The notes under the pieces: model-generated | What the model saw: the letters and a program-made list of their open reading frames with translations, nothing else | Told to the model about the DNA's origin: nothing | Databases searched by the model: none | Part shown: positions 1-64,000 of the stretch, one piece after another | Layout: every line of letters begins with the position of its first letter | How positions within the stretch are numbered: the first letter of the stretch is position 1 | NCBI GenBank assembly: GCA_965649105.1 | Contig: CBFGJP010000002.1 | Span: forward strand, 637-64,636 | Source: a candidate division WOR-3 bacterium | GTDB lineage: Bacteria > Hydrothermota > Tepidihabitantia > SM23-42 > JAOAFX01 | Direction of reading: 5' to 3' | Length of the DNA stretch: 64,000 bases | Made by a program: the position numbers and the translations under genes

Positions 1-2532
1 ATCCTGGTTATCCCATAATTCCTTGAATTCCATAAAAACACGGTATTTGTAGGCGCCAAGTTTTATAAACCATCCCTTTTCTGCAAGAATAATTGGGTCT
101 ACTAAATAAAAAAGATTTTCTTTGTTTTCTCTACAAAGATAATATACCCCTTCTTTAGAATGTAAATTCAGTCCGGCACACAGGCTTTTCGTATAGAATC
201 TTTCCGAACCTTTGACCCAACCTTGTGCTTCCTGGTAGCGATTATTATAAATGACCAGAATCCGTTCGGATGCACTCCCATTTGAATATGCAAATACATC
301 TTCGTTTATATTCCCATTATCATCAAAAAAATCATAAAGACAAAAATTTTCCACACCACTAAATAAGGAGCGTTTTTTTAATAATGGAAATACCTCTTTT
401 TCGTGCCGTTTGATGAGATATTCATCAACTTTCTCATCCCAGTAAGAGCGATAATATTCCATCCCATATTTTTCCTGAAATCCTTCAATCTGGGCATGTC
501 CAAACATACATAAGCCCGGCATTGTTACCATCATTATACAAACACCGAAATATTTATCATCTTTACCAAATTGCTGGGCTGCCGTCAATTCATCTGGATT
601 GCTCATAAAATTCACAAATCTCCTTAAAATTTCTGGGTTATAATCAAGAACATTTTTCAAAACCTGATGGTATTCTTTATTTTGCTCCATTTTGAGCATA
701 TTCATAAAGGCACTGTTATACACTCGATGCATTCCAAGGTTTCTCACAAAATATCCTTCCATCAACCAGAATGCTTCCGCAAGCAATAATGTATCAGGCG
801 CTTCTTTTGTAATTCGTTCAATAACCTCGCGCCAGAATTCCTTAGGAAATAGTTTGTTAAATTGACTGTTGGTCATACTGTATTCAGTCCTTGAAGGAAT
901 ATCCCCGCCCTTGCCAGGTTCAGGAAACCACAATCTATGATAATGTTTCTTGGTCAGCGTCATTGCGGCATCAAGCCGGATGATGGATGATTTTTTTGCA
1001 ATATCGATGATCTTTTTAATCACTGCTTCTCTAACTTCAGGTAAAAGAAAGTTCAACTGAGCTGTATCATTCCAGGGTGTGCTTGTGCCATCATTGCCAT
1101 GATAAATATACCTAACCCGACCGGTTTTTTTCTCAATCAGTTTAAATACAACCGCAGCATCGGTCCTGTTATAATATCCATCTTCAATATAAATCTCTAA
1201 TTCCGGATCTTCAGAAAGATTTGGACCGGTGAAACGATAATTAAAAAATGGAGGTGTATCACGCTGAATAAACCAATCTGGATGTTCCTTTATCCATCTT
1301 GAATCAATCGCTGTATGATTGGGCACCATATCAACTGCAATTCTGATGTTGAAGTTGAGTGCCCTCTGTTTTAAATTATTAAAAGCTATCTCCCCGCCTA
1401 AATCCTGGGCAACTACATAATCAAATATTGAATAAGCCGAGGCAATCGCTTCTTGATTACCACAAAGTTTTTTTATTTTTGCTGAAGCCTTACTTCTTTC
1501 CCAGATACCGATGAGCCAGATTGCATTGAATCCCCAATCACTCAATATCTTCAATTCTTCATCTGGAATCTCATCCAATCTTTTTATGTCTCTATTATAC
1601 TTTTTGCTCAACTGGTACAGCCAAACATAAGTATGTTTAGCAATCATAACAACCTCTGGCATCCAATCTGTATCAGGGCTGAACCGGGGTTCATCAGAAT
1701 GGATATCGGTATGAACTTCTGGGTTAGAAGAAAAGTCAGGAATGAGTGCTGGACCTGGACCCGATGGCCTTTCTTTTTTCTCTTCACGGATATAATCAAG
1801 CGAGATAAGTATGCGAGCGGAAAGACGATCAACTAATCTCGGTGATAATATCAATTTCCAGTGTTCTTTTATGTATAATAATTGTTTGACAAGGGAATCG
1901 GGAGCGGCACGAATTGGAGATTTTAGGAGATCAACAAGAAATTGATGATAAGGTCCATAAACTGGTTGAGTCTTAAAAAACTCTTCGAGTTCAGAAATAA
2001 CTTTTTGATATTCGGTTAAATTTTTCAATTTTTCATCATCAAATAATTCTTTGAATTGGAAAAAAGCTGGATTTTCATTTGCCAGGCTTAACATTAATAT
2101 CTCCTGAAGTGTAATCAGTGTATTGGGTATGTTATCTGTGGTGCCCCTTAGATATTCATTTATTGTTTCTTTGCGGGAATAAACAGAAAGAGGTGGAAAT
2201 AGTTTAACAAATACTTTTATTACATCAATCACTCCTTTTTTACCTATTTTTCTGTTTAGATAATCAAGGGCCTTTTTGAATGCATCTGGATTTTTTTCTA
2301 TCTGGTATCTCTGGACTACAAGGTGGAATATTTCATCAATAAGACCCATTGCGTTCAGATCGGCTGGACTTATCAGATCTTTTCCCTTATTTTTTCTATA
2401 ATTATTCCATTTATCAGCAAATTTTTTTACTGAGGTAATGTCGATAAAAACTACATTACCGTTCAGTTGGAATAAAGATTTGTCAAACTTATATTTCTCG
2501 CGACATGCTTCACTAATATGAAATTCAAACAT
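1..2532 (-). CDS. GH13 (alpha-amylase superfamily) alpha-glucan-active enzyme, more than 840 aa, C-terminus beyond window start; long N-terminal region of unknown function
   Basis: Hand translation of the minus strand from ATG at 2532 gives a continuous ORF to position 1. GH13 conserved regions are present: VDMVPNHT (region I), IIRLDAAMT (region II, nucleophile Asp), LLAEAFW (acid/base Glu), NFMSNPDE (region IV). Not in the ORF track because the stop lies off-window. Confidence 0.75.
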   Translation of the reverse strand, partial: MFEFHISEACREKYKFDKSLFQLNGNVVFIDITSVKKFADKWNNYRKNKGKDLISPADLNAMGLIDEIFHLVVQRYQIEKNPDAFKKALDYLNRKIGKKGVIDVIKVFVKLFPPLSVYSRKETINEYLRGTTDNIPNTLITLQEILMLSLANENPAFFQFKELFDDEKLKNLTEYQKVISELEEFFKTQPVYGPYHQFLVDLLKSPIRAAPDSLVKQLLYIKEHWKLILSPRLVDRLSARILISLDYIREEKKERPSGPGPALIPDFSSNPEVHTDIHSDEPRFSPDTDWMPEVVMIAKHTYVWLYQLSKKYNRDIKRLDEIPDEELKILSDWGFNAIWLIGIWERSKASAKIKKLCGNQEAIASAYSIFDYVVAQDLGGEIAFNNLKQRALNFNIRIAVDMVPNHTAIDSRWIKEHPDWFIQRDTPPFFNYRFTGPNLSEDPELEIYIEDGYYNRTDAAVVFKLIEKKTGRVRYIYHGNDGTSTPWNDTAQLNFLLPEVREAVIKKIIDIAKKSSIIRLDAAMTLTKKHYHRLWFPEPGKGGDIPSRTEYSMTNSQFNKLFPKEFWREVIERITKEAPDTLLLAEAFWLMEGYFVRNLGMHRVYNSAFMNMLKMEQNKEYHQVLKNVLDYNPEILRRFVNFMSNPDELTAAQQFGKDDKYFGVCIMMVTMPGLCMFGHAQIEGFQEKYGMEYYRSYWDEKVDEYLIKRHEKEVFPLLKKRSLFSGVENFCLYDFFDDNGNINEDVFAYSNGSASERILVIYNNRYQEAQGWVKGSERFYTKSLCAGLNLHSKEGVYYLCRENKENLFYLVDPIILAEKGWFIKLGAYKYRVFMEFKELWDNQD

Positions 2533-2608
2533 TTTTATTGGGAATTAAATATATGAGATGAAAAAAGGTTTAATAATGTCAATTATGAAATTTTCAATAA
2601 AAAACTCC

Positions 2609-2878
2609 CTATGAATCTTTTTTTTCATATTTACTCAACTGTGCTTCAAGCTCTTGAATTTTCTCAACAAGTTTTTCCTTTTCCGCCTCTTTTTCTTTAT
2701 ATGCAATGCGCGTGAGCATGGCAAACGCAATTGCCATTAAAATAATTGCCCAGAATGGTGTGAACCATTCAAAAATGTTAAATATATTAAACAACAATGC
2801 CAAGACGCCCAATAGAAAGATCAAAAGCGCCCAAATAGCCATAAAACCCCCTTTAATAATCGATAAATTATAATCCAC
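2609..2878 (-). CDS. small membrane protein with C-terminal coiled-coil, function unknown
   Basis: 89-aa ORF with two hydrophobic helices (IWALLIFLLGVLALL, FWAIILMAIAFAML) followed by a KE-rich heptad-like tail. Confidence 0.45.
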   Translation of the reverse strand: MDYNLSIIKGGFMAIWALLIFLLGVLALLFNIFNIFEWFTPFWAIILMAIAFAMLTRIAYKEKEAEKEKLVEKIQELEAQLSKYEKKDS

Positions 2879-2908
2879 TGTGATTTTTTGTCAATACCAA
2901 TTGTCAAT

Positions 2909-3904
2909 TTACTTTAACAAATAAAGCAAGATTAAGTTTAAAATGTATAAAAAGATAATGATGAGCGCATCTAAAGATACAGGCAGATGTTTCTTCTCTG
3001 CCCGATAAGTTAGACTGATTATCACTACTGCTGTTATAATTATCCCAAACAATGCAGAGATCTTGTGATTTTGACTTACCATAATTAAGATAGACCCCTT
3101 TGTATAAATAAAATCGATAATTCCCAGAATCGCAATGTTAAATATTGTACTACCCATTAGATTACCCATTGCCAAATCTACTGCCTTACATCTCAACGCA
3201 CCAAAGCAAACAATTGTTTCAGGCAGGGATGTAGAACAGGCGATGAATATATTACCTACAAATGTCTGTCCGAGCCCGGTTATTTCAGCAATACCCTCAC
3301 CAATCTTTGGGAGGAATATTGCTGCGCCAATAACGAGGAATGCATTTATACTAAATAATGTGATTGCTTTATTGAGTGTTATATCAGGGTAAAGTTCAAT
3401 ATTTTGATGATTAATATTTCCAGCGTTCTTCTTTTCATACTGGAAGATTAATCTCATCGCAAATATATATATAATAATAAAAATTAAACTATTCAAACCA
3501 ACCCAACCGAATCTTGGCATATTTTCTTTTAAAGAGAGACTAACGATAACAATACTTAGTTGCAATATTCCAAAACTCCCAGAAATTATGTGTCCTGTCT
3601 GGGCGAGACTTGAAATTGGCATTTTGCGATGAAATAAGTCAAGAAATGCGATTATCAACAGATTGAACACGCAACTTCCAATTAAATCGCCGGCTGCAAT
3701 ATCGGGTACCTGGGCATAAGTAACAGCACTGATTGAATTTACCATTTCAGGAAGGGAGGTAATGGAAGCGACCAGAATGAGTCCAATAAAGGTTCTGCCA
3801 AGCCCGCTTTTTTCTGCAATCACATCACTATAAAATGAAAGCCTTGTTCCAGCAAAAAAAATTATAACGGTACATAAAAGCAAACCTGTAATTAAAAATA
3901 GCAT
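2909..3904 (-). CDS. Ca2+:cation antiporter (CaCA/YrbG-type Na+/Ca2+ exchanger family)
   Basis: 331 aa, polytopic. Contains the duplicated alpha-repeat signature of the family (GLGRTFIGLILVASITSLPE and GLGQTFVGNIFIACSTSLPE). Confidence 0.8.
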   Translation of the reverse strand: MLFLITGLLLCTVIIFFAGTRLSFYSDVIAEKSGLGRTFIGLILVASITSLPEMVNSISAVTYAQVPDIAAGDLIGSCVFNLLIIAFLDLFHRKMPISSLAQTGHIISGSFGILQLSIVIVSLSLKENMPRFGWVGLNSLIFIIIYIFAMRLIFQYEKKNAGNINHQNIELYPDITLNKAITLFSINAFLVIGAAIFLPKIGEGIAEITGLGQTFVGNIFIACSTSLPETIVCFGALRCKAVDLAMGNLMGSTIFNIAILGIIDFIYTKGSILIMVSQNHKISALFGIIITAVVIISLTYRAEKKHLPVSLDALIIIFLYILNLILLYLLK

Positions 3905-3947
3905 AATGTGATTATAATAATTTAAGCTATAAAGTCAATAACACTTC

Positions 3948-3975
3948 TTGACTCATTATGTATTTTAATTATAAT
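3948..3975 (+). promoter_or_regulatory. sigma70-type promoter TTGACT-16-TATAAT; predicted start coincides with ATG 3982 (leaderless)
   Basis: ttgact at 3948-3953, 16-nt spacer, tataat at 3970-3975, ATG 7 nt downstream. Confidence 0.6.
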
Positions 3976-3981
3976 AGAAAT

Positions 3982-6777
3982 ATGACCCCCTTGGTGTTGA
4001 CTTTATTTTTCTTCAATCAATATTTTGGGCAAAACAAAATTCAATATCGTGATTTTAATTTCAAAATTCTTTCCAGCGAGCATTTTGAAATTTATTTTTA
4101 CGCGGGTGGAGAAACTATTGCGCATTTTGCCCAGGATGTACTTGAAGATGGCTATGAACAATTGAGTAAAGATTTTGGCATCGAAGTTGAATTTCGTATT
4201 CCGGTGATACTTTATAATGCACCAAATCATTTTTCGCAGACAAATGTTACTCTCGAACTGATTGAAGAATCGGTTGGTGGTTTTACGGAAATTTTGAAAA
4301 ATCGTATGGTGATACCATTTAATGGTGATTACGAAGAATTTCGCCATGTGCTCATTCACGAGTTAACGCATGTATTTGAGTTTGTAATTTTCTTTCCCTC
4401 AAAACTTGAGGCGCTATTGACGGGAGATCTTTTTTACTCAATACCGCTGTGGGTAATGGAAGGATGTGCGGAGTTTTTTTCTCAGGGCTGGAATCTTGAG
4501 GCAGATATTTATATGCGGGATTTAATTATGCATAATCAGGTAATTCCATTATCAGATCTTGGCAATTATGGTGGTTATATAATATATAAGGAAGGGCAGG
4601 CCTTTTATAATTATGTAAATATCAGATATGGCAGAGAGAAAATCAGTGAATTTATTCACCTTCTTAAATCAAAGAAAAATTTGGAAAATGCATTTGTCAG
4701 CGCGTTTGGTGTCAGTGTTGATGAATTCAATAAACGCTGGATTAAATTTTATCAATTACAATACTGGCCCAAAGTTAAGCTTTCGGAAAATTTCGATAAT
4801 TTTGCGCGTGTTGTCTATGACCATAAAAAAACCCGATCTTTCTATAATACGTCTTCCGCGATATCTCCCAATGGTGATAAAATTGCATTTATCAGTGATC
4901 GTCAGGGAAATGTTGATTTGATTATAATATCAAGTATCGACGGTAGAATTCTGAAAAAACTCATTCGTGCTGAATATTCTTCAGGCTATGAAGGTCTACA
5001 TCTTTATCAAGGTGGCATTAGCTGGTCGCCAGACGAGAAATATATCTGTTTTGCTGCTAAGGCGCGGGGTGATGATGTCCTTTATATAGTAAATGCTCGA
5101 AGCGGAAGAGTGTATAAAAAATTTAAATTAAAACTTAACGGCATATACTCTCCAAAATTTTCACCTGATGGGAAAAAGATTATATTCAGTGGACTTAAGG
5201 ATTCCTATCTTGATATTTATCAAATTGAAATAGCCAGTGGCAGCGTTGAGAGAATAACAAACGATATCTATGCAGATAAATTTCCTGTTATATTTTCAGA
5301 AGACCGAATTGCCTTTGTCTCAGACCGGCCGGATTCCAATGGAAATTATTATTATGGTAGTTATGGTGTTTTCTTGAAAGAAGGAAACGACATTAAAAGA
5401 CTCACGCCACGCGCAACCTACATAGCCTGGCCTTTGTTTAATGCGGACACAGGTATCTACTTCGTTGCTGATTATGACTCAGCCTATAATCTTTATTATT
5501 TTTCATTCAATGCGAATAAAATAGTTAGAAGAACAGATATCCTTACTGGGATTTATTATCCTTCCATTTCCAGAGATTTTCAAAAAATTGCATTCGGGTA
5601 TTATAATGACTATGGCTATGATATTTGTGTTGTGAAAGAGCCACTCAAAAGTATGGTTGAATGTGATTCAATCGAAGTTGAAATTGCTGAAAATTCATAT
5701 AGCGCAGGTGAGCTTAATAACGAAAAAATAAGAAAGTATCGCCTGAAATTTACGCTTGATTATATTGTAGCAAGTGCTTCATATTATACACCACTTGGTT
5801 TCTCCGGAATGACCCAGATTGCCTTAAGCGATATCCTTGGTGACCATCTCATTCAATGCAGCACTGACTTTTATGGGAGTTTATCTTCTTCAGACATATT
5901 TTTTGTTTACTGGTATTTGAAGAAAAGAATGGACTTCGGCTTTGCCTTTTATCAGTATTTGAACTATTTTGCTTCAGGGAATGACCTTGTAATATGGCGT
6001 TATCTTGGTTTAGGTGGTATGGTCCAACATCCATTTACAAAATTTTTCCGAGCCGAACTCGGCCTTTATAAATACAAAATTTATGAAACAAAATGGGTCG
6101 ATTTCTTTGACGATTTTTATTCTGATATATATACAGAAACTTCTTATAATTTCACATATCCTGAACTTTCTTTCATTTTTGATAATGCAAAATGGGGTGA
6201 TACCGGTCCCATAAATGGTGTGCGCACACGCATAACAGGATATACTACTATATTTAGTGATTTTGATATAAAGGTTGGTGTTTTCGACTACCGGCGATAT
6301 TTTAGACTTTCGCCCAGGGCGAGTTTTGCCACCAGATTGGTTTTGGCAGGAAATTTTGGTAAAGAAGATGAACTCTGGTCAATAGGTGGTCCCGGTTCAA
6401 TCCGGGGGTTTGATTATTATACATTTACTGGTACAGATTTAGGATTCTTTAATTTTGAATATCGTTTCCCATTTATAGACCGACTCAGACTGGCATTTCC
6501 AATACCCATGGAAATCAAAAATATCAGGGGAGTTCTGTTTGCTGACTTTGCGGGAATATATTCTGATTCATTTGATGTCTTTGAATCAGCAGAGGGGATT
6601 TTACCAGTTCGCCTCAAAGATGTAAAGATGGGGCTTGGATTTGGATTGCGCTTTAATCTACTTTTCGCAATATTCAAATTAGATTTTGCCCGTTCAAATG
6701 ATCTGCAAAACTGGGTTGATGAAAAGGGCGAACCCTCAAAATGGAAATTTTATCTGACAATCGGCCCCGAATGGTAA
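3982..6777 (+). CDS. Omp85/BamA-family outer-membrane beta-barrel protein with N-terminal HExxH metallopeptidase-like module and TolB-like PD40 beta-propeller repeats
   Basis: HELTHVFEF motif near residue 135. Repeated PD40-like units (SPNGDKIAFISDRQGNVDL; SWSPDEKYICFAA; SPKFSPDGKKIIFSG; EDRIAFVSDRPDSNG). C-terminal approx. 300 aa with alternating amphipathic strands, the Omp85 loop-6 motif IGGPGSIRGF, and a terminal aromatic residue (…TIGPEW). Start moved to ATG 3982 because the track start 3958 lies inside the promoter. Confidence 0.7.
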   Translation: MTPLVLTLFFFNQYFGQNKIQYRDFNFKILSSEHFEIYFYAGGETIAHFAQDVLEDGYEQLSKDFGIEVEFRIPVILYNAPNHFSQTNVTLELIEESVGGFTEILKNRMVIPFNGDYEEFRHVLIHELTHVFEFVIFFPSKLEALLTGDLFYSIPLWVMEGCAEFFSQGWNLEADIYMRDLIMHNQVIPLSDLGNYGGYIIYKEGQAFYNYVNIRYGREKISEFIHLLKSKKNLENAFVSAFGVSVDEFNKRWIKFYQLQYWPKVKLSENFDNFARVVYDHKKTRSFYNTSSAISPNGDKIAFISDRQGNVDLIIISSIDGRILKKLIRAEYSSGYEGLHLYQGGISWSPDEKYICFAAKARGDDVLYIVNARSGRVYKKFKLKLNGIYSPKFSPDGKKIIFSGLKDSYLDIYQIEIASGSVERITNDIYADKFPVIFSEDRIAFVSDRPDSNGNYYYGSYGVFLKEGNDIKRLTPRATYIAWPLFNADTGIYFVADYDSAYNLYYFSFNANKIVRRTDILTGIYYPSISRDFQKIAFGYYNDYGYDICVVKEPLKSMVECDSIEVEIAENSYSAGELNNEKIRKYRLKFTLDYIVASASYYTPLGFSGMTQIALSDILGDHLIQCSTDFYGSLSSSDIFFVYWYLKKRMDFGFAFYQYLNYFASGNDLVIWRYLGLGGMVQHPFTKFFRAELGLYKYKIYETKWVDFFDDFYSDIYTETSYNFTYPELSFIFDNAKWGDTGPINGVRTRITGYTTIFSDFDIKVGVFDYRRYFRLSPRASFATRLVLAGNFGKEDELWSIGGPGSIRGFDYYTFTGTDLGFFNFEYRFPFIDRLRLAFPIPMEIKNIRGVLFADFAGIYSDSFDVFESAEGILPVRLKDVKMGLGFGLRFNLLFAIFKLDFARSNDLQNWVDEKGEPSKWKFYLTIGPEW

Positions 6778-7979
6778 TGTGGTTATTGTTATTTATTTAT
6801 TTAGGATGTGGTAATGTCAAAGAGCAGAAATGCGTTGTATACTTCTGGCATGTTATGGGTGGGCCGATCGGCAGAAAACTTGATGAGATGGTGCAGGAAT
6901 TTAACAGGTTGCACCCTGAAGGTGAGATACGATCAGCCCAGATGGGTTCTTATGATGCCCTGGCGCAAAAACTTATGGGTGCCATTGCTTCAAATTCACC
7001 ACCAACAATCGCTCAAATGTATGAATCATGGACCGACCAGTTTTTTAAAGCAGGATTTTTGGAACCCCTGCAGAATTTTATTGAAAAAGATTCTTCTTTT
7101 GACCTTTTAGATTTTTTCCCGGTATTCATTGAAGATAATACCTTCGACTCAATAATTGTTACGCTCCCTTTTAACAAAAGTCTTCCGGTATTTTATTACA
7201 ATGCAGCGGTATTGGATTCAGTGGGGATAGCAGCATTTCCTGAAAATTGGGTTGATTTCAGAATTATGTGCGAAAAATTGAGAAAATTAAAAATTTGGCC
7301 TACATCCTGGCCCATAGATGTCTGGTATTTTGGTACAATGGTTTATCAAGAAGGTGGTGAGTTGTTCAATGAAAATACGAAAAGACCAATGTTTCATAGT
7401 GAACCAGGGGTCAGGGTGTTAGAATATCTGGTGGGTTTAGTGAAAGATAGTTTATTCTATCTCAATCCGGGGTTTCAACGTCAGGACGAGTTCTTGAGCG
7501 GAAATGTGGCAACAATACCCGCCTCAATTGTCTCTTGGGTATTCTTAAAGGGCCGACCAAAATTTAAAATGGGGGTAGCACCATTCCCCGGTGGGAAAAA
7601 TAAAAAAGTTGTGATCGCCGGCACTAATATTGGAATGTTTAAAAAAGCCAGTCCTGAACAAAAAAACCTTGCCTGGGAATTTATTCGATGGTTTCTGGAA
7701 CCCGAGCAACAGATAAAATGGACAAAAGCAAGTTATTACCTACCTACCCGACAGAGTGTAATCAAATTTCCTGAATTTCAAGAATTTCTGAAAGAAAATC
7801 CCAACTATGACAGGATTGTTGCCCAGCTTGCTCTTGCAACCACCGAGCCTAAGTCAAAAGAATGGTTTACCGGCAGGATATATTTAAACGAAGCACTTGA
7901 AGAAGCCATGCGTCTTGAAAGAACGCCGGAACAGGCACTTGATAATGCCGCAAAAAGATTATTTGTTGACCTGGAGTGA
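6771..7979 (+). CDS. ABC transporter substrate-binding lipoprotein (family 1 extracellular solute-binding, sugar-type)
   Basis: Lipobox LLFIYLGC|G. Similarity pattern of MalE/UgpB-like SBPs across the length. No permease or ATPase genes adjacent. Confidence 0.65.
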   Translation: MVMWLLLFIYLGCGNVKEQKCVVYFWHVMGGPIGRKLDEMVQEFNRLHPEGEIRSAQMGSYDALAQKLMGAIASNSPPTIAQMYESWTDQFFKAGFLEPLQNFIEKDSSFDLLDFFPVFIEDNTFDSIIVTLPFNKSLPVFYYNAAVLDSVGIAAFPENWVDFRIMCEKLRKLKIWPTSWPIDVWYFGTMVYQEGGELFNENTKRPMFHSEPGVRVLEYLVGLVKDSLFYLNPGFQRQDEFLSGNVATIPASIVSWVFLKGRPKFKMGVAPFPGGKNKKVVIAGTNIGMFKKASPEQKNLAWEFIRWFLEPEQQIKWTKASYYLPTRQSVIKFPEFQEFLKENPNYDRIVAQLALATTEPKSKEWFTGRIYLNEALEEAMRLERTPEQALDNAAKRLFVDLE

Positions 7980-8070
7980 TTGTGGATTTTAAACCTGCAA
8001 GACTTGATACATTATCATTAGCAACATCAACAATAACAAGTATAATTTTGATTGTTCTATCTATCTTTTT

Positions 8071-8949
8071 TTGGTAAACCGAATCCCGTACGGATGGTTA
8101 TTCGCTATGTTATTGATTGCTATTCCTTTGGTTAGTTATCTTTTAAGCCCTAAAATTTATTACCTACAAGGTGGACAGTTTATCATTGAAAAAGTTATGG
8201 GCAAAAAGATCAAAATACCGATTAGTGAGATTGAAGGCATTTTTGCGGTTGAAGACTTTTATAAATTGAAACCCGTGAGGTCAATCGGTAATGGTGGATT
8301 ATTTGGTTATTATGGAATATATACTACAAAAGATTATGGGAATATTAACTGTCAATTAACAAGGTTGAAAAGGATTCTGATTATTAAATCAGAAAAAGGA
8401 TATTACGCAATATCACCAGCGAAGACGGAAAGGCTATTTGAATTGTTCAAATCAATGAATGCTATAACACTGACTAAAGAAATTTCGGAAGCCGAGCCAA
8501 TACAAAAGAAGGCGAGTCCGTTGATATTATTAATTCCTGATACAATCGTCGCTCTTCCCTTGATTATGATAATTTTACTTTATCCACAACTACCCGCTAA
8601 TATTGCAATCCATTTTGATGCAAGTGGAACCCCTGACGGATGGGGTCCCAAAATTTCTTTTCTTTATTTTGGATTCATTCCCCAGGTAATAATTATGATA
8701 ATATGCGCAATTTCATTCTTTGCTATGAGAAATAAATTCCGTAATGCAATGCCGGTTTATCTCTTGATAATTATGCTTTCATTGATCCAGCTCATAGTAG
8801 CTTATTTTTCATTTGATATATACTGGTTCAATGTGTACCAATCGCATTTGGCTCCTATGGGTTATCTATTTATAATTTTTACCGGAGTATTTTTGGCCTT
8901 GTTAATTATCTACTATCGGAATTTAACAAAAAAAGAAGACCACAGATAA
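8071..8949 (+). CDS. membrane protein with bacterial PH-like N-terminal domain and DUF1648 (SdpI/YhfL-like) C-terminal domain
   Basis: N-terminal TM segment, then a soluble region, then PANIAIHFDASGTPDGWGPK (DUF1648 signature) followed by several TM helices. Confidence 0.5.
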   Translation: MVNRIPYGWLFAMLLIAIPLVSYLLSPKIYYLQGGQFIIEKVMGKKIKIPISEIEGIFAVEDFYKLKPVRSIGNGGLFGYYGIYTTKDYGNINCQLTRLKRILIIKSEKGYYAISPAKTERLFELFKSMNAITLTKEISEAEPIQKKASPLILLIPDTIVALPLIMIILLYPQLPANIAIHFDASGTPDGWGPKISFLYFGFIPQVIIMIICAISFFAMRNKFRNAMPVYLLIIMLSLIQLIVAYFSFDIYWFNVYQSHLAPMGYLFIIFTGVFLALLIIYYRNLTKKEDHR

Positions 8950-8978
8950 TATTTTGTTAATTCCCAGAGCCATTATTA

Positions 8979-9605
8979 CTACTTGAAAATTTCTTTTCCC
9001 TTACCAACGATTTTATTCAATTGTTCTCTGAAATAGTCAGTATTTTCTACGATATGTTTAGGAATTTGCTGACAATAATACTCCCAGGAGCGTTTTATTT
9101 CAGCACCAAGGAGTTGCACCAGGGTTCCATCGCGCAGACCCTGTTCAACCTTTTCTTGATTATAGAGAACAAGATCAGAAGCAAGTGCCTTGGCAAGTCT
9201 TCTTGCCCTCTCGTGCCACTTTTTATCTTCTTCGCTCATTTCCGGCTGGAGCGGTGTTTTAGGTTTTGAGACAATTTCTGCCTGAGGCGCAACTGGACTT
9301 TCAACTTGGGGAGGTTCGGGAATTTCTGGTTTTGGTGGAGGTTGCACAGTAGGCTGTGGGATATTTTCCTGTGCGGGTTTTTGCATCTCGGATGATACAG
9401 TCGGTTCTACCTTATATGGTGGTTCAACTTTGGGGGGTGGGGGTGGGGTTTCAACACGCGGAACCTCAGGTATTGACGGTGGGCTCTCTTTTTTTATTAA
9501 AATCACATTCTGACACTTTGGGCATTTAACCTTTACACCACTTGCAGGAATTTTATTTTCATCGACATTATATTTTGAATGGCAATTTGTGCATTCAACA
9601 ATCAT
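8979..9605 (-). CDS. zinc-ribbon (MJ0042-type CxxC…CxxC) protein with proline-rich linker and conserved C-terminal domain
   Basis: N-terminus CTNCHSKYNVDENKIPASGVKVKCPKCQN. About 90 aa of P/E/V-rich low-complexity sequence. Structured helical C-terminus. Confidence 0.5.
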   Translation of the reverse strand: MIVECTNCHSKYNVDENKIPASGVKVKCPKCQNVILIKKESPPSIPEVPRVETPPPPPKVEPPYKVEPTVSSEMQKPAQENIPQPTVQPPPKPEIPEPPQVESPVAPQAEIVSKPKTPLQPEMSEEDKKWHERARRLAKALASDLVLYNQEKVEQGLRDGTLVQLLGAEIKRSWEYYCQQIPKHIVENTDYFREQLNKIVGKGKEIFK

Positions 9606-10188
9606 TTTTTAACTCCTTCAAAATCTTCAGGCACTGCCTTTTGAGTTGCCAAAGCGTGCCATTATTTTTTATAACATATTTTGCCGCCCGTTCCATCTCA
9701 GATTCTTTTTTCTGGCTCTGCAGGATACGGTAAAATATCTTTTCCGGAATCCCTCTTTTTTGTGCCCTTGTTTTTTTGGTTTCAAGTGGTGCCTTAACGA
9801 GAATGGGATAATCAACTTTTTTTAATAATTCGGGCCAATCAAAAAGCAATGCAGCATCAATTACCACCATACCACTGGGAATACTATCAATCTTTTTGTT
9901 AATTTCCTCAAGCAATCTGGGATGAGAAAGACGATTAAGAATCCTCAGATATTTTTGATTAGAAAAGACAATGTCCCGCAGTTTTTTTCTGTCAACCTTT
10001 TCACCTGTAAATATCTCATCACCAAAATGGATTTTTAATCTTTCGGCAATTGCTGGCAATATGCTTTTCCCGATGCGATCAGCAGAAATATATTTCATTC
10101 CCCAGGATTGAAACATCTTGGCAACAGTTGTTTTTCCTGAACCAATGTTCCCGCCCACCCCGATCACCACCTTATTTTTTTTCATCAA
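9595..10188 (-). CDS. coaE: dephospho-CoA kinase
   Basis: P-loop GVGGNIGSGKTT at the N-terminus; length 197 aa; CoaE family pattern (DAD…, C-terminal lid). Confidence 0.85.
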   Translation of the reverse strand: MMKKNKVVIGVGGNIGSGKTTVAKMFQSWGMKYISADRIGKSILPAIAERLKIHFGDEIFTGEKVDRKKLRDIVFSNQKYLRILNRLSHPRLLEEINKKIDSIPSGMVVIDAALLFDWPELLKKVDYPILVKAPLETKKTRAQKRGIPEKIFYRILQSQKKESEMERAAKYVIKNNGTLWQLKRQCLKILKELKNDC

Positions 10189-10194
10189 AGAGTT

Positions 10195-11436
10195 TCATTC
10201 AACATATCTCTTAAAACAAAGTGTCGCATTATGCCCACCAAATCCCAGCGAATTTGAGAGTGCGTAATCAATCTTTGTCCTTTTTGATTCTTTTAATACA
10301 AAATTTAAACCCTCACACTCGGGGTCGGGATTTTCAAGATTGACTGACGGATGAAGGATTTGTTCATAGATTGATAAGACCGTTACCACGGCCTCAATTG
10401 CACCTGCAGCACCAAGGGTATGACCGATCATAGATTTTGTGGAATTTAGAAAAATCTTTGGAGCATGGGACCCAAACAAGTCTTTTATTGCCCTTGCCTC
10501 AAATTTATCATTCAAATCGGTTGATGTGCCGTGCGTGTTGATATAGTCTATCTGTTCTTTAGAACATCCTGCTTCTTTTATTGCCCTTTCCATTGACCTG
10601 CGTGCACCTTCTCCTTCTGGTGATGGTGCAGTTATATGATATCCGTCCCCGGTAGCGCCAAATCCAACGATTTCAGCGTAGATCTTTGCGCCACGTCTTT
10701 TGGCAAATTCTAATTCTTCCAATATCAACACTGCCGCACCTTCTGCCATTACAAAACCATCTCTTGCCTGGTCAAATGGTCTTGATGCCTTTTGTGGTTC
10801 ATCATTCCGCCGGGAAAGCGCGCGCATATTACTAAATCCTGCTAAGGCAAAAGGTGTTACTGGTGCCTCGGCACCGCCGGTAACAATGACTGAGGCATTT
10901 CCTAACTTTATTTCTCTAAACGCTGTTCCGATCGCATGAGCACCAGAAGCACAAGCAGAGACTGTAGTATAATTCGGTCCCTTCAAACCATAATGGATTG
11001 CAACATAACCAGAGGTCATATCGGGTATCATCATTGGAATCAAAAATGGCGATACCCTTGCTGGTCCTTGATTAATATATTTGATATGTTCCTCTTCCCA
11101 GGTCAACAACCCGCCAATGCCAGAGCCAATGATAACACCAATATCAGTCTTGTCGTATTTTTCAAAATCAATCTGAGCATCGGCTGCTGATTCAAGTGCT
11201 GCCCATAGACACAACTGAACGCACCGGTCAAGTCTTTTGATCGCCTTGGGATCGAGTTTCGTTTCTGGTTGAAAGTTTTTTACTTCACCAGCAATTTTTA
11301 CATTGTGTTTTGAGGTATCAAAAGATTTTATTAAATCAATACCGCTTTTCCCCTGGAGCATATTATTCCAGGTAGTCCTTACATCGTTACCCAGGGGTGT
11401 TATTGCGCCCAGTCCGGTTATTACAACCCGTTTCAT
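10195..11436 (-). CDS. fabF: 3-oxoacyl-[ACP] synthase II
   Basis: 413 aa; KAS II family throughout (active-site Cys in [16 protein letters not shown] and [12 protein letters not shown] motifs). Confidence 0.95.
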
Positions 11437-11672
11437 TGGGATTTTAATTTATCTTCAAGGTAGGCAATCGCCTTACCTACAGTATCAAGCTTCTGGGCAT
11501 CTTCTTCGGGAATTTGAATGTTGAATTTCTCTTCAAAAGCCATTATTAATTCAACTGTATCAAGAGAGTCTGCACCAAGATCTTCAATAAATTTCGCATC
11601 GGCATTAACCTTCTCGGGTGGAACATGTAATTGTTCCACAATGATATTGCGGACTTCATCAAATATTGCCAT
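11433..11672 (-). CDS. acpP: acyl carrier protein
   Basis: 79 aa, [20 protein letters not shown] phosphopantetheine-attachment motif. Confidence 0.95.
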
Positions 11673-11688
11673 TTTTTCTCCTTTCTTT

Positions 11689-12420
11689 TTACATTACCAT
11701 TCCGCCATCAATGGCGATCACCTGACCAGTAATATAGTCTGCCTGGTCCGAGGCTATAAATAGTGCCAGGTTTGCCACATCTTCAGGTTTACCAAACCTG
11801 CCCAAGGGGATTAATTTGAAATAAGCATGTTTTATTTCTTCAGGTAGTTTTTCGGTCATTCTTGTTTCAATGAACCCCGGGGCTATTGCATTTACTGTAA
11901 TATTCCGTGAGGCAAATTCCTTGGCACAGGATTTTGTAAATCCAATTATACCCGCTTTGCTTGCGGCATAATTTGACTGACCGGCATTTCCAATCAAACC
12001 GATTACTGAAGCAATATTAATGATTTTACCAAAGCGTTGTTTCATCATATATTTTACCACTGCCTTGGTCACAAGAAATGTCCCGGTGAGATTGATATTT
12101 ATTACTTTTTCCCAATCTTCTTTCGACATGCGCACAAGTAATTTGTCATTCGTTATACCGGCATTATTAACCAGAATGTCAATCTTTGTAAAATCGTTTG
12201 CGATTTTATCAATGGTTCCATTAACAGAAACTTCGTCTGCGATATTCATATAATAAAAATGTGCCCTATCACCTAAATTTCGTGCAGTTGTTTTACCCAA
12301 TTCAGCATCCACATCGACAATGATAACAACTGCATCATTTTCAATAAATTTATTTGCAATCGCGGCCCCAATTCCACCGGCACCACCAGTGATAAGGGCA
12401 ATCTTTCCATTGAGCATCAT
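11689..12420 (-). CDS. fabG: 3-oxoacyl-[ACP] reductase
   Basis: SDR family: [12 protein letters not shown] Rossmann motif, NNAG, catalytic YAASKAG. Start set to ATG 12420 rather than the track's TTG 12426. Confidence 0.9.
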
Positions 12421-12424
12421 AGTC

Positions 12425-12453
12425 AATTCTATTTAAAATAACCCGATTGTCAA
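12425..12453 (-). promoter_or_regulatory. sigma70-type promoter (TTGACA-17-TAGAAT) for fabG-acpP-fabF-coaE; leaderless
   Basis: Minus-strand ttgaca at 12453..12448 and tagaat at 12430..12425; ATG 12420 about 5 nt after the -10. Confidence 0.5.
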
Positions 12454-12570
12454 GATGTCTGTTTATTAAATCTTCATTACTTTTTCTAACGATTTTCCAA
12501 AAATTAGTCGCTCATTAAGGTAATTATTATTGGAGTGTTATAAATTAATACAACTTCTTAGAAGTAATCA

Positions 12571-12598
12571 TTGACAATAAAGATAAATTCAATATAAT
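12571..12598 (+). promoter_or_regulatory. sigma70-type promoter TTGACA-16-TATAAT upstream of ORF 12616
   Basis: ttgaca 12571-12576; tataat 12593-12598; AGGAG RBS at 12607-12611. Confidence 0.6.
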
Positions 12599-12615
12599 AA
12601 TATTCTAGGAGCGTT

Positions 12616-13002
12616 ATGCAAGGAAAGGTCATCTTTGATTACGATGAAAAAAGTAACATAGTCTTTACGGAAGACCACTGGGAGATAAAGACCAAACAGG
12701 ATGTTGATGAATTTTTTGCTGAATATCAAAGATACTTTCAGAAATTGGGTAAAAAAGTATATATGATATCAAATATTGATGACCTTTTAGTCCATGCCGA
12801 AGTCGCTGAGTATTATGGAGAGGTAGCAAAGAATACGGTTTCTATTTATCTCTTGGGTTTTGCCCGTTACGGAACAAAGGATTGGGCAAGGATGACTGTG
12901 CGCACAACTTCTTTGAAGGCAAAATTTTCACCCAACATTTATAGCACACGCGAAGAGGCGATACAGGCGATTGAGAAGCAAAAACAACCAAAATCTGAAT
13001 GA
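12616..13002 (+). CDS. hypothetical protein (128 aa), first gene of a five-gene operon
   Basis: ORF with RBS and consensus promoter; no recognisable family motif. Confidence 0.5.
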   Translation: MQGKVIFDYDEKSNIVFTEDHWEIKTKQDVDEFFAEYQRYFQKLGKKVYMISNIDDLLVHAEVAEYYGEVAKNTVSIYLLGFARYGTKDWARMTVRTTSLKAKFSPNIYSTREEAIQAIEKQKQPKSE

Positions 13003-13032
13003 ATATTTGCAAAAAATTAAACAGGGAGTTTT

Positions 13033-14442
13033 ATGGAATATATAAGTTATAAATCTCCAATAATTGGTAAAAAGGGCAAAAAATTAATTGACCGTGATAA
13101 AAAAGTGATGTTTGGCGCCCATACCAGAACGAGAGAAATACCACTCGTTGTGGAAAGGGCAAAGGGTGCCTGGATAACAGATGTTGATGGCAGAAAATAT
13201 CTTGATTTTGGGGCGGGATTTGCCGTTGTTGGCACTGGACACTGCCATCCTGAGGTGATAAAGGCGGTAAACAAACAGATAAGAATGTTGATTCACATTT
13301 CAGGTAGTGATTTTTACTATGAACCACAGATTGCCCTTGCTGAAAAACTCGTTAAAATTACACCAGGAGATTTTGATAAGCGTGTTTATTTTGGAAGTTC
13401 TGGTGCTGAGGCGATAGAGGCATCTTTAAAAATTGCGCGGTATTATACAAGAAGGACGAAGATGATTTCATTCATAGGTGGATTCCACGGCAGAACCTTT
13501 GCAGGAATGACGATGTCCGGGAGCAAAAAGGTCCAGCGTGCACATTTTTCTGCCTTAATCCCGGAGGTTTTCCACACCCCCTATCCATATTGTTATCACT
13601 GTTTCTTCAATCAGACTTATCCGGAGTGTATAAAAAAGGAATTTGAAGAAGTCCCACTCCTTTATTGCCTCTCTTATTTAACTGATGTCATTTTTGAACG
13701 GTTGATAGACCCGGAAGATGTGGCATTGATAATGGTGGAACCCATCCAGGGTGAGGGTGGATATATCGTTCCCCCCAAGGAGTTTCTACCGGCACTCCGG
13801 GCAATTGCAGATAAATACGGGATTGTATTAATCTTTGATGAAATTCAAAGTGGCCTGGGCAGAACCGGCAGGTGGTTTGCCTGTGACCATGTCAATGTTG
13901 CACCGGATATAATTTTGATTGCCAAGGCAATAGCATCGGGACTGCCAATGAGTGCTACAGTGGGAAGGGCAGAACTGATGGATGTAGAGGTGGACACCCG
14001 TGCCTGGGTTCCTGGTTCTCATGGCTCCACATTTGGAGGGAATCCGGTCATTGCCTCAGCTGGAATTGCCTCACTGGAATTGATTGAAAAAGGTTTGATT
14101 GAAAATGCCCGGATTATTGGTGAATATTTGAAGAACGGGTTGATTGAGATAATGAATCGCCATAAGATCATCGGCGAGGTCCGGGGACTCGGTTTGATGA
14201 TTGGACTGGAGATTGTTCAACACAAAGAAACAAAAGAACATTTCCCGAGGGTTGTGACAAAAGATGGCAAGAACATAAAAGAGGTTATTACGGGTGAATG
14301 TTTTAAAAGGGGATTGATTCTCTATGGGGCTGGATTCAACTCCATCAGGATTTCACCTCCACTTGTCATTACAAAGAACGAAGCCGATATTGCATTGAAA
14401 ATAATTGATGAAGTTATAACCTTTGTTGAATCACAATTATGA
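13033..14442 (+). CDS. class-III pyridoxal-phosphate aminotransferase (acetylornithine/GABA/ornithine aminotransferase family)
   Basis: 469 aa; family pattern including GFHGRT and DEIQSGLGRTG motifs; PLP-lysine expected in IAKAIASGLP. Confidence 0.85.
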   Translation: MEYISYKSPIIGKKGKKLIDRDKKVMFGAHTRTREIPLVVERAKGAWITDVDGRKYLDFGAGFAVVGTGHCHPEVIKAVNKQIRMLIHISGSDFYYEPQIALAEKLVKITPGDFDKRVYFGSSGAEAIEASLKIARYYTRRTKMISFIGGFHGRTFAGMTMSGSKKVQRAHFSALIPEVFHTPYPYCYHCFFNQTYPECIKKEFEEVPLLYCLSYLTDVIFERLIDPEDVALIMVEPIQGEGGYIVPPKEFLPALRAIADKYGIVLIFDEIQSGLGRTGRWFACDHVNVAPDIILIAKAIASGLPMSATVGRAELMDVEVDTRAWVPGSHGSTFGGNPVIASAGIASLELIEKGLIENARIIGEYLKNGLIEIMNRHKIIGEVRGLGLMIGLEIVQHKETKEHFPRVVTKDGKNIKEVITGECFKRGLILYGAGFNSIRISPPLVITKNEADIALKIIDEVITFVESQL

Positions 14443-15788
14443 TAAATCCATCAATATTCAGGGAATACGATATAAGGGGCATCGCTGATACCGATTTAAA
14501 CGATGAAAATGCAGAATTGCTGGGATTGGGTCTCGGCACATATTACCGTGTAAATAAGCAAAATACCGTTATCATTGGTGGGGATGTGCGAATCTCCACT
14601 CCACGCATAATGGCGATTTTTATAAAGTGCCTGCGCGATGCTGGATGTAATGTGATTGATATCGGCACTGTCCCTACACCAGTCCTTTATTTTTCGTTAT
14701 TCCACTACAATATCCCCAATGGGATAATTGTGACTGCAAGCCATAATCCGAAGGATTTCAATGGCTGCAAGGTTTGTGCAAAAAAGACCGCAATCTATGG
14801 TGAAGAGATTCAGCAGATTAAAAAGATAATTGAAAAAAGGGAATTTTCAAAAGGGAAGGGAGGTTATGAAAAAAAGGATGTTGTCCCATTTTATATAGAT
14901 TATTTGGTATCCGGCGTAAATATAAAAAGGGAATTGAAGATCGTTATTGACACCGGGAATGGCACCTGCGGTCCGATTATGGAGAAGATATTACAAAGGC
15001 TTGGAGTAAAATTTGATATTTTATTCAAAGAACCGGATGGGAATTTCCCCAATCACCTCCCTGACCCCACGGTTGAGAAGTATATAAAAGATTTGATTGA
15101 AAGGGTCAAATCCGAAAGATTTGATGCGGGAATAGGTCTTGATGGAGATGGTGATAGGATTGGTGTGATAGATGAAAATGGAAATATCATATGGGGCGAT
15201 GTGCTCCTTGCCATCTTTGCGGAAAAGATTATAAAAAATAAACCCGGGGCAAAGATAATATTTGAGGTAAAATGCTCTAAAGGACTGATTGAAAGGATTG
15301 AAAAACTCGGGGGCAAACCGATTATGTATCGGACCGGGCATTCATTGATAAAGGCAAAAATGAAACAGGAGAATGCGCCGCTTGCAGGAGAGATGTCAGG
15401 TCATATATTCTTTGCGGATAGGTATTTTGGTTATGATGATGCAATATACGCATCATTGCGACTCCTTGAAATACTCAGCGAAGGTAAAAAACTTTCTGAA
15501 CTTGCGGGCAGAGTTCCAAAGTATTTTTCCACACCAGAGATTCGTGTTGATACTACTGATGATAAAAAATTTTTGATTGTAGAAAAACTGAAGTCTGAAT
15601 TCAAAAGTAAATACAAAATTATTGATATTGATGGTATCCGTGTTGATTTTGGCGATGGCTGGGGACTTGTGAGGGCGTCAAATACCCAGCCGGTCTTGGT
15701 CTTGCGGTTTGAGGCAAAAACAGAAAAAAGGCTTGAAGAAATAAAAAATTTATTTTTCACCAAGTTAGAGGATATAGGTCTGAAATAA
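14439..15788 (+). CDS. phosphomannomutase/phosphoglucomutase-family phosphohexomutase
   Basis: N-terminal REYDIRG, active-site TASHNP, metal loop DGDGDR, sugar loop GEMSGH. ATGA overlap with the upstream gene. Confidence 0.85.
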   Translation: MINPSIFREYDIRGIADTDLNDENAELLGLGLGTYYRVNKQNTVIIGGDVRISTPRIMAIFIKCLRDAGCNVIDIGTVPTPVLYFSLFHYNIPNGIIVTASHNPKDFNGCKVCAKKTAIYGEEIQQIKKIIEKREFSKGKGGYEKKDVVPFYIDYLVSGVNIKRELKIVIDTGNGTCGPIMEKILQRLGVKFDILFKEPDGNFPNHLPDPTVEKYIKDLIERVKSERFDAGIGLDGDGDRIGVIDENGNIIWGDVLLAIFAEKIIKNKPGAKIIFEVKCSKGLIERIEKLGGKPIMYRTGHSLIKAKMKQENAPLAGEMSGHIFFADRYFGYDDAIYASLRLLEILSEGKKLSELAGRVPKYFSTPEIRVDTTDDKKFLIVEKLKSEFKSKYKIIDIDGIRVDFGDGWGLVRASNTQPVLVLRFEAKTEKRLEEIKNLFFTKLEDIGLK

Positions 15789-15802
15789 CATAAGGGGGTT
15801 TT

Positions 15803-17479
15803 ATGGGCCTAATCTTTTTTGTTCTATTTTCACTTGAAGAACCTTCAGAAATTCTGCCGAAGTGGATGACTGCAGAGGAGAGTCTGAGGGTTGATGAGAT
15901 TGGAAAAGGACATATCGTCACTGCTCCACCCGGTGGGTTTGTTGTCACCCCTGCAGAATATGAGCCAGTGCGCGGTGTATTTGTAACCTGGGCCGGTTAT
16001 ACATCAATATTGAGAGAAATTGTTCGTCATACTGTTCCTACCTGCAAAGCATATATTATATGTTCTGATAGTAATAGTGTGAAAAGCTATTTGACAAGTG
16101 GGGGTGTGCCTTTAGATAGTGTCAGGTTCTATGCCTTTCCCTACAACTCGGTCTGGATTCGTGATTATGGTCCCTGGTTTATAAGAAAGCAGGATAATAC
16201 CGAAGGCATTGTAGATTTTCAGTACAATCGTCCAAGACCCAGTGATGATACAATTCCCTGGCGTATTGGACAGGCCTGGGGGATACCAGTCTATGGTTCA
16301 CCTCTTGAACATCCGGGTGGTAACTTTATGGTGGATGGCCATGGCACCGGATTCTTCAGCAGTTTAATATATGAAGAAAATCCCGGTTATACACCCGCAC
16401 AAATCAATCAACTGATGCTTGAATATAATGGTCTTGAGCAAACAATTCCAGTAAAGAGAATCCTCACCGAATACACCGGTCATATTGATTTGTGGACAAA
16501 GATTCTAAATGATACACTTGTAATGGTTGGTGAATATGCTTCAGGACATCCTAATGATACGGTCCTTGATAACCGGGCTGATTCAATCAGCCGGTGCAAA
16601 AATAGAGAAGGATTCCCTTATCGGGTTGTCAGAATCGTCATGCCCTGGTCAACATCAGATGCACCACCAACATATCTTAATTCGCTTTTTGTAAATAATA
16701 GAATTCTGGTGCCGACCTGGGGATTGTCAACCGACCAACAGGCACTCAATACATATCAGCAATATCTGCCTAATTATACCGTTGTAGGAATAAACTGCTC
16801 ATCAATGAGTGGTTCAGGTGGTGCTATCCATTGTATAACGATGCAGGTCCCAAAATCAGAATTCATCCATATTGCACATAACCGGCTTACTGATACATAT
16901 AATATCTCCACACCCTACCGAGTTCGGGCAAGGATAATAACCTCAAGTAATCTCAGACCTGAATCAACCCTCGTATTGTATAAGAAAAATAGCCAGCCGA
17001 GTTTTACAACAGTTCCATTGAGTGCAGTTCCAGATACTGCGGGTGTTTATGCAGGGTATATACCTCCGCAATCGTCAGGTGATACAGTCCATTACTACAT
17101 TCTTGCAAAGAATAATCACAATATTCGGAGAACTTCACCTTCCTATGTACCGCCACAATTGTATTCTTTCCGTATTCTTCCAGTTGCAGTTTTAGAGCAG
17201 TATGTACGGACTTTAAATGGCTTTGCGATATATCCCAATCCGACAAAGGGGATTCTTAATTTCTTAGTAAACTTACCATATCCCGCAAAAGTAAAGATAG
17301 AGATATACAATGCAATCGGTCAGAAACTGAATATTTTTGAAGGCAAGTATGATAAAGGAAAGCATGTCATCACCTATGACATTAAACATAATAATAAGAA
17401 TCTTCCAGTTGGTGCCTATTTCTATAGGGTAGAGATTGATGAAAACATAATCAGCGGCAAATTCTTGGTGGTAAGATAA
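15803..17479 (+). CDS. secreted agmatine deiminase / Porphyromonas-type peptidylarginine deiminase (PPAD) family protein with T9SS C-terminal sorting domain
   Basis: WIRDYGP and GGAIHCITMQ catalytic-Cys motifs of the guanidino-group-modifying enzyme fold. Hydrophobic N-terminus. C-terminal approx. 80 aa with the T9SS CTD pattern (…GAYFYRVEIDENIISGKFLVVR). Confidence 0.75.
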   Translation: MGLIFFVLFSLEEPSEILPKWMTAEESLRVDEIGKGHIVTAPPGGFVVTPAEYEPVRGVFVTWAGYTSILREIVRHTVPTCKAYIICSDSNSVKSYLTSGGVPLDSVRFYAFPYNSVWIRDYGPWFIRKQDNTEGIVDFQYNRPRPSDDTIPWRIGQAWGIPVYGSPLEHPGGNFMVDGHGTGFFSSLIYEENPGYTPAQINQLMLEYNGLEQTIPVKRILTEYTGHIDLWTKILNDTLVMVGEYASGHPNDTVLDNRADSISRCKNREGFPYRVVRIVMPWSTSDAPPTYLNSLFVNNRILVPTWGLSTDQQALNTYQQYLPNYTVVGINCSSMSGSGGAIHCITMQVPKSEFIHIAHNRLTDTYNISTPYRVRARIITSSNLRPESTLVLYKKNSQPSFTTVPLSAVPDTAGVYAGYIPPQSSGDTVHYYILAKNNHNIRRTSPSYVPPQLYSFRILPVAVLEQYVRTLNGFAIYPNPTKGILNFLVNLPYPAKVKIEIYNAIGQKLNIFEGKYDKGKHVITYDIKHNNKNLPVGAYFYRVEIDENIISGKFLVVR

Positions 17480-18318
17480 TGAAAATTGTAAAAAAAATTG
17501 CCGAACTAAAAAAATTAGTAAAACAAATTAAGAGTAAAAAGAAATCCATCGGTTTTGTGCCAACGATGGGCTATCTCCATGAAGGACATTTATCTTTGAT
17601 AAGAATTGCCCATAAGCATAGCGATTATGTGGTATGTTCAATCTTTGTCAATCCAACACAGTTTGGCCCAAACGAAGACTTTAATCGTTATCCAAGGGAT
17701 CTAAAGCGAGACGAAAATTTGTTAAAAAAAGAAAGGGTTGATTTACTTTTTTATCCTTCGGTAAAAGAGATGTATCCCGATGGCTACAAGACTTATGTTG
17801 AAGTAGAAGAATTGAGTTCTGTTTTGTGTGGAAAATCAAGACCCGGACACTTTCGCGGTGTGGCAACGGTGGTATTGAAATTATTCAACATTGTCCAACC
17901 GGATATTGCGGTTTTTGGCGAGAAAGATTATCAGCAGGCAATTATTATCAAACAGATGGTAAAGGATTTAAACCTTGATGTAAGGGTTATCACCGGACCG
18001 ATTGTGCGTGAATCAGATGGGCTGGCAATGAGTTCGCGTAATACATATTTGAGTCCTGAAGAAAGAATTAATGCAACAATCATTTACAAGGCATTGACCT
18101 GGGCAAAGGATTCATTTTATAAGGAGAATATCAAGAGCCCGGAGTATCTAATAACGCAGATTAGAAAGATGATTGAGGAAAGAGGCGGTAATGTTGATTA
18201 TATATCAATTGTAGATAAAAATGATTTGACGCCAGTGAGGTTTCTTAAAAAAGGCGATCGGATATTACTTGCGGTCTTTTTCGGTAAAACCAGACTAATA
18301 GATAATATCGCGATTTAA
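17479..18318 (+). CDS. panC: pantoate--beta-alanine ligase
   Basis: 279 aa; PTMGYLHEGHLSL HIGH-type motif; family-wide similarity. Confidence 0.9.
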   Translation: MKIVKKIAELKKLVKQIKSKKKSIGFVPTMGYLHEGHLSLIRIAHKHSDYVVCSIFVNPTQFGPNEDFNRYPRDLKRDENLLKKERVDLLFYPSVKEMYPDGYKTYVEVEELSSVLCGKSRPGHFRGVATVVLKLFNIVQPDIAVFGEKDYQQAIIIKQMVKDLNLDVRVITGPIVRESDGLAMSSRNTYLSPEERINATIIYKALTWAKDSFYKENIKSPEYLITQIRKMIEERGGNVDYISIVDKNDLTPVRFLKKGDRILLAVFFGKTRLIDNIAI

Positions 18319-18325
18319 AAAAGGA

Positions 18326-18353
18326 TTGACAAAAATAAAATTATAGATATAAT
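18326..18353 (+). promoter_or_regulatory. sigma70-type promoter TTGACA-16-TATAAT for ORF 18374
   Basis: ttgaca 18326-18331; tataat 18348-18353; AGGAGG RBS before ATG 18374. Confidence 0.6.
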
Positions 18354-18373
18354 CGATATGTAAAGGAGGAAAA

Positions 18374-18853
18374 ATGAGAAAAATCCTTGGGGTAGCAGTT
18401 GTTCTAACAATGCTGAGTGGATTATATGGTTTGACCCTCAGCCTCAGCGGCGCTTATCAGGATATCACCGATGAATACGGGGGAGGTCCATACTTTGGAG
18501 TGAAGGCAGATATTATCGTGGGACTGCTTCCAATTCTTAAGGCACGTGGATTCTTAATGGAGCTTGATTTCAGTGAAGGAACCCCGATGGCGTTTGGGAC
18601 ATTCACCGGTTCAGACCTGTTGATTACTATCCCGATGGCAGCACCGGTTCAGCCTTATGTGGTTGCCGGCTTCTGGTTTGTTAAAGATGCATATATGACA
18701 ATCAGGGGTGGACTCGGTGCAGAGATGGGATTTGGTAATATGAATGGTTATCTTGAAGGACACCTTAACTTCGTTTCGCCTGACCAGGGAGATAGCTATA
18801 TGCCTATCAACATAATGGGTGGCCTCAGATTCCCATTGAAATTAGGATTATAA
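18374..18853 (+). CDS. small secreted / outer-membrane beta-rich protein, function unknown
   Basis: Signal peptide MRKILGVAVVLTMLSG; Gly/aromatic-rich alternating pattern; C-terminal LKLGL. Confidence 0.45.
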   Translation: MRKILGVAVVLTMLSGLYGLTLSLSGAYQDITDEYGGGPYFGVKADIIVGLLPILKARGFLMELDFSEGTPMAFGTFTGSDLLITIPMAAPVQPYVVAGFWFVKDAYMTIRGGLGAEMGFGNMNGYLEGHLNFVSPDQGDSYMPINIMGGLRFPLKLGL

Positions 18854-18875
18854 TTGAGCCACCACAGATTTTTAA

Positions 18876-18906
18876 AAAAGGCGGGCATAAGCCCGCCTTT
18901 TTTATT
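18876..18906. terminator. bidirectional rho-independent terminator between ORF 18374 (+) and nadE (-)
   Basis: aaaaaaG GCGGGC ataa GCCCGC C ttttttatt: GC-rich 7-bp stem flanked by an A-run and a T-run. Confidence 0.8.
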
Positions 18907-18981
18907 AATCTTATCAGTTCTCGTCGGGCAAACCTTCAGGTTTGAATTTATTTTGATATAAGGCAGATACTATGACATGTC

Positions 18982-20622
18982 TTAAAATACTGCCGCGACC
19001 GGCATTCTCCTTCCCAATCCAAATGCCTTTGATGTAACCTTTAATACAGGTGGTGCCTGCCGCCTTTTATATTCATTTTTATTTACTGCCTTTATTACCC
19101 AATTTACAACTTCTTCTTTATAGCCTTTTGCTACAATTTCTTCTTTTGAAAGGCCATCTTCAACATAAAATTGCAAGATCGGGTCAAGGATTTCATAGGG
19201 TGGTAGGGTGTCCTGGTCACACTGGTTGGGTTTTAATTCAGCAGAAGGCAGCTTCTTGATAATCGTCTTGGGAATTATTTCTTCTTTGCGATTGATGAAT
19301 TCAGCAATCGCATAAACCATTGTCTTGGGCACATCTCCAATCACCGCCAGACCACCGCTCATATCGCCATAGAGTGTGCAATAACCAACCGCAAGTTCAC
19401 TTTTATTTCCCGTTGTTAAAACCAGATAACCAAACTTATTTGAAAGCGCCATTAAAATATTACCCCTTATTCGTGCCTGAATATTTTCTTCGGTGGTATC
19501 AGATGCTTTACCTTCAAAAACATCTTTTAATGTCTTGAGATATGAATCATAAATATCAGTTATCGGAATTACTTTTAATTCAATCCCTAAATTTTCAGCA
19601 AGTTTCTTAGAATCTTCAACACTTCCTGCGGAAGAGAATGGTCCAGGCATTGTTATGCCCAGGACATTATCTTTTCCGATTGCCTCAGCAGCAATGCAGG
19701 CAACAACTGCGGAGTCAATCCCACCGGATAATCCCAGAATCGCCTTTTTAAATCCACATTTCTTCATATAATCACGCACACCGAGAACGAGGGCATTGAA
19801 AACGCTTTCAATATGACCAAGTGGTGAATAGTTTTTTGATGCCCCTTTTGAATGAATCTCAATGGTCTTTATACATTCGCCAAATGGAAGCAGAACATCT
19901 ACCGGATTGCCATCTTTATCTACCATCATACTCCTACCATCAAATATTAATTCATCATTTGCACCGACTTGATTCACAAAAACAAATGGTAGGTGATATT
20001 TTTTTGCATAACTTTGGATAATCTTATAACGAATCTCTTCTTTACCCATTGTAAATGGTGATGCAGAGATATTTATCAAAATGGTTGCCCCTTTTTGCAC
20101 AAGTATTTCAATCGGGTCAATGTCATAAATCTGTCTATACCATAACTCCGGAATATTCCAGGCATCTTCACAGATAGAAATTCCGATTACTTCGTCTTTA
20201 AATTTAATTGGCTTTATTTCATCTGCCGGGTCAAAATATCTTGCCTCATCAAATACATCATAAGTGGGTAAAAGAGATTTATGTTGAATATGATTTATCA
20301 ATCCGCAGTGAATGAAAATTGCTGAATTATACAACCCTCTTCCGGTATTTTTGTGAGAAAACATAGGTGCACCAAAAATGATCCCGAGATCAGGATAAAA
20401 TGAAGATAGTTTAAGGATTTCCTCTATTGCTTTTTCAATCTTTTTAATAAACCATTTTCGTTCGAGCAAATCCTGGGGTGGATAGCCCGAGAGAAATAAT
20501 TCAGAGAAAACAACCAGATTACTATTTTCCGTCTGTGCCTGTTTTATCGTCTGGATTATTTTCTCAAAGTTACCATCTATGTTGCCGACAACTGGATTTA
20601 ACTGGGCAATAGTAATTTTCAT
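18982..20622 (-). CDS. nadE: glutamine-dependent NAD+ synthetase
   Basis: 546 aa. N-terminal nitrilase/CN-hydrolase domain (…VVFSELFLSGYPP…CEDAW). C-terminal NAD synthase PP-loop LGLSGGIDSAVV. Confidence 0.9.
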   Translation of the reverse strand: MKITIAQLNPVVGNIDGNFEKIIQTIKQAQTENSNLVVFSELFLSGYPPQDLLERKWFIKKIEKAIEEILKLSSFYPDLGIIFGAPMFSHKNTGRGLYNSAIFIHCGLINHIQHKSLLPTYDVFDEARYFDPADEIKPIKFKDEVIGISICEDAWNIPELWYRQIYDIDPIEILVQKGATILINISASPFTMGKEEIRYKIIQSYAKKYHLPFVFVNQVGANDELIFDGRSMMVDKDGNPVDVLLPFGECIKTIEIHSKGASKNYSPLGHIESVFNALVLGVRDYMKKCGFKKAILGLSGGIDSAVVACIAAEAIGKDNVLGITMPGPFSSAGSVEDSKKLAENLGIELKVIPITDIYDSYLKTLKDVFEGKASDTTEENIQARIRGNILMALSNKFGYLVLTTGNKSELAVGYCTLYGDMSGGLAVIGDVPKTMVYAIAEFINRKEEIIPKTIIKKLPSAELKPNQCDQDTLPPYEILDPILQFYVEDGLSKEEIVAKGYKEEVVNWVIKAVNKNEYKRRQAPPVLKVTSKAFGLGRRMPVAAVF

Positions 20623-20628
20623 TTTGTA

Positions 20629-20657
20629 ATTATAATAAATATAATCTTTGAAGTCAA
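20629..20657 (-). promoter_or_regulatory. sigma70-type promoter TTGACT-17-TATAAT for nadE; leaderless
   Basis: Minus-strand ttgact 20657..20652, tataat 20634..20629, ATG 20622 six nt after the -10. Confidence 0.55.
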
Positions 20658-20663
20658 GGATTA

Positions 20664-20691
20664 TAAAAAAAGGGCGGGCAAGAGCCCGCCC
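20664..20691 (-). terminator. rho-independent terminator for lipoprotein gene 20712-21491
   Basis: Minus-strand GGGCGGGC tctt GCCCGCCC followed by tttttttat. Confidence 0.8.
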
Positions 20692-20711
20692 TATGCTAAA
20701 ATTTCGTTCTT

Positions 20712-21491
20712 TTAATCAACCACACACCAGCGCAGACCAGCAATTCGCTGATAGGCAAGTTTAAGGGTAACCTGCACTCCATTTATTCCCACAACTTGAA
20801 TTTTACCAAAGTGGTCAGTTGCTGCATCCCAATTGTCATTGTTGGGATCAATCCAGAAATAATACACTGCACCACTTGCAATGTCAGTTTGAGTTGAGTA
20901 TCCGCCAGGGGCATCAGCTATCGTTACATTGTCATAGTTGGATTGGCCACTGTTTTTTGTCACATTGACTTCGTTATTCAAGGGTGGAGTACGATCGCTT
21001 GGTGAGACGAAACGAATAGTTCCACCACCTGCTGTGCTATAAATCCAGTAATCAATCAAAGGATGATTATTGGCATTGGCGAGAGAATACGCTACTGCAT
21101 TCCCCTGGGCATTAAAACCAAATGCACTGGGATGGGTAGTATCAGGGTCTGAACTACCATAGACAATAAGCGAAGCAGTTTCAACTGCGCCACAATCAAC
21201 CGCATCTTTGCCGCTTTCTTGATCACCGGCATAGGCAGAGACTTCGTATAGTGCGGCCGGTGTAGTAGCGTTATAAGATGTAGTTGTCACGGTATCAATT
21301 ACCGCCCCATCCGCATAGATTAGATATCCATCAGCATCTGTGATTTCATCCCACTCAAGGGTAAGAGTTCCGCCCTGGTCACTGGTTGCAACTGTATATG
21401 TTACATCGGGTGTTTCCAGGGTTACTTCCTTCTCGCAGCCAACAAAAATAAACAAGGCAGAAATGATTGTTAAGGGTATAAATTTCTTCAT
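20712..21491 (-). CDS. lipoprotein, T/A/G/D-rich beta-rich extracellular protein (possible Ig/FN3-like fold)
   Basis: Lipobox LFIFVGC|E. Composition very different from neighbouring proteins (low Lys/Ile, high Thr/Ala/Gly/Asp). Locally higher GC. Confidence 0.5.
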   Translation of the reverse strand: MKKFIPLTIISALFIFVGCEKEVTLETPDVTYTVATSDQGGTLTLEWDEITDADGYLIYADGAVIDTVTTTSYNATTPAALYEVSAYAGDQESGKDAVDCGAVETASLIVYGSSDPDTTHPSAFGFNAQGNAVAYSLANANNHPLIDYWIYSTAGGGTIRFVSPSDRTPPLNNEVNVTKNSGQSNYDNVTIADAPGGYSTQTDIASGAVYYFWIDPNNDNWDAATDHFGKIQVVGINGVQVTLKLAYQRIAGLRWCVVD

Positions 21492-21500
21492 TTTATCCTC

Positions 21501-21776
21501 CTATTTCTGAGTTGGGGGTCTTAAACCACCACCGGTTCCGCCACCGCTTGGTGGTTTTGGCATACTTTTATGATATTTATCAAGATGCGCATTATAATTG
21601 GCGGTTAGCGAATCGAGTGCGGTCTGAAGACTTGTCACCTGCGCCTTCAGAGCACTGATTTCGGCTTTTGCCGCATCCAGTTGCTCTGTCGTCACCACAT
21701 TTGCCTGTTGTGGTGGTTGACAACCGATTATCGCAAAGGCAACCGCGATAATCAGTAGTGTTGCGAGTTTTTTCAT
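21501..21776 (-). CDS. small lipoprotein with coiled-coil segment and Gly/Pro-rich tail
   Basis: Lipobox AIIGC|Q; AGGAGG RBS; LDAAKAEISALKAQVTSLQTALDSL heptads; PKPPSGGGTGGGLRPP tail. Confidence 0.5.
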   Translation of the reverse strand: MKKLATLLIIAVAFAIIGCQPPQQANVVTTEQLDAAKAEISALKAQVTSLQTALDSLTANYNAHLDKYHKSMPKPPSGGGTGGGLRPPTQK

Positions 21777-21872
21777 ATCTTACCTCCTTGTTCCTCGCCA
21801 TTTTTGTGCAATTTCTCGCACCGCTACACAAGGTAGCACATCTTTATTAATATAGATGGCTTAGACCATCTA

Positions 21873-21946
<74 letters not shown>

Positions 21947-22037
21947 ATTTTGAAAGATCGTCTATGGTTATAAGGTTTGGAAGCCTGTAGCGTCAAAGGT
22001 AAAAAGTTTTTAGTTCCATTATGCTCCAAACCATATA

Positions 22038-22065
22038 ATTATACTCCAAATTCAATCTTTGTCAA
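22038..22065 (-). promoter_or_regulatory. sigma70-type promoter TTGACA-16-TATAAT driving tRNA-Ile, with a leader of about 85 nt
   Basis: Minus-strand ttgaca 22065..22060, tataat 22043..22038. Confidence 0.55.
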
Positions 22066-22118
22066 TAGAAAATTACCAACTTCGCAACCTAACGGGTTTT
22101 AACTATTTAACAAATCTT

Positions 22119-22325
22119 CTATTTCCTTGGATGTTCCGGGTCTGGCACGCAGGCACCAACCGGACAGACTGATGCACACTGCGGTTCATCAAAATGACCC
22201 ACACACTCCACACACTTATTGAAATCAATGACATATATTGGGTCGCCTTCGCTTATTGCCTGAACCGGACATTCTGGTGCACAAAGCCCACAGGCTGTGC
22301 AATCTTCGGTAATCTTATAAGCCAT
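22119..22325 (-). CDS. 2[4Fe-4S] ferredoxin
   Basis: 68 aa with two Cys clusters ([12 protein letters not shown] and [18 protein letters not shown]). Confidence 0.9.
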
Positions 22326-22349
22326 TTTACCTCCTTTAGAAATTGAGAG

Positions 22350-22377
22350 ATTATATATAAATTTCTGCCAATGTCAA
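22350..22377 (-). promoter_or_regulatory. sigma70-type promoter TTGACA-16-TATAAT for ferredoxin gene (leadered, strong SD)
   Basis: Minus-strand ttgaca 22377..22372, tataat 22355..22350, AGGAGG before ATG 22325. Confidence 0.6.
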
Positions 22378-22402
22378 GCATTCGCTGACAACTCAATTTA
22401 AA

Positions 22403-23107
22403 TCAATGTGCGGGATGAAGATTATTCTTTAAAATTTCTTTTGCCCTTATTCCAATCGGTGAATTTGGGTATTTTACAACCAGTTCTTCAAGCATCTTTA
22501 ACCCCTCCTGTTTTTTTCCCATTTTTATGTAGATTTCGGCGACAAAAATCTTTGCCCGATGGATACGATTTGCTGGAAATTCTTTTTTCAACTCTTCAAG
22601 GGCAGATAATGCCTTCTCAAATTCATTTCTCTTGTCATAAACAAGCGAGAGGTAGAAGAGCGCAAAATCCCCAAGGTTTGTCTTTATGATCTTTTTTAAA
22701 CTATCCTCAGCAGATTTTAGGTCGTTGATTTCGTATCGGTAAATTGATTGTACCAATCTTTTCAAAAGAGCAGTATCCTTACGCGTAGACTCAATTAGAT
22801 GGAGCCTTTCCAGTGCCTCGTTCGCATACTTTGCATTAGAAAACCGCGCCACCGTTTTTAAATATTGTTCGCGCGCGGATAGTATTTCACATTTAAAAAA
22901 TAGATTTTCACCCATCAGATAATTTATCTCTGCCTCCGCCTCTAATCCGAAGCTATTTTCATATTTTTTTAGATAAAAGTTGGCACTATCAAATAAGCCC
23001 ATTTTGCGATATGCATCATTCAATGCAATGATATATGAATAATCTGGTTTTATTTCAATCAAATTCTTTAAGGAATCTATCTCCATAAAGAGTAAAATTA
23101 AGATCAT
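22403..23107 (-). CDS. TPR-repeat protein
   Basis: 234 aa of helical TPR-like repeats. ATGA overlap with the upstream giant ORF. Confidence 0.6.
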   Translation of the reverse strand: MILILLFMEIDSLKNLIEIKPDYSYIIALNDAYRKMGLFDSANFYLKKYENSFGLEAEAEINYLMGENLFFKCEILSAREQYLKTVARFSNAKYANEALERLHLIESTRKDTALLKRLVQSIYRYEINDLKSAEDSLKKIIKTNLGDFALFYLSLVYDKRNEFEKALSALEELKKEFPANRIHRAKIFVAEIYIKMGKKQEGLKMLEELVVKYPNSPIGIRAKEILKNNLHPAH

Positions 23108-26100
23108 TCTTGCTCCAGCAATGCCTTAAAATATTCTCTTATATAAGCTTCATATTCTACAGGATGGGGTTGTTTCAAAGCCCTTTGGATTATTTCCATT
23201 AATGCATCATGCCCCAATTCCTGCGGTAAGGAAGCCGGGGAAAGATGTCTTATATCTTCACCCGGCTTACTTTTTCTTTCTTTGGTCCAGTCTTCCTGTC
23301 TTATTGATCTTTCAGCATCAAGTAGCCTTGATATGATTAATTGCTGGCGTTCAATGAGTTTCCTATCTATTTTGTACTGATACAATGCTTCTTCCGTCTC
23401 TTTCATTTCTTCCGCAATATTATCGAGCAGTTCCTGGAATTTCCCCGCCTCAGGATAGCCTTTCAGCGATTCAAGTGCCTGTCTAAGTTCACGCTGTTTT
23501 CCGGCAAGGCGTTGAATCTGTGCCATTTGTTCGGAAGTTAATCCACTTGATAGAATGGGGAAGAGGTTAAATATTGATTGCCCAATACCCATCTGGTTTT
23601 GTGCCAGCGAAGATAAATTTTTCAAAAATTCATCAATACCAGTTGATGAACCGCTACCTTCCACAGCCTTTTTCAAACTCTGGAGCATTGATAAAGATGC
23701 AAGATTCAATTGTTTCATTGCCTCCCGAACATGGAATTTACCAGTATTTGCCGGATTTAAAGATGCTAATTCCATTTCCTTCAAAGCCTTGCTCAATCTT
23801 TTGCCAATCTCCGGTCCGACATAAATGCTTTTTACCTGCTGGGCATAAAGACTTTCTGCTACTTCATTTGTTGCCTTTGCAATCAACGATTGCCTATCCG
23901 GGTCAATCTTTTCTAATGTCAACAATTCTTCTTCAAGTTTAGACAACTCAATCAATTGATTCAGTGTTTCAAGGAGATTCCTTCGTAAATTTGCTGCCCT
24001 GCCTTTTGTCAATTCTTCATACAACCTCTGTAAATCTGCGGATAGTTTATTCAGTTCCTTTTTTAGTTCTTCGGGATTGAGGTTTTCTCCGTGAGACATT
24101 GAATGCGCCTGTTTTGAAGCCTGTTTTAATTGTTCTGAGATTTCTGGTTCAAGATTTTCGGATTCAGAAAGTTTTTCAATTTCTTTTGCAAGGCTATCAA
24201 TGGTTCGGTAAAGACTATCAAGGGATTCTTTCAATCCTTCCATTCCTTTGATTTCGCCAAGTCTTTTTAAATCTTCTGCCTGCTCCGACAATTCCTTTGC
24301 CTTATCGGCAAGTTCTTTTAATCTTTCTTCCTGTTGATACCTTTTTAGTAGTTCAAGGGTTCTCTCCAATGCGTTAGCAAGTTCTTCCTGGGCTTCCTTC
24401 AATTGTTCCATTGCCTTTTTTAGTTCTTCAGGATTTTTATGCAATGCCTGCTGCAAGTTCTCAAGTGCCCTTTTTAACTCCTCGGGTGCAATTTCTTTAA
24501 GTATTTTCGTAATCTCCTGGAGTCTTTCAATCGATTTCTGATCGAGAAAGATTCCGCTCTTTAATTTATCAATCGTATTCTTCAATTCATTTTGCCATTC
24601 TTCAATCTTTTTTAGGACCTCCTCTTCTTTATTTATGACTTCTTTAAGTTTTTCATTATCAAGCCAGGATAATTCTCGCTCCCGTTTTAATTTCTCTTCA
24701 AGCCTTTTTACTTCCTTCATTCCTTCCTGATGAGTACTTTTGAGATCTTTAATTTCAGATACAACCATTTCTTCCCTGCCCTTTACTTCTTCATATATTT
24801 GTTCCATTGTGGGGAAGTAAATGAAATATGTCTTGCTCTTAGTACGCTGACCACCCTGGTCCTGGACGACAACAAAATAAGAAACTCTATCTCCCGGCAA
24901 CATCCTCAGTTCGCTTAAATCCCACACATAAAAGATTGTATCATCAGTGCTGCCTTTTTTAAACTTCAAACTTATATCTTCCGCATTCTTGAATTGATAC
25001 ATTAGATTAACCTTACTCAAGCCATAATCATCACTGCATCTTATCCCCAAGGTGATTTTCATATTCGGGGGCATATTGATGTTGTATCCGGGAGAAAAAA
25101 TCTCTACAAGAGGCGCGAGGTCTGGTATTGCATAGATTGATATTTCTTCATTATGCGACGTTTCTCCGATGATTATTAAATTGGCTGTACCGCTTGAAGC
25201 AATTTTAAATCTTCCCGAAAATGATTCTCCATTACAGATAAGTTCTGTTGTATCGTTAAATAATAATCTTGCCTGGTTAATAACCTGCGATGCCTTTCCT
25301 TTTATCTCTACTTCTGTTCCCACAGGAACAATCAACTGTCTATCGTTCTTTATTTCATCCCACAACTTTGTATATTTTGGATAATGAATATAAAAGGTTA
25401 ACTCTTTTAGATATATTGGTTCAATAACACCTATGCTATAATCACCGGTCTTCAAATTGAAGAATTCAAAATGATAATTGAATGGTTCAATTATTTCAAT
25501 CTTTTTGTTTGCTTTACCATCAATAACCGGTAGTTCAAATCTTTTTATCCCGGTTTTTGTTTTGTAAACAAACACTACTTTTTCTGGAATATATGGTCCA
25601 AAAAGATTTAATGTAAATTCTACATTATCATTACGGCTAAATCTCCCTGATTTTGGTATAACAGTATATTCAATCCTGTGATTCAACGCAAACCAGAATC
25701 TACCCGGTAAGAATCCTGGAAAAGAAAGGACAAAGAGTAATGAAATTAAAAAAAACCCCAATGACCAGTTTAGAAACTTCTTGTCCGTAAATTTTTTGAC
25801 TTCAATATTAGCAAATTTTTCATCTGTAGATTCAACAAACGCATTTATCAGTTCTCTTGAGTAACCTTCACGATTATTTTCAGGGATGTGGAATATCTCA
25901 ATGGTGCTCACAATCTCGCCATTTGCGCCAACTTTCCGGTCTAACTCTTTTGCCCACTCGGCAAATTTTTTCCTACGATAAAAAATTATTGGAATTAAAC
26001 CGATAAATCCGTATAACGGAGATTTCAATAAAAATAACGAGACGGTTGTAGAAATCAGAATTGCACCTAAGGTGAATAAAAGCAAAGCAAAAAAATTTAT

Positions 26101-26151
26101 TAATCCTTGTTTATGTGCATACTTAATTACTTTTCTATCAATTATTGTCAT
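23104..26151 (-). CDS. giant membrane-anchored protein: N-terminal double TM and second TM pair, beta-rich middle region, approx. 320-aa coiled-coil, helical C-terminal domain
   Basis: 1015 aa. TM segments at approx. 20-60 and 125-150. Residues approx. 440-760 are strongly heptad-like E/K/L-rich. Translationally coupled to DUF4159 (upstream) and TPR (downstream) genes. Confidence 0.6.
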   Translation of the reverse strand: MTIIDRKVIKYAHKQGLINFFALLLFTLGAILISTTVSLFLLKSPLYGFIGLIPIIFYRRKKFAEWAKELDRKVGANGEIVSTIEIFHIPENNREGYSRELINAFVESTDEKFANIEVKKFTDKKFLNWSLGFFLISLLFVLSFPGFLPGRFWFALNHRIEYTVIPKSGRFSRNDNVEFTLNLFGPYIPEKVVFVYKTKTGIKRFELPVIDGKANKKIEIIEPFNYHFEFFNLKTGDYSIGVIEPIYLKELTFYIHYPKYTKLWDEIKNDRQLIVPVGTEVEIKGKASQVINQARLLFNDTTELICNGESFSGRFKIASSGTANLIIIGETSHNEEISIYAIPDLAPLVEIFSPGYNINMPPNMKITLGIRCSDDYGLSKVNLMYQFKNAEDISLKFKKGSTDDTIFYVWDLSELRMLPGDRVSYFVVVQDQGGQRTKSKTYFIYFPTMEQIYEEVKGREEMVVSEIKDLKSTHQEGMKEVKRLEEKLKRERELSWLDNEKLKEVINKEEEVLKKIEEWQNELKNTIDKLKSGIFLDQKSIERLQEITKILKEIAPEELKRALENLQQALHKNPEELKKAMEQLKEAQEELANALERTLELLKRYQQEERLKELADKAKELSEQAEDLKRLGEIKGMEGLKESLDSLYRTIDSLAKEIEKLSESENLEPEISEQLKQASKQAHSMSHGENLNPEELKKELNKLSADLQRLYEELTKGRAANLRRNLLETLNQLIELSKLEEELLTLEKIDPDRQSLIAKATNEVAESLYAQQVKSIYVGPEIGKRLSKALKEMELASLNPANTGKFHVREAMKQLNLASLSMLQSLKKAVEGSGSSTGIDEFLKNLSSLAQNQMGIGQSIFNLFPILSSGLTSEQMAQIQRLAGKQRELRQALESLKGYPEAGKFQELLDNIAEEMKETEEALYQYKIDRKLIERQQLIISRLLDAERSIRQEDWTKERKSKPGEDIRHLSPASLPQELGHDALMEIIQRALKQPHPVEYEAYIREYFKALLEQE

Positions 26152-26783
26152 CTCAGCGTTAATACATAAACAACAATATTTATTCCCATTCTCAATGCCT
26201 GTTCTCTTTTTTCCGGTGGGTCATTATGCACATCCGGGTCTTCCCAACCGTCACCAAGATCAGTCTCATAGGAATAGAATAATACAAGACGATTATTATA
26301 AAATATACCGAATCCCTGGGCAGGTTTATTATCATGCTCATGGATTTTAGGAAGTCCTTCAGGAAAATCATAAAAAGAATGGTATATAGGATGGTCAAAG
26401 GGTAGTGGAATCAATGGTGAATCAGGAAACACCCGTGCTATTTCTTTTCTAAAAGAAGAATCCATCCCATAACAGTCATCTGCGTGGAGAAAGCCACCAT
26501 TGATTAGATAATTCCTTAAAATTTTTACCTCTTCATCACTAAATTTAACATTACCATGGCCAGTCATATAAAGATAAGGGTATTTAAATATATCAGGGTT
26601 TGTGAGTTCAACCACCGCCTCTTTTGGTGCGGCGCGAATGTTGGTTCTTTCATTAATTGCCTTCAATAGATTGGGTAGGGAACTCGGGTCACAATACCAA
26701 TCTCCGCCGCCTCCATATTTCAATCGCGCAATGGTAAAATCATACTGGTTGAACAACAAAAGTTCAAGAAGCAAAAAGACCAT
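26148..26783 (-). CDS. DUF4159-family protein
   Basis: 211 aa; hydrophobic N-terminus; conserved motifs YGGGGDWYCDP, YPYLYMTGHG, GGFLHADDCYG as remembered for DUF4159. Confidence 0.55.
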   Translation of the reverse strand: MVFLLLELLLFNQYDFTIARLKYGGGGDWYCDPSSLPNLLKAINERTNIRAAPKEAVVELTNPDIFKYPYLYMTGHGNVKFSDEEVKILRNYLINGGFLHADDCYGMDSSFRKEIARVFPDSPLIPLPFDHPIYHSFYDFPEGLPKIHEHDNKPAQGFGIFYNNRLVLFYSYETDLGDGWEDPDVHNDPPEKREQALRMGINIVVYVLTLR

Positions 26784-26860
26784 ATTTTTATTATAAACTA
26801 AAACAAATCTTTGTCAAGATAAGAATAAATTCAGTTGCTGCCTTTAATAAAAAATATATC

Positions 26861-26888
26861 TTGCATATTGATATTATTTATATATAAT
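26861..26888 (+). promoter_or_regulatory. sigma70-type promoter TTGCAT-16-TATAAT; leaderless start at yidD ATG 26896
   Basis: ttgcat 26861-26866, tataat 26883-26888, ATG 7 nt later. Confidence 0.55.
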
Positions 26889-26895
26889 CCCTTAA

Positions 26896-27258
26896 ATGAT
26901 TTTAATAATCTTATTTCTTCTCAGCCAGCAACCGAAAGAGACAAATCCGGTAAAGGTAGTCTTTAAAACAACTATAAAATTATATCAAAAACTTATTTCA
27001 CCAGCCCAGGGTGATGTCTGTAATTTTTCTCCTTCCTGTTCTCATTTTGCCTCAGCAGCAATTGAAAAATATGGAATATTCTGGGGTTCCTTGATGGCTG
27101 CTGACCGTCTGATGCGGTGCAATCCTTCAGCAATAAATTACTTTGATACATTTTATTCCGGCATAAAGGATAATAAAGTATATGACCCTGTAGAAAATAA
27201 TTATATTTTAGGATCGATTAAAAAGCATTTTGAAATATTTATTGAGCCGATAGAATGA
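26896..27258 (+). CDS. yidD: membrane protein insertion efficiency factor YidD
   Basis: ISPAQGDVCNFSPSCSHFASAAIEKYG…RLMRCNP matches the YidD (DUF37) signature. Confidence 0.8.
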   Translation: MILIILFLLSQQPKETNPVKVVFKTTIKLYQKLISPAQGDVCNFSPSCSHFASAAIEKYGIFWGSLMAADRLMRCNPSAINYFDTFYSGIKDNKVYDPVENNYILGSIKKHFEIFIEPIE

Positions 27259-27959
27259 TTATCTTTTTTATCTTATTTCAGTCAGAATTATTCAATCCTG
27301 AGCAAATTTTAAAATTTGGTGATTGTTTATTCATTGAAGGCGATTATAATGCGGCGTTAAATGAATATCGTAGATACTTATATTTATGCGATAGCAATAA
27401 ACAGGTGGTTAATGAAAAAATAATTGATTGTCTGGCACATTTGGGGAGATATGATGAAGCCATCTCGGCATTAAAGTATTTTGATGATTCAACCAAACTA
27501 ATATATACAAAATCCTGGTTATATCTATTAAAAAAAGATTATCCCGCAGTCAGAGATTTGCTTAAGGATAAAGTTAATGAACAAAAGGCAAGGCATTATA
27601 TCGGATTGAGTTATGCCGGTGAATTCAACTTTGCAAAGGCCGGCGAATTCATTAATTTACCAAACCCCCTACCTCGGCATAAGAGCCCATTCCTTGGTGG
27701 ATTATTCTCTTTATTCCCCGGTGGTGGCAATTTTTATTGCAAAAGAGTCGGAGATGGAATCTACTCAATGCTTATAATCGGTACCGGTGCGGGAATTGCT
27801 TACTATTATCATTCGCAAAATGAAAATACAAAATTTTATCTCGCCCTCGGGATAAGTCTTTTATTTTATGCCGGCAACATTTATGGCGGGATAAATGCTG
27901 TGCGTAACTATAATTATTACGAAGATGTAAGATATCGGGATTTAATTTTTAATAGATGA
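27255..27959 (+). CDS. TPR-like N-terminal domain / Gly-rich membrane C-terminal domain protein (paralog A)
   Basis: C-terminal LFPGGGNFYCKRVGDG…IGTGAGIAYYY…YAGNIYGGINA pattern; ATGA coupling on both sides. Confidence 0.5.
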   Translation: MIIFFILFQSELFNPEQILKFGDCLFIEGDYNAALNEYRRYLYLCDSNKQVVNEKIIDCLAHLGRYDEAISALKYFDDSTKLIYTKSWLYLLKKDYPAVRDLLKDKVNEQKARHYIGLSYAGEFNFAKAGEFINLPNPLPRHKSPFLGGLFSLFPGGGNFYCKRVGDGIYSMLIIGTGAGIAYYYHSQNENTKFYLALGISLLFYAGNIYGGINAVRNYNYYEDVRYRDLIFNR

Positions 27960-28711
27960 TACTTTTAATCTTCAGTCAATTTTGTCTTGCTGAATCTTTG
28001 TTCTATAATAATCAATACGATCTGGCAGTGATTGAATATAAAAGATTATTCTTCTTTGATTCTACTTCATATAAAAATATGCAATTGCGTTTGCATTACA
28101 CCATTACACGCCTTTATAAAGATTATTTCTCAGGCTATGAAGATCTACAAAAATTATTGAATGATTTTCCGGATATTGATGCAGAATCTAGAATCTTGCT
28201 TGCTAAAGAGCTCATCAATACTGATAATTTTAGCCTTGCCATTGATGTTTTGAAATCAATCAGCGAAGATAATCTTTTGAAAAAAAGGTTAACCGGTTAC
28301 GGTTATTTATTTAACCATCAATATTATAATGCCTTGCACGAATTTCAAGGTATGGATGAAAATCTCAGTGCAGAGATAGAGCGGTATATAAATGGGTCAC
28401 GAAAGTCAATCACCCGTGCAATGTTATTCTCCGCAATTCTACCGGGCACGGGTGAAGTATATGCGGGTGATTTAAAAAGAGGAATTCAGGATTTCATTCT
28501 TACCTTTTTGAGTGGATTTCTGATGTATAACTCAATCAAAAATAAAAAATATGTAGATGCCGGGATTATATTTAGTCTTGCATTCAATCGTTTTTACTTT
28601 GGTTCAATATCTAATGCGGGAAGGATTGTTTATAAAATAAATGAACAATCAGAAGAGGAATTTTTAAAAAAAATAAAATTGAAATATTATCAACAGGAGT
28701 TCAATGATTAA
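27956..28711 (+). CDS. TPR-like N-terminal domain / Gly-rich membrane C-terminal domain protein (paralog B)
   Basis: Same architecture as 27255-27959, with C-terminal ILPGTGEVYAGDLKRG…FLSGFLMYN motif. Confidence 0.5.
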   Translation: MILLIFSQFCLAESLFYNNQYDLAVIEYKRLFFFDSTSYKNMQLRLHYTITRLYKDYFSGYEDLQKLLNDFPDIDAESRILLAKELINTDNFSLAIDVLKSISEDNLLKKRLTGYGYLFNHQYYNALHEFQGMDENLSAEIERYINGSRKSITRAMLFSAILPGTGEVYAGDLKRGIQDFILTFLSGFLMYNSIKNKKYVDAGIIFSLAFNRFYFGSISNAGRIVYKINEQSEEEFLKKIKLKYYQQEFND

Positions 28712-28795
28712 AAATTATCCTCGCCACCGGCTAATTTTTAAGAGTGCATTAGCCTGGGCAGGGAAAGAAAAATGGCAAGGATAAGCCATTAAATA

Positions 28796-28823
28796 TTGAC
28801 ATTGGAAACTATGTGAATATAAT
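28796..28823 (+). promoter_or_regulatory. sigma70-type promoter TTGACA-16-TATAAT for M6 protease / kinase operon (near-leaderless)
   Basis: ttgaca 28796-28801; tataat 28818-28823; ATG 28835. Confidence 0.55.
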
Positions 28824-28834
28824 TATTTGGTATT

Positions 28835-30496
28835 ATGATTCCACTAATTTTTATTTTATTATCAATGCCACCAAGTCCGTATACCCGGGCACCGATTAAA
28901 CCCCCCAAATTTCCTGCCTTAATGAATAGAGGCCCGGGATTTATTCAACCGGCACTCGGTGAAAAAAAGACAATTGTAATACTTGTGGATTTTTCCGATA
29001 ATGTAGCACAATATCCTAAGTCAGGATTTGATTCTTTGATCTATGGCGAAAATGAAAATTCTATGCGTAAATACTACAGTGAAGTATCCTATGGAAAGTT
29101 TACCATCAGCAAACAGAGTAATATCGTCGGCTGGGTTCGTGCACCGCAGAATTATGACTATTATGTCGGTGATTCATTTGGCTTTTACAGTGATTATCCC
29201 CATAATGTGCAGAAACTTGTCGAAGATGCCTGTGCCCTTGCTGACCCTTATGTTGATTTTTCTCAATATGACGGCGATGGCGATGGAATAGTGGATGGGA
29301 TATTCATTGTCCATGCCGGTCCGGGTGCTGAAGAAACCGGTAGTCCAAATGATATCTGGTCCCACCAGTGGCAACTCTCAAATACCGGGACGAGTTGTCC
29401 CGGACCTTATCAGACCCAAGACGGGGTGAAGGTAGATTATTACTCAATGGAACCGGAAAAGCTTGTTAATCCGCCTTCAAGGATCACGGTTGGTGTCTTT
29501 GTCCATGAATTTGGCCATGTACTTGGATTGCCTGATTTGTACGATATAGATTACTCAACAAATGGAATTGGTTTGTTCTGTTTAATGGCGGCTGGTTCCT
29601 GGGGTAGAATCAATTCTGCAGATCTCCCCGGCAATTCGCCATCCCATCCTTCTGCCTGGTGCAAATATCAACTGGGCTGGCTTACACCGACACCGGTAGA
29701 ACAGTCTGGGATTAGCAAATTGGAGCAGCAGTTAATTCCCTGCTCAGCAAAGAGTCCATTTGCAATTCGGATGTGTGAAGACCCGGGTGGTCCAGACTGG
29801 AATAGTTATACTGGTGGAAGGGGTGAATATTTCCTGATTGAGAACAGATACCGAACTGGATTTGACCGCGCGCTTCCTGGTAATGGATTGCTCATTCTCC
29901 ATGTTGATGATTCAAGAACAACCAACCAAAATGAAAACCATCCATTGGTCGGTATTATGCAGGCAGATGGTGAGGCTGGTTTTTTGCTTCCAAGGTCCAC
30001 CTGGGGAAGGGCTGAAGACTTATGGAAGAATGACACGATTGGATTCTATGATGGTTCAATACCATCAAGTAGATTTTATGGCGATTCCGCAAGCGGTGTA
30101 ACAGTTTATAATATCGGACCTGCAGATTCTATAATGACCGCATCCTTCTGGATAAGCCCAGTATTTCTGGGAAGGGTTGCTTCGTTTCCTAATCCATTTC
30201 GAGCTGATCGATTACCGTCGTGGGGCAAAAGTGTTGTTATTTCATATACACCATCTGATACCACCGAGTTAGGTGCTCAACATCCACCGTTTAAAGTCAC
30301 AATATATAATATCGCAGGAGAAAGGGTAAGAATTCTTGATACCCCAGATGAAATTGACATCTATAGAAGGTGTGCATTATGGGATTTGAAGAACGAAAAA
30401 GGAAATGATGTGGTGAGTGGGATGTATATCTATGTTATTGAATTACAGACAGAAAGGGTAGAAAGGAGTAAGGGTAGACTCACTATAATCAGATAA
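28835..30496 (+). CDS. secreted M6-family (immune inhibitor A-like) zinc metalloprotease with T9SS C-terminal sorting domain
   Basis: HEFGHVLGLPDLYD zincin motif in M6 context; N-terminal signal sequence; C-terminal approx. 80 aa with T9SS CTD pattern (…KVTIYNIAGERVRIL…GMYIYVIELQT…). Confidence 0.75.
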   Translation: MIPLIFILLSMPPSPYTRAPIKPPKFPALMNRGPGFIQPALGEKKTIVILVDFSDNVAQYPKSGFDSLIYGENENSMRKYYSEVSYGKFTISKQSNIVGWVRAPQNYDYYVGDSFGFYSDYPHNVQKLVEDACALADPYVDFSQYDGDGDGIVDGIFIVHAGPGAEETGSPNDIWSHQWQLSNTGTSCPGPYQTQDGVKVDYYSMEPEKLVNPPSRITVGVFVHEFGHVLGLPDLYDIDYSTNGIGLFCLMAAGSWGRINSADLPGNSPSHPSAWCKYQLGWLTPTPVEQSGISKLEQQLIPCSAKSPFAIRMCEDPGGPDWNSYTGGRGEYFLIENRYRTGFDRALPGNGLLILHVDDSRTTNQNENHPLVGIMQADGEAGFLLPRSTWGRAEDLWKNDTIGFYDGSIPSSRFYGDSASGVTVYNIGPADSIMTASFWISPVFLGRVASFPNPFRADRLPSWGKSVVISYTPSDTTELGAQHPPFKVTIYNIAGERVRILDTPDEIDIYRRCALWDLKNEKGNDVVSGMYIYVIELQTERVERSKGRLTIIR

Positions 30497-30501
30497 AGTA
30501 A

Positions 30502-31773
30502 ATGGCACAAAAAAGCAATTATCCGAGAGATATATCAATCGTCTCGGCGGTATTTATACTTTTGATAATTTTCCTGGCGATAGTAAATCTATACATTGGC
30601 ACCCAACTAAGAAAAACATTTCTGAATTCCCAGCAAGAAAAGATATACTCTATAGCAAGCCTTTGTGGTTATTATTTAAATAATCCCGATAGTGCAAAGG
30701 CATTAAAGATAATTTCCGAATCTTTTGGTATTGGTAGGCTCATTATCAGTGATTCTCTGGGTAGAAGGATTTATGATTCTGCCATTTCTGTGAAAATCCC
30801 CGGGATTGTCTTTGATGAAACAAGGAAATTTTCTAAATTACCCGGGCAGGGGGATATTATTCAAGTAGCTAATGATGTTGTCTATCATAATCCCCAGCCT
30901 GATTTTTATTTATATCTTTTTGACTTTACAAATTATGCAATGATTGATAATATCTTCCGCTGGCATATGATATATATCACACTATCTTTGCTTTTCATAT
31001 CATTTCTTGGTGTTTTTTTGCTCAGAAATCTTTTTCTACCAATGCAATATGTTGCGGGAGTTGCCCGCAAATACGGTATAGAAATGAAAAAAGAAGATTT
31101 TGTTTTCACAACCTTTGGTGAAATTTTTAACAAAATAAAAGAGAAAGAGAAAGAACTCCTTGAACTTTCTGCTTATATTGCCCATGAATTCAGAAATTCG
31201 CTTGCTACAATTACCGGTCTTGCACATTTGATTGAAAAAGGCAAAAAAGAGCCAGCAGAGATTATTAAAGAATGTAATATAATGGACGGTTTGATCAATA
31301 GCCTCATCGAATATGCCCGCCCGGTAAAATTGATGAAGACGGCATTCGAATTAACTACTTTGATTGACGAAGGAATAAAAAAGGCGAATATCCCTGTGGA
31401 AATAAAGGTTGAGAAAGATTATAAATACCAGGGAAAATTAACTGCTGATTATGAATTAATATTAGGTGCAGTAATTAATATTTTAAAAAACAGCGTTGAG
31501 GCAATGGACACAGGTGGTAAGATAAGAATAACTACGAATAAAAATAAAGAAGAAGATTCAGTTTTAATATCAATTGCTGATACTGGGAAAGGTATTCCAT
31601 CGGATATGATAAAAAATATTTTTAGTCCATTTTATTCAGGCAAAAAAGAAGGAACGGGACTGGGACTGGCATTTGTTAAAAAAGTCATCGATATTCATGA
31701 TGGAAGGATAAACGTTAATTCTAAGGTTGGCAAAGGGACAGAATTTTTAATAAGAATACCGCTCAATCTCTGA
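30502..31773 (+). CDS. sensor histidine kinase (orphan; no cognate response regulator adjacent)
   Basis: Two TM helices flanking a periplasmic domain; H-box AHEFRNSLATI; HATPase_c G-boxes (DTGKGIP, GTGLGLAFVKK). Confidence 0.8.
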   Translation: MAQKSNYPRDISIVSAVFILLIIFLAIVNLYIGTQLRKTFLNSQQEKIYSIASLCGYYLNNPDSAKALKIISESFGIGRLIISDSLGRRIYDSAISVKIPGIVFDETRKFSKLPGQGDIIQVANDVVYHNPQPDFYLYLFDFTNYAMIDNIFRWHMIYITLSLLFISFLGVFLLRNLFLPMQYVAGVARKYGIEMKKEDFVFTTFGEIFNKIKEKEKELLELSAYIAHEFRNSLATITGLAHLIEKGKKEPAEIIKECNIMDGLINSLIEYARPVKLMKTAFELTTLIDEGIKKANIPVEIKVEKDYKYQGKLTADYELILGAVINILKNSVEAMDTGGKIRITTNKNKEEDSVLISIADTGKGIPSDMIKNIFSPFYSGKKEGTGLGLAFVKKVIDIHDGRINVNSKVGKGTEFLIRIPLNL

Positions 31774-32466
31774 TTAGATCTTTTTAAGAATAAGCATCAT
31801 ATCCCGGGCGTTTTTCAACATGTTGTGATTATTATTAAAAAACACATATACTTTATCGGCATGAGCTAAAGCAATCCTTTTTGAAATCTCGTTTAACTCT
31901 TTTGTAGTATAATTATGGACATACCATTCAGTCCGGCCATGCATTCTTAGATAGATAATCCTTGCGGTGTTAAATATTGTGCGCGGAAATTCAGGTGCAT
32001 CAATTGATACAAGTGTGATCCCCAGGGATTCTGCCCATTTTAATATTTCTTCAACAAACCAGGTGTTATGTCTGAATTCAAGAGCAAATTTCTCATTAAT
32101 TTTGATTCTGTCAATAAACCCTGCGATTTTATCCCTTGCATTTTTACTTAAATTTGGTGGTAATTGGAAAAGATAAAAATCAATAAACTCCTCAAGGGGC
32201 ATAAATAAATTATGAAATGTTTTCCAGGTTTCCAATGCATTCTCAGAAAATTTATGTTGATGGGTAATAAGTCGGTTGACTTTTATCGCCCAGTGCAAAT
32301 TACTCCCCTTTTTTGCCCAGGATTTTATCTGGCTGGGAAATGGAAAATGATAAAAAGATGCATTCAACTCAATTGCGTTGAGTCCTGAATTTTTTATATA
32401 CCAGTCCAGGGTTAACCCTTCATTCCAATCATAATACCAGCCCGATGTCCCAATGAATATCTGCAT
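31774..32466 (-). CDS. DUF72 (YecE-like) family protein
   Basis: N-terminal IGTSGWYYDW signature and overall DUF72 pattern. Confidence 0.7.
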   Translation of the reverse strand: MQIFIGTSGWYYDWNEGLTLDWYIKNSGLNAIELNASFYHFPFPSQIKSWAKKGSNLHWAIKVNRLITHQHKFSENALETWKTFHNLFMPLEEFIDFYLFQLPPNLSKNARDKIAGFIDRIKINEKFALEFRHNTWFVEEILKWAESLGITLVSIDAPEFPRTIFNTARIIYLRMHGRTEWYVHNYTTKELNEISKRIALAHADKVYVFFNNNHNMLKNARDMMLILKKI

Positions 32467-32544
32467 TTTTTATTCTTTAATTTAAATAATACTGCACAAA
32501 TTTATTAAGTCAATCACAAGATGAGTATTAAATCTTCATCACCC

Positions 32545-32572
32545 TTGACGATGATAAAAATTTGATTATAGT
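32545..32572 (+). promoter_or_regulatory. sigma70-type promoter TTGACG-16-TATAGT for tldD-TPR-pyrKDFE operon
   Basis: ttgacg 32545-32550; tatagt 32567-32572; AGGAG RBS. Confidence 0.5.
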
Positions 32573-32591
32573 TAAATTACAGGAGTAGAAA

Positions 32592-34019
32592 ATGGAAAAG
32601 ATATTAAAGAATATAATTGACACATTGAAATTAAAAAAAGCTACATACGGTGATGTGCGCCTTGTTCAAGAAGAGACCGAGACTATAATGATAAAGAACG
32701 GAATCGTCGAGGCACTCACCCATAGTTTTGATATGGGATTTGGTGTAAGGGTACTAAAAAATAACGCCTGGGGATTTGCTTCTTCAAACTTGGTTAATAA
32801 TAGTGAGGGGAACCGCGTGACAAAGAATGCACTATTGATTGCCGGAGCGTCAGCAAAGATTAAAGGGAATCCGGTAATCTTGAGCCCCATTGGGCCACAA
32901 AATGGTTCATACCTTACTGCAGTCAAGGTCGATCCATTCAAACTCCCGTTGAGCAAAAAGATTGACCTATTACTTAAATGTGATAAAGTGATATCTGGAG
33001 ATCAAAGAATAAAGACAAGATTTTCTTTTATATCATTCCGCCGGGTGAAGGTCTATTTCTATTCCACCGAGGGGTCTAAGATAATTCAGGAATTCACCTA
33101 TGTGGGTGGCGGAGTAAAGGCATTTGCCATGGACCAGGGCGAATTACAAATTCGTTCTTATGATGATTATGGACAGGCAGGTTATGAATTTATAGAAGGA
33201 TTGGATTTAATTAAAAATGCTGAACGGGTAAAGGAAGAAGCCATTATGCTTTTGAGTGCAAAACCCTGTCCTTCTATGAAAACAACGGTGATTCTTGATT
33301 CCAATCAGATGGTCCTGCAGGTTCATGAATCCTGTGGACATCCAACTGAACTTGATCGCGTTTTAGGAACCGAAGCTTCCTATGCAGGCACATCTTTCAT
33401 GACACCAGAAAAACTGAACAATCTAAGATACGGTTCTGATATTGTGAATATTGTAGCAGATGCTACAATCCCTGGTGGTCTTGGTACATTTGGTTGGGAT
33501 GATGAGGGTATACCAGCGCAGAAAGTATACTTAATAAAAAATGGTTTATTCGTAGGTTATCAAAGTTCTCGAGAAACAGCACCGGTGGTAAACGCCAAAT
33601 CAAGCGGCAATATGAGGGCGGATGGTTGGAACCGGATACCACTGATAAGAATGACGAATATAAATCTCTTACCGGGTGAATGGAAACTTGAAGATATGAT
33701 TGCCGATACAAAAGAAGGTATCTTTATGACAACGAATAAATCATGGTCGATTGATGATAAAAGATTGAATTTCCAATTTGGTTGTGAACTCGCACGCAGA
33801 ATTGAAAATGGAAAATTGACAGAGGTTTATAAGAATCCAACTTATGCAGATATAACACCACAGTTCTGGAATAAATGTGATGCCATAGGGAATAAGGATT
33901 ATTGGCATCTCTACGGGGTACCTAATTGTGGAAAGGGTGAACCTGGACAGACGATGTTCGTTGGGCACGCAACGGCACCTGCCCGATTTAGAGACGTCCA
34001 GGTTGGGATTGCAAAATGA
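32592..34019 (+). CDS. tldD: TldD-family metalloprotease (cytoplasmic)
   Basis: 475 aa; TldD/PmbA fold pattern with HESCGHPTELD (HExxxH) motif. Confidence 0.8.
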   Translation: MEKILKNIIDTLKLKKATYGDVRLVQEETETIMIKNGIVEALTHSFDMGFGVRVLKNNAWGFASSNLVNNSEGNRVTKNALLIAGASAKIKGNPVILSPIGPQNGSYLTAVKVDPFKLPLSKKIDLLLKCDKVISGDQRIKTRFSFISFRRVKVYFYSTEGSKIIQEFTYVGGGVKAFAMDQGELQIRSYDDYGQAGYEFIEGLDLIKNAERVKEEAIMLLSAKPCPSMKTTVILDSNQMVLQVHESCGHPTELDRVLGTEASYAGTSFMTPEKLNNLRYGSDIVNIVADATIPGGLGTFGWDDEGIPAQKVYLIKNGLFVGYQSSRETAPVVNAKSSGNMRADGWNRIPLIRMTNINLLPGEWKLEDMIADTKEGIFMTTNKSWSIDDKRLNFQFGCELARRIENGKLTEVYKNPTYADITPQFWNKCDAIGNKDYWHLYGVPNCGKGEPGQTMFVGHATAPARFRDVQVGIAK

Positions 34020-34041
34020 TGTTAAATAGCTAAAGTTTAAA

Positions 34042-35325
34042 ATGTCTAAACAGTTAAATTCCAAATTAGGATTTTTCTTGTTGACTATGCTAACACATTG
34101 TGCTTATTTCAACACCTTTTATAATGCCCAAAATTATTTTAATCAGGGAATGAAATTGGTTAAAGACGACACCCTTAAATACGATAATGAATATTTTGAC
34201 AAGACTATTGAAAAGTCTGCATTGGTGATTGCTAAATATCCAGAGTCAAGATATGTTGACGATGCCTTATTTATGATGGGTGTAGCATATTATTTTAAAG
34301 GTGACTATACCCGGGCGATTGATAAACTTGAATTTCTAACTACAAACTTCCCGGCTTCAAAACTATATGATGATGCAATGTACTATAGTGGGCTTGCATA
34401 CTACAAGAATGATAAATTGAGTAAAGCAATAATTGCTTTGAAAGAGGCAACAAAAACCAAAAGTTTTAGCAAAAGAGCAAATATAGTGCTCTGCTATGCA
34501 TACTTTCGTGATCGGAATTATCGCGATTTAATGAATACCGCCCATTCACTTCTCCAGGAAAAACTAAGACGTCGTGAAAGATTGGTTATATTGAATATAC
34601 TCGGTGAAGCAGCTTATTTAATGAATGAATATGAATCCGCGCTTCAGACTTTTAACGAAGTAAAAATTTTACAGGATTCTCCTCAAGAAAAGAAAAATAC
34701 AAAATTGAAGATTGCTAATATTTACCTAAAAATGGGTAAATATGATGAATGCAAAAATTTCCTTCAAAATGAATCGGACCCTGAATTCAGGGTGTTGCTT
34801 GCTGATTTATATGTCCAAACCGATAGTATTGAAACCGCAAAGGAGTTATATAAAGAAATAAAAGAGACCCAGGCGCCTGAATTTGCAGCTAAGGCACTAT
34901 ACGAACTTGCTCTGGTTGCGGAGAAAGAAGATAGCCTTGAACTGGCAATTGCATATTACGATTCACTCATTCCTAAGGCAAGTGGCGAGATTCTGAACAA
35001 GGCAAAAGCGCGGTCTGAAATCTTAAAAAAAATAGTAGAATTAACAAAAAAAACTGATGAACTTGATAAAGCACAATTTGCATTGGGTGAATTGTATTTT
35101 GTTGATGTGAAGGATATCCCAAGGGCAATGAAATATTATGAGAATGTATATGTAAATTATCCAAAAAGTAGTTTTTCACCCAAAGCATTGTATGCAAATT
35201 TCTGGATAAGCAAAATGATTTTAAAACAGGACAGTCTTGCACAGAAACTGGTAGATGAATTGATTAAAAGATATCCGGATACTGAATATGCTCAGAGCGC
35301 AATTAATTTAATGAATAAGGAATGA
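34042..35325 (+). CDS. TPR-repeat lipoprotein
   Basis: Lipobox LTMLTHC|A; multiple TPR repeats (YxxAxxxxxxxxY pattern). Confidence 0.65.
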   Translation: MSKQLNSKLGFFLLTMLTHCAYFNTFYNAQNYFNQGMKLVKDDTLKYDNEYFDKTIEKSALVIAKYPESRYVDDALFMMGVAYYFKGDYTRAIDKLEFLTTNFPASKLYDDAMYYSGLAYYKNDKLSKAIIALKEATKTKSFSKRANIVLCYAYFRDRNYRDLMNTAHSLLQEKLRRRERLVILNILGEAAYLMNEYESALQTFNEVKILQDSPQEKKNTKLKIANIYLKMGKYDECKNFLQNESDPEFRVLLADLYVQTDSIETAKELYKEIKETQAPEFAAKALYELALVAEKEDSLELAIAYYDSLIPKASGEILNKAKARSEILKKIVELTKKTDELDKAQFALGELYFVDVKDIPRAMKYYENVYVNYPKSSFSPKALYANFWISKMILKQDSLAQKLVDELIKRYPDTEYAQSAINLMNKE

Positions 35326-36068
35326 TAGAAAATCGAGTCAAAATTTTAAGAAAAAGATGGCTTGGTCCGGATATTTTTAGTATTGAATGTGGCCCATTAA
35401 GAATAAATCCCGCACCCGGACAGTTTTTACAAATTCAGGTGAACGAGTCATTTGACCCTTTATTAAATAGACCTATAAGCATTGCTGATTATTCAAAAAA
35501 CAAAGTGTTGATGATTATTAAAGTTGTGGGCAAAGGGACAAAGATCTTGGGTGAAAAAAAATGTGGTGATGAATTGATTGTCTTTGGACCTTTTGGCAGA
35601 AGATTAAAATTAAAGAAAAAAAAGAGCATTATAATTGCTGGAGGCATTGGAGTTGCGCCGCTGTATTTCCTTGCTCAACATCTTAAAAAATTAAGAACTG
35701 ATTTTACATTTATATATGGTGCTAAAAAACCTGAAGACCTTGTATTAAAAAGCGAGATTAAAAAAATCTGCTCTAATTCAATATTTATAACCGAATCAGG
35801 AAGAAGGAAGACCGGAACTGCTCTCTCCATTTTGAATGAGATAGAACTGCATGACTATGAAATCGGTTACGCCTGCGGTCCAAAGACAATGTTAAAAGAA
35901 TTAAAAAAAATGGATTTTAAATTCCCCATGTATGCTTTCTGTGAAGATTTTCTCGGTTGTGGCTGTGGACTATGCCTTGGTTGCGCAATTAGATATTATG
36001 GAACATATAAAAGGATATGTGAAGATGGTCCAGTATTTGAACTTAAAGGGATAGAATTCAATGATTGA
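35322..36068 (+). CDS. pyrK: dihydroorotate dehydrogenase (class 1B) electron-transfer subunit
   Basis: FAD/NAD-binding ferredoxin-reductase fold (RPISIAD…) and C-terminal Cys cluster CGCGLCLGCA for [2Fe-2S]. Confidence 0.85.
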   Translation: MIENRVKILRKRWLGPDIFSIECGPLRINPAPGQFLQIQVNESFDPLLNRPISIADYSKNKVLMIIKVVGKGTKILGEKKCGDELIVFGPFGRRLKLKKKKSIIIAGGIGVAPLYFLAQHLKKLRTDFTFIYGAKKPEDLVLKSEIKKICSNSIFITESGRRKTGTALSILNEIELHDYEIGYACGPKTMLKELKKMDFKFPMYAFCEDFLGCGCGLCLGCAIRYYGTYKRICEDGPVFELKGIEFND

Positions 36069-36894
36069 GTTGTTTGATTTAAAATTCAAAAATCCTGTTT
36101 TCCTTGCGTCAGGGGTGTTCGGGTTTGGGTTGAAATATAAATCCATAACCAGAGCCGTTGGGGGAATTTTCACCAAGGGGATTACCTTAATGCCGAGAAT
36201 AGGAAATCCACCACCCAGAATTTATGAAACTTCATCGGGAGTTATAAATTCTGTTGGGCTTGAAAATCCCGGAGTAAAAGAATTCAAAAAAAATATACTA
36301 CCACGAATTAAAAAAATAAACGACCGCATTTTTGTAAACATTGCAGGATTTAAGGTTGAAGAATATGTAAAGATTGTAGAAGAAATTGGTGATGATGTAA
36401 CGGGCTTTGAACTAAACGTTTCCTGCCCCAATGTGAAAGAAGGGGGTGTATTATTTGGACAAAATCCTGGGATAGTCAGCAGAATTGTAAAAATGGTGCG
36501 CAAAAAAACAAAACTACCAATTATTGTGAAGTTAACGACGAATTTCTGTGACCCGCTGATTGTAGCCAGGGCGAGCATCGAGTCTGGTGCTGATGGTATT
36601 TCATTAATTAATACAATCTATGGGATGGCATTTGATATAAATACAAGAAAGCCATTAATCAAAGGTGGTTTATCCGGGCCGGCAATAAAACCCTTTGCCC
36701 TGTATTGTGTTCACCGACTGAAGGATCTAAATATACCAATAATTGGTATGGGTGGTATTATGAGTGGGAGAGATGCTTACGAATTCATCCTTGCCGGTGC
36801 ATCAGCCGTCGCTGTAGGAACTGCGGTTTTACGCGATCCCTATGCGCCAATTAGAATTATCAGAGAATTAAATTCCCTGTTAAAAGGGAGGTAG
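36061..36894 (+). CDS. pyrD: dihydroorotate dehydrogenase (class 1B) catalytic subunit
   Basis: TIM-barrel DHOD motifs (NSVGLENPG, NVSCPN, GIMSGRDA). Confidence 0.9.
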   Translation: MIELFDLKFKNPVFLASGVFGFGLKYKSITRAVGGIFTKGITLMPRIGNPPPRIYETSSGVINSVGLENPGVKEFKKNILPRIKKINDRIFVNIAGFKVEEYVKIVEEIGDDVTGFELNVSCPNVKEGGVLFGQNPGIVSRIVKMVRKKTKLPIIVKLTTNFCDPLIVARASIESGADGISLINTIYGMAFDINTRKPLIKGGLSGPAIKPFALYCVHRLKDLNIPIIGMGGIMSGRDAYEFILAGASAVAVGTAVLRDPYAPIRIIRELNSLLKGR

Positions 36895-36895
36895 T

Positions 36896-37615
36896 ATGTC
36901 AGAAAAATTGATTGTTGCACTTGATTCAAATGATATAAATAAAATAAAAATGTTGGTAGATAAATTACAGGGGGTAGTGAAATGTTTCAAAGTAGGGGCA
37001 ATTCCTTTTACCTCTTTTGGTCCGGAAATTGTGCGCTTTTTAAAAGAACGGGGACTTAAGGTGATGCTCGATTTAAAATATCACGACATTCCCAATACTG
37101 TTGCCCGTGCTTGCGAAAGTGCGATGGAACTTGGTGTTGATATGCTCACAATGCATACCAGTGGTGGATTTATGATGATGGAAGAGGCAGTAAAAGCAGT
37201 TTCTATTGTGTCTGATGTCAAAAAACTTCCCAGACCGAAACTGCTGGGTATCACGGTCCTAACCAGTATAGATGAAGCATATTTTAAAGATCTGTTTGGC
37301 GATGTAAAAAGAACAATTGAAGAACAGGTTGTATTCCTTGCCCGTCTTGCCCAGAGTGCAGGCTTAGATGGAGTGGTTGCTTCTCCCCAAGAAATAGAAA
37401 GTATTAGAAATAATTGTGGCAGGGATTTTTTGATTGTTACACCGGGAATCAGAACAGAAGGCGAAATGGTTGAAGACCAGGCACGGACGATGACCCCGGC
37501 ACGGGCGATAAAATCCGGAGCCGATTTTATTGTTGTGGGCAGACCAATCGTTGCAGCAAAAGACCCACTTCATGCCACAAAAAATATAATTAAGGAGATT
37601 GAAAATGCAAGTTGA
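36896..37615 (+). CDS. pyrF: orotidine-5'-phosphate decarboxylase
   Basis: LIVALD…DLKYHDIPNT…VVGRPI motifs. Confidence 0.9.
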   Translation: MSEKLIVALDSNDINKIKMLVDKLQGVVKCFKVGAIPFTSFGPEIVRFLKERGLKVMLDLKYHDIPNTVARACESAMELGVDMLTMHTSGGFMMMEEAVKAVSIVSDVKKLPRPKLLGITVLTSIDEAYFKDLFGDVKRTIEEQVVFLARLAQSAGLDGVVASPQEIESIRNNCGRDFLIVTPGIRTEGEMVEDQARTMTPARAIKSGADFIVVGRPIVAAKDPLHATKNIIKEIENAS

Positions 37616-38153
37616 AGATATTCTAAAAAAATACAAAGTATTAATAGAAGGACACTTTATCTTAAATTCAGGCTTGCACAGCAAATACTACTTTGAAAAA
37701 TTTCGCATCCTTGAAAATCCCGAAGCCACAAGCATACTCTGTGCAATGATTGCAGAAAAATTTAAAGATAAGAATATTGAATGGGTGATTGGACCAACAA
37801 CCGGTGGAATAATTATTGCCTTTGAAACTGCCCGACAATTGAAATGTAATGCGGGATTTGCTGAGGAACGAGAGGAGAAAAGAGTTGTCGCAAGGGGCTT
37901 TGACATTTCTGAAAAGAATGTTCTGATAGTTGATGATGTTTTGACCACTGGTAAGTCACTGAATGAAACTATAGAAGCGGTGAAGGAAAAGGGTGCAAAT
38001 ATAGTAGGCATTGTCGTATTGATTGACCGCAGTTCTTCCAAAATGCCATTCGAATATCAATCACTTTATAAAAAAGAGGTGCAAAATTTTAGACCCGAAG
38101 AATGTCCATTATGTAGCAATAATATTCCAATAACAAAACCGGGGGGCGCTTAA
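37599..38153 (+). CDS. pyrE: orotate phosphoribosyltransferase
   Basis: PRPP-binding LIVDDVLTTGKS motif; family length. Confidence 0.9.
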   Translation: MKMQVEDILKKYKVLIEGHFILNSGLHSKYYFEKFRILENPEATSILCAMIAEKFKDKNIEWVIGPTTGGIIIAFETARQLKCNAGFAEEREEKRVVARGFDISEKNVLIVDDVLTTGKSLNETIEAVKEKGANIVGIVVLIDRSSSKMPFEYQSLYKKEVQNFRPEECPLCSNNIPITKPGGA

Positions 38154-38293
38154 ACCTGAATATTATTGTAAATATCCTTAATTTTTGCTACTCTTCTTCC
38201 TGGGTAAGCGCATCGGTATTTATACCTTTAATCGCACAGCAGTATACTGATAATCTTTTTCTGATTTCACTCATACTCGTATTATATAATGGA

Positions 38294-39229
38294 ATGCTCT
38301 TTTTTTCTTCATTTCTATTCGGCAGGCTTGGTGATTTTTATGGCCGGAAAAAAATCATTATGTGGGGATTTTTAATTTCTTCAATTGTATTATATGCCCA
38401 TACTCTAATAAAAAATCTGCCGGCAATTTTTATACTACGCGGATTGGCTGGTTTGAGCATTGGAATGATTCCAGGCTCAGTTATCGCACTTGCCTGGGGA
38501 AATTCTCTGGGCTGGTTTTCAGGGTTTGGTTCTCTGGGTTATACATTAGGCAATTTTATTCCTGGTATTCTGAAAAATAATTTTATAATTTTTATGACAG
38601 CAGCTCTGTTATGTATGCTCGGATTTATTTTCAGCCTCTTAATTAAGGAAGAAGAAAAGAAAATTTCGGTGCCATTATTTCCCTATCAGATTATCAGAAA
38701 AAATCTTGGTGTTTATTTACCGTTCTTTATAAGACATAGCGCGGCTCAGGCAATATGGGCAATATTTCCAATATACCTTACCGAACTTGGTGCTAATAAA
38801 TTTCACATAGGTATATTGTACGCAATAAACCCCTTTGCCCAGTTCATTTTTATGGTTCTTATGGAAAAAGAAAACTGTGAAAAATTGATTCTTATGGGAA
38901 TCATCTGCTCTGCCCTCACATTCTTAGGCTACGGGCTTTCCCACAATTGGCGGGTGATGATATTTTTACAGGTCCTGCTCGGATTTTCCTGGGCAACATT
39001 ATATCTGGGTTCAATTAAGTATTTATTGAAGAACAACTTTGAACAGGCAACTGTTTCTGGTTTTTTGAACTCAGTCATTGGTCTATCCGGTATTGCAGGT
39101 CCATTATTGGGCGGTGTTATTGCTACCTTTGGTATTCGAGTTTTATTATTTTCCTCAGCAGTTTTATCTTTCCTCGCATTTTTCATAAAAAGGAGTATGT
39201 TAGAAAATTCAAAATCTATTAATGTCTAA
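38294..39229 (+). CDS. MFS transporter (N-terminal TM1 apparently encoded upstream of the first start codon)
   Basis: Motif A GRLGDFYGRKKII near the annotated N-terminus. In-frame upstream codons 38123-38293 encode a TM1-like helix but contain no ATG/GTG/TTG. Confidence 0.6.
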   Translation: MLFFSSFLFGRLGDFYGRKKIIMWGFLISSIVLYAHTLIKNLPAIFILRGLAGLSIGMIPGSVIALAWGNSLGWFSGFGSLGYTLGNFIPGILKNNFIIFMTAALLCMLGFIFSLLIKEEEKKISVPLFPYQIIRKNLGVYLPFFIRHSAAQAIWAIFPIYLTELGANKFHIGILYAINPFAQFIFMVLMEKENCEKLILMGIICSALTFLGYGLSHNWRVMIFLQVLLGFSWATLYLGSIKYLLKNNFEQATVSGFLNSVIGLSGIAGPLLGGVIATFGIRVLLFSSAVLSFLAFFIKRSMLENSKSINV

Positions 39230-39257
39230 ATGCTGTGAAACAGCTTGTTATAGAATG

Positions 39258-39285
39258 TTGACAAATAATACTAAAAGTTTATAAT
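39258..39285 (+). promoter_or_regulatory. sigma70-type promoter TTGACA-16-TATAAT for rnpB
   Basis: ttgaca 39258-39263; tataat 39280-39285. Confidence 0.6.
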
Positions 39286-39289
39286 ATTA

Positions 39290-39720
39290 CCGGGGTGGTC
39301 GGATAGCCGCCTTGCACTGCTGGTGCGAGGAGGAAAGTCCGGGCTTCACAGGGCAGGATGCTTCCTAACGGGAAGGGGCTGTCTATGAATGGATTTGCAT
39401 CGGTTAAATGCAAAACATTCTTAGATGGCTACGGAAAGTGCCACAGAAAATATACCGCCTGCCGCTATTGCTGGCAGGTAAGGGTGAAAAGGTGGGGTAA
39501 GAGCCCACCGCTCCAGTGGTGACACTGGAGGCATGGCAAACCCCATCCGAAGCAAGACCAAACAGTCCTGTATATAGTTGCCCGCTTGGTCTTAAAAAGA
39601 CGCAGGACAGGTAGGTCGCTTGAGTCCGATGGTGACATCGGTCCCAGATAAATGGCTATCTATGTCCGCCATTCACTATGGCGAACTAAAACAGAACCCG
39701 GCTTATGAACCACCCCATCC
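39290..39720 (+). ncRNA. rnpB: RNase P RNA (bacterial type A)
   Basis: Conserved GAGGAAAGTCCGGGCTTCACAGGGCA (P4 region), AAGGGTGAAAAGGTGGGGTAAGAGCCCACC, and 3' ACAGAACCCGGCTTA…ACCACCCC pairing with 5' GGGGTGGT (P1). Confidence 0.85.
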
Positions 39721-39725
39721 TACTA

Positions 39726-39753
39726 CTTGATATATTCTTTTATTTCAGTAAAA
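39726..39753 (+). promoter_or_regulatory. sigma70-type promoter TTGATA-16-TAAAAT; leaderless start at ATG 39761
   Basis: ttgata 39726-39731; taaaat 39748-39753; ATG 7 nt later. Confidence 0.45.
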
Positions 39754-39760
39754 TTGCAGA

Positions 39761-40678
39761 ATGGATAAACAAAAGAAGGCATATATTTTTGCACTAATTG
39801 TAGTTTTGTTTTGGGCGACCGTTGCTTCAGCATTTAAGATTACACTTAGATATCTAAATTTTATACAATTAGTATTCTGGTCATCTTTTACTTCAATGAT
39901 TGTATTATTCTGTATATCTTTGTTTGAAAGACAGATAAAACAATTTTTAACAACATTCAAAAAAGGTTGGTTAAATTCTTTATTCCTCGGGTTCCTCAAT
40001 CCATTTCTCTACTATCTTGTTCTTTTCAAAGCATATTCTTTATTGCCCGCTCAGCAGGCACAGCCATTGAACCAAACCTGGGCAATTATTCTCGCATTTC
40101 TTTCCGCAATTATACTTAAACAGAAGATTGGATTAAAAAGTATCGTTGCTCTTTTTATAAGTTTTTCTGGGGTGCTTTTAATATCAACCCGTGGTGAATT
40201 GACTGCCCTTAAATTTTCCAGTGTCCCTGGCGTATTGCTGGCCTTAGGAAGTGCTTTTATCTGGGCATTTTACTGGATATTGAATGTAAAGGACCCGCGT
40301 GACCCGATTATAAAACTCTGTACAAATTTTGTTTTCGGTACATTTTACATTTTAATATCAATGTTAATAGTAAAAGAAAAATTCTTTCCCAATTCATACG
40401 GTATTATTGGCGGAATCTATATCGGTATTTTTGAAATGGGGGTGGCTTTCTATTTCTGGCTTAAGGCATTAAGTCTGTCGAGAACAACTGCGAAGATTGG
40501 CAATATGGTTTATCTGGTTCCATTCCTTTCCCTCATTGTTATTAGATTGACTGTGGGTGAAAGGATTTTGCCTGCTACAATCTTTGGTTTAATCTGTATC
40601 GTCATTGGAATATTTATTCAGCAGTATAATTTCAATCAGCGAAAGAATACGAATAATAGGATGCTCGATATTAAATAA
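39761..40678 (+). CDS. EamA/DMT-family transporter
   Basis: 305 aa, ten TM helices in two EamA-like halves. Confidence 0.75.
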   Translation: MDKQKKAYIFALIVVLFWATVASAFKITLRYLNFIQLVFWSSFTSMIVLFCISLFERQIKQFLTTFKKGWLNSLFLGFLNPFLYYLVLFKAYSLLPAQQAQPLNQTWAIILAFLSAIILKQKIGLKSIVALFISFSGVLLISTRGELTALKFSSVPGVLLALGSAFIWAFYWILNVKDPRDPIIKLCTNFVFGTFYILISMLIVKEKFFPNSYGIIGGIYIGIFEMGVAFYFWLKALSLSRTTAKIGNMVYLVPFLSLIVIRLTVGERILPATIFGLICIVIGIFIQQYNFNQRKNTNNRMLDIK

Positions 40679-41754
40679 AGAAAACTGGTTGTGAAGAACG
40701 GTGGCGTATAAGATGCAAGATGTTCAATCAAAAGACCGCCAATACTTGCACTCAAACCCCTGCCTGCTGTCCAGGCTATAACGAGTAAGGCATTGGTAAT
40801 AGGTTGTTCATCTTTGTGCACCTTTTCCATAGCAAAATTTGTAAATAGTGGTTGTGCCATATTCATAAGTGATGCTCTTATTAAAAAAGAAATAACCGCA
40901 AGTGGAATATTTTTCGTAATACCCATTATTATCAAAAATGGGATAGAAAAAATTTGCGAAAAGAAGACGGTTCTTATTTTACCTATTTTTTCGGAAATAA
41001 GGGGCGCAAGGAGCAGACCGGTGATTATTAAAAGCTGGGACATACTGAAATATAATCCTATTTGATTTGTTGGTATATTGAGCCAGTTTTTGAAATATAG
41101 ATTTATAAAAGGGATGCTTAAACCGGCACCGAGCCCGGTGATTAAATTGGGCAAAAATAATTTTATAATGATCGAAGTTTGGGTTTTAAATTGGAAAAAA
41201 TTCTCTTGCGGCATAGAGGTTTTTTCAACCTTTTCATCGATCATTAAATAGGGAATAAAAGCGACCATGACAAGTCCACCAAATATGTATAATGTGTAAC
41301 GATAGGTGAGATGTGCAGAAAGCCCGTAGTGCTCAATAATTCCTGGTAATATTCCACCAAGAATACTGCCAATTATACCAGCAACAAGTGAAGCGGCAAA
41401 GTTAAGACTGAATAAATAAGGTCTCTCTTTTGGTGTAGAGTTGCGCATAAAAAAGGGTGCGGCAGTGACCTGAAAAAAGACTGAAGCAACTCCGGAAATA
41501 AGGCTTGTCCAGATTATGGTTTGATAACTATTTGTTGAAACCTGTATTAAATAACAGATAAGGGTGATGGGAGTTGAAAATAACAAAATCTTTTTGATTG
41601 ATAATTTTTTAATAACCAGTGATGCGGGGATTGCCATCACAAGGGTACCAATGGTGCTGGAGGTGATTATATTGCCGATTCTGCCTTCGCCAAGGTTTAT
41701 CGCCTTTAGATAAAGATTGAATAATAACATAAATCCCGAAAATCCCATCCCCAT
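40636..41754 (-). CDS. MFS transporter
   Basis: 372 aa, polytopic, MFS-like helix packing and loop motifs. Confidence 0.65.
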   Translation of the reverse strand: MGMGFSGFMLLFNLYLKAINLGEGRIGNIITSSTIGTLVMAIPASLVIKKLSIKKILLFSTPITLICYLIQVSTNSYQTIIWTSLISGVASVFFQVTAAPFFMRNSTPKERPYLFSLNFAASLVAGIIGSILGGILPGIIEHYGLSAHLTYRYTLYIFGGLVMVAFIPYLMIDEKVEKTSMPQENFFQFKTQTSIIIKLFLPNLITGLGAGLSIPFINLYFKNWLNIPTNQIGLYFSMSQLLIITGLLLAPLISEKIGKIRTVFFSQIFSIPFLIIMGITKNIPLAVISFLIRASLMNMAQPLFTNFAMEKVHKDEQPITNALLVIAWTAGRGLSASIGGLLIEHLASYTPPFFTTSFLYLISSILLFVFFR

Positions 41755-41885
41755 AAAAAATGTCCCAGATAGAAATAGCCAACTATTACGGGAAATTAGT
41801 TTTAGATTTTGGCGATAAATATCTTTTGCGATATGTATCTTTCTAAAAATATTTTGATTGATTATGGGTATAATAGCTCTTCTTT

Positions 41886-42659
41886 CTACTTAAGTTTTTT
41901 TATTAATATTTCTGCCAACTTCTTACCTGACAATAACATACCTCCAAATATTGGACCCATTCTTGGTCCGCCAAATACCGCATTTGCTGCCATACCACAG
42001 ACATATAAACCGGGATAGACTTCGCGGGTATTTTTTATGGTCATATTTTCAGCGATTTCCGCCCACATTGATTTTTCGCCTTCAATCTTCCCTGAGACAG
42101 TCAAAAGCCTGCCTCCACTTTTTCTCTCCACTATATGTACAATTTCGCATTGGTGCCCAGTAGCATCAATCACGACCTTTGACTTGAATGTAATCGGGTC
42201 AATATGGAGTTTGGCAATATCAACACTCGTCCAGTTTACTACTACACCACAGACTTTGTCTTCCCTAATCATCACATCTTCAATCTTCATGAGATTAAAG
42301 ATTTTCAAGCCATGTTTTAATGCCTTATCCGTGAGACAGGCGGTTGCCTCAAGCGAGTCTGCAACATAATAACCTTTTTCGTATTCTTTATATCTTATTC
42401 CGAATTCTTCAAGAATTTCCAATCCCTGTTTTTGCACGACAATTTTATTAAACATAATCCCACCGCCGGGCATACCTCCACCAAGTTTTAGAGCACTCTC
42501 AAAAAGGGCCGTCTTGAACCCATTTTTCGCAAGATAATAACCTACACATAGTCCAGAAGGACCTGCACCACCAATGATTACATCTGATTCCACATAATTT
42601 AAAAGGTCTTTTAAATAGGTCTCTATGATTGCCCGTGAAATAATTGTTTCATCAATCAT
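41886..42659 (-). CDS. thi4: thiazole synthase Thi4 (archaeal/anaerobe-type)
   Basis: FAD/NAD dinucleotide motif [11 protein letters not shown] and Thi4 family pattern to …GMLLSGKK. Confidence 0.8.
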
Positions 42660-42661
42660 TA

Positions 42662-43177
42662 TTATAATACCCCAAATCTTGCACCAAAAGAGAGTCGGAA
42701 CAATGCTTCAGTATCGCCCGCATCATAAACGATGATGCCTGGTTCAACAAATAATTTTGTTTTTAGATTTAATGAGTAATTAAAACCCATACCAAATCGG
42801 AAAGAAAAAAATGTTTGGGTATCTGCTTGTCCAGGCGGGTCAAAAATTTCAAACCCAAGTCCACCATGGACATAGGGTTCAATTTCTGTCATCGGGATAT
42901 AGAATAATCCATCAATAGAAAGTCCACTTGCCACCCATCCTCCAGAATTTAAATAAAATCTGGTGCCATTACCAAAAACCACTTCAGTAAATGTCATTCT
43001 TAAACCTATCTGCTTAATGGGATTGATAATGCATTCTCCACCAATACCGAAATAGGCATCGTTACCGATGTACATACTTGCTTTAGGAGCAAGTTCAAGA
43101 ACAGCAAATTGTCTTTTAAAACCTTTTGCCTGGGCAAAAAATATTAGAATGATAATGAAAATAATAAACTTTTTCAT
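42662..43177 (-). CDS. small outer-membrane beta-barrel protein (OmpW/Opa-like)
   Basis: Signal peptide; alternating hydrophobic beta-strands; C-terminal …RFGVL. Confidence 0.55.
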
Positions 43178-43263
43178 TTTTTTCTCCTTTTTATTAATAT
43201 TATTAATAGATTATACACGAATTTGCCAAATTTTCAAGGGGGATTATTTAGAAAATAATATTA

Positions 43264-43291
43264 TTGACTTTAACTAAAAATTGGGTATAAT
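43264..43291 (+). promoter_or_regulatory. sigma70-type promoter TTGACT-16-TATAAT for porGDAB, with structured leader of about 95 nt
   Basis: ttgact 43264-43269; tataat 43286-43291; leader hairpin ACCCTG…CAGGGT at approx. 43333-43356; AAGGAG RBS. Confidence 0.55.
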
Positions 43292-43392
43292 AAATCGAAA
43301 AAGACATTTCCTAAAAAGGACGATTATATTCAACCCTGCTTTAATTCAACAGGGTAATTATTTATAGATTAACTTTAAAAAAGGAGTAAATA

Positions 43393-43971
43393 ATGGCAAT
43401 GCTTGAAATAAGATGGCATGGACGGGGTGGTCAGGGTGCAAAGACTGCTGCCTTGCTCTTTGCCGATGCAGCAGTAGAGACTGGAAAATATATTCAGGCT
43501 TTTCCTGAATATGGTCCGGAAAGGATGGGTGCACCGGTATTTGCATTCAACCGGCTTTCAGATAAACCCATTCTTCAACATTGTGGCATTAAAAATCCGA
43601 ATATTGTCGTGGTTCTCGATCCAACTTTAATGGAGACAATTGATGTTACAGAAGGAATAGCGGAAAATGGAATCATTCTGGTTAATACCCAGAAGACGGC
43701 GCAGGAAATAAGAGAACAACTGAAGATAAAGAGTGATAAAATTAAGGTATATGTTGTGGATGCGAGTAAGATTGCAAAAGAGATTTTAAAGAGGGATATT
43801 CCCAATACACCGATGCTGGGCGCATTAATTAAGGTTTCAAAACTTCTTGAATTTAAACCTATGCTTGAGTCAGTAAAAAAGAGGCTTGAACACAAATTTC
43901 CAAACCGTCCCGATGTGGTGGAAGGTAATATTAAGGCAATAGTTCGTGCCTATGAGGAGGTAAAAGAATGA
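43393..43971 (+). CDS. porG: pyruvate:ferredoxin oxidoreductase gamma subunit
   Basis: 192 aa, GRGGQGAKTAA…family pattern. Confidence 0.9.
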   Translation: MAMLEIRWHGRGGQGAKTAALLFADAAVETGKYIQAFPEYGPERMGAPVFAFNRLSDKPILQHCGIKNPNIVVVLDPTLMETIDVTEGIAENGIILVNTQKTAQEIREQLKIKSDKIKVYVVDASKIAKEILKRDIPNTPMLGALIKVSKLLEFKPMLESVKKRLEHKFPNRPDVVEGNIKAIVRAYEEVKE

Positions 43972-44258
43972 AGAAAGAAAAGAAAAATTGGAAAGATTTA
44001 CCAATAGGGCTTGCCTGGAAATCAGGAACAAGCAAGGAATTTGAAACCGGTGACTGGCGTAGTGATAAGCCGATCTGGGATGAGAAGAAATGTACCCACT
44101 GTCTTATCTGCTGGATATACTGTCCGGATTCAGCAATTATCATCAAAGATGGCAAGGTCCAGGGTATTGATTATAAATATTGCAAAGGATGTGGTATCTG
44201 TGCCGAGGAATGTCCGCCAAAGATAAAGGCAATTACAATGGTAAGGGAGGAAAAATGA
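43968..44258 (+). CDS. porD: pyruvate:ferredoxin oxidoreductase delta subunit (2[4Fe-4S])
   Basis: CTHCLICWIYCP and CKGCGICAEECP clusters. Confidence 0.9.
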   Translation: MKKEKKNWKDLPIGLAWKSGTSKEFETGDWRSDKPIWDEKKCTHCLICWIYCPDSAIIIKDGKVQGIDYKYCKGCGICAEECPPKIKAITMVREEK

Positions 44259-45427
44259 TTGTTGCAAGGACTGGTAATGAGGCGATGGCAGAGGCAATGC
44301 GACAGATAAATCCAGATGTTGTCGCTGCATATCCAATCACACCGGCAACCGAGGTTGTACAATTATTTGCTTCTTTTGTTGCTGATGGTCAGGTCACAAC
44401 CGAATTCGTGCCCGCAGAAAGCGAACATTCGGCGCTGAGTGCCTGTGTTGGCGCCTCGGCCGCCGGTGCCAGGGTGATGACATCCACTTCTTCCCAGGGA
44501 CTTGCCCTGATGCATGAAATATTATTCATTGCGAGTGGCTTGAGATTGCCCATTGTTATCTGTCTTGTTAATCGTGCCTTATCAAGCCCGATAAATATCC
44601 ATTGCGACCATTCGGATTCACTTGCCTCAAGAGATGCCGGTTGGCTCCAGATATTTACGGAAAATACACAGGAAGCTTATGATACAACAATTATGGCAAT
44701 AAAAATGGCGGAAGAGATTATGCTGCCGGCAATGGTTACAACCGATGGTTTTATCATCAGCCATGGCATGGAAAGAATAGAATTGATTGATGACGATAAG
44801 GTTCCAAAATGGCTGGGTGAAAGGAAGGTTGTAAACAATCTTTTAGATGTAGATAATCCAATCACCCTTGGTATGCTTGACCTTCAGGATTACTATTTTG
44901 AACACAAACGTCAGGAAATAGAAGCAATGAATAATTGCCTGCCAATAATTGAAAAAGTCCAGAAGGATTTTGGTGATACATTTGGTAGATATTATTCAGT
45001 CGTTGATGAATATAAGATGGATGATGCCGAGGTTGCAATCCTCGCTATGGGTTCAACTGGTGGGACTGCAAAGGTTGCCGTAGATAGAATGCGCGAAAAG
45101 GGCAAGAAGGTCGGTTTGATTCGCTGTCGGATTTATAGACCATTTCCCCGGGAAGCGATGTTAAAGGCTATTACAAAGGTTAAAGTGCTTGGCGTAATGG
45201 ACCGCGCTGACACACTTTCTACAATGGGTGGCCATCTGTATAATGATTGCAGGTCTATCCTTTATGAATCAGAAAGGAAACCATTGTTGAAGAATTATGT
45301 CTATGGACTCGGTGGCAGGGACATTAGCATCGAAGAGATTGAACAGATCTTTGAACAGTTGTTGAAGATTAAAGAGACGGGCAAGATTGATAAGGATATT
45401 GTCTATTATGGGGTAAGGGGGGAATAA
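44255..45427 (+). CDS. porA: pyruvate:ferredoxin oxidoreductase alpha subunit
   Basis: Family pattern from MIVARTGNEAMAEA…. Start set at ATG 44255 (AGGGAGG RBS, ATGA overlap with porD) rather than track start 44180. Confidence 0.9.
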   Translation: MIVARTGNEAMAEAMRQINPDVVAAYPITPATEVVQLFASFVADGQVTTEFVPAESEHSALSACVGASAAGARVMTSTSSQGLALMHEILFIASGLRLPIVICLVNRALSSPINIHCDHSDSLASRDAGWLQIFTENTQEAYDTTIMAIKMAEEIMLPAMVTTDGFIISHGMERIELIDDDKVPKWLGERKVVNNLLDVDNPITLGMLDLQDYYFEHKRQEIEAMNNCLPIIEKVQKDFGDTFGRYYSVVDEYKMDDAEVAILAMGSTGGTAKVAVDRMREKGKKVGLIRCRIYRPFPREAMLKAITKVKVLGVMDRADTLSTMGGHLYNDCRSILYESERKPLLKNYVYGLGGRDISIEEIEQIFEQLLKIKETGKIDKDIVYYGVRGE

Positions 45428-46347
45428 TGGCGACATTAAAAGAACTTGCTCAGCAGGGAGAAAAATTTCTGGGTGGCCACCGCGCTTGCGCTGGTTGCGG
45501 GGCAACAATTGTTGCAAGGCAGGTCCTGCTCGCAGCACAATATCCTGTGATCGTAGGTGCAGCAACGGGCTGTCTTGAGGTTATCTCTACGATCTTCCCT
45601 TATTCTGCCTGGAATGTGCCGTATATTCATAATGCCTTTGAGAATGTGGCAGCAACGATGTCCGGTGTTGAAGCGGCATATAAGGCTTTAAAGAAGAAAG
45701 GCAAAATAAATAAGGATTTAAGATTTATTGCCTTTGGCGGTGATGGTGGGACTTACGACATCGGTTTGCAATCGCTATCCGGAATGATTGAACGAAGACA
45801 CCGTGTTTTATATGTCTGCTACAATAATGAGGCTTATATGAATACTGGAATCCAGCGTTCATCGGCGACCCCTTATGGTGCACATACTACAACATCACCG
45901 GCTGGAACGGTAATCCCGGGTAAGCTACAACCGCGCAAGAATCTTACCGAAATAATTATTGCCCATGAGCCCGCCTATGCTGCTCAGGCAACAATTGGTT
46001 ACTGGAATGACCTGGCGACAAAAGTTCGTAAGGCACTCGATGCGGACGGTCCTTCATTTATCAATGTATTTTCACCCTGTAGACTGGGTTGGGCTTATCC
46101 ACCGGAAAAGACAGTTGCAATTACCAAACTTGCCGTTGAAACCTGTGTCTGGCCACTTTATGAATATGAAAATGGAAAATATAGAATCACGGTAAAACCG
46201 AAAGAGAAAAAGCCTGTTGAGGAATTCTTAAAAATGCAGGGCAGATTTACTCATTTATTCAAACTAAAAGATTTGACACTGATTAAAGAATTTCAGGCAG
46301 AAGTAGATAGGATCTGGGAAAGACTACAGAAGCGAACTGCCGAATAA
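45427..46347 (+). CDS. porB: pyruvate:ferredoxin oxidoreductase beta subunit (TPP-binding)
   Basis: GHRACAGCG and TPP motif GGDGGTYDIG. Confidence 0.9.
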   Translation: MATLKELAQQGEKFLGGHRACAGCGATIVARQVLLAAQYPVIVGAATGCLEVISTIFPYSAWNVPYIHNAFENVAATMSGVEAAYKALKKKGKINKDLRFIAFGGDGGTYDIGLQSLSGMIERRHRVLYVCYNNEAYMNTGIQRSSATPYGAHTTTSPAGTVIPGKLQPRKNLTEIIIAHEPAYAAQATIGYWNDLATKVRKALDADGPSFINVFSPCRLGWAYPPEKTVAITKLAVETCVWPLYEYENGKYRITVKPKEKKPVEEFLKMQGRFTHLFKLKDLTLIKEFQAEVDRIWERLQKRTAE

Positions 46348-46355
46348 TAAATTAA

Positions 46356-46398
46356 TGGGATATCAAGGGGCAACTAATGTGTCACCCTTGATATCCCA
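46356..46398 (+). terminator. long perfect hairpin (14-bp stem, contains GATATC) after porB; probable terminator or protein-binding palindrome
   Basis: TGGGATATCAAGGGG caactaatgtgt CACCCTTGATATCCCA. Confidence 0.5.
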
Positions 46399-46440
46399 TT
46401 ATCACTCTTGAACTGCCTTGGTTCTTTCTGTCAATAAACT

Positions 46441-47055
46441 ATGTTAAAAGTTATCATCTTTGATCTTGACGGGACCTTATACACCAGTGCCGAGGTCTAT
46501 CAAAAATTTGCTCAAGCAGCATACCATACATACGCAAAATTAAAGAAATCAACCATTGAACAGGCAAAGGAGATTCTTGAGAAACGCAGAGAAGAGATGA
46601 AAAAAGAAAGAGGTTATGCAGTCCCTTACACCCTTGCCCTCCTGTCATTTGGGATTCCGATTGAAGAATGGCATAAGGAGAATATAAAATTTTTTAATGC
46701 GGGTGATTTTTTAATGAAAGATGAGGTATTAAAAAAAATTTTAACAAAACTTAAAGAAAAATACAAACTTGCAGTATTTACCAATAACAACAAAATTCAA
46801 ACTGAAAGAATTTTAAAGGCACTGGGAATAGAAAAATTATTTGATTACATCTTTACTTATGAAAGCTTTGAACTCATCAAACCAAACCCAGAAGTTTTTA
46901 AAAAGATCATAAAAGAACTAAAAGTTAAACCTAACGAATGTATGATGGTTGGAGACCGGTATTATGTTGACCTTCTGCCGGCAAAAGAACAGGGGATGGA
47001 GATACATGAAGTTAAGGGTCCGGAAGACATTTCTGAATTATTAGAAATCCTTTAA
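46441..47055 (+). CDS. HAD-superfamily hydrolase (subfamily IA)
   Basis: Motif I IIFDLDGTL at the N-terminus; motif IV MVGDRYYVD. Confidence 0.8.
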   Translation: MLKVIIFDLDGTLYTSAEVYQKFAQAAYHTYAKLKKSTIEQAKEILEKRREEMKKERGYAVPYTLALLSFGIPIEEWHKENIKFFNAGDFLMKDEVLKKILTKLKEKYKLAVFTNNNKIQTERILKALGIEKLFDYIFTYESFELIKPNPEVFKKIIKELKVKPNECMMVGDRYYVDLLPAKEQGMEIHEVKGPEDISELLEIL

Positions 47056-47146
47056 AAATCAGGTATTGAAAAGTTTCGGTGTAGCCATTGGAAGTAGCTT
47101 AGACATTTACAAAGTCAAAAATTGAAAGTATTAGATTTGCGAATTC

Positions 47147-47174
47147 TTGACTTTAACCAGATTCGGTCTATAAT
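47147..47174 (+). promoter_or_regulatory. sigma70-type promoter TTGACT-16-TATAAT for the secreted TldD/TldE-like gene pair
   Basis: ttgact 47147-47152; tataat 47169-47174; AAGGAGG RBS. Confidence 0.6.
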
Positions 47175-47196
47175 TTAAATCATTAAGGAGGTTTTG

Positions 47197-48867
47197 ATGA
47201 AAAAATTAATGATTTCTTTAATTCTGACATTTCTAATTGCTGGCTTTGCAGAGAATGTGGTTCTTAATACAATGTCAAATGAGCTGAATCGTTCTTACCG
47301 TATTCTTGGCAAACAAAAGCCATACCCACTTTATTTTCTACAATATGAGATAATGGACGAACACCAGGTATTTATCCTGGCATCATTGGGTGCAATTACC
47401 GAAGACTATGAGCAGAAACACCGCTATCTTGATGTAGATGTTAGAATTGGTTCATGCCGGCTCGATAATACCCATGAAATTAGGGGGGCAGAAGAGTATG
47501 ATTGGTGGAAATCACCGGTTGAAGTCCCGATTGATAATAATGGCGATGCATTACGTTTGCTCTTATGGGCAGAAACGGATAAAAAATTCAAAGCAGCGCA
47601 GGAAAGGTACATAAAAATTATTAATGAAAGACAGGTGAAAGTTTTAGAAGCAGATACATCACCTGATTTTAGTGTTGCACCAAAAGTGATTTATGAGGGA
47701 AATCTTGATACAATTATTTTTGATAAAGAATTGTGGAAGGCAAAACTTCGTAGACTATCAAACATTTTTAAAGATTATCCATGGATCTACAACTCCCGCG
47801 TCGCACTTCGGGCGAATTCTTTGACCAAGTATCTTGTAAATACTGATGGCACAAAATTAGTTCACAATAAAATTGGTTATTATCTAAATATTTACGCTGA
47901 GACAATGGCTGATGATGGAATGGAACTCTATCTTAGTTATCCGGTTTATGTGAGAAATCTTAAAGATATGCCTGATGAAGAGATTTTAAAAAGCTATACT
48001 GATTCTTTGATTCAAAATTTATATGCATTAAGAAATGCGCCGATGGTTGAACCATATTCAGGACCTGCAATTATGATGAATCGTGCGTGCGGTGTATTCT
48101 TTCATGAAATTTTTGGACATCGGATTGAAGGGCATAGACAGAAGAGCGAATTTGAAGGGCAGACATTCACGAAAAAATTGAATGAAAGGATAATGCCTGA
48201 ATTTATTTCGGTATATGATGACCCTACGATGGAAAGATATGGAAATCAGGATTTAAATGGTCATTATCTATTTGATGATGAAGGGGTAAGGGCACAGAAA
48301 GCAACGATAGTTGAAAATGGAATACTGAAATGTTTTTTAATGAGTAGATCACCAATCGCAAATTTCCCATCTTCAAATGGCCATGGTAGAAGACAATATG
48401 GCAGAAAGGTTGTAGCACGCCAGGGTGTTCTGTATATAAAGTCAAGCAATGAAGTTCCTTTTGAAAAATTACGCAATGCATTAATTGAGGAATGCAAAAG
48501 GCAGAATAAGCCATATGGTCTTATCTTTTATGATATTTCCGGTGGATTTACTACTACTGGTAGAGAGGGACCACAGACCTTTAAAGTCATTCCCCTGTTA
48601 GTAAAAATGGTCTATGTAGATGGCAGACCGGATGAGGTTGTGAGAGGTGTTGATATTGTTGGAACACCGCTTCTTTCGCTATCAAAAATTATTCTAACCG
48701 GTAATGACTACGATATTTTTAATGGAACCTGTGGTGCAGAGTCAGGATGGGTTCCGGTCTCGGCGATTGCCCCTTCCATTCTGGTCTCTGAAATTGAGGT
48801 TGAAAAAAAGGCAAAAGGTCAGGACAAACCGCCGATTTTACCTGCACCAGGTGAATCATCAAGATAG
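47197..48867 (+). CDS. secreted TldD-like metalloprotease (HExxxH present)
   Basis: Signal peptide MKKLMISLILTFLIAGFA; HEIFGHRIEGH motif; C-terminal PmbA/TldD domain (…SNGHGRRQ…). Start set to ATG 47197 (track start is TTG 47194). Confidence 0.75.
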   Translation: MKKLMISLILTFLIAGFAENVVLNTMSNELNRSYRILGKQKPYPLYFLQYEIMDEHQVFILASLGAITEDYEQKHRYLDVDVRIGSCRLDNTHEIRGAEEYDWWKSPVEVPIDNNGDALRLLLWAETDKKFKAAQERYIKIINERQVKVLEADTSPDFSVAPKVIYEGNLDTIIFDKELWKAKLRRLSNIFKDYPWIYNSRVALRANSLTKYLVNTDGTKLVHNKIGYYLNIYAETMADDGMELYLSYPVYVRNLKDMPDEEILKSYTDSLIQNLYALRNAPMVEPYSGPAIMMNRACGVFFHEIFGHRIEGHRQKSEFEGQTFTKKLNERIMPEFISVYDDPTMERYGNQDLNGHYLFDDEGVRAQKATIVENGILKCFLMSRSPIANFPSSNGHGRRQYGRKVVARQGVLYIKSSNEVPFEKLRNALIEECKRQNKPYGLIFYDISGGFTTTGREGPQTFKVIPLLVKMVYVDGRPDEVVRGVDIVGTPLLSLSKIILTGNDYDIFNGTCGAESGWVPVSAIAPSILVSEIEVEKKAKGQDKPPILPAPGESSR

Positions 48868-48875
48868 GAGGAGAA

Positions 48876-50690
48876 ATGGCAATTATTAATTTCAAATGTC
48901 AAATGAAAAATTCCAGAAAGAAAGAGAATGGTCAGTTGGTTGGGATTGGTAGGCTAATTTTTTCATTGATTACACTGATTACCTCGGTCTTTAGTTTTTC
49001 ATCAGAACCAACAGAGAAAAATATTTTATTCCAGGCATTGCAGGATGAGATGACGAGGAGTATTAACGAATTACAATTAGAGAATCAGGCAAAGCCTTAT
49101 TATATCGCCTACCGTGTTAAGGATATTAATGAGATTGAAATAAAGGCATCATTCGGCGGATTGTTATCAAGTGTTGAATCAAAAAAACGGGAAATCTTTG
49201 TTGATTTAAGGGTGGGCGATTATCAATTGGATAATAGCAATTTTATCTGTCAGACTACGGGTTCAAGGATAATACAATCTGAAAGGGCTGACCTGCCGAT
49301 TGAAGATGAATATTTTGCTTTAAGGCAGGCAATCTGGCTTGTCACAGACGGCACATATAAGAAGGCACTTGAGAAACTTGCCCGAAAAAAGGCTTACTAT
49401 CAGAATAAACAGACCACGGATACAGTCCCTGATTTTATTAGGGTCAAACCCTGCTCACTTATTGAACCTGTCCCAATTTTTATATACGATATAAATAAAC
49501 TGAATGCAGAAGTTGTCAGGTTTTCAAAAATTTTAAAAAATTATAAATCAATCTTTGAATCAAATGTACAGTTTATGTTAAAATACGGGAATCAATATTT
49601 TCTGGATAGCGATGGGGCAAAGAATGTGCGTCAGGAGATTATTGCAGGTATTGAGGTGAAGGCGAAGGCACAGGCAAAGACCGGCGAGGACATTGAAGAT
49701 TTCATTGGATTTTATGGTAAAAGTCTTGAAGATTTAGATTTTGCAGGAATTGAAAAATCAATTAATGCTTGGGCAGAAACATTAATGGTTAAGGTTAATG
49801 CAAAGAATGAAGAAGGTTATTCAGGACCTGTTTTATTTCTTGGGCAGGCTGCATGTGAATTATTCTTTCAGATTCTTGGTAAAGGTGCAAGTGGTGTTAG
49901 ACAACCGGTTGTTGAAAGCGAAATGATTGACAGAAACATACCAAAGTCAAACTTCGGTTTACTTTCTAATCGTCTTAACAAGCGCATATTACCGGAGTTC
50001 ATTTCGGTATTTGATGACCCCAATTTAAGAGAATATAAGGAAATACCTTTGATTGGTGGTTTTTCAATAGATGAACAGGGTGTAAAGTCAGAAAGGGTTG
50101 AACTTGTTAGAGAAGGTAAATTGATAAATTTCTTGATGAGCAGGACCCCAACAAATAAAATAAAAGAATCAAATGGCCATGCGCGGTATTATGATGAATT
50201 CTATGGTTCAAGATATATTGGATTTGTGAGTAATCTGATAGTCAATTCCAGGCAAAGATTGAGTGAAACAGAACTTATAGAAAAATTAAAAACGCTGGCA
50301 AAGGATTATGGAAATGATTATGGAATCATCATTACCAGATTACAGACTACCGCACCGCAAAATGCAATGGACCGATATAGAAGATTTTACCAGGCAAGGG
50401 CAAAACAACTACCATTGATTTCTGCACCGGAAAATATATATCGTATTGATACAAAGACCGGTTCTGTAGAATTGATTGGCGGTCTGGAATTTTCTCAAAT
50501 TACACCGGGCATTTTAAAAGACATCGTTGCAACCGGAGATAAAGAATATATATACAATTCTGTATATCGGAGTGATTATGGTGATGAGTATCCAATCTCC
50601 ATTGTTGCACCTGCAATCCTTATAGAAGAGATAGAATTGGTTCCAAAGAAGCCTGAAACAAAAAAACCGCCGATTGTTCCCCGTCCCTAA
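48876..50690 (+). CDS. secreted TldE/PmbA-like partner protein (HExxxH replaced, predicted non-catalytic)
   Basis: Paralogous to the upstream gene over the C-terminal domain (ILPEFISVFDDP…FLMSRTP…SNGHARY). QILGKGASGV in place of the HExxxH site. N-terminal hydrophobic signal/anchor. Confidence 0.7.
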   Translation: MAIINFKCQMKNSRKKENGQLVGIGRLIFSLITLITSVFSFSSEPTEKNILFQALQDEMTRSINELQLENQAKPYYIAYRVKDINEIEIKASFGGLLSSVESKKREIFVDLRVGDYQLDNSNFICQTTGSRIIQSERADLPIEDEYFALRQAIWLVTDGTYKKALEKLARKKAYYQNKQTTDTVPDFIRVKPCSLIEPVPIFIYDINKLNAEVVRFSKILKNYKSIFESNVQFMLKYGNQYFLDSDGAKNVRQEIIAGIEVKAKAQAKTGEDIEDFIGFYGKSLEDLDFAGIEKSINAWAETLMVKVNAKNEEGYSGPVLFLGQAACELFFQILGKGASGVRQPVVESEMIDRNIPKSNFGLLSNRLNKRILPEFISVFDDPNLREYKEIPLIGGFSIDEQGVKSERVELVREGKLINFLMSRTPTNKIKESNGHARYYDEFYGSRYIGFVSNLIVNSRQRLSETELIEKLKTLAKDYGNDYGIIITRLQTTAPQNAMDRYRRFYQARAKQLPLISAPENIYRIDTKTGSVELIGGLEFSQITPGILKDIVATGDKEYIYNSVYRSDYGDEYPISIVAPAILIEEIELVPKKPETKKPPIVPRP

Positions 50691-50763
50691 CGCCTTTCTT
50701 ATTTATGAAAAATTGTTTTTTTCAGATAATAAAATATATAATACAATCTGGAGGATTTACTCC

Positions 50764-51972
50764 TTATTTCTTTAAATTAAATTTTGTCAGGAGTACATTA
50801 ATTGCTTCCTCAAGGAATTCTTTCTTTAAGAATATGTTGATTGATAATTCTGATGTGGTGACTGCTTCAATGTGTGTCTTGATCTTTGAAAATTCTTTAA
50901 AGATATCGGCTAAAATCTTATTTTCAGAACCGATTCCTGCACCAATAATACTCAATGAACTGATGTCAAGGGATTCTTTTATCTCTTTTATCTTTAATTT
51001 TCTTGCCAATTTCCCGATTATTTTCTTAACCAATTCTTTTTCCTCAAGGGGCGTGATAAATGAAAGATCAAAGCGTGGTGCATCAGAGATTCCGTGGAAG
51101 AAGAATTTTAGATGGACGCCGGCTTTTGTTAATTCGGTTGTAACCTGAGATAGATATTTTGGATTTTTTGGAACCTGGACAAGGGTTATTAAATACAGTC
51201 CTTCACTATGTGTGATTGCCTTGGGTTTTGGATGTTCCATACCATTTATATGGGTGATAAGTGTACCTGCTTTATTATTAAAACTATTTTTTACTTCAAT
51301 GGGAACACCAAATCTTGCACCGATTCCAGTTGCCCTTGGATGTAAGACCTTTGCCCCACGACTGGCAAGTTCAAGCATTTCTTCGTAGGATATTTTATCG
51401 ATCTTTTTCACTCCCGGAAATCTATTCGGGTCCTCGGTGAATACACCATCCACATCCGTATAAATAATACATTTTTGTGCATTCAAAGCGGCAGCAATGG
51501 CAACCGCAGTCGTATCAGAGCCACCCCTGCCTAATGTTGTTATTTCTTTTTCAAAACTCACACCTTGGAATCCACAGACCACAGGAACAAAACCCTGGCT
51601 TAATGCGTTTTTTATCCTTTCATCACGAATTTCAATTATCCTGGCGTCGGTATGACGGTTATCCGTAATTATCCCAACCTGTGAACCAGTAAATGAAATC
51701 GCCTTTAATCCCCATTTTTGCAACGCCATTGTGAATAGTGCAACTGAGATTCTCTCGCCAGCGGTGAGGAGCATATCCATCTCCCTTGCCTTAGGGTTTT
51801 TTGTTATTTGATTTGAGAGTTTAATCAATTCATCCGTCGTATGCCCCATTGCCGAAACCACGACAACTACATCATTATCTTTTTTCATCTTTGCCACGCG
51901 TTTTGCTGCCTTCAATATGAGTTGCGCATCAGCAACCGATGTTCCACCAAATTTGACAACAGAAAGACGCAT
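50764..51972 (-). CDS. lysC: aspartate kinase
   Basis: KFGGTSV N-terminal motif, amino-acid kinase fold, two C-terminal ACT domains. Confidence 0.9.
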   Translation of the reverse strand: MRLSVVKFGGTSVADAQLILKAAKRVAKMKKDNDVVVVVSAMGHTTDELIKLSNQITKNPKAREMDMLLTAGERISVALFTMALQKWGLKAISFTGSQVGIITDNRHTDARIIEIRDERIKNALSQGFVPVVCGFQGVSFEKEITTLGRGGSDTTAVAIAAALNAQKCIIYTDVDGVFTEDPNRFPGVKKIDKISYEEMLELASRGAKVLHPRATGIGARFGVPIEVKNSFNNKAGTLITHINGMEHPKPKAITHSEGLYLITLVQVPKNPKYLSQVTTELTKAGVHLKFFFHGISDAPRFDLSFITPLEEKELVKKIIGKLARKLKIKEIKESLDISSLSIIGAGIGSENKILADIFKEFSKIKTHIEAVTTSELSINIFLKKEFLEEAINVLLTKFNLKK

Positions 51973-51978
51973 CCTTGG

Positions 51979-52006
51979 ATTATATAAATTTTTAAAAAAA
52001 GGTCAA
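51979..52006 (-). promoter_or_regulatory. sigma70-type promoter TTGACC-16-TATAAT for lysC; leaderless
   Basis: Minus-strand ttgacc 52006..52001, tataat 51984..51979, ATG 51972. Confidence 0.5.
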
Positions 52007-52009
52007 TAT

Positions 52010-53944
52010 CTAAGTTTTTTGTTTGAATTTTAATTTTTCCTCATACATCATTTTATCTGCGATGTTGATAATGTCCTTCAGGCTTTTTGAATCACTGGGA
52101 TTAAAATAGGCATAACCAATACTCAAGGATATTTCGGGATAGTTGTTTGATTCATTATGTTTTTGGATATTGTTTTTTAAACGATTCAGCATCACATCAA
52201 TCGTTTCTGGTTGGGCTTCAGCTGCTAATATAATAAATTCATCCCCACCAACACGGGCAATTATATCAGACTTTCTAAAACTATTTTTTAATATATTTCC
52301 TACCTGTTTCAAGACCATATCACCGGTATTGTGCCCGAATCTATCATTCAATTGCTTCATACCGTTCAAGTCGCAATATAATATATAAAATCCTTTACCG
52401 GTCTTTTTTGATAGATAAATCTGCTGTTCTCCAAGTTTATTAAAACCGCGGCGATTGAACAAACCAGTTAGTTCATCTAACATTGATTGCGCAGTCAATT
52501 TTTCTTCGAACTTTTTACGGGCAGTGATATCTACAATATAGTTTCTTGTGCCAACAATTTTGCCATTTTTTTGTAAAATGATTGTATTTACCTCAAGGTT
52601 TATGATATTGCCATTTTTATAAATTCCCCGCACTTCGTAGATTTTAGGCGCATCTTCTCCCTTTATTCTTTGCCGGTGATAAAATCTGACAATCCTTAAA
52701 TCATCAGGGTGGATATAATCTTCAACCCTTAATTTTTTGAATTCCTTCGATGTGTATCCAAATATACGCGCAAGTTTTTCATTAAAGTATACCACATTAC
52801 CATCTATGTCATCAACGAGAATCCCTACCTCGGCATTTTCCACAAGGTCACGATATCTATTTTCGCTTTCAATAATCTCTTTTTTCTGCTGATTGATTGT
52901 TTCAAGCATACTATTTGTCGTTTTAATGAGGTCAATGAATTCCTTGCTTGCACCCGAAACTTGAATCCTTTTCTGGGTTTTTTCTAAATCAATGTCACTT
53001 AACTGCCGGGAAATCTGAGTGAGGGGTTTCAAAATTGAATTATTGATTACAATTATGATTAGATGAAATATCAAAAGACCAAAAATAATAATCGTTGTTA
53101 ATATATAGCTCAGTGTCTTTTTTCCCTGATGTACAATTGCATTACTTTCATAGATATTTACACATATTATCTTTTGTGATATGACATCGTAGAATTTATG
53201 ACTGGCACCGATTCGGTCCTTTTCGTTCCATATTGAAAGCAGATGCTCTTCATTAATATTATTCAATAAACATAAATCTGTTGAATCATCGTATCTCACA
53301 TCAATCATAATACCGGTTAGATCCATAATCGGCTTCAGATTTAATGGTCTTGCCATTAAAAGCCAGCCTGTAAAAGGTCCCTTGCGCTGACTGGTGAGTA
53401 TGGATTCTGCAGATATCAAATAAGGTTTGTCTCTGATGATTGTGAATTCACCAGCAATCAGATGGTTTCTCAATTGTTCGTTCTGAATTATCTTTTGGAA
53501 TTTATCACATAATTCATTGTCTGGCATAATTATCGTCTCGGTCTCCGGTTCATATTGTCCGGCATAAATAACATTACCATTGAGATCATAGTAGATGATG
53601 AATCTTAAGTCCAGGGTAACAAAAGATGCGGGGATAAGATTATTCTCTTTATAGGCTGGATTCTTTCCAAGGACAAATTGATAGGTTTCATCCCATACAC
53701 CCCAATCTTTGTTGATCTGCACAAGCCGGGATATTTCAGAGTCAATCAGTCTATGCACTATCTCAATTTTATCCTTGATTTGTTTATGGGCGAGATTCTG
53801 GAATTGCCTTCTAAATATTATCTCTGTGACGGCAATAATTACTATGAGAAAGGCAAGGGCAAGTAGAAAAAGATATACTGTTAACTTTCTTTTTAGCGGT
53901 ATCCTTGATAAATCGTAAGTTCTCATCGCCTTATATATATGCAA
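52010..53944 (-). CDS. membrane sensor diguanylate cyclase (periplasmic sensor domain – TM – PAS – GGDEF)
   Basis: Two TM helices bracketing an approx. 250-aa extracytoplasmic domain. PAS-like segment. GGDEF domain with RVGGDEFIIL and RxxD I-site-like KQLNDRFGH context. Confidence 0.85.
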   Translation of the reverse strand: MHIYKAMRTYDLSRIPLKRKLTVYLFLLALAFLIVIIAVTEIIFRRQFQNLAHKQIKDKIEIVHRLIDSEISRLVQINKDWGVWDETYQFVLGKNPAYKENNLIPASFVTLDLRFIIYYDLNGNVIYAGQYEPETETIIMPDNELCDKFQKIIQNEQLRNHLIAGEFTIIRDKPYLISAESILTSQRKGPFTGWLLMARPLNLKPIMDLTGIMIDVRYDDSTDLCLLNNINEEHLLSIWNEKDRIGASHKFYDVISQKIICVNIYESNAIVHQGKKTLSYILTTIIIFGLLIFHLIIIVINNSILKPLTQISRQLSDIDLEKTQKRIQVSGASKEFIDLIKTTNSMLETINQQKKEIIESENRYRDLVENAEVGILVDDIDGNVVYFNEKLARIFGYTSKEFKKLRVEDYIHPDDLRIVRFYHRQRIKGEDAPKIYEVRGIYKNGNIINLEVNTIILQKNGKIVGTRNYIVDITARKKFEEKLTAQSMLDELTGLFNRRGFNKLGEQQIYLSKKTGKGFYILYCDLNGMKQLNDRFGHNTGDMVLKQVGNILKNSFRKSDIIARVGGDEFIILAAEAQPETIDVMLNRLKNNIQKHNESNNYPEISLSIGYAYFNPSDSKSLKDIINIADKMMYEEKLKFKQKT

Positions 53945-54044
53945 AATCTGTGCCTGAAAACTATTTGAAATTTCAAGTGTTTCTTATCCTCGGTTGTTTC
54001 ACAAACAAACATATGTCTGTTCAAACACGAAATCTTAGAATCAA

Positions 54045-54236
54045 TTAGTATGCATCAGCGCAAGAAAAGGAAATTCCGAGTTTTAAAGGCGAAGATACCG
54101 GTATCCCTTCTGGTGTAAAGACATCAAAAACCATAAAAGAATTCTTTGTTCGTCTCATTCCTCTGTTCAGCCCATTTCTGGAAATCCTTCGGTTTCTTTT
54201 TTTGCCATCTGTATTTTTTTGCTTTTTAGGGTCCAT
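54045..54236 (-). CDS. small basic protein (63 aa), possible nucleic-acid-binding; uncertain
   Basis: Strong RBS AAGGAGG 5 nt before ATG; Lys/Arg-rich N-terminal half; located immediately downstream of a terminator. Confidence 0.3.
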   Translation of the reverse strand: MDPKKQKNTDGKKRNRRISRNGLNRGMRRTKNSFMVFDVFTPEGIPVSSPLKLGISFSCADAY

Positions 54237-54274
54237 TTTGCCTCCTTTCTTTTAAACCCTATTAAAAAGCCAAC

Positions 54275-54300
54275 AAAAAAGCCCACCATTTCTGGTGGGC
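54275..54300 (-). terminator. rho-independent terminator (minus strand)
   Basis: Minus-strand GCCCACCA gaaa TGGTGGGC followed by TTTTTTG. Confidence 0.75.
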
Positions 54301-54422
54301 CCTCTGTGCCTGAAAATTCCTTCAAGGCACCATAGAGCCCAACCCTCTTAAAAGAATTACTATTCCCAATATGGAAATCAGGGATAAGTGAGTGCGCGCA
54401 AAATTAAATTGATTATTCATAG
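54301..54422 (-). ncRNA. candidate small RNA, or leaderless micro-ORF (32 aa, single TM helix), bracketed by consensus promoter and terminator
   Basis: Minus-strand TTGACA (54456..54451), 16-nt spacer, TATAAT (54434..54429). Transcript of about 145 nt ending at the 54275-54300 terminator. Contains a long imperfect hairpin GGGCUCUAUGGUGCC…GGCACAGAGGGCCC, and an ATG at 54420 opening MNNQFNFARTHLSLISILGIVILLRGLGSMVP. Confidence 0.35.
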
Positions 54423-54428
54423 CCTAAA

Positions 54429-54456
54429 ATTATATTAAAAAAACAAACTTTGTCAA
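54429..54456 (-). promoter_or_regulatory. perfect consensus sigma70 promoter TTGACA-16-TATAAT (minus strand)
   Basis: Sequence read directly; see the candidate sRNA feature. Confidence 0.55.
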
Positions 54457-54495
54457 GCATAATTGACATTTATCAAATAATCAATAAACTTCCAT

Positions 54496-55746
54496 ATGCT
54501 CGACCTTTTTAAGAAAAAGGGCATCTTATTCCTTACATTATCCAATGGGACATCCCAATTAGGCGACAGGTTAACCCATATGGTTATAATCACGCTCATC
54601 GGTGTAAAATACCCGGGTAAAATCTCTACCTTCAGTGAATTTGCCATAACCTTTTCTCTCCCGGTAATAATCCTTGCACCATTTGTTGGTGTGATTGTTG
54701 ACCACTGGAATCGACAGACCATAATGTTTCACTGCCATTTAATCCAATCAATTTTGATTTTTTTAACACCGAGTTTTGTGGTTTTGTTTAATAGTTTCAT
54801 ACCAATATGGATCCTTGTCTTTGTCTTCTTTGCACTCGATGTCTTTAATAACACCGCCAAGAATGCAATCGTTCCGGATTTAGTTGAATATAATGAACTT
54901 GTTTCGGCAAATTCTTTTATTATAACAATTGCCCGTATTGCCACATTTTTAGGAATGGTGGGCGGTGGTTATTTAATAAAATGGGTGGGCTGGAGATTGG
55001 GATTTTATCTTGATGCAAGCACCCATCTTATTGCTGGTTTCCTGGCACTCGGGATTGGTGCAAGAATATTATTTGAACCATCAGCAAAGACTGAAATATC
55101 ACTTAAACAGAAATTAAAAGAATCATGCCGAATTTTTTTGCTGGATTTAAAGGAATTAATAAATTTGCTATTTCGCGACCGGGTCGTTATGTTCGTGATG
55201 ATTTCAGTATTTATCCTGCCTTTTTCTGCCGCAATTGCTTATACTGTGCTTATATATCTAATCCAGCAAACATTCAATATGGGAACATCTGGTGTAGGTT
55301 GGTTGGGTGGCATAATCGGTGCCGGGATGTTTTTGGGGGGAGTTCTTATGGGATTTTTGGGAAAGAGAGTAAATCGGCCCTCGATAATAATCTGTAGTAT
55401 GACGGTTTTATCTTCTTTTTTTATCATAGGTCCATTTTTTATTACACCCATATTTTTATATTCAATTGCATTTGTTTCGGGAATGGTATTTTCTTTTGTG
55501 GGTATTGCCCAGGATACGATCTTACAGGAAGATGTTATGAAATCAATCAGGGGTAGAATGTTTGCAACAAAGGAATTTGTTATAAATTCTGCTTTTCTTA
55601 TCTGTGCCGGTGGGATTGGATTGATTTCAAATATTTTAAAGCCATTCACCATTCTCAGATTCACGGGTGTAATAATCGGATGCTTAACGATCCTTGCTAT
55701 TTTTATCTTACATTCCATACCCGCTCAGGAGAGAAAAAGACTATAA
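54496..55746 (+). CDS. MFS transporter
   Basis: 416 aa, 12 predicted TM helices, MFS loop motifs. Confidence 0.75.
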   Translation: MLDLFKKKGILFLTLSNGTSQLGDRLTHMVIITLIGVKYPGKISTFSEFAITFSLPVIILAPFVGVIVDHWNRQTIMFHCHLIQSILIFLTPSFVVLFNSFIPIWILVFVFFALDVFNNTAKNAIVPDLVEYNELVSANSFIITIARIATFLGMVGGGYLIKWVGWRLGFYLDASTHLIAGFLALGIGARILFEPSAKTEISLKQKLKESCRIFLLDLKELINLLFRDRVVMFVMISVFILPFSAAIAYTVLIYLIQQTFNMGTSGVGWLGGIIGAGMFLGGVLMGFLGKRVNRPSIIICSMTVLSSFFIIGPFFITPIFLYSIAFVSGMVFSFVGIAQDTILQEDVMKSIRGRMFATKEFVINSAFLICAGGIGLISNILKPFTILRFTGVIIGCLTILAIFILHSIPAQERKRL

Positions 55747-55757
55747 ATATTTCCTCC

Positions 55758-55785
55758 TTTACAAACTTAGAAATATTGGTATAAT
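55758..55785 (+). promoter_or_regulatory. sigma70-type promoter TTTACA-16-TATAAT; leaderless at ATG 55791
   Basis: tttaca 55758-55763; tataat 55780-55785; ATG 6 nt later. Confidence 0.5.
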
Positions 55786-55790
55786 TCTCT

Positions 55791-57200
55791 ATGTTTATCA
55801 GAGGGAAAAGAATAATTAGAGAAAAAAAGATTGGTGTGATAAATCCTTATAATAATTACCTGATAGAGGAAATCGGATTGAGCACAGAAAAGGATGTTAC
55901 TGAAGCCATTCAGATTGCCCAAAAAGGGTTTAGTATACTCAAAAATATCACGGCAGGAGAAAGAGCAAAAATTCTTGAACGAACCGCCAAGATAATTTCT
56001 GAAAAAAAAGAGGATTTTGCCCGAACGATCTGCCTAGAGGTCGGAAAAACAATAAACGAGGCGAGGACAGAGGTTGAGCGCGCAATAAATACGATAAAAC
56101 TATCAAGTATGGTAGCAATGAGCCTGAAAGGCGAAACCGTCAGAATGGACCTCAGCGGTTCAACGAAAAAAATGGGATTTTACCTGCGGGTTCCCTTGGG
56201 AATAGTGCTTGCAATTTCGCCGTTTAATTTTCCTTTAAATTTGAGTTGTCATAAAATTGGACCGGCAATAGCCGCGGGTAATTCGGTTATATTCAAACCC
56301 GCTACAAAGACTCCACTCTCGGGCTTGATGCTGGCGCAGGCCCTCATTGAGGCTGGATTACCAGAAGAAGGGATTTCAGTCCTTGTTGGTCCGGGTTCAA
56401 CCATTGGAATGGCATTGGTGCGGGCACCGGAAATTCGAAAGGTGAGTTTCACCGGTTCATTAGAAGTTGGAGAAACGATTATGGCTAATTGTGGTATGAA
56501 GAAAGTGACAATGGAACTCGGTTCAAATTCAGCAGTGGTTGTATTTAAAGATGCGCCATTAAACCTTGTTGCAAAAAAGATTCGTAAGGGTGGTTATACA
56601 CTTGCTGGACAGGTATGTATTTCAGTTCAACGGGTATATGTGGAGGAAGCAATAGCAGAAGAATTTTTGAGAGAATTATCGCTTGAGGTCGGTCAAATAA
56701 AATATGGTGACCCGATCCATGAAGATACAGAAATGGGTCCGATGATTGATGAATCTGCATTAAAAAAGGCAGAAGAATTCGTTGAAGATGCCAGGAAACA
56801 TAAAGGCATATTGATTCTTGGTGGTTCAAGATTGGGAAATATCTTTTTACCGACAATCATTTTTGATGTTGATGAAAATGCGAAGATAATTCAGGAAGAG
56901 GCATTTGCCCCAATGGTGAGTGTGAACAAATTCAAAACTATTGATGAGGCGATTGGGAAGGTCAATAATACAAAATATGGACTCCAGACCGGGATATTTA
57001 CAAAAGATATAAATCTTGCTTTGAAATGTGCTAAAGAGATTGAATCCGGTGGTGTATTAATAAATGAAATACCAACATTCCGCGTTGATAATATGCCTTA
57101 CGGTGGTATGAAGGGTAGTGGATTGGGCAGAGAAGGACCGGAATTTGCGATAAAGGAAATGACGGAAGAAAAATTGATTATTTTTGACGAGATAGAATAG
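55791..57200 (+). CDS. NAD(P)-dependent aldehyde dehydrogenase family protein
   Basis: ALDH motifs: catalytic Glu in MELGSNSA, catalytic Cys in GQVCISVQR, and EEAFAPM. Confidence 0.85.
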   Translation: MFIRGKRIIREKKIGVINPYNNYLIEEIGLSTEKDVTEAIQIAQKGFSILKNITAGERAKILERTAKIISEKKEDFARTICLEVGKTINEARTEVERAINTIKLSSMVAMSLKGETVRMDLSGSTKKMGFYLRVPLGIVLAISPFNFPLNLSCHKIGPAIAAGNSVIFKPATKTPLSGLMLAQALIEAGLPEEGISVLVGPGSTIGMALVRAPEIRKVSFTGSLEVGETIMANCGMKKVTMELGSNSAVVVFKDAPLNLVAKKIRKGGYTLAGQVCISVQRVYVEEAIAEEFLRELSLEVGQIKYGDPIHEDTEMGPMIDESALKKAEEFVEDARKHKGILILGGSRLGNIFLPTIIFDVDENAKIIQEEAFAPMVSVNKFKTIDEAIGKVNNTKYGLQTGIFTKDINLALKCAKEIESGGVLINEIPTFRVDNMPYGGMKGSGLGREGPEFAIKEMTEEKLIIFDEIE

Positions 57201-57202
57201 AA

Positions 57203-57529
57203 TTGAACTTAATTGAATACTTAAAAAACTGGCTATTCAAAATTCAGACTGATTATGGTGTGAATCCCGTGGTATTCGCCATTATTTATTTCGCGGGCGC
57301 ACCATTCTTTTGGCTTTCCATATATAAAATTATCAAAGGATTGAAGGATAGAAATTTTAACCAGGTAAGGATATTTGGCATAATTCTTGGTATCACAACT
57401 ATTGCTCCCTTTGTGTATATCGCAATCTTTGGACACAACGTGCCATTCTGGTTTTGGCTATTCGGGGGTGCGATTATTGCCTACACATTCTACAGTGCAA
57501 TTATCAGGATAAGAAAGACCCAGGTTTGA
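57203..57529 (+). CDS. small membrane protein (3 TM), unknown function
   Basis: 108 aa, hydrophobic helices, immediately follows the ALDH stop. Confidence 0.4.
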   Translation: MNLIEYLKNWLFKIQTDYGVNPVVFAIIYFAGAPFFWLSIYKIIKGLKDRNFNQVRIFGIILGITTIAPFVYIAIFGHNVPFWFWLFGGAIIAYTFYSAIIRIRKTQV

Positions 57530-57532
57530 ATT

Positions 57533-58297
57533 TTAACTAACGATAGACGCAATTTTTTTGACGAATTTTAAATTGAGATTATGCGATGTATTCTTTGCGA
57601 TAATTTTTCCAGCCAGATTCTTTCTCAATAAATATAAATCGCCGAGCAAATCAAGAATTTTGTGACGTACGGGTTCATCCGGGAACCGCAGTGGTTCGGC
57701 ACTATAAATTCTTTTTGCGGTTATGCCTATTCCGTAAGGTGGTAAATTTTTCAATCTCGGGTCAGATTCATCAGTAAATACGAATGTGCGGGCAGGGGCA
57801 ATTTCTTTAATATAAATTTCTTTTGTGATTTGAATAGAAATCCTTTGTTTGCCTATGTATGGATGGCTTAATTCCATTTCAACAAAAAGTTTATCGACAT
57901 ACGGTTCAAATAAGATAAATGAGTCTTTTCCCTGGATAAAGATATTTTTATTTATCTTTAGGAATCTGATATCATCTTTAACCGGAAAATCCTTTAATAT
58001 TTTTACAAAATCTATACTTGAGCCATCAAAGAATGGCAGTTCTTTTCCATGGATGTCAATTCCAATATTGAAGATACTCAACCCATAAAGGGCAGAAAAC
58101 AGATGTTCAACAACTTTTACTTTTTTGTCGATGGAAATTGTATGATTTTCAACCGAGATGTTTTGAAATGTTATGGGTATTTTTGAGGCTTCTCCCTCTT
58201 TATAAATATTGATAAAAAAATCAGGTGCCGAAAAAAAATCTACTCGGCAACTGCCACCAGATAAACAATCACCCTGAATTGTCCATTTTTTCCCCAT
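57533..58297 (-). CDS. lpxC: UDP-3-O-acyl-N-acetylglucosamine deacetylase
   Basis: VEHLFSALYGLSIFNIGIDIHGKELPFFDGSS and HKILDLLGDL…NTSHNLN motifs match LpxC. Start chosen at ATG 58297 (track start 58414 would overlap lpxD by 115 nt). Confidence 0.85.
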   Translation of the reverse strand: MGKKWTIQGDCLSGGSCRVDFFSAPDFFINIYKEGEASKIPITFQNISVENHTISIDKKVKVVEHLFSALYGLSIFNIGIDIHGKELPFFDGSSIDFVKILKDFPVKDDIRFLKINKNIFIQGKDSFILFEPYVDKLFVEMELSHPYIGKQRISIQITKEIYIKEIAPARTFVFTDESDPRLKNLPPYGIGITAKRIYSAEPLRFPDEPVRHKILDLLGDLYLLRKNLAGKIIAKNTSHNLNLKFVKKIASIVS

Positions 58298-58298
58298 A

Positions 58299-59228
58299 TT
58301 AAAGACCTTTATAAAGCCTTGCGAGTGCCTTGAGTACGAGATAATGCTCACGCGCCGGAATACCCGAATATTTTTTCCCGGGAGCAAGGTTTGAAAAGAC
58401 TGCACTCTTTGCATAAATTACGGCATTTTCTCCGACTTTTAAATGGTCGCTTATACCACTTTGACCACATATTATTACATTATCGCCGATCTCGGTTGAC
58501 CCGGCAATACCCGCCTGTCCCATAATAAGACAGTTCTTTCCAATATGGACATTGTGGGCAACATGGACGAGATTGTCAATTTTTGTGCCTGAACCGATTA
58601 TCGTCTTCCCAATCGTTGCACGGTCAATACAAACATTGGAACCAATTTCAACATAATCTCCGATTACGACATTACCAATATGGGGTATGCGTTTATAATT
58701 TTTTAATTTTATATATCCAAACCCTTCTTTACCAATAACTGAATTTGCACTGATATGAACATAATTCCCGATAATTGTCTTTCTATATATTACTACATTA
58801 TGCTCAATTGTGCAATAATCACCAATAATAACATCTTCATCAATGTAAACACCACTTCCAAGATAACAACCCTTTCCAATTCTTGCCCCCCTTTTTATGA
58901 TTGCGTAGTCTTCAATTGTAGTGGAACCAAAAATCTTGGCATCGTTTGCAATTATGGCGGTTGCGGCAATAGTGGTATCCCTTTTTAAATTTGAAATGCT
59001 TTTGAGTAAATAATACATTGCCTTTTTGCAATTTTTTACTACAATGCAGTTTTTATTAACGATTCTTACTTCAGAAATCACTGCACCCGCCTTTGTTTGC
59101 AATTTAGTGTTGAATAAGAAAGTAATACTATTTTTATTAGCCTCTTCAGGTGGTAAAATGGCTTTTACTTCAATGTTTTTACCATAAACTTTACCTTTAA
59201 TAATTCGCGCAATTTGGCTTAATCGCAT
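58299..59228 (-). CDS. lpxD: UDP-3-O-acylglucosamine N-acyltransferase
   Basis: Left-handed beta-helix hexapeptide repeats through the C-terminal two-thirds; LpxD N-terminal domain. Confidence 0.85.
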
Positions 59229-59233
59229 ATTCT

Positions 59234-59261
59234 ATGCTATCCAATACAGAGTGTATGTCAA
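59234..59261 (-). promoter_or_regulatory. putative promoter TTGACA-16-TAGCAT for lpxD-lpxC (leaderless)
   Basis: Minus-strand ttgaca 59261..59256; tagcat 59239..59234; ATG 59228. Confidence 0.35.
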
Positions 59262-59278
59262 GAGTGGCGACCCGACTA

Positions 59279-59306
59279 TTGAAATCTTTTATATTTTGGA
59301 TAAAAT
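59279..59306 (+). promoter_or_regulatory. promoter TTGAAA-16-TAAAAT; leaderless at larC ATG 59312
   Basis: ttgaaa 59279-59284; taaaat 59301-59306; ATG 6 nt later. Confidence 0.4.
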
Positions 59307-59311
59307 TGATT

Positions 59312-60460
59312 ATGAGGATAATATATTTTGATCCGATACTCGGTGCAAGTGGTGATATGATCTTGTCAAGTTTAATAGACCTTGGTGTTGATAAAGATTA
59401 TTTGAAAGAATCATTAAAATTCATTCCTGATTTAAAGATCAAGGTTGAAAAAGTCTCACACTCTGGGATCAGAGCAAAGCAGATTGAATTTATTACAAAA
59501 AAGGTTGTAAAAGAAAAAGATTTTATCCCCCTAATAAAAAAAAGTGATTTAAAAGATTCTATCAAAAACGACGCAATAAAAATTATTAGCCGTATATTTG
59601 ATGCGGAAAAAAAAGTTCACGGTGCACGGCATCTACATCTCCATGAACTTGCAGATGTTGATACAATAATTGATATAACTGGCGCACTCATTGCCCTTGA
59701 TTTTTTAAATGTTGATAAAGTATATTCACGAACCCTGAAAGCAGGAATGGGATTGATTGATACTGTTGAAGGAAAGATGCCGGCATTTAATCTTGCCACT
59801 GCTCAATTGTTAAAGGATACCCCGGTTGAATTTTTGCCCATACCATTTGAGTTTACTACACCCACTGCGGCAGCCATATTGAGCACAATCGCTGAATTTA
59901 AAGATGCTTTGATGATAAACAAAATTGAAAGAATTGGACTTGGTGCTGGTACCAGGAAAATAGCTGGGTATCCTAACCTTTTAAGGGCTTTTCTTGGTGA
60001 GGTTGATTCGGGTTTCAGCGATGAATGCCTTGTAATTGAAACAAACATTGACGACCAGAACCCTCAGGATTTTGAATTAATATTGGAAAAATTATATCAG
60101 GCGGGTGCGCTTGAAGTGTTTTATACGCCCGTGATAATGAAACATTCGAGGCCCGGGATCTTGCTTAGTGTGATAGCCGAAAGTTATAATCAGAAAATAA
60201 TAGATACGATTTTTAATGAAACGACAACCCTCGGTATAAGGATGGACTATAGAAAACGAATAAAATTAAATAGGGAGATAAAAAAGATAAAAACACCCTG
60301 GGGCGATTTGCGGATAAAAGTCTCTAATTTTAACAGAAGTAAACGATTCACGATAGAATATCAGGATTTGAAATCGATAGCAGGGAGATTGAATAAACCG
60401 ATAAGATATTTAAGAATAGAAATTGAAAAATATGTCAGCAAAGAAGGGCTCGTTGATTGA
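59312..60460 (+). CDS. larC: LarC-family nickel-pincer cofactor nickel insertase (DUF111)
   Basis: N-terminal MRIIYFDPILGASGDMILSSLIDLGVD signature of LarC/DUF111. Start at ATG 59312 rather than 59234. Confidence 0.75.
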   Translation: MRIIYFDPILGASGDMILSSLIDLGVDKDYLKESLKFIPDLKIKVEKVSHSGIRAKQIEFITKKVVKEKDFIPLIKKSDLKDSIKNDAIKIISRIFDAEKKVHGARHLHLHELADVDTIIDITGALIALDFLNVDKVYSRTLKAGMGLIDTVEGKMPAFNLATAQLLKDTPVEFLPIPFEFTTPTAAAILSTIAEFKDALMINKIERIGLGAGTRKIAGYPNLLRAFLGEVDSGFSDECLVIETNIDDQNPQDFELILEKLYQAGALEVFYTPVIMKHSRPGILLSVIAESYNQKIIDTIFNETTTLGIRMDYRKRIKLNREIKKIKTPWGDLRIKVSNFNRSKRFTIEYQDLKSIAGRLNKPIRYLRIEIEKYVSKEGLVD

Positions 60461-61031
60461 ACAGGTAAACGAATTAAAGACCCGTTTGTCTAAATATCAA
60501 AAGCTAAGCGATGAAGAACTTGTTCAGTTGGTTAAAATGGGCGAGGTTGAGCCTTTTGATGAACTCGTCCGCAGGCACGAGATTAAGGTTCATAATCTTT
60601 GCTATAAAATGTTGAAAAATTATGATGATGCAAAGGATATGGCACAGGAGACTTTTTTAAAGGCATACCGGAATATAAAAAGTTTTGATGGGCGTTCTAA
60701 ATTCACCACCTGGTTATATCGGATCGCGGTGAATAATTGCATAAACTTTATGAAAAAGGAGCATCCATCTGAAGAAATAAAAGACGAAATCCTGGAAATT
60801 CCTATGGATGATCCGGTGGAGCAATATAAAAAGAAAAAAATGAAAGAGGTTATTTATAATGCAATTTCAAAATTACCAGAGGTTCAGAAAAGTGTTTTTA
60901 CCTTAAGGGCACTTGAAGAATTACCTTATCAGGAGATAAGTACGATACTGAATAAACCAGTGAATACGGTGAAGGTAAATTATCATCTTGCTGTGAAGAA
61001 TTTGAAAAATTATTTAAAGGGTAAGATATGA
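60423..61031 (+). CDS. ECF-type RNA polymerase sigma factor
   Basis: Region 2 (…TFLKAYRNIKSFDGRSKFTTWLYRIAVNNCI…) and region 4 (…ELPYQEISTILNKPVNTVKVNYHLAVKNL). Confidence 0.85.
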   Translation: MKNMSAKKGSLIEQVNELKTRLSKYQKLSDEELVQLVKMGEVEPFDELVRRHEIKVHNLCYKMLKNYDDAKDMAQETFLKAYRNIKSFDGRSKFTTWLYRIAVNNCINFMKKEHPSEEIKDEILEIPMDDPVEQYKKKKMKEVIYNAISKLPEVQKSVFTLRALEELPYQEISTILNKPVNTVKVNYHLAVKNLKNYLKGKI

Positions 61032-61489
61032 ACTGTTTTGAAGTTCAAGAAAGAATTATTGATTTAATTATCGATGAGATTGAACCTGAAGAAAAAGAGC
61101 TAATCCTTGCGCATATTAATTGCTGTCCGAGCTGTGCCGAAGATTTTTATTTTATCCGGCAGTGTATTGATGTATGTTGTTCCTGCCCTGACTTTGAAGA
61201 AAATGATGAATACTGGGAAGAGTTCCTTGTATCGGTCCATGAAAGAATATCTCTGACAAAACCCAAAAATCCGTTTCCGTTCCATATTGTAGTTCCGGTA
61301 GCCGCAGGCGCTATGGGTGTATTTGGTTTGCTATATTTACTCTTTTTCCGTCCGTCACCCAAGGAGATTGCTCAACCTCAGATTCCAGAATTCAATAATA
61401 AAGAGCCGATCTATGAAGTTTATGAATTGTCTCCGGAAGAGCAAAGAGAATTCATAAAAATGGTAAATCAAAAGTATTTTGGTGAATAA
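61028..61489 (+). CDS. ZAS-type (H-x3-C-x2-C) anti-sigma factor with single TM
   Basis: LAHINCCPSC motif near the N-terminus; TM VVPVAAGAMGVFGLLYLLFF; ATGA coupling to the sigma factor gene. Confidence 0.75.
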   Translation: MNCFEVQERIIDLIIDEIEPEEKELILAHINCCPSCAEDFYFIRQCIDVCCSCPDFEENDEYWEEFLVSVHERISLTKPKNPFPFHIVVPVAAGAMGVFGLLYLLFFRPSPKEIAQPQIPEFNNKEPIYEVYELSPEEQREFIKMVNQKYFGE

Positions 61490-61490
61490 C

Positions 61491-61973
61491 CTATAATTTA
61501 TAGCCAATCTTTCTCAAAAATTTATATCTTTCTTCCTTTGCTTTATCATCTTCTATGCCTTTTGCAGCATAACCGTCAATTACCCCGATAACCCCTTTTC
61601 CTTGTTCATCTTCAACAAATAGAATCTCTACTGGATTGGCAGTTGCACAGAAAATATTTAAGACTTCGTGGCAATTTTTTATTTTATCCAGAACATTTAT
61701 GGGAAAGGCATTTTTTATAAAGATTATAAAAAAATGTCCGGCACCGATTTTATACGCATAATCTTTAGCCAGTTCCACCAATTCTGCATCGTTGCCGTCA
61801 TATCGCACAAGACAGGGGCCTGAGGCTTCACAAAAGCCAATGCCAAATTTGATAACCGGAACGGAATTTACCAGGGCTTCATATAAATCTTCGACGGTTT
61901 TAATGAAATGCGTCTGACCGCAGATAATATTAGTTCCTTCGGGCAGTTTTATCTCAATCTTCTTGATTTCCAT
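61491..61973 (-). CDS. adenosine-specific kinase-like protein (PF04008-like, archaeal-type family)
   Basis: 160 aa with GQTHFIKTVEDLYEAL…FGIGFCEASGPCL…IGAGHFFI pattern remembered for the adenosine-specific kinase family. Confidence 0.5.
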   Translation of the reverse strand: MEIKKIEIKLPEGTNIICGQTHFIKTVEDLYEALVNSVPVIKFGIGFCEASGPCLVRYDGNDAELVELAKDYAYKIGAGHFFIIFIKNAFPINVLDKIKNCHEVLNIFCATANPVEILFVEDEQGKGVIGVIDGYAAKGIEDDKAKEERYKFLRKIGYKL

Positions 61974-62063
61974 GGTACCTCCTTTAAGGTTAAATAGTAA
62001 TTGGTTAAATTGTTAAAGACAAACTGGAAAAGCAATTATAAAACCAATTATCCTTTAATCATA

Positions 62064-62930
62064 TCAATAACCCATTTCTTTTAAAAAGACAGGGTCTTTT
62101 CGCCATTTTTCTCTGACCTTCACCCATAGATCAAGATAAACTTCTCTGCCTAATAAATTTTCTATTTCCTTCCTCGCTTCGGTTCCGATCCTTTTTAATA
62201 AATTTCCACTCTTACCGATTAAAATTCGCTTCTGTGTGTCCCTTTCGACATAAATTGTTGCCCTTATTAAGATTTTTCGTCCTTCCTGTTCTTTAAACTC
62301 TTCAATCATTACACAGGTTGCATAGGGGATTTCTTTTTTTAAATGAATGAATATTTTTTCGCGAATTATTTCGCCGACGAAGAAACGCTCGGGCTGATCC
62401 GAAATCTGGTCCGGTTCATATAAAAATGGTCCTTCAGGAAGTTTTTGCAGAACGGCCTTTTTTAATTCTTCCACACCATCACCGTTCAATGCCGAAATCA
62501 TAAATATTTCATCAGGGTTGTATACCTTTAATTTCTCAATCAGGGGCAAAATATCATTCTTTTTGATAAGGTCAATTTTATTGATTATAATTATAAGTTT
62601 TTTGCCATCAAAAAATTTTAAAAACTTAAGTGGGAATTTTTCCGATTTGAAAAATGGATCAACGAGCCACAACAATAAATCCGCATCGTTTATTGCCTCT
62701 TTTGCAGCATTGACCATCCTTTCCTGAAGTTCATAGGTTGGTTCAAAAATCCCCGGCGTATCAATAAATATACATTGACATTCGTTTTCCGTCAGGATCC
62801 CTAAGATTTTATTCCTTGTTGTCTGCGGTTTATTACTAACAATAGAAAGTTTTGTGTTTATTAAACGATTGAGCAATGTGGATTTGCCAACATTGGGTTC
62901 CCCGATTATTGCTACATATCCGCTCTTCAT
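62064..62930 (-). CDS. era: GTPase Era
   Basis: G1 GEPNVGKST, G3 DTPG, G4 NKID, C-terminal KH domain. Confidence 0.9.
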   Translation of the reverse strand: MKSGYVAIIGEPNVGKSTLLNRLINTKLSIVSNKPQTTRNKILGILTENECQCIFIDTPGIFEPTYELQERMVNAAKEAINDADLLLWLVDPFFKSEKFPLKFLKFFDGKKLIIIINKIDLIKKNDILPLIEKLKVYNPDEIFMISALNGDGVEELKKAVLQKLPEGPFLYEPDQISDQPERFFVGEIIREKIFIHLKKEIPYATCVMIEEFKEQEGRKILIRATIYVERDTQKRILIGKSGNLLKRIGTEARKEIENLLGREVYLDLWVKVREKWRKDPVFLKEMGY

Positions 62931-63003
62931 ATTTCTTCAAGTAAACCGAAGGGTAATGGAATTTTAGTCCCACTACCCTTCATAATCTAATCGCTGTTTA
63001 TTT

Positions 63004-64000
63004 TTACTCTTTCTTTTCTTCTGTTGATTTTTCTTGGACTGACTCTTCTTCTTTCTTATGCTGTTTTTTTGCTTTCTTCTCTTCTTCCTTTTCTTCGGGT
63101 TTTTCTTCCGCTTTTTCCTCAAAAGTTTCTTCTTTTATTTCAAGTAGGTTTTTATCATCTTTTTTCTTTACAAGCACTGCGAATGTCAATGTATTCCCGG
63201 CATAGTAGATTGAGCAACCGAGAGACATTACACCGAGAACTATCAAATAATAAATTATTCCCAAAATAAAAGAAGCAATTGCACCGGCCCAGGTTTCGTA
63301 GGCGGCTACATATTCAGGCGGGAATAAGAGATTGGGCATGCCTATCCATTCTATATACCCCGTAATAAAATTCCTTACTGATTCCGGGTAAAAATCTGGA
63401 ATAACAAGTTTAACATAATATGCTGCATTGGCGAATATATTTCCAATCTTTTCTGCCGGAACAATTATGCCGATTACGGTGTAGCATAAAAATATTGCCT
63501 TTGCCGCAAAAAATCCGAGAATTGCAACACCCAATACCATGACAATTATTAGCAAAAATTCATAGGTAATAAATCGCCAGGGTTGGTCATTTATAACTGA
63601 AAATGATTCAAAAAGCGTATCAAAGGTATCGTTACCTGTAGTGCCGACGATTGATGGGCCGATGATTAAAGAGACAATTGTAACAATAAATAGGTAAAGA
63701 ATGAAGATACATACAAAAAATGCTGGTACGGCCATAATGGAGAAGAACAACTGTCCAAAATAAGGAATCCAGGTTATCAATGCAAGAATGATGCCCATGA
63801 CAATAAGTGAGGCGATAAAGACGATGAGAACAAATGGCGCAAGTATCGCTGATTTACCATTCTTTAATGCAAATTTAAACGCTTCTTTTATTTCGTAAAA
63901 TTCATCGCCTTTCAGTTGTTCATAGGTTACCTTAGAAACCGCCACCCCGGTGATCAAAGTCACGCACAGCCACCAGATAATACCTAAGATCCATAATACC
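63004..64000 (-). CDS. polytopic membrane protein with Lys/Glu-rich acidic-basic C-terminal tail; N-terminus beyond window end
   Basis: The ORF continues in frame past 63963 (an upstream TM helix …VLWILGIIWWLCV… is encoded to the window edge). Six or more TM helices. C-terminal tail EEKAEEKPEEKEEEKKAKKQHKKEEE. Confidence 0.5.
   Translation of the reverse strand, partial: VLWILGIIWWLCVTLITGVAVSKVTYEQLKGDEFYEIKEAFKFALKNGKSAILAPFVLIVFIASLIVMGIILALITWIPYFGQLFFSIMAVPAFFVCIFILYLFIVTIVSLIIGPSIVGTTGNDTFDTLFESFSVINDQPWRFITYEFLLIIVMVLGVAILGFFAAKAIFLCYTVIGIIVPAEKIGNIFANAAYYVKLVIPDFYPESVRNFITGYIEWIGMPNLLFPPEYVAAYETWAGAIASFILGIIYYLIVLGVMSLGCSIYYAGNTLTFAVLVKKKDDKNLLEIKEETFEEKAEEKPEEKEEEKKAKKQHKKEEESVQEKSTEEKKE

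Follow-up and report, generated by a model that had tools for sequence, protein, structure and literature searches.

Organization of the operon

The window analyzed here is a 64,000-nucleotide stretch of DNA from a candidate division WOR-3 bacterium. It contains a genuine three-gene operon on the minus strand, which encodes a DUF4159 protein, a giant protein of 1015 aa (here called the giant) and a TPR protein (Table 1). The ATGA start/stop overlaps that an earlier sequence-only reading had placed at positions 26148 and 23104 are both seen in the sequence. A promoter scan identified a single promoter dedicated to the three genes and another promoter that starts past the TPR stop codon. The -10 hexamer ends 7 nt from the DUF4159 ATG, and the transcript may therefore have little or no leader. 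A motif search revealed no DxSxS, P-loop or HExxH motif in any of the three proteins, in agreement with the earlier claim that the giant lacks a vWA MIDAS motif (DxSxS) and a P-loop. There was no BatA or VWA Pfam match for the operon, and the PADLOC models gave nothing beyond coiled-coil noise (JetC and DndD at E ~0.007-0.009).

Table 1. Positions in the window of the operon genes, their promoter and the regions of the giant.
Feature	Position	Strand	Basis
Sigma-70-type promoter, TTGACA-16-TATAAT	26790..26817	-	Promoter scan and sequence read, 12/12 matches
DUF4159 protein, 211 aa, exported (predicted)	26148..26783	-	PF13709; 4i66 relative; invariant columns; signal-peptide comparison
Giant, 1015 aa	23104..26151	-	
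Giant residues 1-148: TM1-TM2 hairpin (~17-58), helical loop 59-127 (predicted cytoplasmic), TM3 128-148	25708..26151	-	Hydropathy, charge, AlphaFold
Giant residues 160-446: three tandem Ig-like beta-sandwich domains	24814..25674	-	Model, Foldseek, invariant columns
Giant residues 449-770: E/K/L-rich heptad-periodic helices	23842..24807	-	Periodicity, DSSP of model
Giant residues 771-1015 and stop codon: conserved helical-bundle C-terminal region	23104..23841	-	
TPR protein, 234 aa, exported (predicted), YbgF/CpoB-like TPR_6 C-terminal half	22403..23107	-	Pfam, N-terminal signal pattern

Structure and family of the giant

Hydropathy and the structure model indicate three hydrophobic segments in the giant, at residues of about 17-41, 44-58 and 128-148, and AlphaFold places N-terminal helices at residues 2-40, 45-56, 63-121 and 125-147. 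The double-TM hairpin proposed from the sequence was recovered, but the proposed second TM pair was found to be one TM helix, which gives three in all and is consistent with a location in the envelope. Each end of the 59-127 loop has a Lys/Arg-rich stretch, as does the N-terminus. The loop separates TM2 and TM3 by about 65 aa, and its residues Q85 and L101 are near-invariant across phyla. With three TM helices, an odd number, and this distribution of charges, the large body of the giant would be placed outside the cytoplasm.

In the structure predicted for the 1015-aa protein alone, the beta-rich region of ~280 aa noted previously (residues 161-445) is modeled as three beta-sandwich domains with a pLDDT of about 90, followed by a helical region. 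The beta region matches tandem Ig/MG domains in Foldseek (E about 1e-7), and the third Ig-like domain contains the invariant residues D374, D375 and D431. Residues 449-770 show a 3.5-residue hydrophobic periodicity (z=9.2 vs shuffles), which bears out the heptad character of the coiled-coil of ~320 aa that had been described, but not its uninterrupted nature, since the helices in the model are broken and the longest of them, according to DSSP, spans residues 574-662. A PDB search with this region matched designed coiled coils only. Residues 771-1015 are helical in the model, as had been anticipated for the C-terminal domain, and end with the motif YxxYIREYFxxL. The helical part, which is heptad-periodic with breaks, comprises about 570 aa, and a role as a “coiled-coil ruler” is only an inference.

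The giant in the window shows no match to PF13779 (DUF4175), even at E≤10, and by itself falls below both the Pfam and the TIGR02302 thresholds. The PF13779 profile was passed by 16 of the 38 aligned relatives (best E=7e-31), among them P0041, a full-length relative that is 46% identical to the giant and scores 76.1 bits against a cut-off of 27.3. Membership in DUF4175 thus follows by transitive homology, and judged through its orthologues the giant is a divergent member of this family. The suggestion that it belongs to no recognizable family was therefore too strong; the sole family assigned, DUF4175, is without known function. In Pfam/TIGRFAM searches, the DUF4159 and TPR proteins were matched directly, and DUF4175 was reached through orthologues only. 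TIGR02302, the alphaproteobacterial DUF4175 equivalog, matched neither the giant nor its FCB relatives L057 and L084. The typical DUF4175 layout, with N-terminal TM helices and a long, mostly helical non-cytoplasmic region, is also seen in the giant as modeled, and the core common to both is the conserved C-terminal helical region (771-1015). Counting one protein per 50%-identity cluster, the family of the giant has 5243 representatives at E≤1e-30.

Could the giant instead be a membrane-tethered, cytoplasmic coiled-coil protein of the cytoskeleton or the division apparatus, similar to EzrA or AdvA, with functionally unrelated neighbors? AdvA of Acinetobacter is an essential division protein that has an annotated DUF4175 domain and two predicted TM helices (PMC7481262). 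A DUF4175 gene of Rhodobacter lies within a division/envelope regulon (PMC9275681), and the long heptad-periodic region would also suit such a role. However, the topology places the body of the giant outside the cytoplasm, its three Ig-like sandwiches are typical of extracytoplasmic proteins, and its tightly linked partners carry export signals in a linkage whose 4-nt overlaps are kept across phyla (see below). We consider this explanation highly improbable.

The DUF4159 and TPR proteins

The assignment of the first gene to the DUF4159 family is confirmed by a PF13709 match (E=3.9e-77) with a score of 258.8 bits against a gathering cut-off of 25.9, in which residues 17-208 align to the whole profile (positions 1-202 of 202). 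The fold is a small alpha/beta, GATase1-like fold with PDB 4i66 as a relative. This DUF4159 structure (Hoch_4089 from Haliangium ochraceum) was compared alongside GIFT/ThuA-like members of the GATase1-like fold, and it lacks the GGGDWY and HEHD motifs, whereas both are invariant in the operon-linked DUF4159 subfamily. An alignment of 60 sequences contains 44 columns that are at least 98% conserved, with the invariant motifs GGGDWY, GHG, DxYG, KxHxH and D175/D178/D182. The invariant polar residues are D28, H76, D103, D108, R112, K146, H148, H150, D175, D178, D182 and R193. The conserved Cys that class I glutamine amidotransferases carry (with His/Glu) at the nucleophile elbow was not found in these 60 sequences; C104 varies while the surrounding D103, Y105 and G106 are conserved, and by this feature the protein is not a class I glutamine amidotransferase. 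The median identity of the DUF4159 protein is 77.5% in WOR-3-type loci and 59% in other loci, compared to 48.5% and 27% for the giant. By this measure, no other subunit of the trio is nearly as constrained as DUF4159.

Such constraint raises the question of whether DUF4159 is the functional center, acting as a periplasmic enzyme on an envelope polymer (peptidoglycan, a lipid-linked sugar or exopolysaccharide) independently of MoxR, while the giant is a mere tether at a set distance from the membrane. Its identity across phyla and the twelve invariant polar residues are in line with this idea, as is a fold class that includes hydrolases and sugar-handling domains (ThuA, the GH42 middle domain, PelA and OST48). 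In addition, a reference cited in PMC6842974 is quoted there as showing that deletion of the DUF4175 gene homolog in Azorhizobium, an alphaproteobacterium, altered exopolysaccharide production and infection. Against it stand the varying GATase Cys, the lack of the HEHD motif in the crystallized relative 4i66, the poor query model (pLDDT 56) and the closest structures after 4i66, which are the non-catalytic GIFT domains of IFT52 and OST48. The full-text literature gives no activity for any family member. An enzyme-centered system of this kind is conceivable, but we regard it as unlikely.

The last gene had been read as encoding a TPR protein, and TPR_6/TPR_2 repeats were indeed matched (TPR_6 E=1e-11). 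Its score against TIGR02795 (YbgF/CpoB) of 39.8 bits is below the cut-off of 90.1, but a 608-aa orthologue in the same position reaches 95.5 bits over residues 476-589. By repeat-level similarity only, it resembles the TPR subunits of Bat operons (BatC/BatE-like).

Both the DUF4159 and the TPR protein start with short uncharged export signals that are typical of this genome; type IX secretion cargo encoded in the same window has similar N-termini. Their orthologues in other phyla carry classical signal peptides. These predicted signals suggest that the complex is most likely periplasmic, and together with the three-TM topology of the giant they uphold the envelope location claimed from the sequence.

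Conservation of gene order

A survey of gene neighborhoods covered 82 loci. The DUF4159 gene is the immediate upstream neighbor of the giant in 66 of them, and among the remaining 16 a contig end interrupts seven. The pair is thus adjacent in 66 of the 75 assessable loci, in at least seven FCB phyla (the groups were WOR-3, Stahlbacteria, Zixibacteria, Latescibacterota, Gemmatimonadota, Calditrichota, Ignavibacteriales and Bacteroidota). A TPR gene follows the giant in 61 of the 82 loci, and the proposed linkage is strongly conserved in related genomes. Intergenic distances in WOR-3-type loci mostly lie between -4 and +12 nt, and in other phyla they reach about 200 nt; the 4-nt ATGA overlaps are kept across phyla. 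The third gene is a different one in Calditrichia and Ignavibacteriales, where it encodes a patatin-Omp85 or a BatA-like vWA protein, and in Flavobacteriia-type Bacteroidota the giant occurs alone, without the DUF4159 or TPR gene.

The solitary giants and the varying third gene are what would be expected if the gene order were merely inherited synteny and the three proteins did not cooperate. This is very hard to reconcile with a DUF4159-giant pair that stays together while its flanking genes vary between loci, with the conserved overlaps and with one promoter for the operon.

It has also to be considered that the giant is a transmembrane sensor, in which periplasmic helical bundles, assisted by DUF4159 and the TPR protein as co-sensors, would perceive a signal in the envelope, and the loop would pass it to a cytoplasmic partner. 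The near-invariant loop residues fit this scheme. In Bacteroidota, the giant is followed by a gene for an RsbW-like HATPase_c_2 protein, but only where the DUF4159 and TPR genes are missing. A histidine kinase is encoded about 4 kb away in the window (30502-31773), but on the other strand, and it is not conserved in the neighborhood. Profile searches revealed no HAMP, kinase, GGDEF or other output domain in the giant, and its four-helix-bundle matches are generic, with designed bundles scoring top. A sensory function is accordingly rather improbable.

These results show that the pairing of DUF4159 and DUF4175 genes is conserved among FCB phyla and that their products are probably periplasmic.

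Relationship to MoxR-linked and other envelope systems

In 11 loci from Latescibacterota and Gemmatimonadota, the genes are arranged in the order DUF4159-giant-TPR-c9-MoxR on the same strand. In ten of these, the gene after MoxR is DUF58. A cluster in Gemmatirosa has the order vWA-TPR-DUF4159-MoxR-DUF58-BatA/vWA-DUF4175-like. Both arrangements bear out the association of DUF4159 with MoxR/vWA modules that had been described earlier, and the DUF4159-DUF4175 pair is a recurring core of MoxR/DUF58-linked clusters. No homologues of MoxR (AAA_3), DUF58 or BatA are encoded within the 64-kb window. The comparison of gene content supports the view that the WOR-3 operon is a pared-down version of a MoxR/DUF58-linked envelope module, and likewise the earlier claim that an uncharacterized envelope module is here reduced to three genes.

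Bat and MoxR-DUF58-vWA operons (BatA-E; BB0170-0176 in Borrelia; RL3499-RL3502 in Rhizobium) encode periplasm-facing, membrane-anchored complexes with TPR subunits and GATase1-like domains, and the same is predicted for the operon in the window. The vWA domain of the BatA-like BB0173 is periplasmic (PMC5700661), and envelope-integrity and morphology phenotypes of RL3499 are mentioned in a summary in PMC3893208. However, the operon in the window lacks the defining parts MoxR, DUF58, BatA_N, vWA/MIDAS and BatD, none of which occur within the 64 kb, and we therefore rejected its classification as a Bat operon.

The DUF4175/TIGR02302 proteins of Rhodobacter sphaeroides (RSP_0730) and Azorhizobium caulinodans share with the giant the N-terminal TM helices and a very long extracytoplasmic body; pairing with DUF4159 and a TPR gene is seen in the FCB branch. 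A TIGR02302/DUF4175 gene belongs to the CenR envelope regulon (PMC9275681), and this and the Azorhizobium deletion phenotype described above link the family to the envelope. The giant and its TPR partner also recall TolA and CpoB (YbgF) of the Tol-Pal system, where a protein anchored in the inner membrane, whose periplasmic domain is long and helical, is combined with a YbgF-type periplasmic TPR protein. The giant has no sequence relation to TolA, and the trio lacks TolQ/R-like motor partners, so the likeness is an architectural analogy and not family membership. All three families are already catalogued and none has a known function; full-text searches turned up no paper that gives DUF4159 or DUF4175 a molecular function.

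Proposed role of the operon

The best explanation, which we hold with moderate confidence, is that the three proteins form a periplasm-facing complex in which the giant is a scaffold for DUF4159, and which is the core of the MoxR/DUF58-linked envelope module. The giant would be anchored in the inner membrane with its 59-127 loop in the cytoplasm and its C-terminal body in the periplasm, where it would position DUF4159 in the envelope without being catalytic itself. DUF4159 and the YbgF/CpoB-like TPR protein would be exported and dock on the giant; the invariant His/Asp residues of DUF4159 may serve ligand binding or an enzyme activity, and the TPR protein may be an adaptor by analogy with the binding of CpoB to TolA. 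The trio would then form the periplasmic core of a larger module for envelope maintenance, with an expected role in envelope integrity or homeostasis, to which other FCB phyla would add a cytoplasmic MoxR (AAA+ ATPase) and DUF58, and sometimes BatA/vWA. These ATP-dependent parts are absent at the WOR-3 locus, and the conserved cytoplasmic loop may be their site of action when present.

A bolder version, which we put forward only as a speculative possibility, is that DUF4159 is an unrecognized periplasmic enzyme or metal/ligand-binding factor with a GATase1-like fold and invariant His/Asp residues, which the giant positions. Together with the TPR adaptor, it would make up a minimal, MoxR-free envelope-maintenance machine, present in almost all of WOR-3 and common among the FCB phyla.

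With the DUF4159-DUF4175 pair, the Bat/MoxR-type envelope systems, which are poorly understood, can be approached within a concrete and testable frame, and the three-gene WOR-3 form defines the minimal set. The module is widespread, and the operon in the window is one ordinary orthologue of it, valuable as a representative rather than as an oddity.

A minimal variant of a recurrent envelope module

The DUF4159, giant and TPR genes, which come without MoxR at this locus, represent a minimal variant of a recurrent uncharacterised envelope module that is built from two already catalogued DUF families, and the system is not categorically new. The sequence-only reading of the operon as an uncharacterised envelope module is supported and was largely right, erring in the number of transmembrane (TM) segments and the continuity of the coiled-coil in the giant protein. 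The copy in the window is an ordinary orthologue, and the value of the finding lies in the breadth of the family and in the clear experiments that it makes possible.

The operon structure could be read directly: the coordinates first proposed for the three ORFs are exact, and at both junctions the stop codon of each gene overlaps the start of the next in an ATGA. A promoter scan placed a TTGACA-16-TATAAT promoter in front of the DUF4159 gene and another past the TPR stop codon, in front of a ferredoxin gene, and the trio therefore constitutes its own transcription unit. Only 7 nt separate the end of the -10 hexamer from the DUF4159 ATG, which leaves no space for a ribosome-binding site and suggests that the DUF4159 mRNA is leaderless or near-leaderless. 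The ferredoxin gene, unlike the DUF4159 gene, is preceded by a clear AAGGAGG. Three such 12/12 promoters lie inside 5 kb of the minus strand. Divergent from the operon is yidD, after which come two small exported proteins encoded by overlapping genes; one of these weakly resembles TPR proteins and the second belongs to no known family. Only the closest relatives (loci L005 and L027) have the same arrangement.

Coordinates of features in the window and, where a locus handle is given, in other genomes
Feature	Position	Strand	Remarks
DUF4159 (gene 1)	26148-26783	-	211 aa
Giant gene	23104-26151	-	1015 aa
TPR (gene 3)	22403-23107	-	234 aa
Promoter, DUF4159 gene	26790-26817	-	TTGACA-16-TATAAT, 12/12
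Promoter, ferredoxin gene	22350-22377	-	TTGACA-16-TATAAT, 12/12
Promoter, tRNA-Ile	22038-22065	-	TTGACA-16-TATAAT, 12/12
yidD and two small exported proteins	26896-28711	+
PAD_porph, Porphyromonas-type peptidyl-arginine deiminase	15803-17479	+	E=1e-45; type IX C-terminal sorting domain; short uncharged N-terminus
M6 metalloprotease	28835-30496	+	CHU_C type IX C-terminal match, weak and below threshold (E=0.001); short uncharged N-terminus
ORF	26896-27258	+	Short uncharged N-terminus
ORF	27255-27959	+	Short uncharged N-terminus
ORF	27956-28711	+	Short uncharged N-terminus
c9, L054	10794-12152	+	Also in 12 other loci
c9, L002	13295-14545
RsbW-like HATPase_c_2, L085	11241-11636
RsbW-like HATPase_c_2, L086	11373-11786
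DUF4159-giant ORF, L029	5350-9033		1227 aa
Stand-alone DUF4159, L083	8968-9585		NZ_CP015623.1

Family and architecture of the giant protein

The DUF4159 and TPR proteins were matched directly in the HMM searches, while the family of the giant protein emerged only via its orthologues. The giant's own sequence finds nothing significant in Pfam, NCBIfam or the PDB, and its closest matches are all from WOR-3 MAGs; CSTF2_hinge, Mce4_CUP1, MCE and designed coiled coils, considered as relatives from these databases, were dismissed as coiled-coil noise. There are about 90 full-length orthologues. The homologue P0041, which is 46% identical to the giant over 100% of the length, scores 76 bits on the DUF4175 model (PF13779), and 16 of the 38 members of the giant alignment pass this model. 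Since orthologues match DUF4175, the giant is, judging from these sequence relationships, not an orphan but a divergent member of this very large family. With one representative per 50%-identity cluster, 5243 proteins matched the giant-family profile at E<=1e-30. No molecular function is assigned to DUF4159 or DUF4175 in the literature found by full-text searches.

The AlphaFold2 model of the giant, based on the 38-sequence alignment, has a mean pLDDT of 77.5 and of about 90 over residues 1-445. Two TM pairs had been proposed, but the model and the hydropathy profile both show three segments, at about 17-41, 44-58 and 128-148, and Lys/Arg-rich stretches mark either end of the 59-127 loop as well as the N-terminus. 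The odd count of segments places residues 150-1015 outside the cytoplasm, an extracytoplasmic location that is supported by prediction. The beta-rich region noted earlier is modelled as three beta-sandwich domains (residues 161-445); the coiled-coil, described as uninterrupted, had to be corrected in its continuity. In domain 3, D374, D375 and D431 are invariant across phyla, and in the cytoplasmic loop Q85 and L101 are near-invariant. A motif search found no MIDAS, P-loop or HExxH motif in the giant, in line with the previously claimed absence of the first two. Foldseek searches with the beta-sandwiches matched nothing beyond tandem Ig/macroglobulin domains, those of SiiE and complement C3/C5 among them (E about 1e-7). 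These, like the talin rod and designed four-helix bundles, are generic fold matches and were rejected as functional kin, and fold searches of the model returned no specific functional relative.

Conservation of the linkage

The linkage is demonstrably conserved. The locus scan, based on one genome per species and a WOR-3-only alignment, gave 79 loci, which with three others make 82, spanning WOR-3, Stahlbacteria, Zixibacteria, Latescibacterota, Gemmatimonadota, Calditrichota, Ignavibacteriales and Bacteroidota. A same-strand DUF4159 gene is located immediately upstream of the giant in 66/82 loci, and a contig end cuts seven of the remaining 16. In WOR-3-type loci most of the gaps between the two genes measure -4 to +12 nt; in other phyla they reach as much as about 200 nt. 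Directly 3' of the giant, 61/82 loci have a TPR gene, whose product is 235 aa in WOR-3-type loci and a secreted protein of roughly 608 aa elsewhere.

The genes flanking the trio vary by lineage. The giant is followed by a patatin-POTRA-Omp85 gene in Calditrichia and by a BatA-like double-TM/vWA gene in Ignavibacteriales, and it stands alone between gltX and ybeY in Flavobacteriia-type genomes. In four Bacteroidota loci (L003, L085, L086 and L087), which lack DUF4159 and TPR genes, a giant homologue is divergent from gltX. The homologue is followed in L085 and L086 by an RsbW-like HATPase_c_2 gene, with ybeY after it, and in L003 and L087 directly by ybeY and then mnmG. The gltX neighbourhood is probably the reason why the giant homologues P0104 and P0105 are annotated in the source as “Glutamyl-tRNA synthetase”.

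A link of the operon to type IX secretion, as suggested by its FCB distribution and by a PorP/SprF-like neighbour in Ignavibacteriales, was rejected, this neighbour being limited to Ignavibacteriales-type loci. A reading as a defence system was likewise discarded, as the PADLOC matches are coiled-coil noise.

The TPR protein and predicted export of the partners

Gene 3 matched TPR models as claimed, and the C-terminal half of its product is similar to the YbgF/CpoB TPR domain, though at 39.8 bits, under the 90.1-bit cut-off; the C-terminal domain of the roughly 608-aa form passes the YbgF model. Classical signal peptides are present on the DUF4159 and large-TPR orthologues from Latescibacterota, Calditrichota, Ignavibacteriales, Zixibacteria and Bacteroidota. 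The first residues of the WOR-3 DUF4159 and TPR proteins make up a short hydrophobic stretch without charge (MVFLLLELLLFNQ..., MILILLFME...), and two window proteins with type IX secretion C-terminal domains, one of them a match below threshold, start alike (MIPLIFILLSM..., MGLIFFVLFSLEE...). Because of these domains, the two window proteins must be exported. The short N-termini look like a lineage-specific style of signal peptide. Export of both partners is supported by prediction, and we infer that they would be periplasmic, beside the large domain of the giant. Very short uncharged hydrophobic N-termini that miss the usual positive n-region also occur on other exported proteins of this genome.

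MoxR-linked clusters and proposed role

The proposed association of DUF4159 with MoxR/vWA neighbourhoods was borne out by 11 Latescibacterota/Gemmatimonadota loci with the same-strand order DUF4159 - giant - TPR - c9 - MoxR, in 10 of which DUF58 follows MoxR, and by a cluster in Gemmatirosa kalamazoonensis. In 13 loci the large TPR gene is followed by a member of the c9 family, secreted proteins of roughly 452 aa, which in most of these loci precedes MoxR-DUF58. The family gave no match in Pfam, NCBIfam or the PDB and is apparently a fourth, uncharacterised subunit, which the window lacks. The cluster in the cultured G. kalamazoonensis is a second, more distant one, with the order vWA - TPR - DUF4159 - MoxR - DUF58 - BatA_N/VWA_2/GATase1_like - DUF4175-like. 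Its DUF4159 protein bears a signal peptide, its MoxR matches AAA_3 at E=1e-59, and its DUF4175-like protein is recognised by the giant-family HMM (E=3.9e-51) and shares with that family a C-terminal ...YxxLVDEYFKAL motif. The 64-kb window contains no MoxR, DUF58 or BatA homologues, and the description of the module as stripped holds for this locus.

We propose that the giant may serve as a periplasmic scaffold, anchored in the inner membrane, to position DUF4159, with the TPR protein as a putative adaptor comparable to CpoB on TolA. In envelope modules linked to MoxR/DUF58 the trio would form the periplasmic core, and the conserved loop of the giant (Q85, L101) would be the likely contact for cytoplasmic partners. 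The vWA domain of the BatA-like BB0173 is periplasmic (PMC5700661), and the Rhodobacter CenR envelope regulon includes a TIGR02302/DUF4175 gene (PMC9275681). Deletion of TIGR02302 in Azorhizobium is described as causing exopolysaccharide overproduction and failure of host infection (Sato 2016, cited in PMC6842974), and membrane integrity and morphology depend on the MoxR protein RL3499, as summarised in PMC3893208.

The DUF4159 protein

The identity claimed for gene 1 is unambiguous, with a match to PF13709 (DUF4159) at E=3.9e-77 that covers the full profile. Median identities in WOR-3-type loci are 77.5% for DUF4159, 48.5% for the giant and 40% for TPR; in other loci they are 59% for DUF4159 and 27% for the giant. 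Across 60 sequences, 44 DUF4159 columns are at least 98% conserved, including GGGDWY, GHG, D103-x-Y-G, K146-x-H-x-H, D175, D178 and D182, and no Cys is conserved at the amidotransferase nucleophile position. The fold class is clear. The model from a shallow alignment has a pLDDT of 56, too low for active-site geometry, and the only solved relative is the uncharacterised 4i66, in which the HEHD motif is absent.

An apparent fusion of DUF4159 to the giant in locus L029 was rejected, as the two are joined through a stretch of N that reflects a scaffold gap or masking; a real fusion would have had bearing on topology. A stand-alone DUF4159 gene, whose product is 56% identical to the window protein, is located on the actinobacterial plasmid pCRULAC1 of Corynebacterium crudilactis (locus L083). 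It adjoins a dihydrofolate reductase gene within an IS26/ISVsa3-rich multi-resistance region, and was presumably captured from an FCB-type chromosome.

Follow-up and report, generated by a model that had tools for sequence, protein, structure and literature searches.

The Locus and Its Expression Signals

Two adjacent genes in a candidate division WOR-3 bacterium encode paralogous proteins with similarity to TldD, and each protein begins with a hydrophobic segment, which raises the question of whether this locus specifies a two-subunit peptidase of the TldD/TldE type that acts outside the cytoplasm. The window that we analyzed, which is the whole stretch of 64,000 nucleotides, holds both genes as open reading frames on one strand (47194/47197-48867 and 48876-50690). 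The best explanation of the whole, to which we assign a probability of about 0.7, is that the two genes form an operon encoding an exported metallopeptidase of TldD/E-like type, heterodimeric and extracytoplasmic. The genes and their expression signals are as follows:

47147 to 47174, plus strand: sigma-70-type promoter-like site, TTGACT (47147-47152), 16 nt, TATAAT (47169-47174), matching 11 of 12 consensus positions
47185 to 47191, plus strand: AAGGAGG, the Shine-Dalgarno sequence for gene 1, located 5 nt ahead of its ATG, read from the sequence
47197 to 48867, plus strand: gene 1, predicted exported catalytic subunit, a TldD-type (MEROPS M103-like) metallopeptidase, 556 aa
48866 to 48871, plus strand: AGGAGG, the Shine-Dalgarno sequence for gene 2, which overlaps the stop codon of gene 1 (48865-48867) and lies 4 nt ahead of the ATG at 48876, read from the sequence
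48876 to 50690, plus strand: gene 2, predicted exported non-catalytic paralog, functional analogue of TldE/PmbA, 604 aa

The original prediction placed both genes under one consensus promoter, and the promoter-like site indeed ends 22 nt upstream of the gene 1 ATG. Sites with at least 11 of the 12 promoter matches numbered 21 in the window compared with 2.9 +/- 1.2 expected from shuffles, an enrichment of approximately 7-fold; because near-consensus sites are enriched in the window and are located before genes, we consider the site ahead of gene 1 to be probably a real promoter. The start of gene 1 was placed at ATG 47197, not at TTG 47194.

Family Membership and Predicted Fold

The products of gene 1 and gene 2 were 29% identical over ~580 aligned positions (BLASTP, E 3e-58), a similarity that is far beyond chance. 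The adjacent paralogs that had been proposed were thereby confirmed, and the pairwise alignment showed the paralogy to be full-length and not confined to the C-terminal domain. The PmbA/TldD C-terminal domain (PF19289) was detected in gene 1 (105.9 bits, E 2e-30) and in gene 2 (56.5 bits, E 3e-15) against a gathering cutoff of 22, and neither protein matched PF01523 or PF19290, the Pfam domains of the N-terminal and central regions, at E<=0.01. Despite these missing matches, the fold alignment of gene 1 spanned the N-terminal half. The AF2 models of gene 1 (pLDDT 89.6, pTM 0.88) and gene 2 (pLDDT 90.0, pTM 0.88) both returned TldD (5njf_A) as the top Foldseek match in the PDB, with E 9e-28 and a target-normalised TM of 0.77 over the full length for gene 1, and, again over the full length, with E 8.6e-24 and TM 0.73 for gene 2, for which TldE appeared at 2.8e-22. 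All 16 significant matches of the two models were TldD/TldE/PmbA chains, aligned over ~530-570 columns, and nothing in the PDB outside the TldD/TldE family scored below E 1e-3. The PDB search with the gene 1 sequence likewise had E. coli TldD as its top match (E 3e-13). Judged by these models, both proteins have the TldD/TldE fold.

Gene 1 homologs fell into more than 8000 clusters, and for gene 2 there were 3717 matching representative proteins at E<=1e-3, of which 1045 reached E<=1e-30; database relatives shared up to 89% identity with gene 1 and up to 100% with gene 2. The scores of gene 1 against the NCBIfam equivalogs NF008006/NF040952 were 48.8 bits against a cutoff of 513 for the bacterial model and 82.9 against 635 for the archaeal model, and values so far under the curated cutoffs ruled against gene 1 as a TldD ortholog. 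Gene 2 scored 23.2 bits against the TldE/PmbA equivalog NF008268 (cutoff 438).

A separate TldD without a signal peptide had also been noted at 32592-34019 of the window. This protein carries an HESCGH and a Cys-Gly-Lys motif together with all three canonical Pfam domains, and it scored 111 bits against E. coli TldD. It belongs to the same superfamily as gene 1 but, as a canonical cytoplasmic TldD, it has PF01523/PF19290 and no signal peptide, and it scored only 16 bits against gene 1; therefore, the exported pair is a further system, only distantly related to this TldD rather than recently copied from it.

Only Gene 1 Retains the Metal Ligands

The following segments correspond to the active site:

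48103 to 48135, plus strand: active-site helix HEIFGHRIEGH, gene 1 residues 303-313, with H303/E304/H308 aligned with E. coli TldD H262/E263/H267
48724 to 48747, plus strand: GTCGAESG of gene 1, in which C512, the third metal ligand, aligns with C454 of E. coli TldD
49866 to 49898, plus strand: FQILGKGASGV, gene 2 residues 331-341, the degenerate remnant of the active-site helix (H->F, E->Q, H->K), from the alignment with gene 1

Gene 1 carries the TldD motif that the original prediction had read, and in addition the remote C512; the ligand roles, including Cys454 as the third metal ligand of E. coli TldD, follow PMC5810440. Among 120 gene-1 homologs, FFHEIFGHR[IVM]EGH was near-invariant, with conservative substitutions at three flanking positions, and GxCGAESG was invariant. 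The prediction also held for gene 2, in which QILGKGASGV had been assigned to the equivalent site: the ligand sites are occupied by F331, Q332, and K336, and Cys is absent at the aligned site. Retention of metal ligands elsewhere in gene 2 was examined as a possible refutation; none of 118 gene-2 relatives had an HExxxH or the ligand Cys, and no substitute conserved His/Cys cluster was found among them, the sole conserved His being H435 (86%), with no conserved Cys. These results demonstrated that only gene 1 retains the metal ligands (His303, His308, and Cys512) and the catalytic Glu304.

Near the active site, gene 1 differs from E. coli TldD at two positions (D272->His313 and K456->Ala514), and H93 and C433 are invariant residues specific to the gene-1 family; therefore, its substrate or chemistry may differ from that of E. 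coli TldD. Such differences could also be read to mean that the enzyme is not a peptidase at all, and is instead an amidase or N-deacetylase acting on an envelope or small-molecule amide. This reading accords with the clade-specific invariant H93, H313, and C433 near or beyond the active site, with the loss of the salt bridge that joins K456 and D272 in E. coli TldD, and with N-deacetylases among TldD/E-family pairs, as reported in the title of a review cited in PMC10885120. However, gene 1 retains both the HExxxH helix with its catalytic Glu and the Cys ligand, together with the SNGHGRR segment, and the nearest solved structures are peptidase TldD chains. We consider an amidase or N-deacetylase unlikely, and favor a metallopeptidase.

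Evolutionary Origin of the Inactive Subunit

Gene 2 had been cast as the counterpart of TldE. The part of this claim that describes a ligand-less analogue stood, and the part that would imply orthology did not: the gene-2 family profile scored 26.9 bits against E. coli TldE and 26.4 bits against TldD, the best fold match of gene 2 was TldD, and gene 2 was far nearer gene 1 (190 bits directly, and 420 bits with the gene-2 family profile). For comparison, gene 1 scored 52-54 bits against E. coli TldD, and E. coli TldD scored 51.6 bits against TldE. Gene 1 and gene 2 also have N-terminal motifs in common, as well as a C-terminal PP[IL][LV]xxP tail, which lies at these positions:

48826 to 48849, plus strand: conserved C-terminal tail KPPILPAP of gene 1, with P546, L548, and P551 invariant in the alignment; a linker in natural fusions
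50664 to 50687, plus strand: conserved C-terminal tail KPPIVPRP of gene 2, with P599 in 95% and P604 in 98% of the gene-2 family

The gene 1 tail had low pLDDT in the monomer model. A distance tree that included E. coli TldD/TldE was saturated, and no relationship could be resolved from it; the claim of an independent duplication therefore rests on the score asymmetry and the shared features. From these, we proposed that the inactive partner probably arose by duplication within the exported lineage, separately from TldD/TldE, which, if true, would mean that the pairing of an active with an inactive subunit, as in TldD/TldE, originated independently a second time.

Gene Pairing and Natural Fusions

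At least 591 species-level genomes carried the pair; they span a dozen phyla, mostly diderm, with 43-83% identity of the catalytic subunit among carriers. Of 76 informative loci, which came from many phyla, 74 had the inactive gene directly downstream of the catalytic gene, and in at least 45 the stop and start codons at the junction overlap by 4 bp; at two loci (L070 and L013), the catalytic gene had no partner. Single-chain fusions of 1017-1194 aa accounted for 36 of 146 distant representatives, always with the catalytic half first. Most of the fusions had a hydrophobic N-terminal signal and almost none had a signal at the junction, the segment absent from the natural fusions being precisely the gene 2 signal. 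Because 16 of 39 fused proteins were nearer an unfused relative than any other fused one, these comparisons suggest repeated fusion or fission of the pair.

Fusions that carry a single signal, with none at the junction, argue strongly, although indirectly, that the two proteins form a heterodimer in the same compartment, as far as gene order and fusions, on which this inference rests, can indicate it. It is also conceivable that no complex is formed, that gene 1 acts alone or as a homodimer, and that gene 2 is a non-enzymatic protein with a role of its own, for example as a binding protein. The two loci with a solo catalytic gene would fit such an arrangement, as would a Sulfolobus TldD homodimer that was reported to be active, a report disputed in PMC5810440. 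Against it, the two genes are adjacent almost everywhere, mostly with the 4-bp overlap; the fusions are frequent, apparently recurrent, constant in order, and nearly always free of a junction signal; and activity in E. coli requires both subunits (PMC5810440). We regard separate action of the two proteins as quite unlikely. Near-universal adjacency, translational coupling, and many single-chain fusions instead agree with the proposal that gene 1 and gene 2 act together as a heterodimer.

Predicted Export Signals

Signal peptides were judged by a simple heuristic based on charge, a hydrophobic stretch (KD), and small -3/-1 residues. Two were predicted:

47197 to 47250, plus strand: predicted Sec signal peptide of gene 1, MKKLMISLILTFLIAGFA, then ENVV, with cleavage after GFA (heuristic)
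48876 to 49001, plus strand: predicted signal peptide of gene 2, with a basic n-region of 26 aa, the h-region LIFSLITLITSVF, and cleavage after SFS (heuristic)

The N-terminus of gene 1 has 2 Lys, a mean KD of 2.81 at residues 5-14, and a small -3/-1 pair in the motif GFA followed by E. That of gene 2, which ends in GRLIFSLITLITSVFSFS before the predicted cleavage and continues with SEPTEK, has 6 K/R, a KD of 2.55 at residues 27-36, and the motif SFS followed by S. In the AF2 models, the pLDDT was 59-65 in the gene 1 signal segment, followed by a confident body, and below 62 in the gene 2 signal region. Signal-like N-termini were scored by the same heuristic in 107 of 120 gene-1 and 106 of 118 gene-2 homologs, their sequence drifting; the N-termini of cytoplasmic window proteins, of E. 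coli TldD/TldE, and of the canonical TldD of the window were unlike those of the pair. Both proteins thus passed the heuristic, as expected from the original prediction of N-terminal signal sequences.

Tat export and lipoprotein anchoring were both considered and rejected, because the pair has neither a twin-arginine motif nor a lipobox with Cys. A Tat-like motif occurred in 0 gene-1 and 1 gene-2 homologs and was absent from the window pair; a lipobox-like motif occurred in 0 and 2, respectively, and there was no Cys in either signal of the window. Signs of a diderm envelope in the host comprised YbgF/BamD/PorW-like and weak OMP-like matches, mostly under curated cutoffs.

The hydrophobic N-termini might alternatively be uncleaved anchors or, at the extreme, artefacts of start-codon choice, which would leave the enzyme membrane-tethered or even cytoplasmic. 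Gene 1 contains an in-frame Met26, and gene 2 begins at Met10 (48903) in the NCBI annotation; its n-region, unusually long in this clade, could make the gene 2 signal an uncleaved membrane anchor. However, strong Shine-Dalgarno sequences precede both upstream ATGs, which also bears on the internal starts weighed in the original prediction, and there is none at Met10. Small -3/-1 residues follow the hydrophobic core, and signal character is kept in ~90% of the homologs of each family while the sequence varies. In other phyla, gene-2 orthologs, including those starting at the 4-bp overlap, carry signal peptides of the short, classical kind in the same place, and the fusions with a single N-terminal signal nearly always have none before the second half. 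A membrane anchor, moreover, would still put the enzyme outside the cytoplasm. Anchored or misassigned N-termini are therefore, in our judgment, improbable as an account of the pair, and export through the predicted signal peptides is preferred.

Proposed Function

E. coli TldD/E forms a closed shell with a narrow channel that admits unfolded peptides only; peptides are bound as a beta-strand via main-chain contacts and are cut into short pieces, whatever their sequence (PMC5810440). By analogy, we proposed that both exported proteins would pass through Sec unfolded, lose their signal peptides, and assemble in the periplasm into a pseudo-symmetric heterodimer resembling E. coli TldD/E, in which the inactive subunit would complete the shell and gate a promiscuous active site. 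The role of such an enzyme, which is the least certain part of our proposal, would probably be the general breakdown of unstructured oligopeptides in the cell envelope, with nutrient peptides from secreted proteases or envelope protein debris as candidate substrates.

Processing of exported peptides or microcins, which had been suggested as one possibility, was addressed by an all-against-all clustering of neighbor ORFs at 80 loci from many phyla, and no conserved neighbor family besides the pair was detected. The only shared neighbor, a 775-aa membrane protein, was found at 17 of the 80 loci, and all checked examples came from one acidobacterial lineage. A dedicated RiPP/microcin role is thus not supported, and a dedicated peptide-antibiotic role is less likely than general degradation. 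In its specific form, this reading holds that the pair matures or degrades one exported ribosomal peptide, such as a microcin/RiPP leader or a signalling peptide. E. coli TldD/E offers a precedent, since it removes the microcin B17 leader and also processes klebsazolicin and a microcin C analogue (PMC5810440, PMC10885120); in the known cases, the protease gene lies outside the biosynthetic cluster, and therefore absent neighbors are not a strict counter-argument. However, the breadth of phyla and the sequence identity among carriers fit a housekeeping enzyme, and the neighbors of the pair in the window belong to central metabolism (pyruvate:ferredoxin oxidoreductase, HAD hydrolase, and aspartate kinase). 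Service to a single exported peptide is, in our view, very unlikely, and general envelope peptide degradation is retained as the putative role.

Comparison with Known Systems

Database entries named "metallopeptidase TldD-related protein", "TldD/PmbA family protein", and "Metalloprotease TldD/E C-terminal domain-containing protein" belong to the same family as the exported pair; examples are OGC38758.1 and TET46318.1, the latter a fused form from candidate division TA06. These automatic names are silent on export, on the pairing of an active with an inactive subunit, and on fusions, and no published description of an exported TldD/E-like pair or of its database relatives was found in the literature. 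The superfamily and the TldD/TldE heterodimer are known; the pair itself is uncharacterised, and its export, pairing, and fusions are undescribed in the literature that we found.

The natural-product N-deacetylase pairs of the TldD/E family (lincosamide enzymes) are cytoplasmic enzymes of two subunits, encoded by adjacent genes within biosynthetic clusters. Compared by description only, they are like the exported pair in their two-subunit TldD/E-type architecture encoded by adjacent genes, and they differ in being clustered and cytoplasmic, whereas the exported pair has signal peptides and no conserved neighbors.

The closest known system is E. coli TldD/TldE (PmbA; MEROPS M103, PDB 5NJ5). As in the exported pair, both subunits share the same two-domain fold, one subunit has the HExxxH and a remote Cys, and the partner has lost all ligands; a joint need for both subunits would, by analogy, be expected for the exported pair as well. 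Unlike E. coli TldD/TldE, the exported pair has export signals on both subunits, and its genes are adjacent and translationally coupled, or fused. The mature exported proteins are ~60-110 residues longer, with an additional conserved proline-rich C-terminal tail and an N-terminal half that is unseen by PF01523/PF19290. Finally, the exported catalytic subunit has His and Ala in place of D272 and K456 of E. coli TldD, and the exported inactive subunit is no nearer TldE than TldD.

Organization of the Gene Pair

Two adjacent open reading frames (ORFs) on the + strand, within 47147-50690, encode paralogous proteins of the TldD/PmbA family, of which the first (gene 1, 556 aa) is of the catalytic TldD type and the second (gene 2, 604 aa) lacks the metal ligands. 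The elements of the locus are as follows.

47147-47174, +, promoter-like TTGACT-16-TATAAT, matching at 11/12 positions, 22 nt ahead of the gene 1 ATG
47185-47191, +, gene 1 Shine-Dalgarno sequence AAGGAGG, 5 nt ahead of the ATG at 47197
47194/47197-48867, +, gene 1
48876-50690, +, gene 2, with its start ATG at 48876 preceded by AGGAGG overlapping the gene 1 stop codon

The genes had been predicted to lie under one consensus promoter, and this arrangement was recovered. Sigma-70-type sites with at least 11/12 matches to TTGACA/TATAAT numbered 21 in the 64-kb window versus 2.9 ± 1.2 in shuffles; the near-consensus sites thus stand well above chance in this genome. They were located just upstream of genes, nearly all with a 16-nt spacer; examples are those at 12571, 18326, 28796, 39258, 43264, and 47147 on the + strand and at 54456, 52006, 43237, 26817, 22377, 22065, and 2894 on the - strand. 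Names of homologs assign the organism to candidate division WOR-3, and the promoters of this bacterium seem to resemble those of E. coli closely and to be strictly spaced. With its AGGAGG, gene 2 reaches into the stop codon of gene 1, and co-transcription and translational coupling of the pair are therefore almost certain. The NCBI annotation of an identical protein (P0121, 595 aa) begins at Met10 of gene 2, ahead of whose ATG no ribosome-binding site was found. The hairpin downstream of gene 2 was weak (z -1.7), and a terminator was not claimed there. A 147-aa ORF (50705-51148, +), antisense to the aspartate kinase gene (50764-51972, -), is probably no gene.

Distribution, Gene Order, and Fusion of the Pair

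Scanning one genome per species, we detected gene 1 relatives in at least 591 genomes. The best 80 loci, at 43-83% identity, spanned Acidobacteriota, Planctomycetota, Myxococcota, Elusimicrobiota, Verrucomicrobiota, Cyanobacteria/Melainabacteria, Ignavibacteria, Calditrichota, Aminicenantes, and others. The ligand-less paralog lay directly downstream on the same strand in 74 of the 76 loci with enough downstream sequence (two of the 74 frameshift-split and one fused), and the junction in at least 45 loci was a 4-bp ATGA/GTGA overlap, at which the downstream protein starts with a classical signal peptide. At two homologous loci, L070 (5833-7527) and L013 (120-1847), a catalytic-type gene was present, but the available downstream sequence, 6 kb and 2 kb, respectively, lacked an inactive paralog; here the partner may have been lost or be encoded elsewhere. 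The locus L047, from an Oculatellaceae cyanobacterium MAG, held two divergently oriented copies of the pair (1331-4992, -, and 5788-9632, +), with HExxGH present and the CGAE motif absent in the second catalytic copy.

Searched exhaustively with gene 2, 1.84 billion representative proteins contained 3717 relatives at E ≤ 1e-3, of which 1045 also passed E ≤ 1e-30. The best 150 included 146 new proteins, and 36 of these measured 1017-1194 aa and matched twice. All 36 fusions had the catalytic half first and a single HExxxH; most began with a hydrophobic N-terminal signal, and nearly all had a junction without a hydrophobic segment. Fusion in a fixed order is a classic sign of two proteins acting as one unit. 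The pair is a conserved module, and its products probably form a complex, as the gene order and fusions suggest. In addition, 16 of 39 fused proteins were nearer to an unfused relative than to any other fused one (e.g., 70% vs. 57% for the database protein P0081), and fusion or fission seems to have occurred several times.

Both subunits end in a proline-rich K-P-P-I-[LV]-P-x-P tail (48826-48849 and 50664-50687), with P546 and P551 invariant in gene 1 and P599 and P604 kept in 95-98% of gene 2 relatives. In alignment the tail extends past E. coli TldD, and the monomer models assign it low confidence. It forms the linker between the halves in the natural single-chain fusions P0081, P0196, and L062 (5791-9336), where the tail of the first half runs directly into the mature start of the second; a possible role is that of an assembly latch. 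A type IX secretion C-terminal domain was rejected for the tails, neither protein having such an NCBIfam match.

Active Site and Origin of the Inactive Partner

The two proteins are 29% identical over their whole length (E 3e-58), and Pfam matched only the C-terminal TldD/PmbA family domain in each. Gene 1 carries HEIFGHRIEGH and GTCGAESG, which phmmer aligned to H262, E263, H267, and C454 of E. coli TldD; in the solved structure, H262 and H267 are the His ligands, E263 is the catalytic Glu, and C454 is the Cys ligand (PMC5810440). At the aligned position gene 2 has FQILGKGASGV, and the Cys is absent. The predicted division into a catalytic and a ligand-less subunit held throughout both families: FFHEIFGHR[IVM]EGH was near-invariant and GxCGAESG invariant in 120 gene 1 relatives, and HExxxH and the Cys were missing from all 118 gene 2 relatives except one sequence, a fusion. 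Nor were metal ligands found elsewhere in gene 2, its family having a single conserved His (H435, 86%) and no conserved Cys, and no replacement metal site was visible among the conserved residues of the 118 relatives. The family also has conserved acidic residues, several of them conserved in gene 1 too, which we take to be structural.

Gene 1 has further peculiarities. H93 (47473-47475), H313 (48133-48135), and C433 (48493-48495) are invariant in its family, and His313 and Ala514 (48736-48738) stand in the places of Asp272 and Lys456, a salt-bridged pair in E. coli TldD (PMC5810440). Given these additional invariant residues and the replaced salt bridge, the surroundings of the active site may be unlike those of TldD. 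A substrate range different from that of TldD, or even the amidase chemistry reported for some TldD/E family members, is conceivable in view of the two replacements and the invariance of H93 and C433.

The original prediction drew a parallel with the TldD/TldE heterodimer, for which the bit scores are informative.

Bit scores among the pair, TldD, and TldE
Gene 1 vs. gene 2 (phmmer): 190 bits
Gene 2 family profile vs. gene 1: 420 bits
Gene 1 vs. E. coli TldD: 52-54 bits
Gene 1 vs. canonical TldD of the window: 16 bits
Gene 2 family profile vs. E. coli TldD: 26.4 bits
Gene 2 family profile vs. E. coli TldE: 26.9 bits
E. coli TldD vs. TldE: 51.6 bits

Gene 1 is nearer to gene 2 than to TldD, and descent of gene 2 from TldE predicts the opposite. 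The two families also share invariant N-terminal motifs (E29, R32, G65, R83, G85, and D90 in gene 1 numbering), a signal peptide, and the C-terminal PP[IL][LV]xxP tail. On account of this asymmetry of scores and these shared features, we consider it probable that the inactive partner arose by duplication inside the exported lineage and is a functional analogue of TldE, not an ortholog. The parallel thus stands as analogy and fails as orthology, the gene 2 profile scoring almost alike against TldE and TldD and far higher against gene 1. A neighbor-joining tree of 33 sequences, with E. coli TldD and TldE and the window's own TldD among them, was set aside: distances to these canonical proteins had reached saturation, and bootstrap values were below 20% at every deep split.

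The canonical TldD of the window (32592-34019, +), predicted as a separate signal-less gene, was recognized as such by all three Pfam domains, HESCGH, and 111 bits against E. coli TldD; the window held no TldE/PmbA gene, either beside it or elsewhere.

Predicted Export Signals and Fold

Both N-termini had been predicted to be signal peptides. That of gene 1 reads MKKLMISLILTFLIAGFA, followed by ENVV, and that of gene 2 consists of a 26-residue basic stretch and then LIFSLITLITSVFSFS, followed by SEPTEK. A heuristic (not SignalP) that looks for a basic start, a hydrophobic core, and small residues at -3/-1 was passed by 107 of 120 gene 1 relatives and 106 of 118 gene 2 relatives, in line with the prediction; twin-arginine motifs and lipoboxes were essentially absent from these homologs. 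The signal-like segments vary widely in sequence among homologs and retain the same character, and the conserved mature sequence (..L..M..EL.RS..) begins right after them in both families. E. coli TldD and TldE, the canonical TldD of the window, and several of its cytoplasmic enzymes have no such basic-then-hydrophobic N-terminus. A single signal peptide on each polypeptide, in split pairs and fusions alike, is the expectation for a real targeting signal. Export of both proteins is thus a well-supported reading of these sequences. In the closest WOR-3 clade the n-region of gene 2 is unusually long and basic (about 26 aa, MAIINFKCQMKNSRKKENGQLVGIGR, 48876-48953); distant gene 2 orthologs have short classical signals.

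A TPR protein (34042-35325, +) with YbgF/BamD/PorW-like matches, mostly under curated cutoffs, and a small protein (42662-43177, -) with a weak outer-membrane beta-barrel-like match under the Pfam cutoff suggest that the WOR-3 bacterium has a diderm envelope, which would make the periplasm the likely destination of the pair.

AlphaFold2 models, built from alignments of 122 and 128 sequences, reached pLDDT values of 89.6 (gene 1) and 90.0 (gene 2), with a pTM of 0.88 each; confidence was low for residues 1-18 of gene 1, the first ~42 of gene 2, and the last 15-20 of both. Significant Foldseek matches in the PDB were TldD, TldE, and PmbA chains only. The top match of gene 1 was E. coli TldD 5njf_A (E 9e-28, target-normalized TM 0.77, ~535 aligned columns), and that of gene 2 was TldD (8.6e-24), with TldE a close second (2.8e-22). 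In these models the N-terminal half of both proteins has the family fold, although Pfam does not recognize it from sequence.

Possible Function of the Pair

The shell formed by E. coli TldD and TldE is closed, and its narrow channel is passable for unfolded peptides only; a peptide binds by main-chain contacts, as an additional beta-strand, and is cut without sequence preference, for which both subunits are needed (PMC5810440; PMC10885120). The catalytic apparatus being retained in gene 1 and the fold in both proteins, the simplest interpretation by analogy is that a TldD/E-type machine would be at work in the periplasm.

Service to one peptide natural product appears less likely. E. coli TldD/E is likewise encoded away from the clusters that it serves, which would be compatible with such a role, but no neighbor family beyond the pair was conserved across the 80 loci, and the suggested RiPP/microcin link found no sign of support. 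The sole shared neighbor, a 775-aa membrane protein, occurred at 17 loci, all checked examples being from one acidobacterial lineage. The operon neighbors in the window include a HAD hydrolase, pyruvate:ferredoxin oxidoreductase genes, and aspartate kinase; these central-metabolism surroundings and the lack of conserved neighbors fit a general role. As a general periplasmic peptidase, the pair could, for example, trim nutrient oligopeptides or clear unstructured envelope peptides. The window also encodes an M6 (immune inhibitor A-like) metalloprotease (28835-30496, +) with a hydrophobic N-terminus and a TIGR03296 match at 218 bits; such a secreted enzyme could feed peptides to a periplasmic peptidase.

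Implications and Comparison with TldD/TldE

One reading, somewhat less likely than not (probability roughly 0.4), is that the pair is a previously undescribed, widespread periplasmic "pencil-sharpener" peptidase of non-proteobacterial diderms, which re-invented the active/inactive heterodimer by its own duplication, uses the PP[IL][LV]xxP tails of both subunits as an assembly latch, has repeatedly been fused, and is a main route of envelope oligopeptide breakdown. If so, the diderms concerned would include Acidobacteriota, Planctomycetota, Myxococcota, Elusimicrobiota, Verrucomicrobiota, some Cyanobacteria, WOR-3, and TA06. In soils, sediments, and wastewater these groups are dominant, and few of their periplasmic peptidases are known; an exported form in hundreds of species would be a new player in envelope proteolysis and peptide nutrition.

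Public database names of the family are automatic ("metallopeptidase TldD-related protein," "TldD/PmbA family protein," "hypothetical protein"), and its members fall far under the NCBIfam cutoffs for TldD and PmbA. The name "TldD-related protein" thus hides a separate, definable family, which could receive its own protein-family-database model. Full-text literature searches for exported, periplasmic, Tat-dependent, secretome, or fused TldD/PmbA found no description, although an earlier one is possible; a TldD in a Leptospira exoproteome was rejected as a member, being a canonical 49.9-kDa protein.

TldD/E is regarded as cytoplasmic, with microcin B17 maturation and CcdA degradation as its known jobs and with proposed roles in Pqq cofactor processing and protein quality control. 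The pair is widespread and wholly uncharacterized, and it seems to have evolved an active/inactive heterodimer over again. Its single-chain versions would lend themselves to structural studies and to the design of a peptide trimmer that is independent of sequence and folds outside the cytoplasm. The pair offers a natural experiment on why an inactive partner is required in this protease family; the solution seemingly evolved twice and also exists in single-chain form.

Follow-up and report, generated by a model that had tools for sequence, protein, structure and literature searches.

A candidate ribosome-dependent attenuator with a leaderless reading frame upstream of a small basic protein gene in candidate division WOR-3

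Introduction

A 64,000-nt stretch of DNA from a candidate division WOR-3 bacterium (the window, by which we mean the whole analyzed stretch) carries on its minus strand a compact unit in which a consensus promoter, a short hydrophobic reading frame, a long hairpin, and an intrinsic terminator follow one another, with a gene for a small basic protein directly past the terminator. The question is whether such a unit is a gene in its own right or a control element of the gene behind it. A preliminary description offered two answers, a leaderless small membrane protein, possibly a type I toxin, or a structured small RNA. The analysis suggests a third one: most likely, the unit works as a translation-sensing on/off switch for the small basic gene.

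Results

Anatomy of the unit

The unit and its surroundings consist of the following elements.

54429..54456, minus strand: sigma-70-type promoter, TTGACA (54456..54451), 16-nt spacer, TATAAT (54434..54429), matching the consensus at 12 of 12 positions
54322..54420, minus strand: leader ORF of 32 codons with a TGA stop, MNNQFNFARTHLSLISILGIVILLRGLGSMVP, leaderless or with a leader of at most 3 nt
54349..54387, minus strand: segment 1, Ile/Leu/Val-rich run, LSLISILGIVILL, with the putative stall (sensor) codons
54343..54349, minus strand: purine block resembling an SD, within the leader ORF, AAGAGGG in the window and AAGGAGG in most loci, part of segment 2
54297..54340, minus strand: long imperfect hairpin, read here as an antiterminator, formed by P1b and P1, with the leader stop codon (54324..54322) inside
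54340..54334 with 54303..54297, minus strand: P1b, hairpin part, GGGCUCU paired with AGGGCCC
54330..54325 with 54311..54306, minus strand: P1, hairpin part, GUGCCU paired with AGGCAC
54275..54305, minus strand: intrinsic terminator, core GCCCACCA (54300..54293), GAAA, UGGUGGGC (54288..54281), U6 (54280..54275)
54045..54247, minus strand: gene for a 63-aa basic protein with its SD, AAGGAGG (54247..54241), ORF 54236..54045; proposed regulated gene
53940..53954, minus strand: sigma-54-type -24/-12 element, GGCAC-N5-TTGCA, ahead of the CHASE4-PAS-GGDEF gene
53926..52010, minus strand: CHASE4-PAS-GGDEF gene (diguanylate cyclase), assigned by protein domain search

The preliminary description had recognized a compact promoter-to-terminator unit with a textbook TTGACA-16-TATAAT promoter (54456..54429), a 32-codon ORF whose ATG lies 8 nt past the -10 hexamer, a strong intrinsic terminator with a GAAA loop and U6, and a 63-aa basic ORF with an SD directly past it. 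All these parts were found in place on the minus strand: the promoter has a full set of consensus positions, the ATG is at 54420, the terminator core with its U tract spans 54300..54275, and the SD is AAGGAGG. The same arrangement recurs in eight further distinct loci, which confirms the unit as such. The promoter is the top-scoring promoter-like site across 53000..56000. Its -35 and -10 hexamers are identical in eight of the nine loci and are weakened to CTGATA and TATATA in the ninth, L035. The extended stem of the terminator comprises 13 pairs (54305..54276); the stability of the terminator in the window is -20.5 kcal/mol. This terminator is one of about five strong canonical ones in 64 kb, and the only one among them that leads straight into an SD and an ORF. 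As a whole, the 155-nt RNA is not unusually stable (stability z-score -1.66).

Conservation across WOR-3 loci

Nine distinct WOR-3 loci share the conserved unit, the window among them; the other eight come from two MAG genomes, one metagenome contig, and five contigs reached via DGC orthologues. A covariance model of the unit scores 127-169 bits on these copies. Search of 533 kb with the covariance model and a peptide motif revealed no second copy, two scans of viral contigs gave no match, and neither did exact-sequence look-ups for four window proteins.

The leader and the basic ORF occur together in eight loci, and both are missing beside three DGC orthologues (L037, L038, and L046). An MFS gene is syntenic with the unit in 8/9 loci and the cyclase gene in 9/9. 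Below, "seven intact loci" are those keeping an intact downstream basic ORF. The two outside this set differ in what they have lost. L035 has lost the basic ORF and has a degenerate terminator, with the peptide core still kept. In L002, the basic ORF lacks the N-terminus and SD and the terminator is degenerate, yet the promoter, ORF, and P1 remain perfect. An intact leader combined with a broken terminator hints at a role besides attenuation. We counted the co-occurrence of leader and basic gene, together with the decay of the terminator upon loss of the ORF, in favor of an attenuator.

The leader reading frame

The leader frame is open in all nine loci, with a length of 30-32 codons, and the alternative frames contain up to seven stops each. 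All indels within it are 6 or 9 nt long, that is, multiples of three; the length of the loop right behind the leader stop varies by 1-3 nt among loci. Across the nine loci the ATG is situated 5-8 nt past the -10 hexamer, with no SD before it. The same promoter-to-ATG geometry is observed at at least 10 long genes of the window, and a leaderless start is plausible because leaderless genes are common in this genome. With the frame open everywhere, in-frame indels, and an ATG at the predicted transcription start, translation of the small frame with no leader or almost none, as suggested in the preliminary description, is very probable.

In the leader core, 12, 8, and 10 of 19 columns are variable at the three codon positions, respectively, with no codon periodicity (pS 0.25, pN/pS 0.58). 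The neighboring basic gene, taken as a control, has 14, 7, and 23 variable columns of 24, pS 0.72, and pN/pS 0.26. The contrast with this coding signal argues against protein-type selection on the leader core, and a codon-substitution (dN/dS) check of the kind proposed in the preliminary description thus detects no frame-specific coding signal there. The frame is retained, yet not as a protein, an observation that we counted in favor of an attenuator. The last codon changes from CCU to CUU or UCU, and either change preserves G-U pairs in P1. Accordingly, the final residue varies: it is Pro in the window, Leu in L034, Ser in L041, and Pro-Trp in L035. With these residues at the C-terminus, an arrest peptide of the Pro-stop type was rejected. 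The purine block behaves similarly: its nucleotides are conserved and the encoded amino acids vary (RR, RG, KR). In the RNAalifold consensus it pairs with UUCU in helix P0.

The composition of the leader peptides is biased, with Ile, Leu, and Val making up 35-57% of residues vs. 26% in the long ORFs of the window. Within segment 1, the codons AUU CUU UUA (Ile22-Leu23-Leu24) are invariant in eight of the nine loci, and the modelled switch suggests these codons as a putative sensor. The Ile and Leu codons of the leader are common ones, and a rare-codon sensor was rejected on this ground. A hydrophobic helix would give the same appearance as the Ile/Leu/Val run. The longest stretch without charged residues, Asn, Gln, His, or Pro is 13-16 residues, and the Kyte-Doolittle means in a 19-residue window are 2.0-2.7. 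A membrane-spanning segment needs approximately 18-20 residues; the hydrophobic run of E. coli IlvL is similar in length to that of the WOR-3 leaders.

Predicted competition between the hairpin and the terminator

Taken alone, the long imperfect hairpin folds at -23.6 kcal/mol in the window and at -21 to -29 kcal/mol over the seven intact loci. Its existence, claimed in the preliminary description, is borne out at the level of pairing potential, which is conserved: over the nine sequences, 92% of cells pair vs. 29-56% in slid controls. No base pair is altered on both sides in the nine-locus alignment, and shuffling of the 3' letters gives hairpin pairing equal to the observed one. The nine sequences are too alike for the structure to be proven by covariation.

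Three features of this region had been overlooked in the preliminary description. First, GGGCCC is common to the hairpin and the terminator, so that the two pairings are mutually exclusive. Second, the 5' arm of the hairpin is formed by the last six leader codons (27-32), and hence the frame ends within the hairpin. Third, the basic ORF past the terminator lacks its own promoter, as described below. Taken together, these are the features of an attenuator acting in cis, not of a gene standing alone.

When compared with the competing hairpin, the terminators have stabilities of -16 to -20 kcal/mol. All seven intact loci have one and the same terminator sequence, and that of L035 (-8.0) and L002 (-3.6) has degenerated. 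The hairpin overlaps just four of the eight core terminator pairs. RNAalifold also predicts an additional upstream helix drawing on the 5' arm of the hairpin; this helix (1:2) is weak, -5 to -11 kcal/mol, and is not consistent across loci.

We modelled how the RNA folds at the point where termination is decided, leaving the U tract out and placing a ribosome on the leader codons. For an A site at any of the last 10 leader codons, the modelled terminator probability is 1.0; placing it on codons 22-24 lowers this probability to 0.0-0.3 in six of the seven intact loci. The free RNA gives 0.6-0.97 in 6/7 intact loci, and that of the window favors the hairpin, with a terminator probability of 0.17. 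In the model, the hairpin beats the terminator core only if segment 2 is free. This behavior is specific to the natural upstream sequence: in 150 dinucleotide shuffles of it per locus, the median minimum was 1.00 and the real value was reached 0-1 times. Once the U tract is free, the minimum free energy structure is always P1 plus the terminator, and the computed barrier from the hairpin to the terminator is just 2.4-2.7 kcal/mol. Because of these two properties, the hairpin may be a poor kinetic trap unless it is stabilised by something.

The downstream basic gene and its neighbors

Judged by its substitution pattern, the 63-aa basic ORF is a real gene, since in its 24 C-terminal codons 23 of the 24 third positions are variable and synonymous changes predominate as given above. 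Its product has a conserved C-terminal motif FTPEGIPVSSPLxLG, also given as FTPEGIPVSSPL. The gap between the U tract and the SD is 5-27 nt across loci, and no promoter-like site for this ORF was found between 54420 and 54236. The protein is Lys/Arg-rich, Ile/Leu/Val-poor, and predicted to be disordered; the AF2 model based on a four-sequence alignment has a mean pLDDT of 56 and no fold. Exhaustive HMMER search of 1.84 billion proteins yielded three representatives of the family, and a word-based search for homologues gave no match. Neither small protein matches Pfam, NCBIfam, PADLOC, or PDB, and in the same searches no RNA-binding domain was detectable in the basic protein.

The CHASE4-PAS-GGDEF gene follows. 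The sigma-54-type element before it is the sole perfect match in the window and recurs at the corresponding position in eight more distinct loci; thus, this gene has a promoter of its own. An attenuator of the aspartate kinase gene was considered and rejected, since a near-consensus leaderless promoter of its own precedes the kinase gene, whose synteny does not hold everywhere.

Discussion

A proposed model of attenuation by the leader ribosome

A ribosome-dependent transcription attenuator with a leader ORF on a leaderless mRNA is, in our view, a reasonably probable reading of the unit. Besides the points named above, we counted in its favor the architecture (promoter, 5'-terminal ORF without an SD, terminator, and promoterless gene), the mutually exclusive pairings, the modelled switch, the normality of leaderless translation in this genome, and the precedent of C. 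glutamicum ilvBNC. In such a scheme, the consensus promoter would fire constitutively, and a 70S ribosome would load at the 5'-terminal AUG and trail the polymerase. In the case of smooth translation to the stop, the ribosome would cover the last six codons, that is, the 5' arm of the hairpin (GGGCUCU..GUGCCU), leaving GGGCCC free for the terminator, and an RNA of approximately 147 nt would be released. A lag or stall in the Ile/Leu/Val run, for which the best site would be the invariant AUU-CUU-UUA about 10 codons ahead of the stop, would expose the 5' arm. The hairpin could then form once GGGCCC is made, holding half of the terminator core stem with the U tract still in the hybrid, and the polymerase would read through into the SD-led basic gene. 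Since no terminator intervenes, read-through possibly extends to the diguanylate cyclase gene. In an untranslated RNA, upstream pyrimidine-rich stretches would pair with the purine-rich segment 2, and the terminator would mostly win. The sensed signal is likely to be the supply of charged Ile and Leu (Val) tRNAs or the general speed of translation.

Several observations were counted against an attenuator: the overlap limited to four of the eight core pairs, the victory of the terminator once the U tract is free, the low barrier, the absence of pairs altered on both sides, the weak and inconsistent upstream helix, the common sensor codons, and the state of L002. The downstream gene has no known tie to amino-acid metabolism, which was counted likewise.

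Alternative explanations

An unlikely alternative, albeit the most probable of three, is that the unit is a separate gene whose product is a short hydrophobic peptide crossing the membrane once. The terminator would simply end its transcript, and the basic ORF would be expressed via leaky read-through. Such a peptide might modulate the neighboring MFS transporter or the CHASE4 sensor cyclase, in line with the synteny of both genes. The frame is conserved in all nine loci, its hydrophobic run is followed by Arg-Arg in agreement with the positive-inside rule, in L002 the decay of the terminator has left the ORF, promoter, and hairpin intact, and L035 retains the peptide core despite the loss of the basic ORF. 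However, the substitutions in the core (12/8/10 of 19, pS 0.25, pN/pS 0.58) are not of the protein type, whereas a gene 90 nt away is clearly coding, and the changes of the C-terminal residue follow the RNA pairing. The uncharged run of 13-16 residues is short, no family match was found, and both the specific competition of the upstream sequence with the terminator and the promoterless basic ORF would be left unexplained. Thus, the leaderless small membrane protein of the preliminary description is not borne out.

Somewhat less probable still is a trans-acting sRNA of approximately 147 nt, possibly a dual-function or attenuator-derived one like rnTrpL. The abundant RNA would then use its single-stranded core as a seed, and P1, the terminator, and the U tail would form a module for stability or chaperone binding. 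Conservation of the core at the nucleotide level over all three codon positions, the consensus promoter with a strong terminator, the two conserved 3' hairpins, and the persistence of the unit with a weakened terminator in L002 all agree with this reading, and attenuator-derived sRNAs are documented (PMC6614838). At the same time, a purely non-coding RNA would need neither an open frame nor in-frame indels, the conserved purine block is SD-like rather than anti-SD, and no target can be proposed. Moreover, the unit is always directly upstream of one and the same gene, as expected of a cis element. The Rfam scan suggested in the preliminary description was negative for a known sRNA or housekeeping RNA: at the gathering threshold, no family (SRP, 6S, tmRNA, leaders, riboswitches, sRNAs) matched the region, and at an E-value of 10 only sub-threshold, terminator-driven matches appeared, the best being BTnc231 (25 bits vs. 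a gathering score of 80, aligned in the terminator only).

A factor-dependent switch seems the least probable of these three. Here a protein would stabilise or destabilise the hairpin, as BglG/LicT-type antiterminators or proteins acting on ribosomal-protein leaders do. The top candidate would be the basic downstream product, autoregulating its own gene; alternatively, the nascent peptide could arrest in response to a small molecule. The hairpin alone is approximately isoenergetic with the terminator core and easily displaced, resembling protein-stabilised antiterminators, disorder is predicted for the Lys/Arg-rich downstream protein, and the leader core is constrained at the nucleotide level. 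Such a switch, however, leaves the conserved in-frame 5'-terminal ORF unaccounted for, and the basic protein lacks a detectable RNA-binding domain. The arrest-peptide variant does not fit the unconserved C-terminal residue (P, L, S, PW) and the lack of selection at the amino-acid level.

The type I toxin named in the preliminary description is not supported, as no family matched, no promoter-like site on the plus strand is directed into 54270..54420 (those nearby face away, toward the MFS gene), and the 5'-terminal AUG of the leader sits in an unstructured A/U-rich start with no tight translational repression. A leaderless toxin gene driven by a consensus promoter would also be hard to tolerate.

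Comparison with known systems

The anatomy of the putative attenuator resembles that of the Proteobacterial leader-peptide attenuators of branched-chain amino-acid (BCAA) genes (ilvL, ivbL, leuL) and of the Leu, Thr, His, Trp, and Phe leaders of Rfam. In both cases, a short Ile/Leu/Val-rich ORF occupies the leader, its stop codon adjoins a hairpin competing with an intrinsic terminator, and the gene right past the terminator lacks its own promoter. In length (30-32 aa) as well as in the run of 13-16 residues, the WOR-3 leaders are similar to E. coli IlvL. No similarity to the Proteobacterial leaders was observed in sequence or by covariance models, where the terminator alone aligns (19-20 bits for Phe_leader vs. 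a gathering score of 55; 14.7 for Trp_leader vs. 41). Unlike them, the WOR-3 ORF lacks an SD and lies at the 5' end, the antiterminator covers half of the terminator core, the target is a small disordered basic protein rather than a biosynthetic enzyme, and the host is an uncultured WOR-3 bacterium.

A parallel to the leaderless start is provided by the ilvBNC attenuator of C. glutamicum, where the TSS lies 1 nt from the start codon of a leader peptide rich in BCAA, MTIIRLVVVTARRLP (PMC11857589); the ilvB-II RNA motif was later recognised as such a uORF (PMC10272879). Like the WOR-3 leader, these peptides are BCAA-rich and have no ribosome-binding site. C. glutamicum ilvBNC also has three hairpins (anti-antiterminator, antiterminator, and terminator) and a short terminated transcript. 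Furthermore, ilvB-II was first described as a conserved "RNA motif" and identified as a uORF by criteria that we applied as well: every sequence has its start and stop in frame, and BCAA residues are enriched. The differences are in the length of the leader (15 aa vs. 30-32 aa in WOR-3) and in the target, ilvBNC vs. a gene that has no known metabolic link. The two leaders show no resemblance in sequence apart from a coincidental ...RRLP / ...RRLGP ending, and the WOR-3 unit is known from sequence and models.

Mycobacteria have leaderless short ORFs for polycysteine (bioRxiv 10.1101/834739), described as first cistrons that attenuate the downstream genes in cis in response to an amino acid, as is proposed for the WOR-3 leader. 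Their runs consist of one residue, Cys, whereas the WOR-3 unit has a mixed Ile/Leu/Val run, with a hairpin that competes with a canonical intrinsic terminator.

Small hydrophobic proteins and type I toxins (Ibs, TisB, Hok, Fst, AcrZ, KdpF) are alike in having about 30 aa, one hydrophobic stretch, and a terminator of their own. The WOR-3 unit differs from them in the lack of an antisense RNA promoter, the constitutive consensus promoter on a leaderless ORF, and the lack of protein-level purifying selection and of a family match. Finally, rnTrpL/peTrpL of Sinorhizobium (PMC6614838, PMC7298713) is, similarly to the RNA predicted here, an abundant short terminated leader RNA encoding a peptide. 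By this analogy, the WOR-3 leader RNA might conceivably act in trans beside its action in cis.

Implications

The conserved hydrophobic 30-codon ORF described here illustrates that such a frame need not be a membrane micro-protein; it was the codon-position pattern, compared with that of the neighboring gene, that told the peptide reading from the RNA reading. A further proposal, which we consider speculative and rather improbable, is that the unit acts as a sensor of translation stress or branched-chain amino acids within a new WOR-3 regulatory module. Slowing of the ribosomes would then lead to read-through, yielding the disordered basic micro-protein and possibly more of the adjacent sigma-54-controlled cyclase, and the abundant terminated RNA, its peptide, or both might also act in trans. 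In that case, translational status would be coupled to c-di-GMP signaling.

If the unit is indeed an attenuator, classical leader-peptide attenuation is present in the deep-branching uncultured phylum WOR-3 and is run there on leaderless translation. Its target would be a tiny disordered basic protein beside a c-di-GMP synthase and not an amino-acid biosynthesis operon, which would provide an entry point to a family of basic proteins that lacks annotation. Both the phylogenetic range of leader-peptide attenuation and the types of genes that it controls would then be widened.

Organization of the unit and its neighborhood

For the unit at 54456..54275 (minus strand), a cis-acting attenuator is the best reading; a membrane peptide, a toxin and a known sRNA all fit less well. 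On balance, the unit is probably a ribosome-dependent transcription attenuator with a leaderless leader ORF. The promoter, the ATG with its 32-codon ORF, the hairpin, the terminator and the 63-aa ORF led by a Shine–Dalgarno (SD) sequence, as given in the preliminary description, are all present.

Features of the unit and of the downstream genes
54456..54429, minus: promoter TTGACA-16-TATAAT, 12/12 match, the top promoter-like site within 53000..56000
54420..54322, minus: leader ORF, 32 codons, ATG 8 nt past the -10
54340..54297, minus: long imperfect hairpin
54300..54275, minus: canonical terminator, core GCCCACCA-GAAA-UGGUGGGC plus U6, extended stem of 13 pairs
54236..54045, minus: 63-aa basic ORF, preceded by AAGGAGG
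53954..53940, minus: sigma-54-type -24/-12 element GGCAC-N5-TTGCA, 14 nt before the cyclase ATG
53926..52010, minus: CHASE4-PAS-GGDEF diguanylate cyclase, downstream on the same strand as the unit
51972-52006, minus: aspartate kinase promoter TTGACC-16-TATAAT, 11/12 match, -10 ending 6 nt before the ATG

About five strong terminators occur in the 64 kb, and that of the unit is the only one with an SD-led ORF directly behind it. The Rfam scan of the unit returned no family at threshold, hence no match to a housekeeping RNA or known sRNA. The best sub-threshold match was BTnc231 (25 bits vs 80); its alignment and those of weak Phe and Trp leader matches were confined to the terminator. Thus, the structured sRNA considered earlier is no known one.

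The window is assigned to candidate division WOR-3 by the source names attached to the cyclase homologues. The sigma-54-type element is the sole perfect match of its kind in the window and is kept ahead of the cyclase orthologues in L001, L034-L039 and L041, loci from relatives; the cyclase is thus predicted to have its own promoter of this type. The palindrome TTGAAATTTCAA (53976..53965, minus) precedes this element. The aspartate kinase gene follows the cyclase on the same strand. Because it has its own promoter, with the -10 6 nt from the ATG, it is probably leaderless and independent of transcription coming from the cyclase gene. In at least ten long genes of the window, the -10 of a near-consensus sigma-70 promoter ends 5-6 nt ahead of the start codon (for example, ATGs at 3982, 39761, 55791 and 59312 on the plus strand and 26783, 20622, 12420 and 3904 on the minus strand). 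The geometry matches that of the unit, and so many genes of this kind suggest that leaderless translation is common in this genome.

The unit and an MFS transporter gene are divergently oriented. The -35 of the MFS gene (54463..54468, plus) and that of the unit lie back to back at 54451-54468 and form the inverted repeat TGTCAA-N6-TTGACA, an arrangement kept in L034, L036 and L039; the repeat could be an operator common to both. The window also contains a bacterial class A RNase P RNA (39291-39721, plus; 302 bits), a tRNA-Ile (GAU) gene (21872-21947, minus) and a GC-rich strong hairpin, AAAAAAGGCGGGC...GCCCGCCTTT (18879-18898), which has the form of a terminator on either strand and is likely a bidirectional terminator between convergent genes.

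Copies of the unit and the basic ORF

Scanning genomes with the cyclase yielded two loci whose orthologues are full-length; one further locus came from a metagenome scan that used the peptide alignment, and the remaining copies from contigs of cyclase orthologues. Nine distinct copies of the unit were obtained (the window, L001, L002, L034, L035, L036, L039, L041 and L042). Three other cyclase orthologue loci (L037, L038 and L046) lack both the unit and the small basic ORF. A covariance model constructed from the nine copies scored them at 127-169 bits and found no others in 533 kb. L041 alone has a ~170-nt insertion with tandem CTTGATACT-like repeats (about 2300-2460), located between the MFS promoter and that of the unit.

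Its substitution pattern marks the basic ORF as a genuine gene. Its expression must, on the predicted arrangement, depend on read-through, because the distance from the U tract to its start is 5-27 nt across loci and no promoter-like site of its own was found between 54420 and 54236. The leader and the basic ORF are co-present or co-absent across 12 loci. The protein family is tiny, with three related representatives among 1.84 billion proteins and no domain or PDB match. The protein is Ile/Leu/Val-poor (9/63 residues). Its N-terminal half is Lys/Arg-rich and variable; towards the C-terminus it keeps the motif D-x-FTPEGIPV(S/T)SPLNLG. Disorder is predicted for it (AF2 model, mean pLDDT 56), and it looks like a disordered protein with a short linear motif.

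Two copies are natural "mutants" of the unit. In L035 (2628-2870), only a 12-codon remnant of the basic ORF is left, MKGMTLKAIDAY; the terminator has degenerated (-8.0 kcal/mol), and the leader promoter, start codon and stop codon are all altered. In L002 (5551-5880), the terminator is broken (-3.6 kcal/mol) and the basic ORF, at 44 codons, lacks both the SD and the Lys-rich N-terminus, yet the promoter is perfect and the leader ORF and helix P1 of the leader RNA are intact.

Constraint on the leader ORF

The leader frame is open in all nine copies (30-32 codons), the other two frames having up to seven stops each. All indels within the frame are of 6 or 9 nt, and the loop right behind the stop codon differs by 1-3 nt. 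All three stop codons are represented at the stop position, which is shifted by one codon in L035. No copy has an SD ahead of the leader ORF, and the ATG lies 5-8 nt past the -10 in every one. We infer that the frame matters and is therefore translated, from an mRNA that is leaderless or has a 1-3-nt leader.

Across the 19 codons of the gap-free core, variable columns number 12, 8 and 10 by codon position. Here pS is only 0.25 and pN/pS 0.58, with none of the frames standing out. The internal control, from the same genomes and 90 nt further downstream, is the stretch of 24 conserved codons at the C-terminal end of the basic ORF; it has 14, 7 and 23 variable columns, pS of 0.72 and pN/pS of 0.26. 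This low pS and lack of a frame signal relative to the control indicate that the core is constrained as nucleotides rather than as amino acids. The final residue is P, L, S or PW, and the last-codon changes CCU->CUU and CCU->UCU preserve G-U pairs in the hairpin. At the Arg-Arg site, the purine block is kept (AAGGAGG, AAGAGGG or AAAGAGG) as the residues vary (RR, RG or KR). Together with an uncharged run of 13-16 residues, these observations make it doubtful that the main function is that of a membrane micro-protein. Thus, the 32-aa ORF described initially has a real, very probably leaderless frame, but a membrane peptide is not its best reading and is unlikely. The retention of the promoter, ORF and P1 in L002 despite the broken terminator speaks for it, being the best argument that the RNA or peptide may also have a role of its own. 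The same observation also counts for a trans-acting or dual-function sRNA, which we consider slightly less likely still.

The absence of an antisense promoter at the unit and of amino-acid-level constraint in the leader core speaks against the proposed type I toxin.

In the 54322-54349 part of the leader ORF (minus), an SD-like block (AAGAGGG here, AAGGAGG in most loci) is followed after 9-10 nt by two consecutive start-type codons, which in the nine loci are AUG GUG, GUG AUG, AUG AUG or AUG UUG. These might form a nested mini-ORF of three codons (M-V-P-stop); just as well, the block could be a pairing partner or an SD-like pause site.

Competing RNA structures

RNAalifold predicted three helices from the nine transcripts: (i) P0, a weak pairing of the Ile/Leu/Val-coding stretch with the purine-rich stretch behind it, (ii) P1, around the leader stop codon, and (iii) the terminator. 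The long hairpin, the proposed antiterminator, is P1 lengthened by P1b (GGGCUCU or GGGUCCU with AGGGCCC). In the seven intact loci (copies other than L035 and L002), the long hairpin folded alone has -21 to -29 kcal/mol, and the terminator -16 to -20. P0 and P1b have a common 5' arm, the long hairpin and the terminator have GGGCCC in common, and the 5' arm of the antiterminator is the last six codons of the leader ORF. Classical attenuators have this same set of three hairpins: anti-antiterminator, antiterminator and terminator. The hairpin noted at the outset is real, with a conserved pairing potential (92% of cells pair across copies vs 29-56% with the partner slid). No two-sided base-pair changes occur in it among the nine copies, and shuffling the 3' letters gave pairing as good as observed; the structure is compatible with the alignment, without proof by covariation.

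For the whole free RNA, the minimum free energy structure is P1 plus the terminator in every case. Along a direct path, the barrier to converting the hairpin into the terminator is only 2.4-2.7 kcal/mol, which counts against the attenuator model. A factor-dependent switch is the least probable of the rival readings.

Decision-point folds supporting the ribosome-dependent attenuator omitted the U tract, because it is still in the RNA-DNA hybrid, and masked the ribosome footprint from A-18 to A+12. In the model, a ribosome whose A site occupies any of the last ten codons, the stop among them, gives a terminator-core probability of 1.0. When the A site is moved to codons 22-24 (AUU CUU UUA, invariant in 8/9 loci), this probability falls to 0.0-0.3 in six of the seven intact loci (0.7 in L042). 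In free RNA, it is 0.6-0.97 in six of these loci and 0.17 in the window. Footprint edges of +10 or +14 gave the same outcome as +12. In 150 dinucleotide-preserving shuffles of all sequence upstream of GGGCCC for five loci, the median minimum was 1.00, and the real value was matched in 0-1 cases. Because shuffles almost never match it, outcompeting of the terminator dependent on ribosome position is, in this model, a specific property of the unit sequences.

Proposed mechanism and relation to known attenuators

Smooth translation up to the leader stop would lead to termination. A ribosome stalled in the Ile/Leu/Val run would allow the antiterminator to form, with read-through into the basic ORF and, because no terminator lies between, possibly into the cyclase. 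The signal is probably charging of Ile/Leu(/Val)-tRNA or translation speed in general, as suggested by codon content and geometry; the codons of the run are common ones.

The ilvL, ivbL and leuL attenuators follow the same logic. Among known systems, the Corynebacterium glutamicum ilvBNC attenuator comes closest: its leader peptide, rich in branched-chain amino acids, is translated from a transcript that begins 1 nt away from the start codon (PMC11857589). This attenuator was found again as the "ilvB-II RNA motif", a uORF recognized by in-frame start and stop codons and enrichment in these amino acids (PMC10272879). Leaderless short ORFs serving as attenuators are also described in mycobacteria (bioRxiv 10.1101/834739). 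The unit falls in none of the Rfam leader families. It differs from known attenuators in phylum, in the partial overlap of its antiterminator and, above all, in its putative target gene, which encodes a small basic protein.
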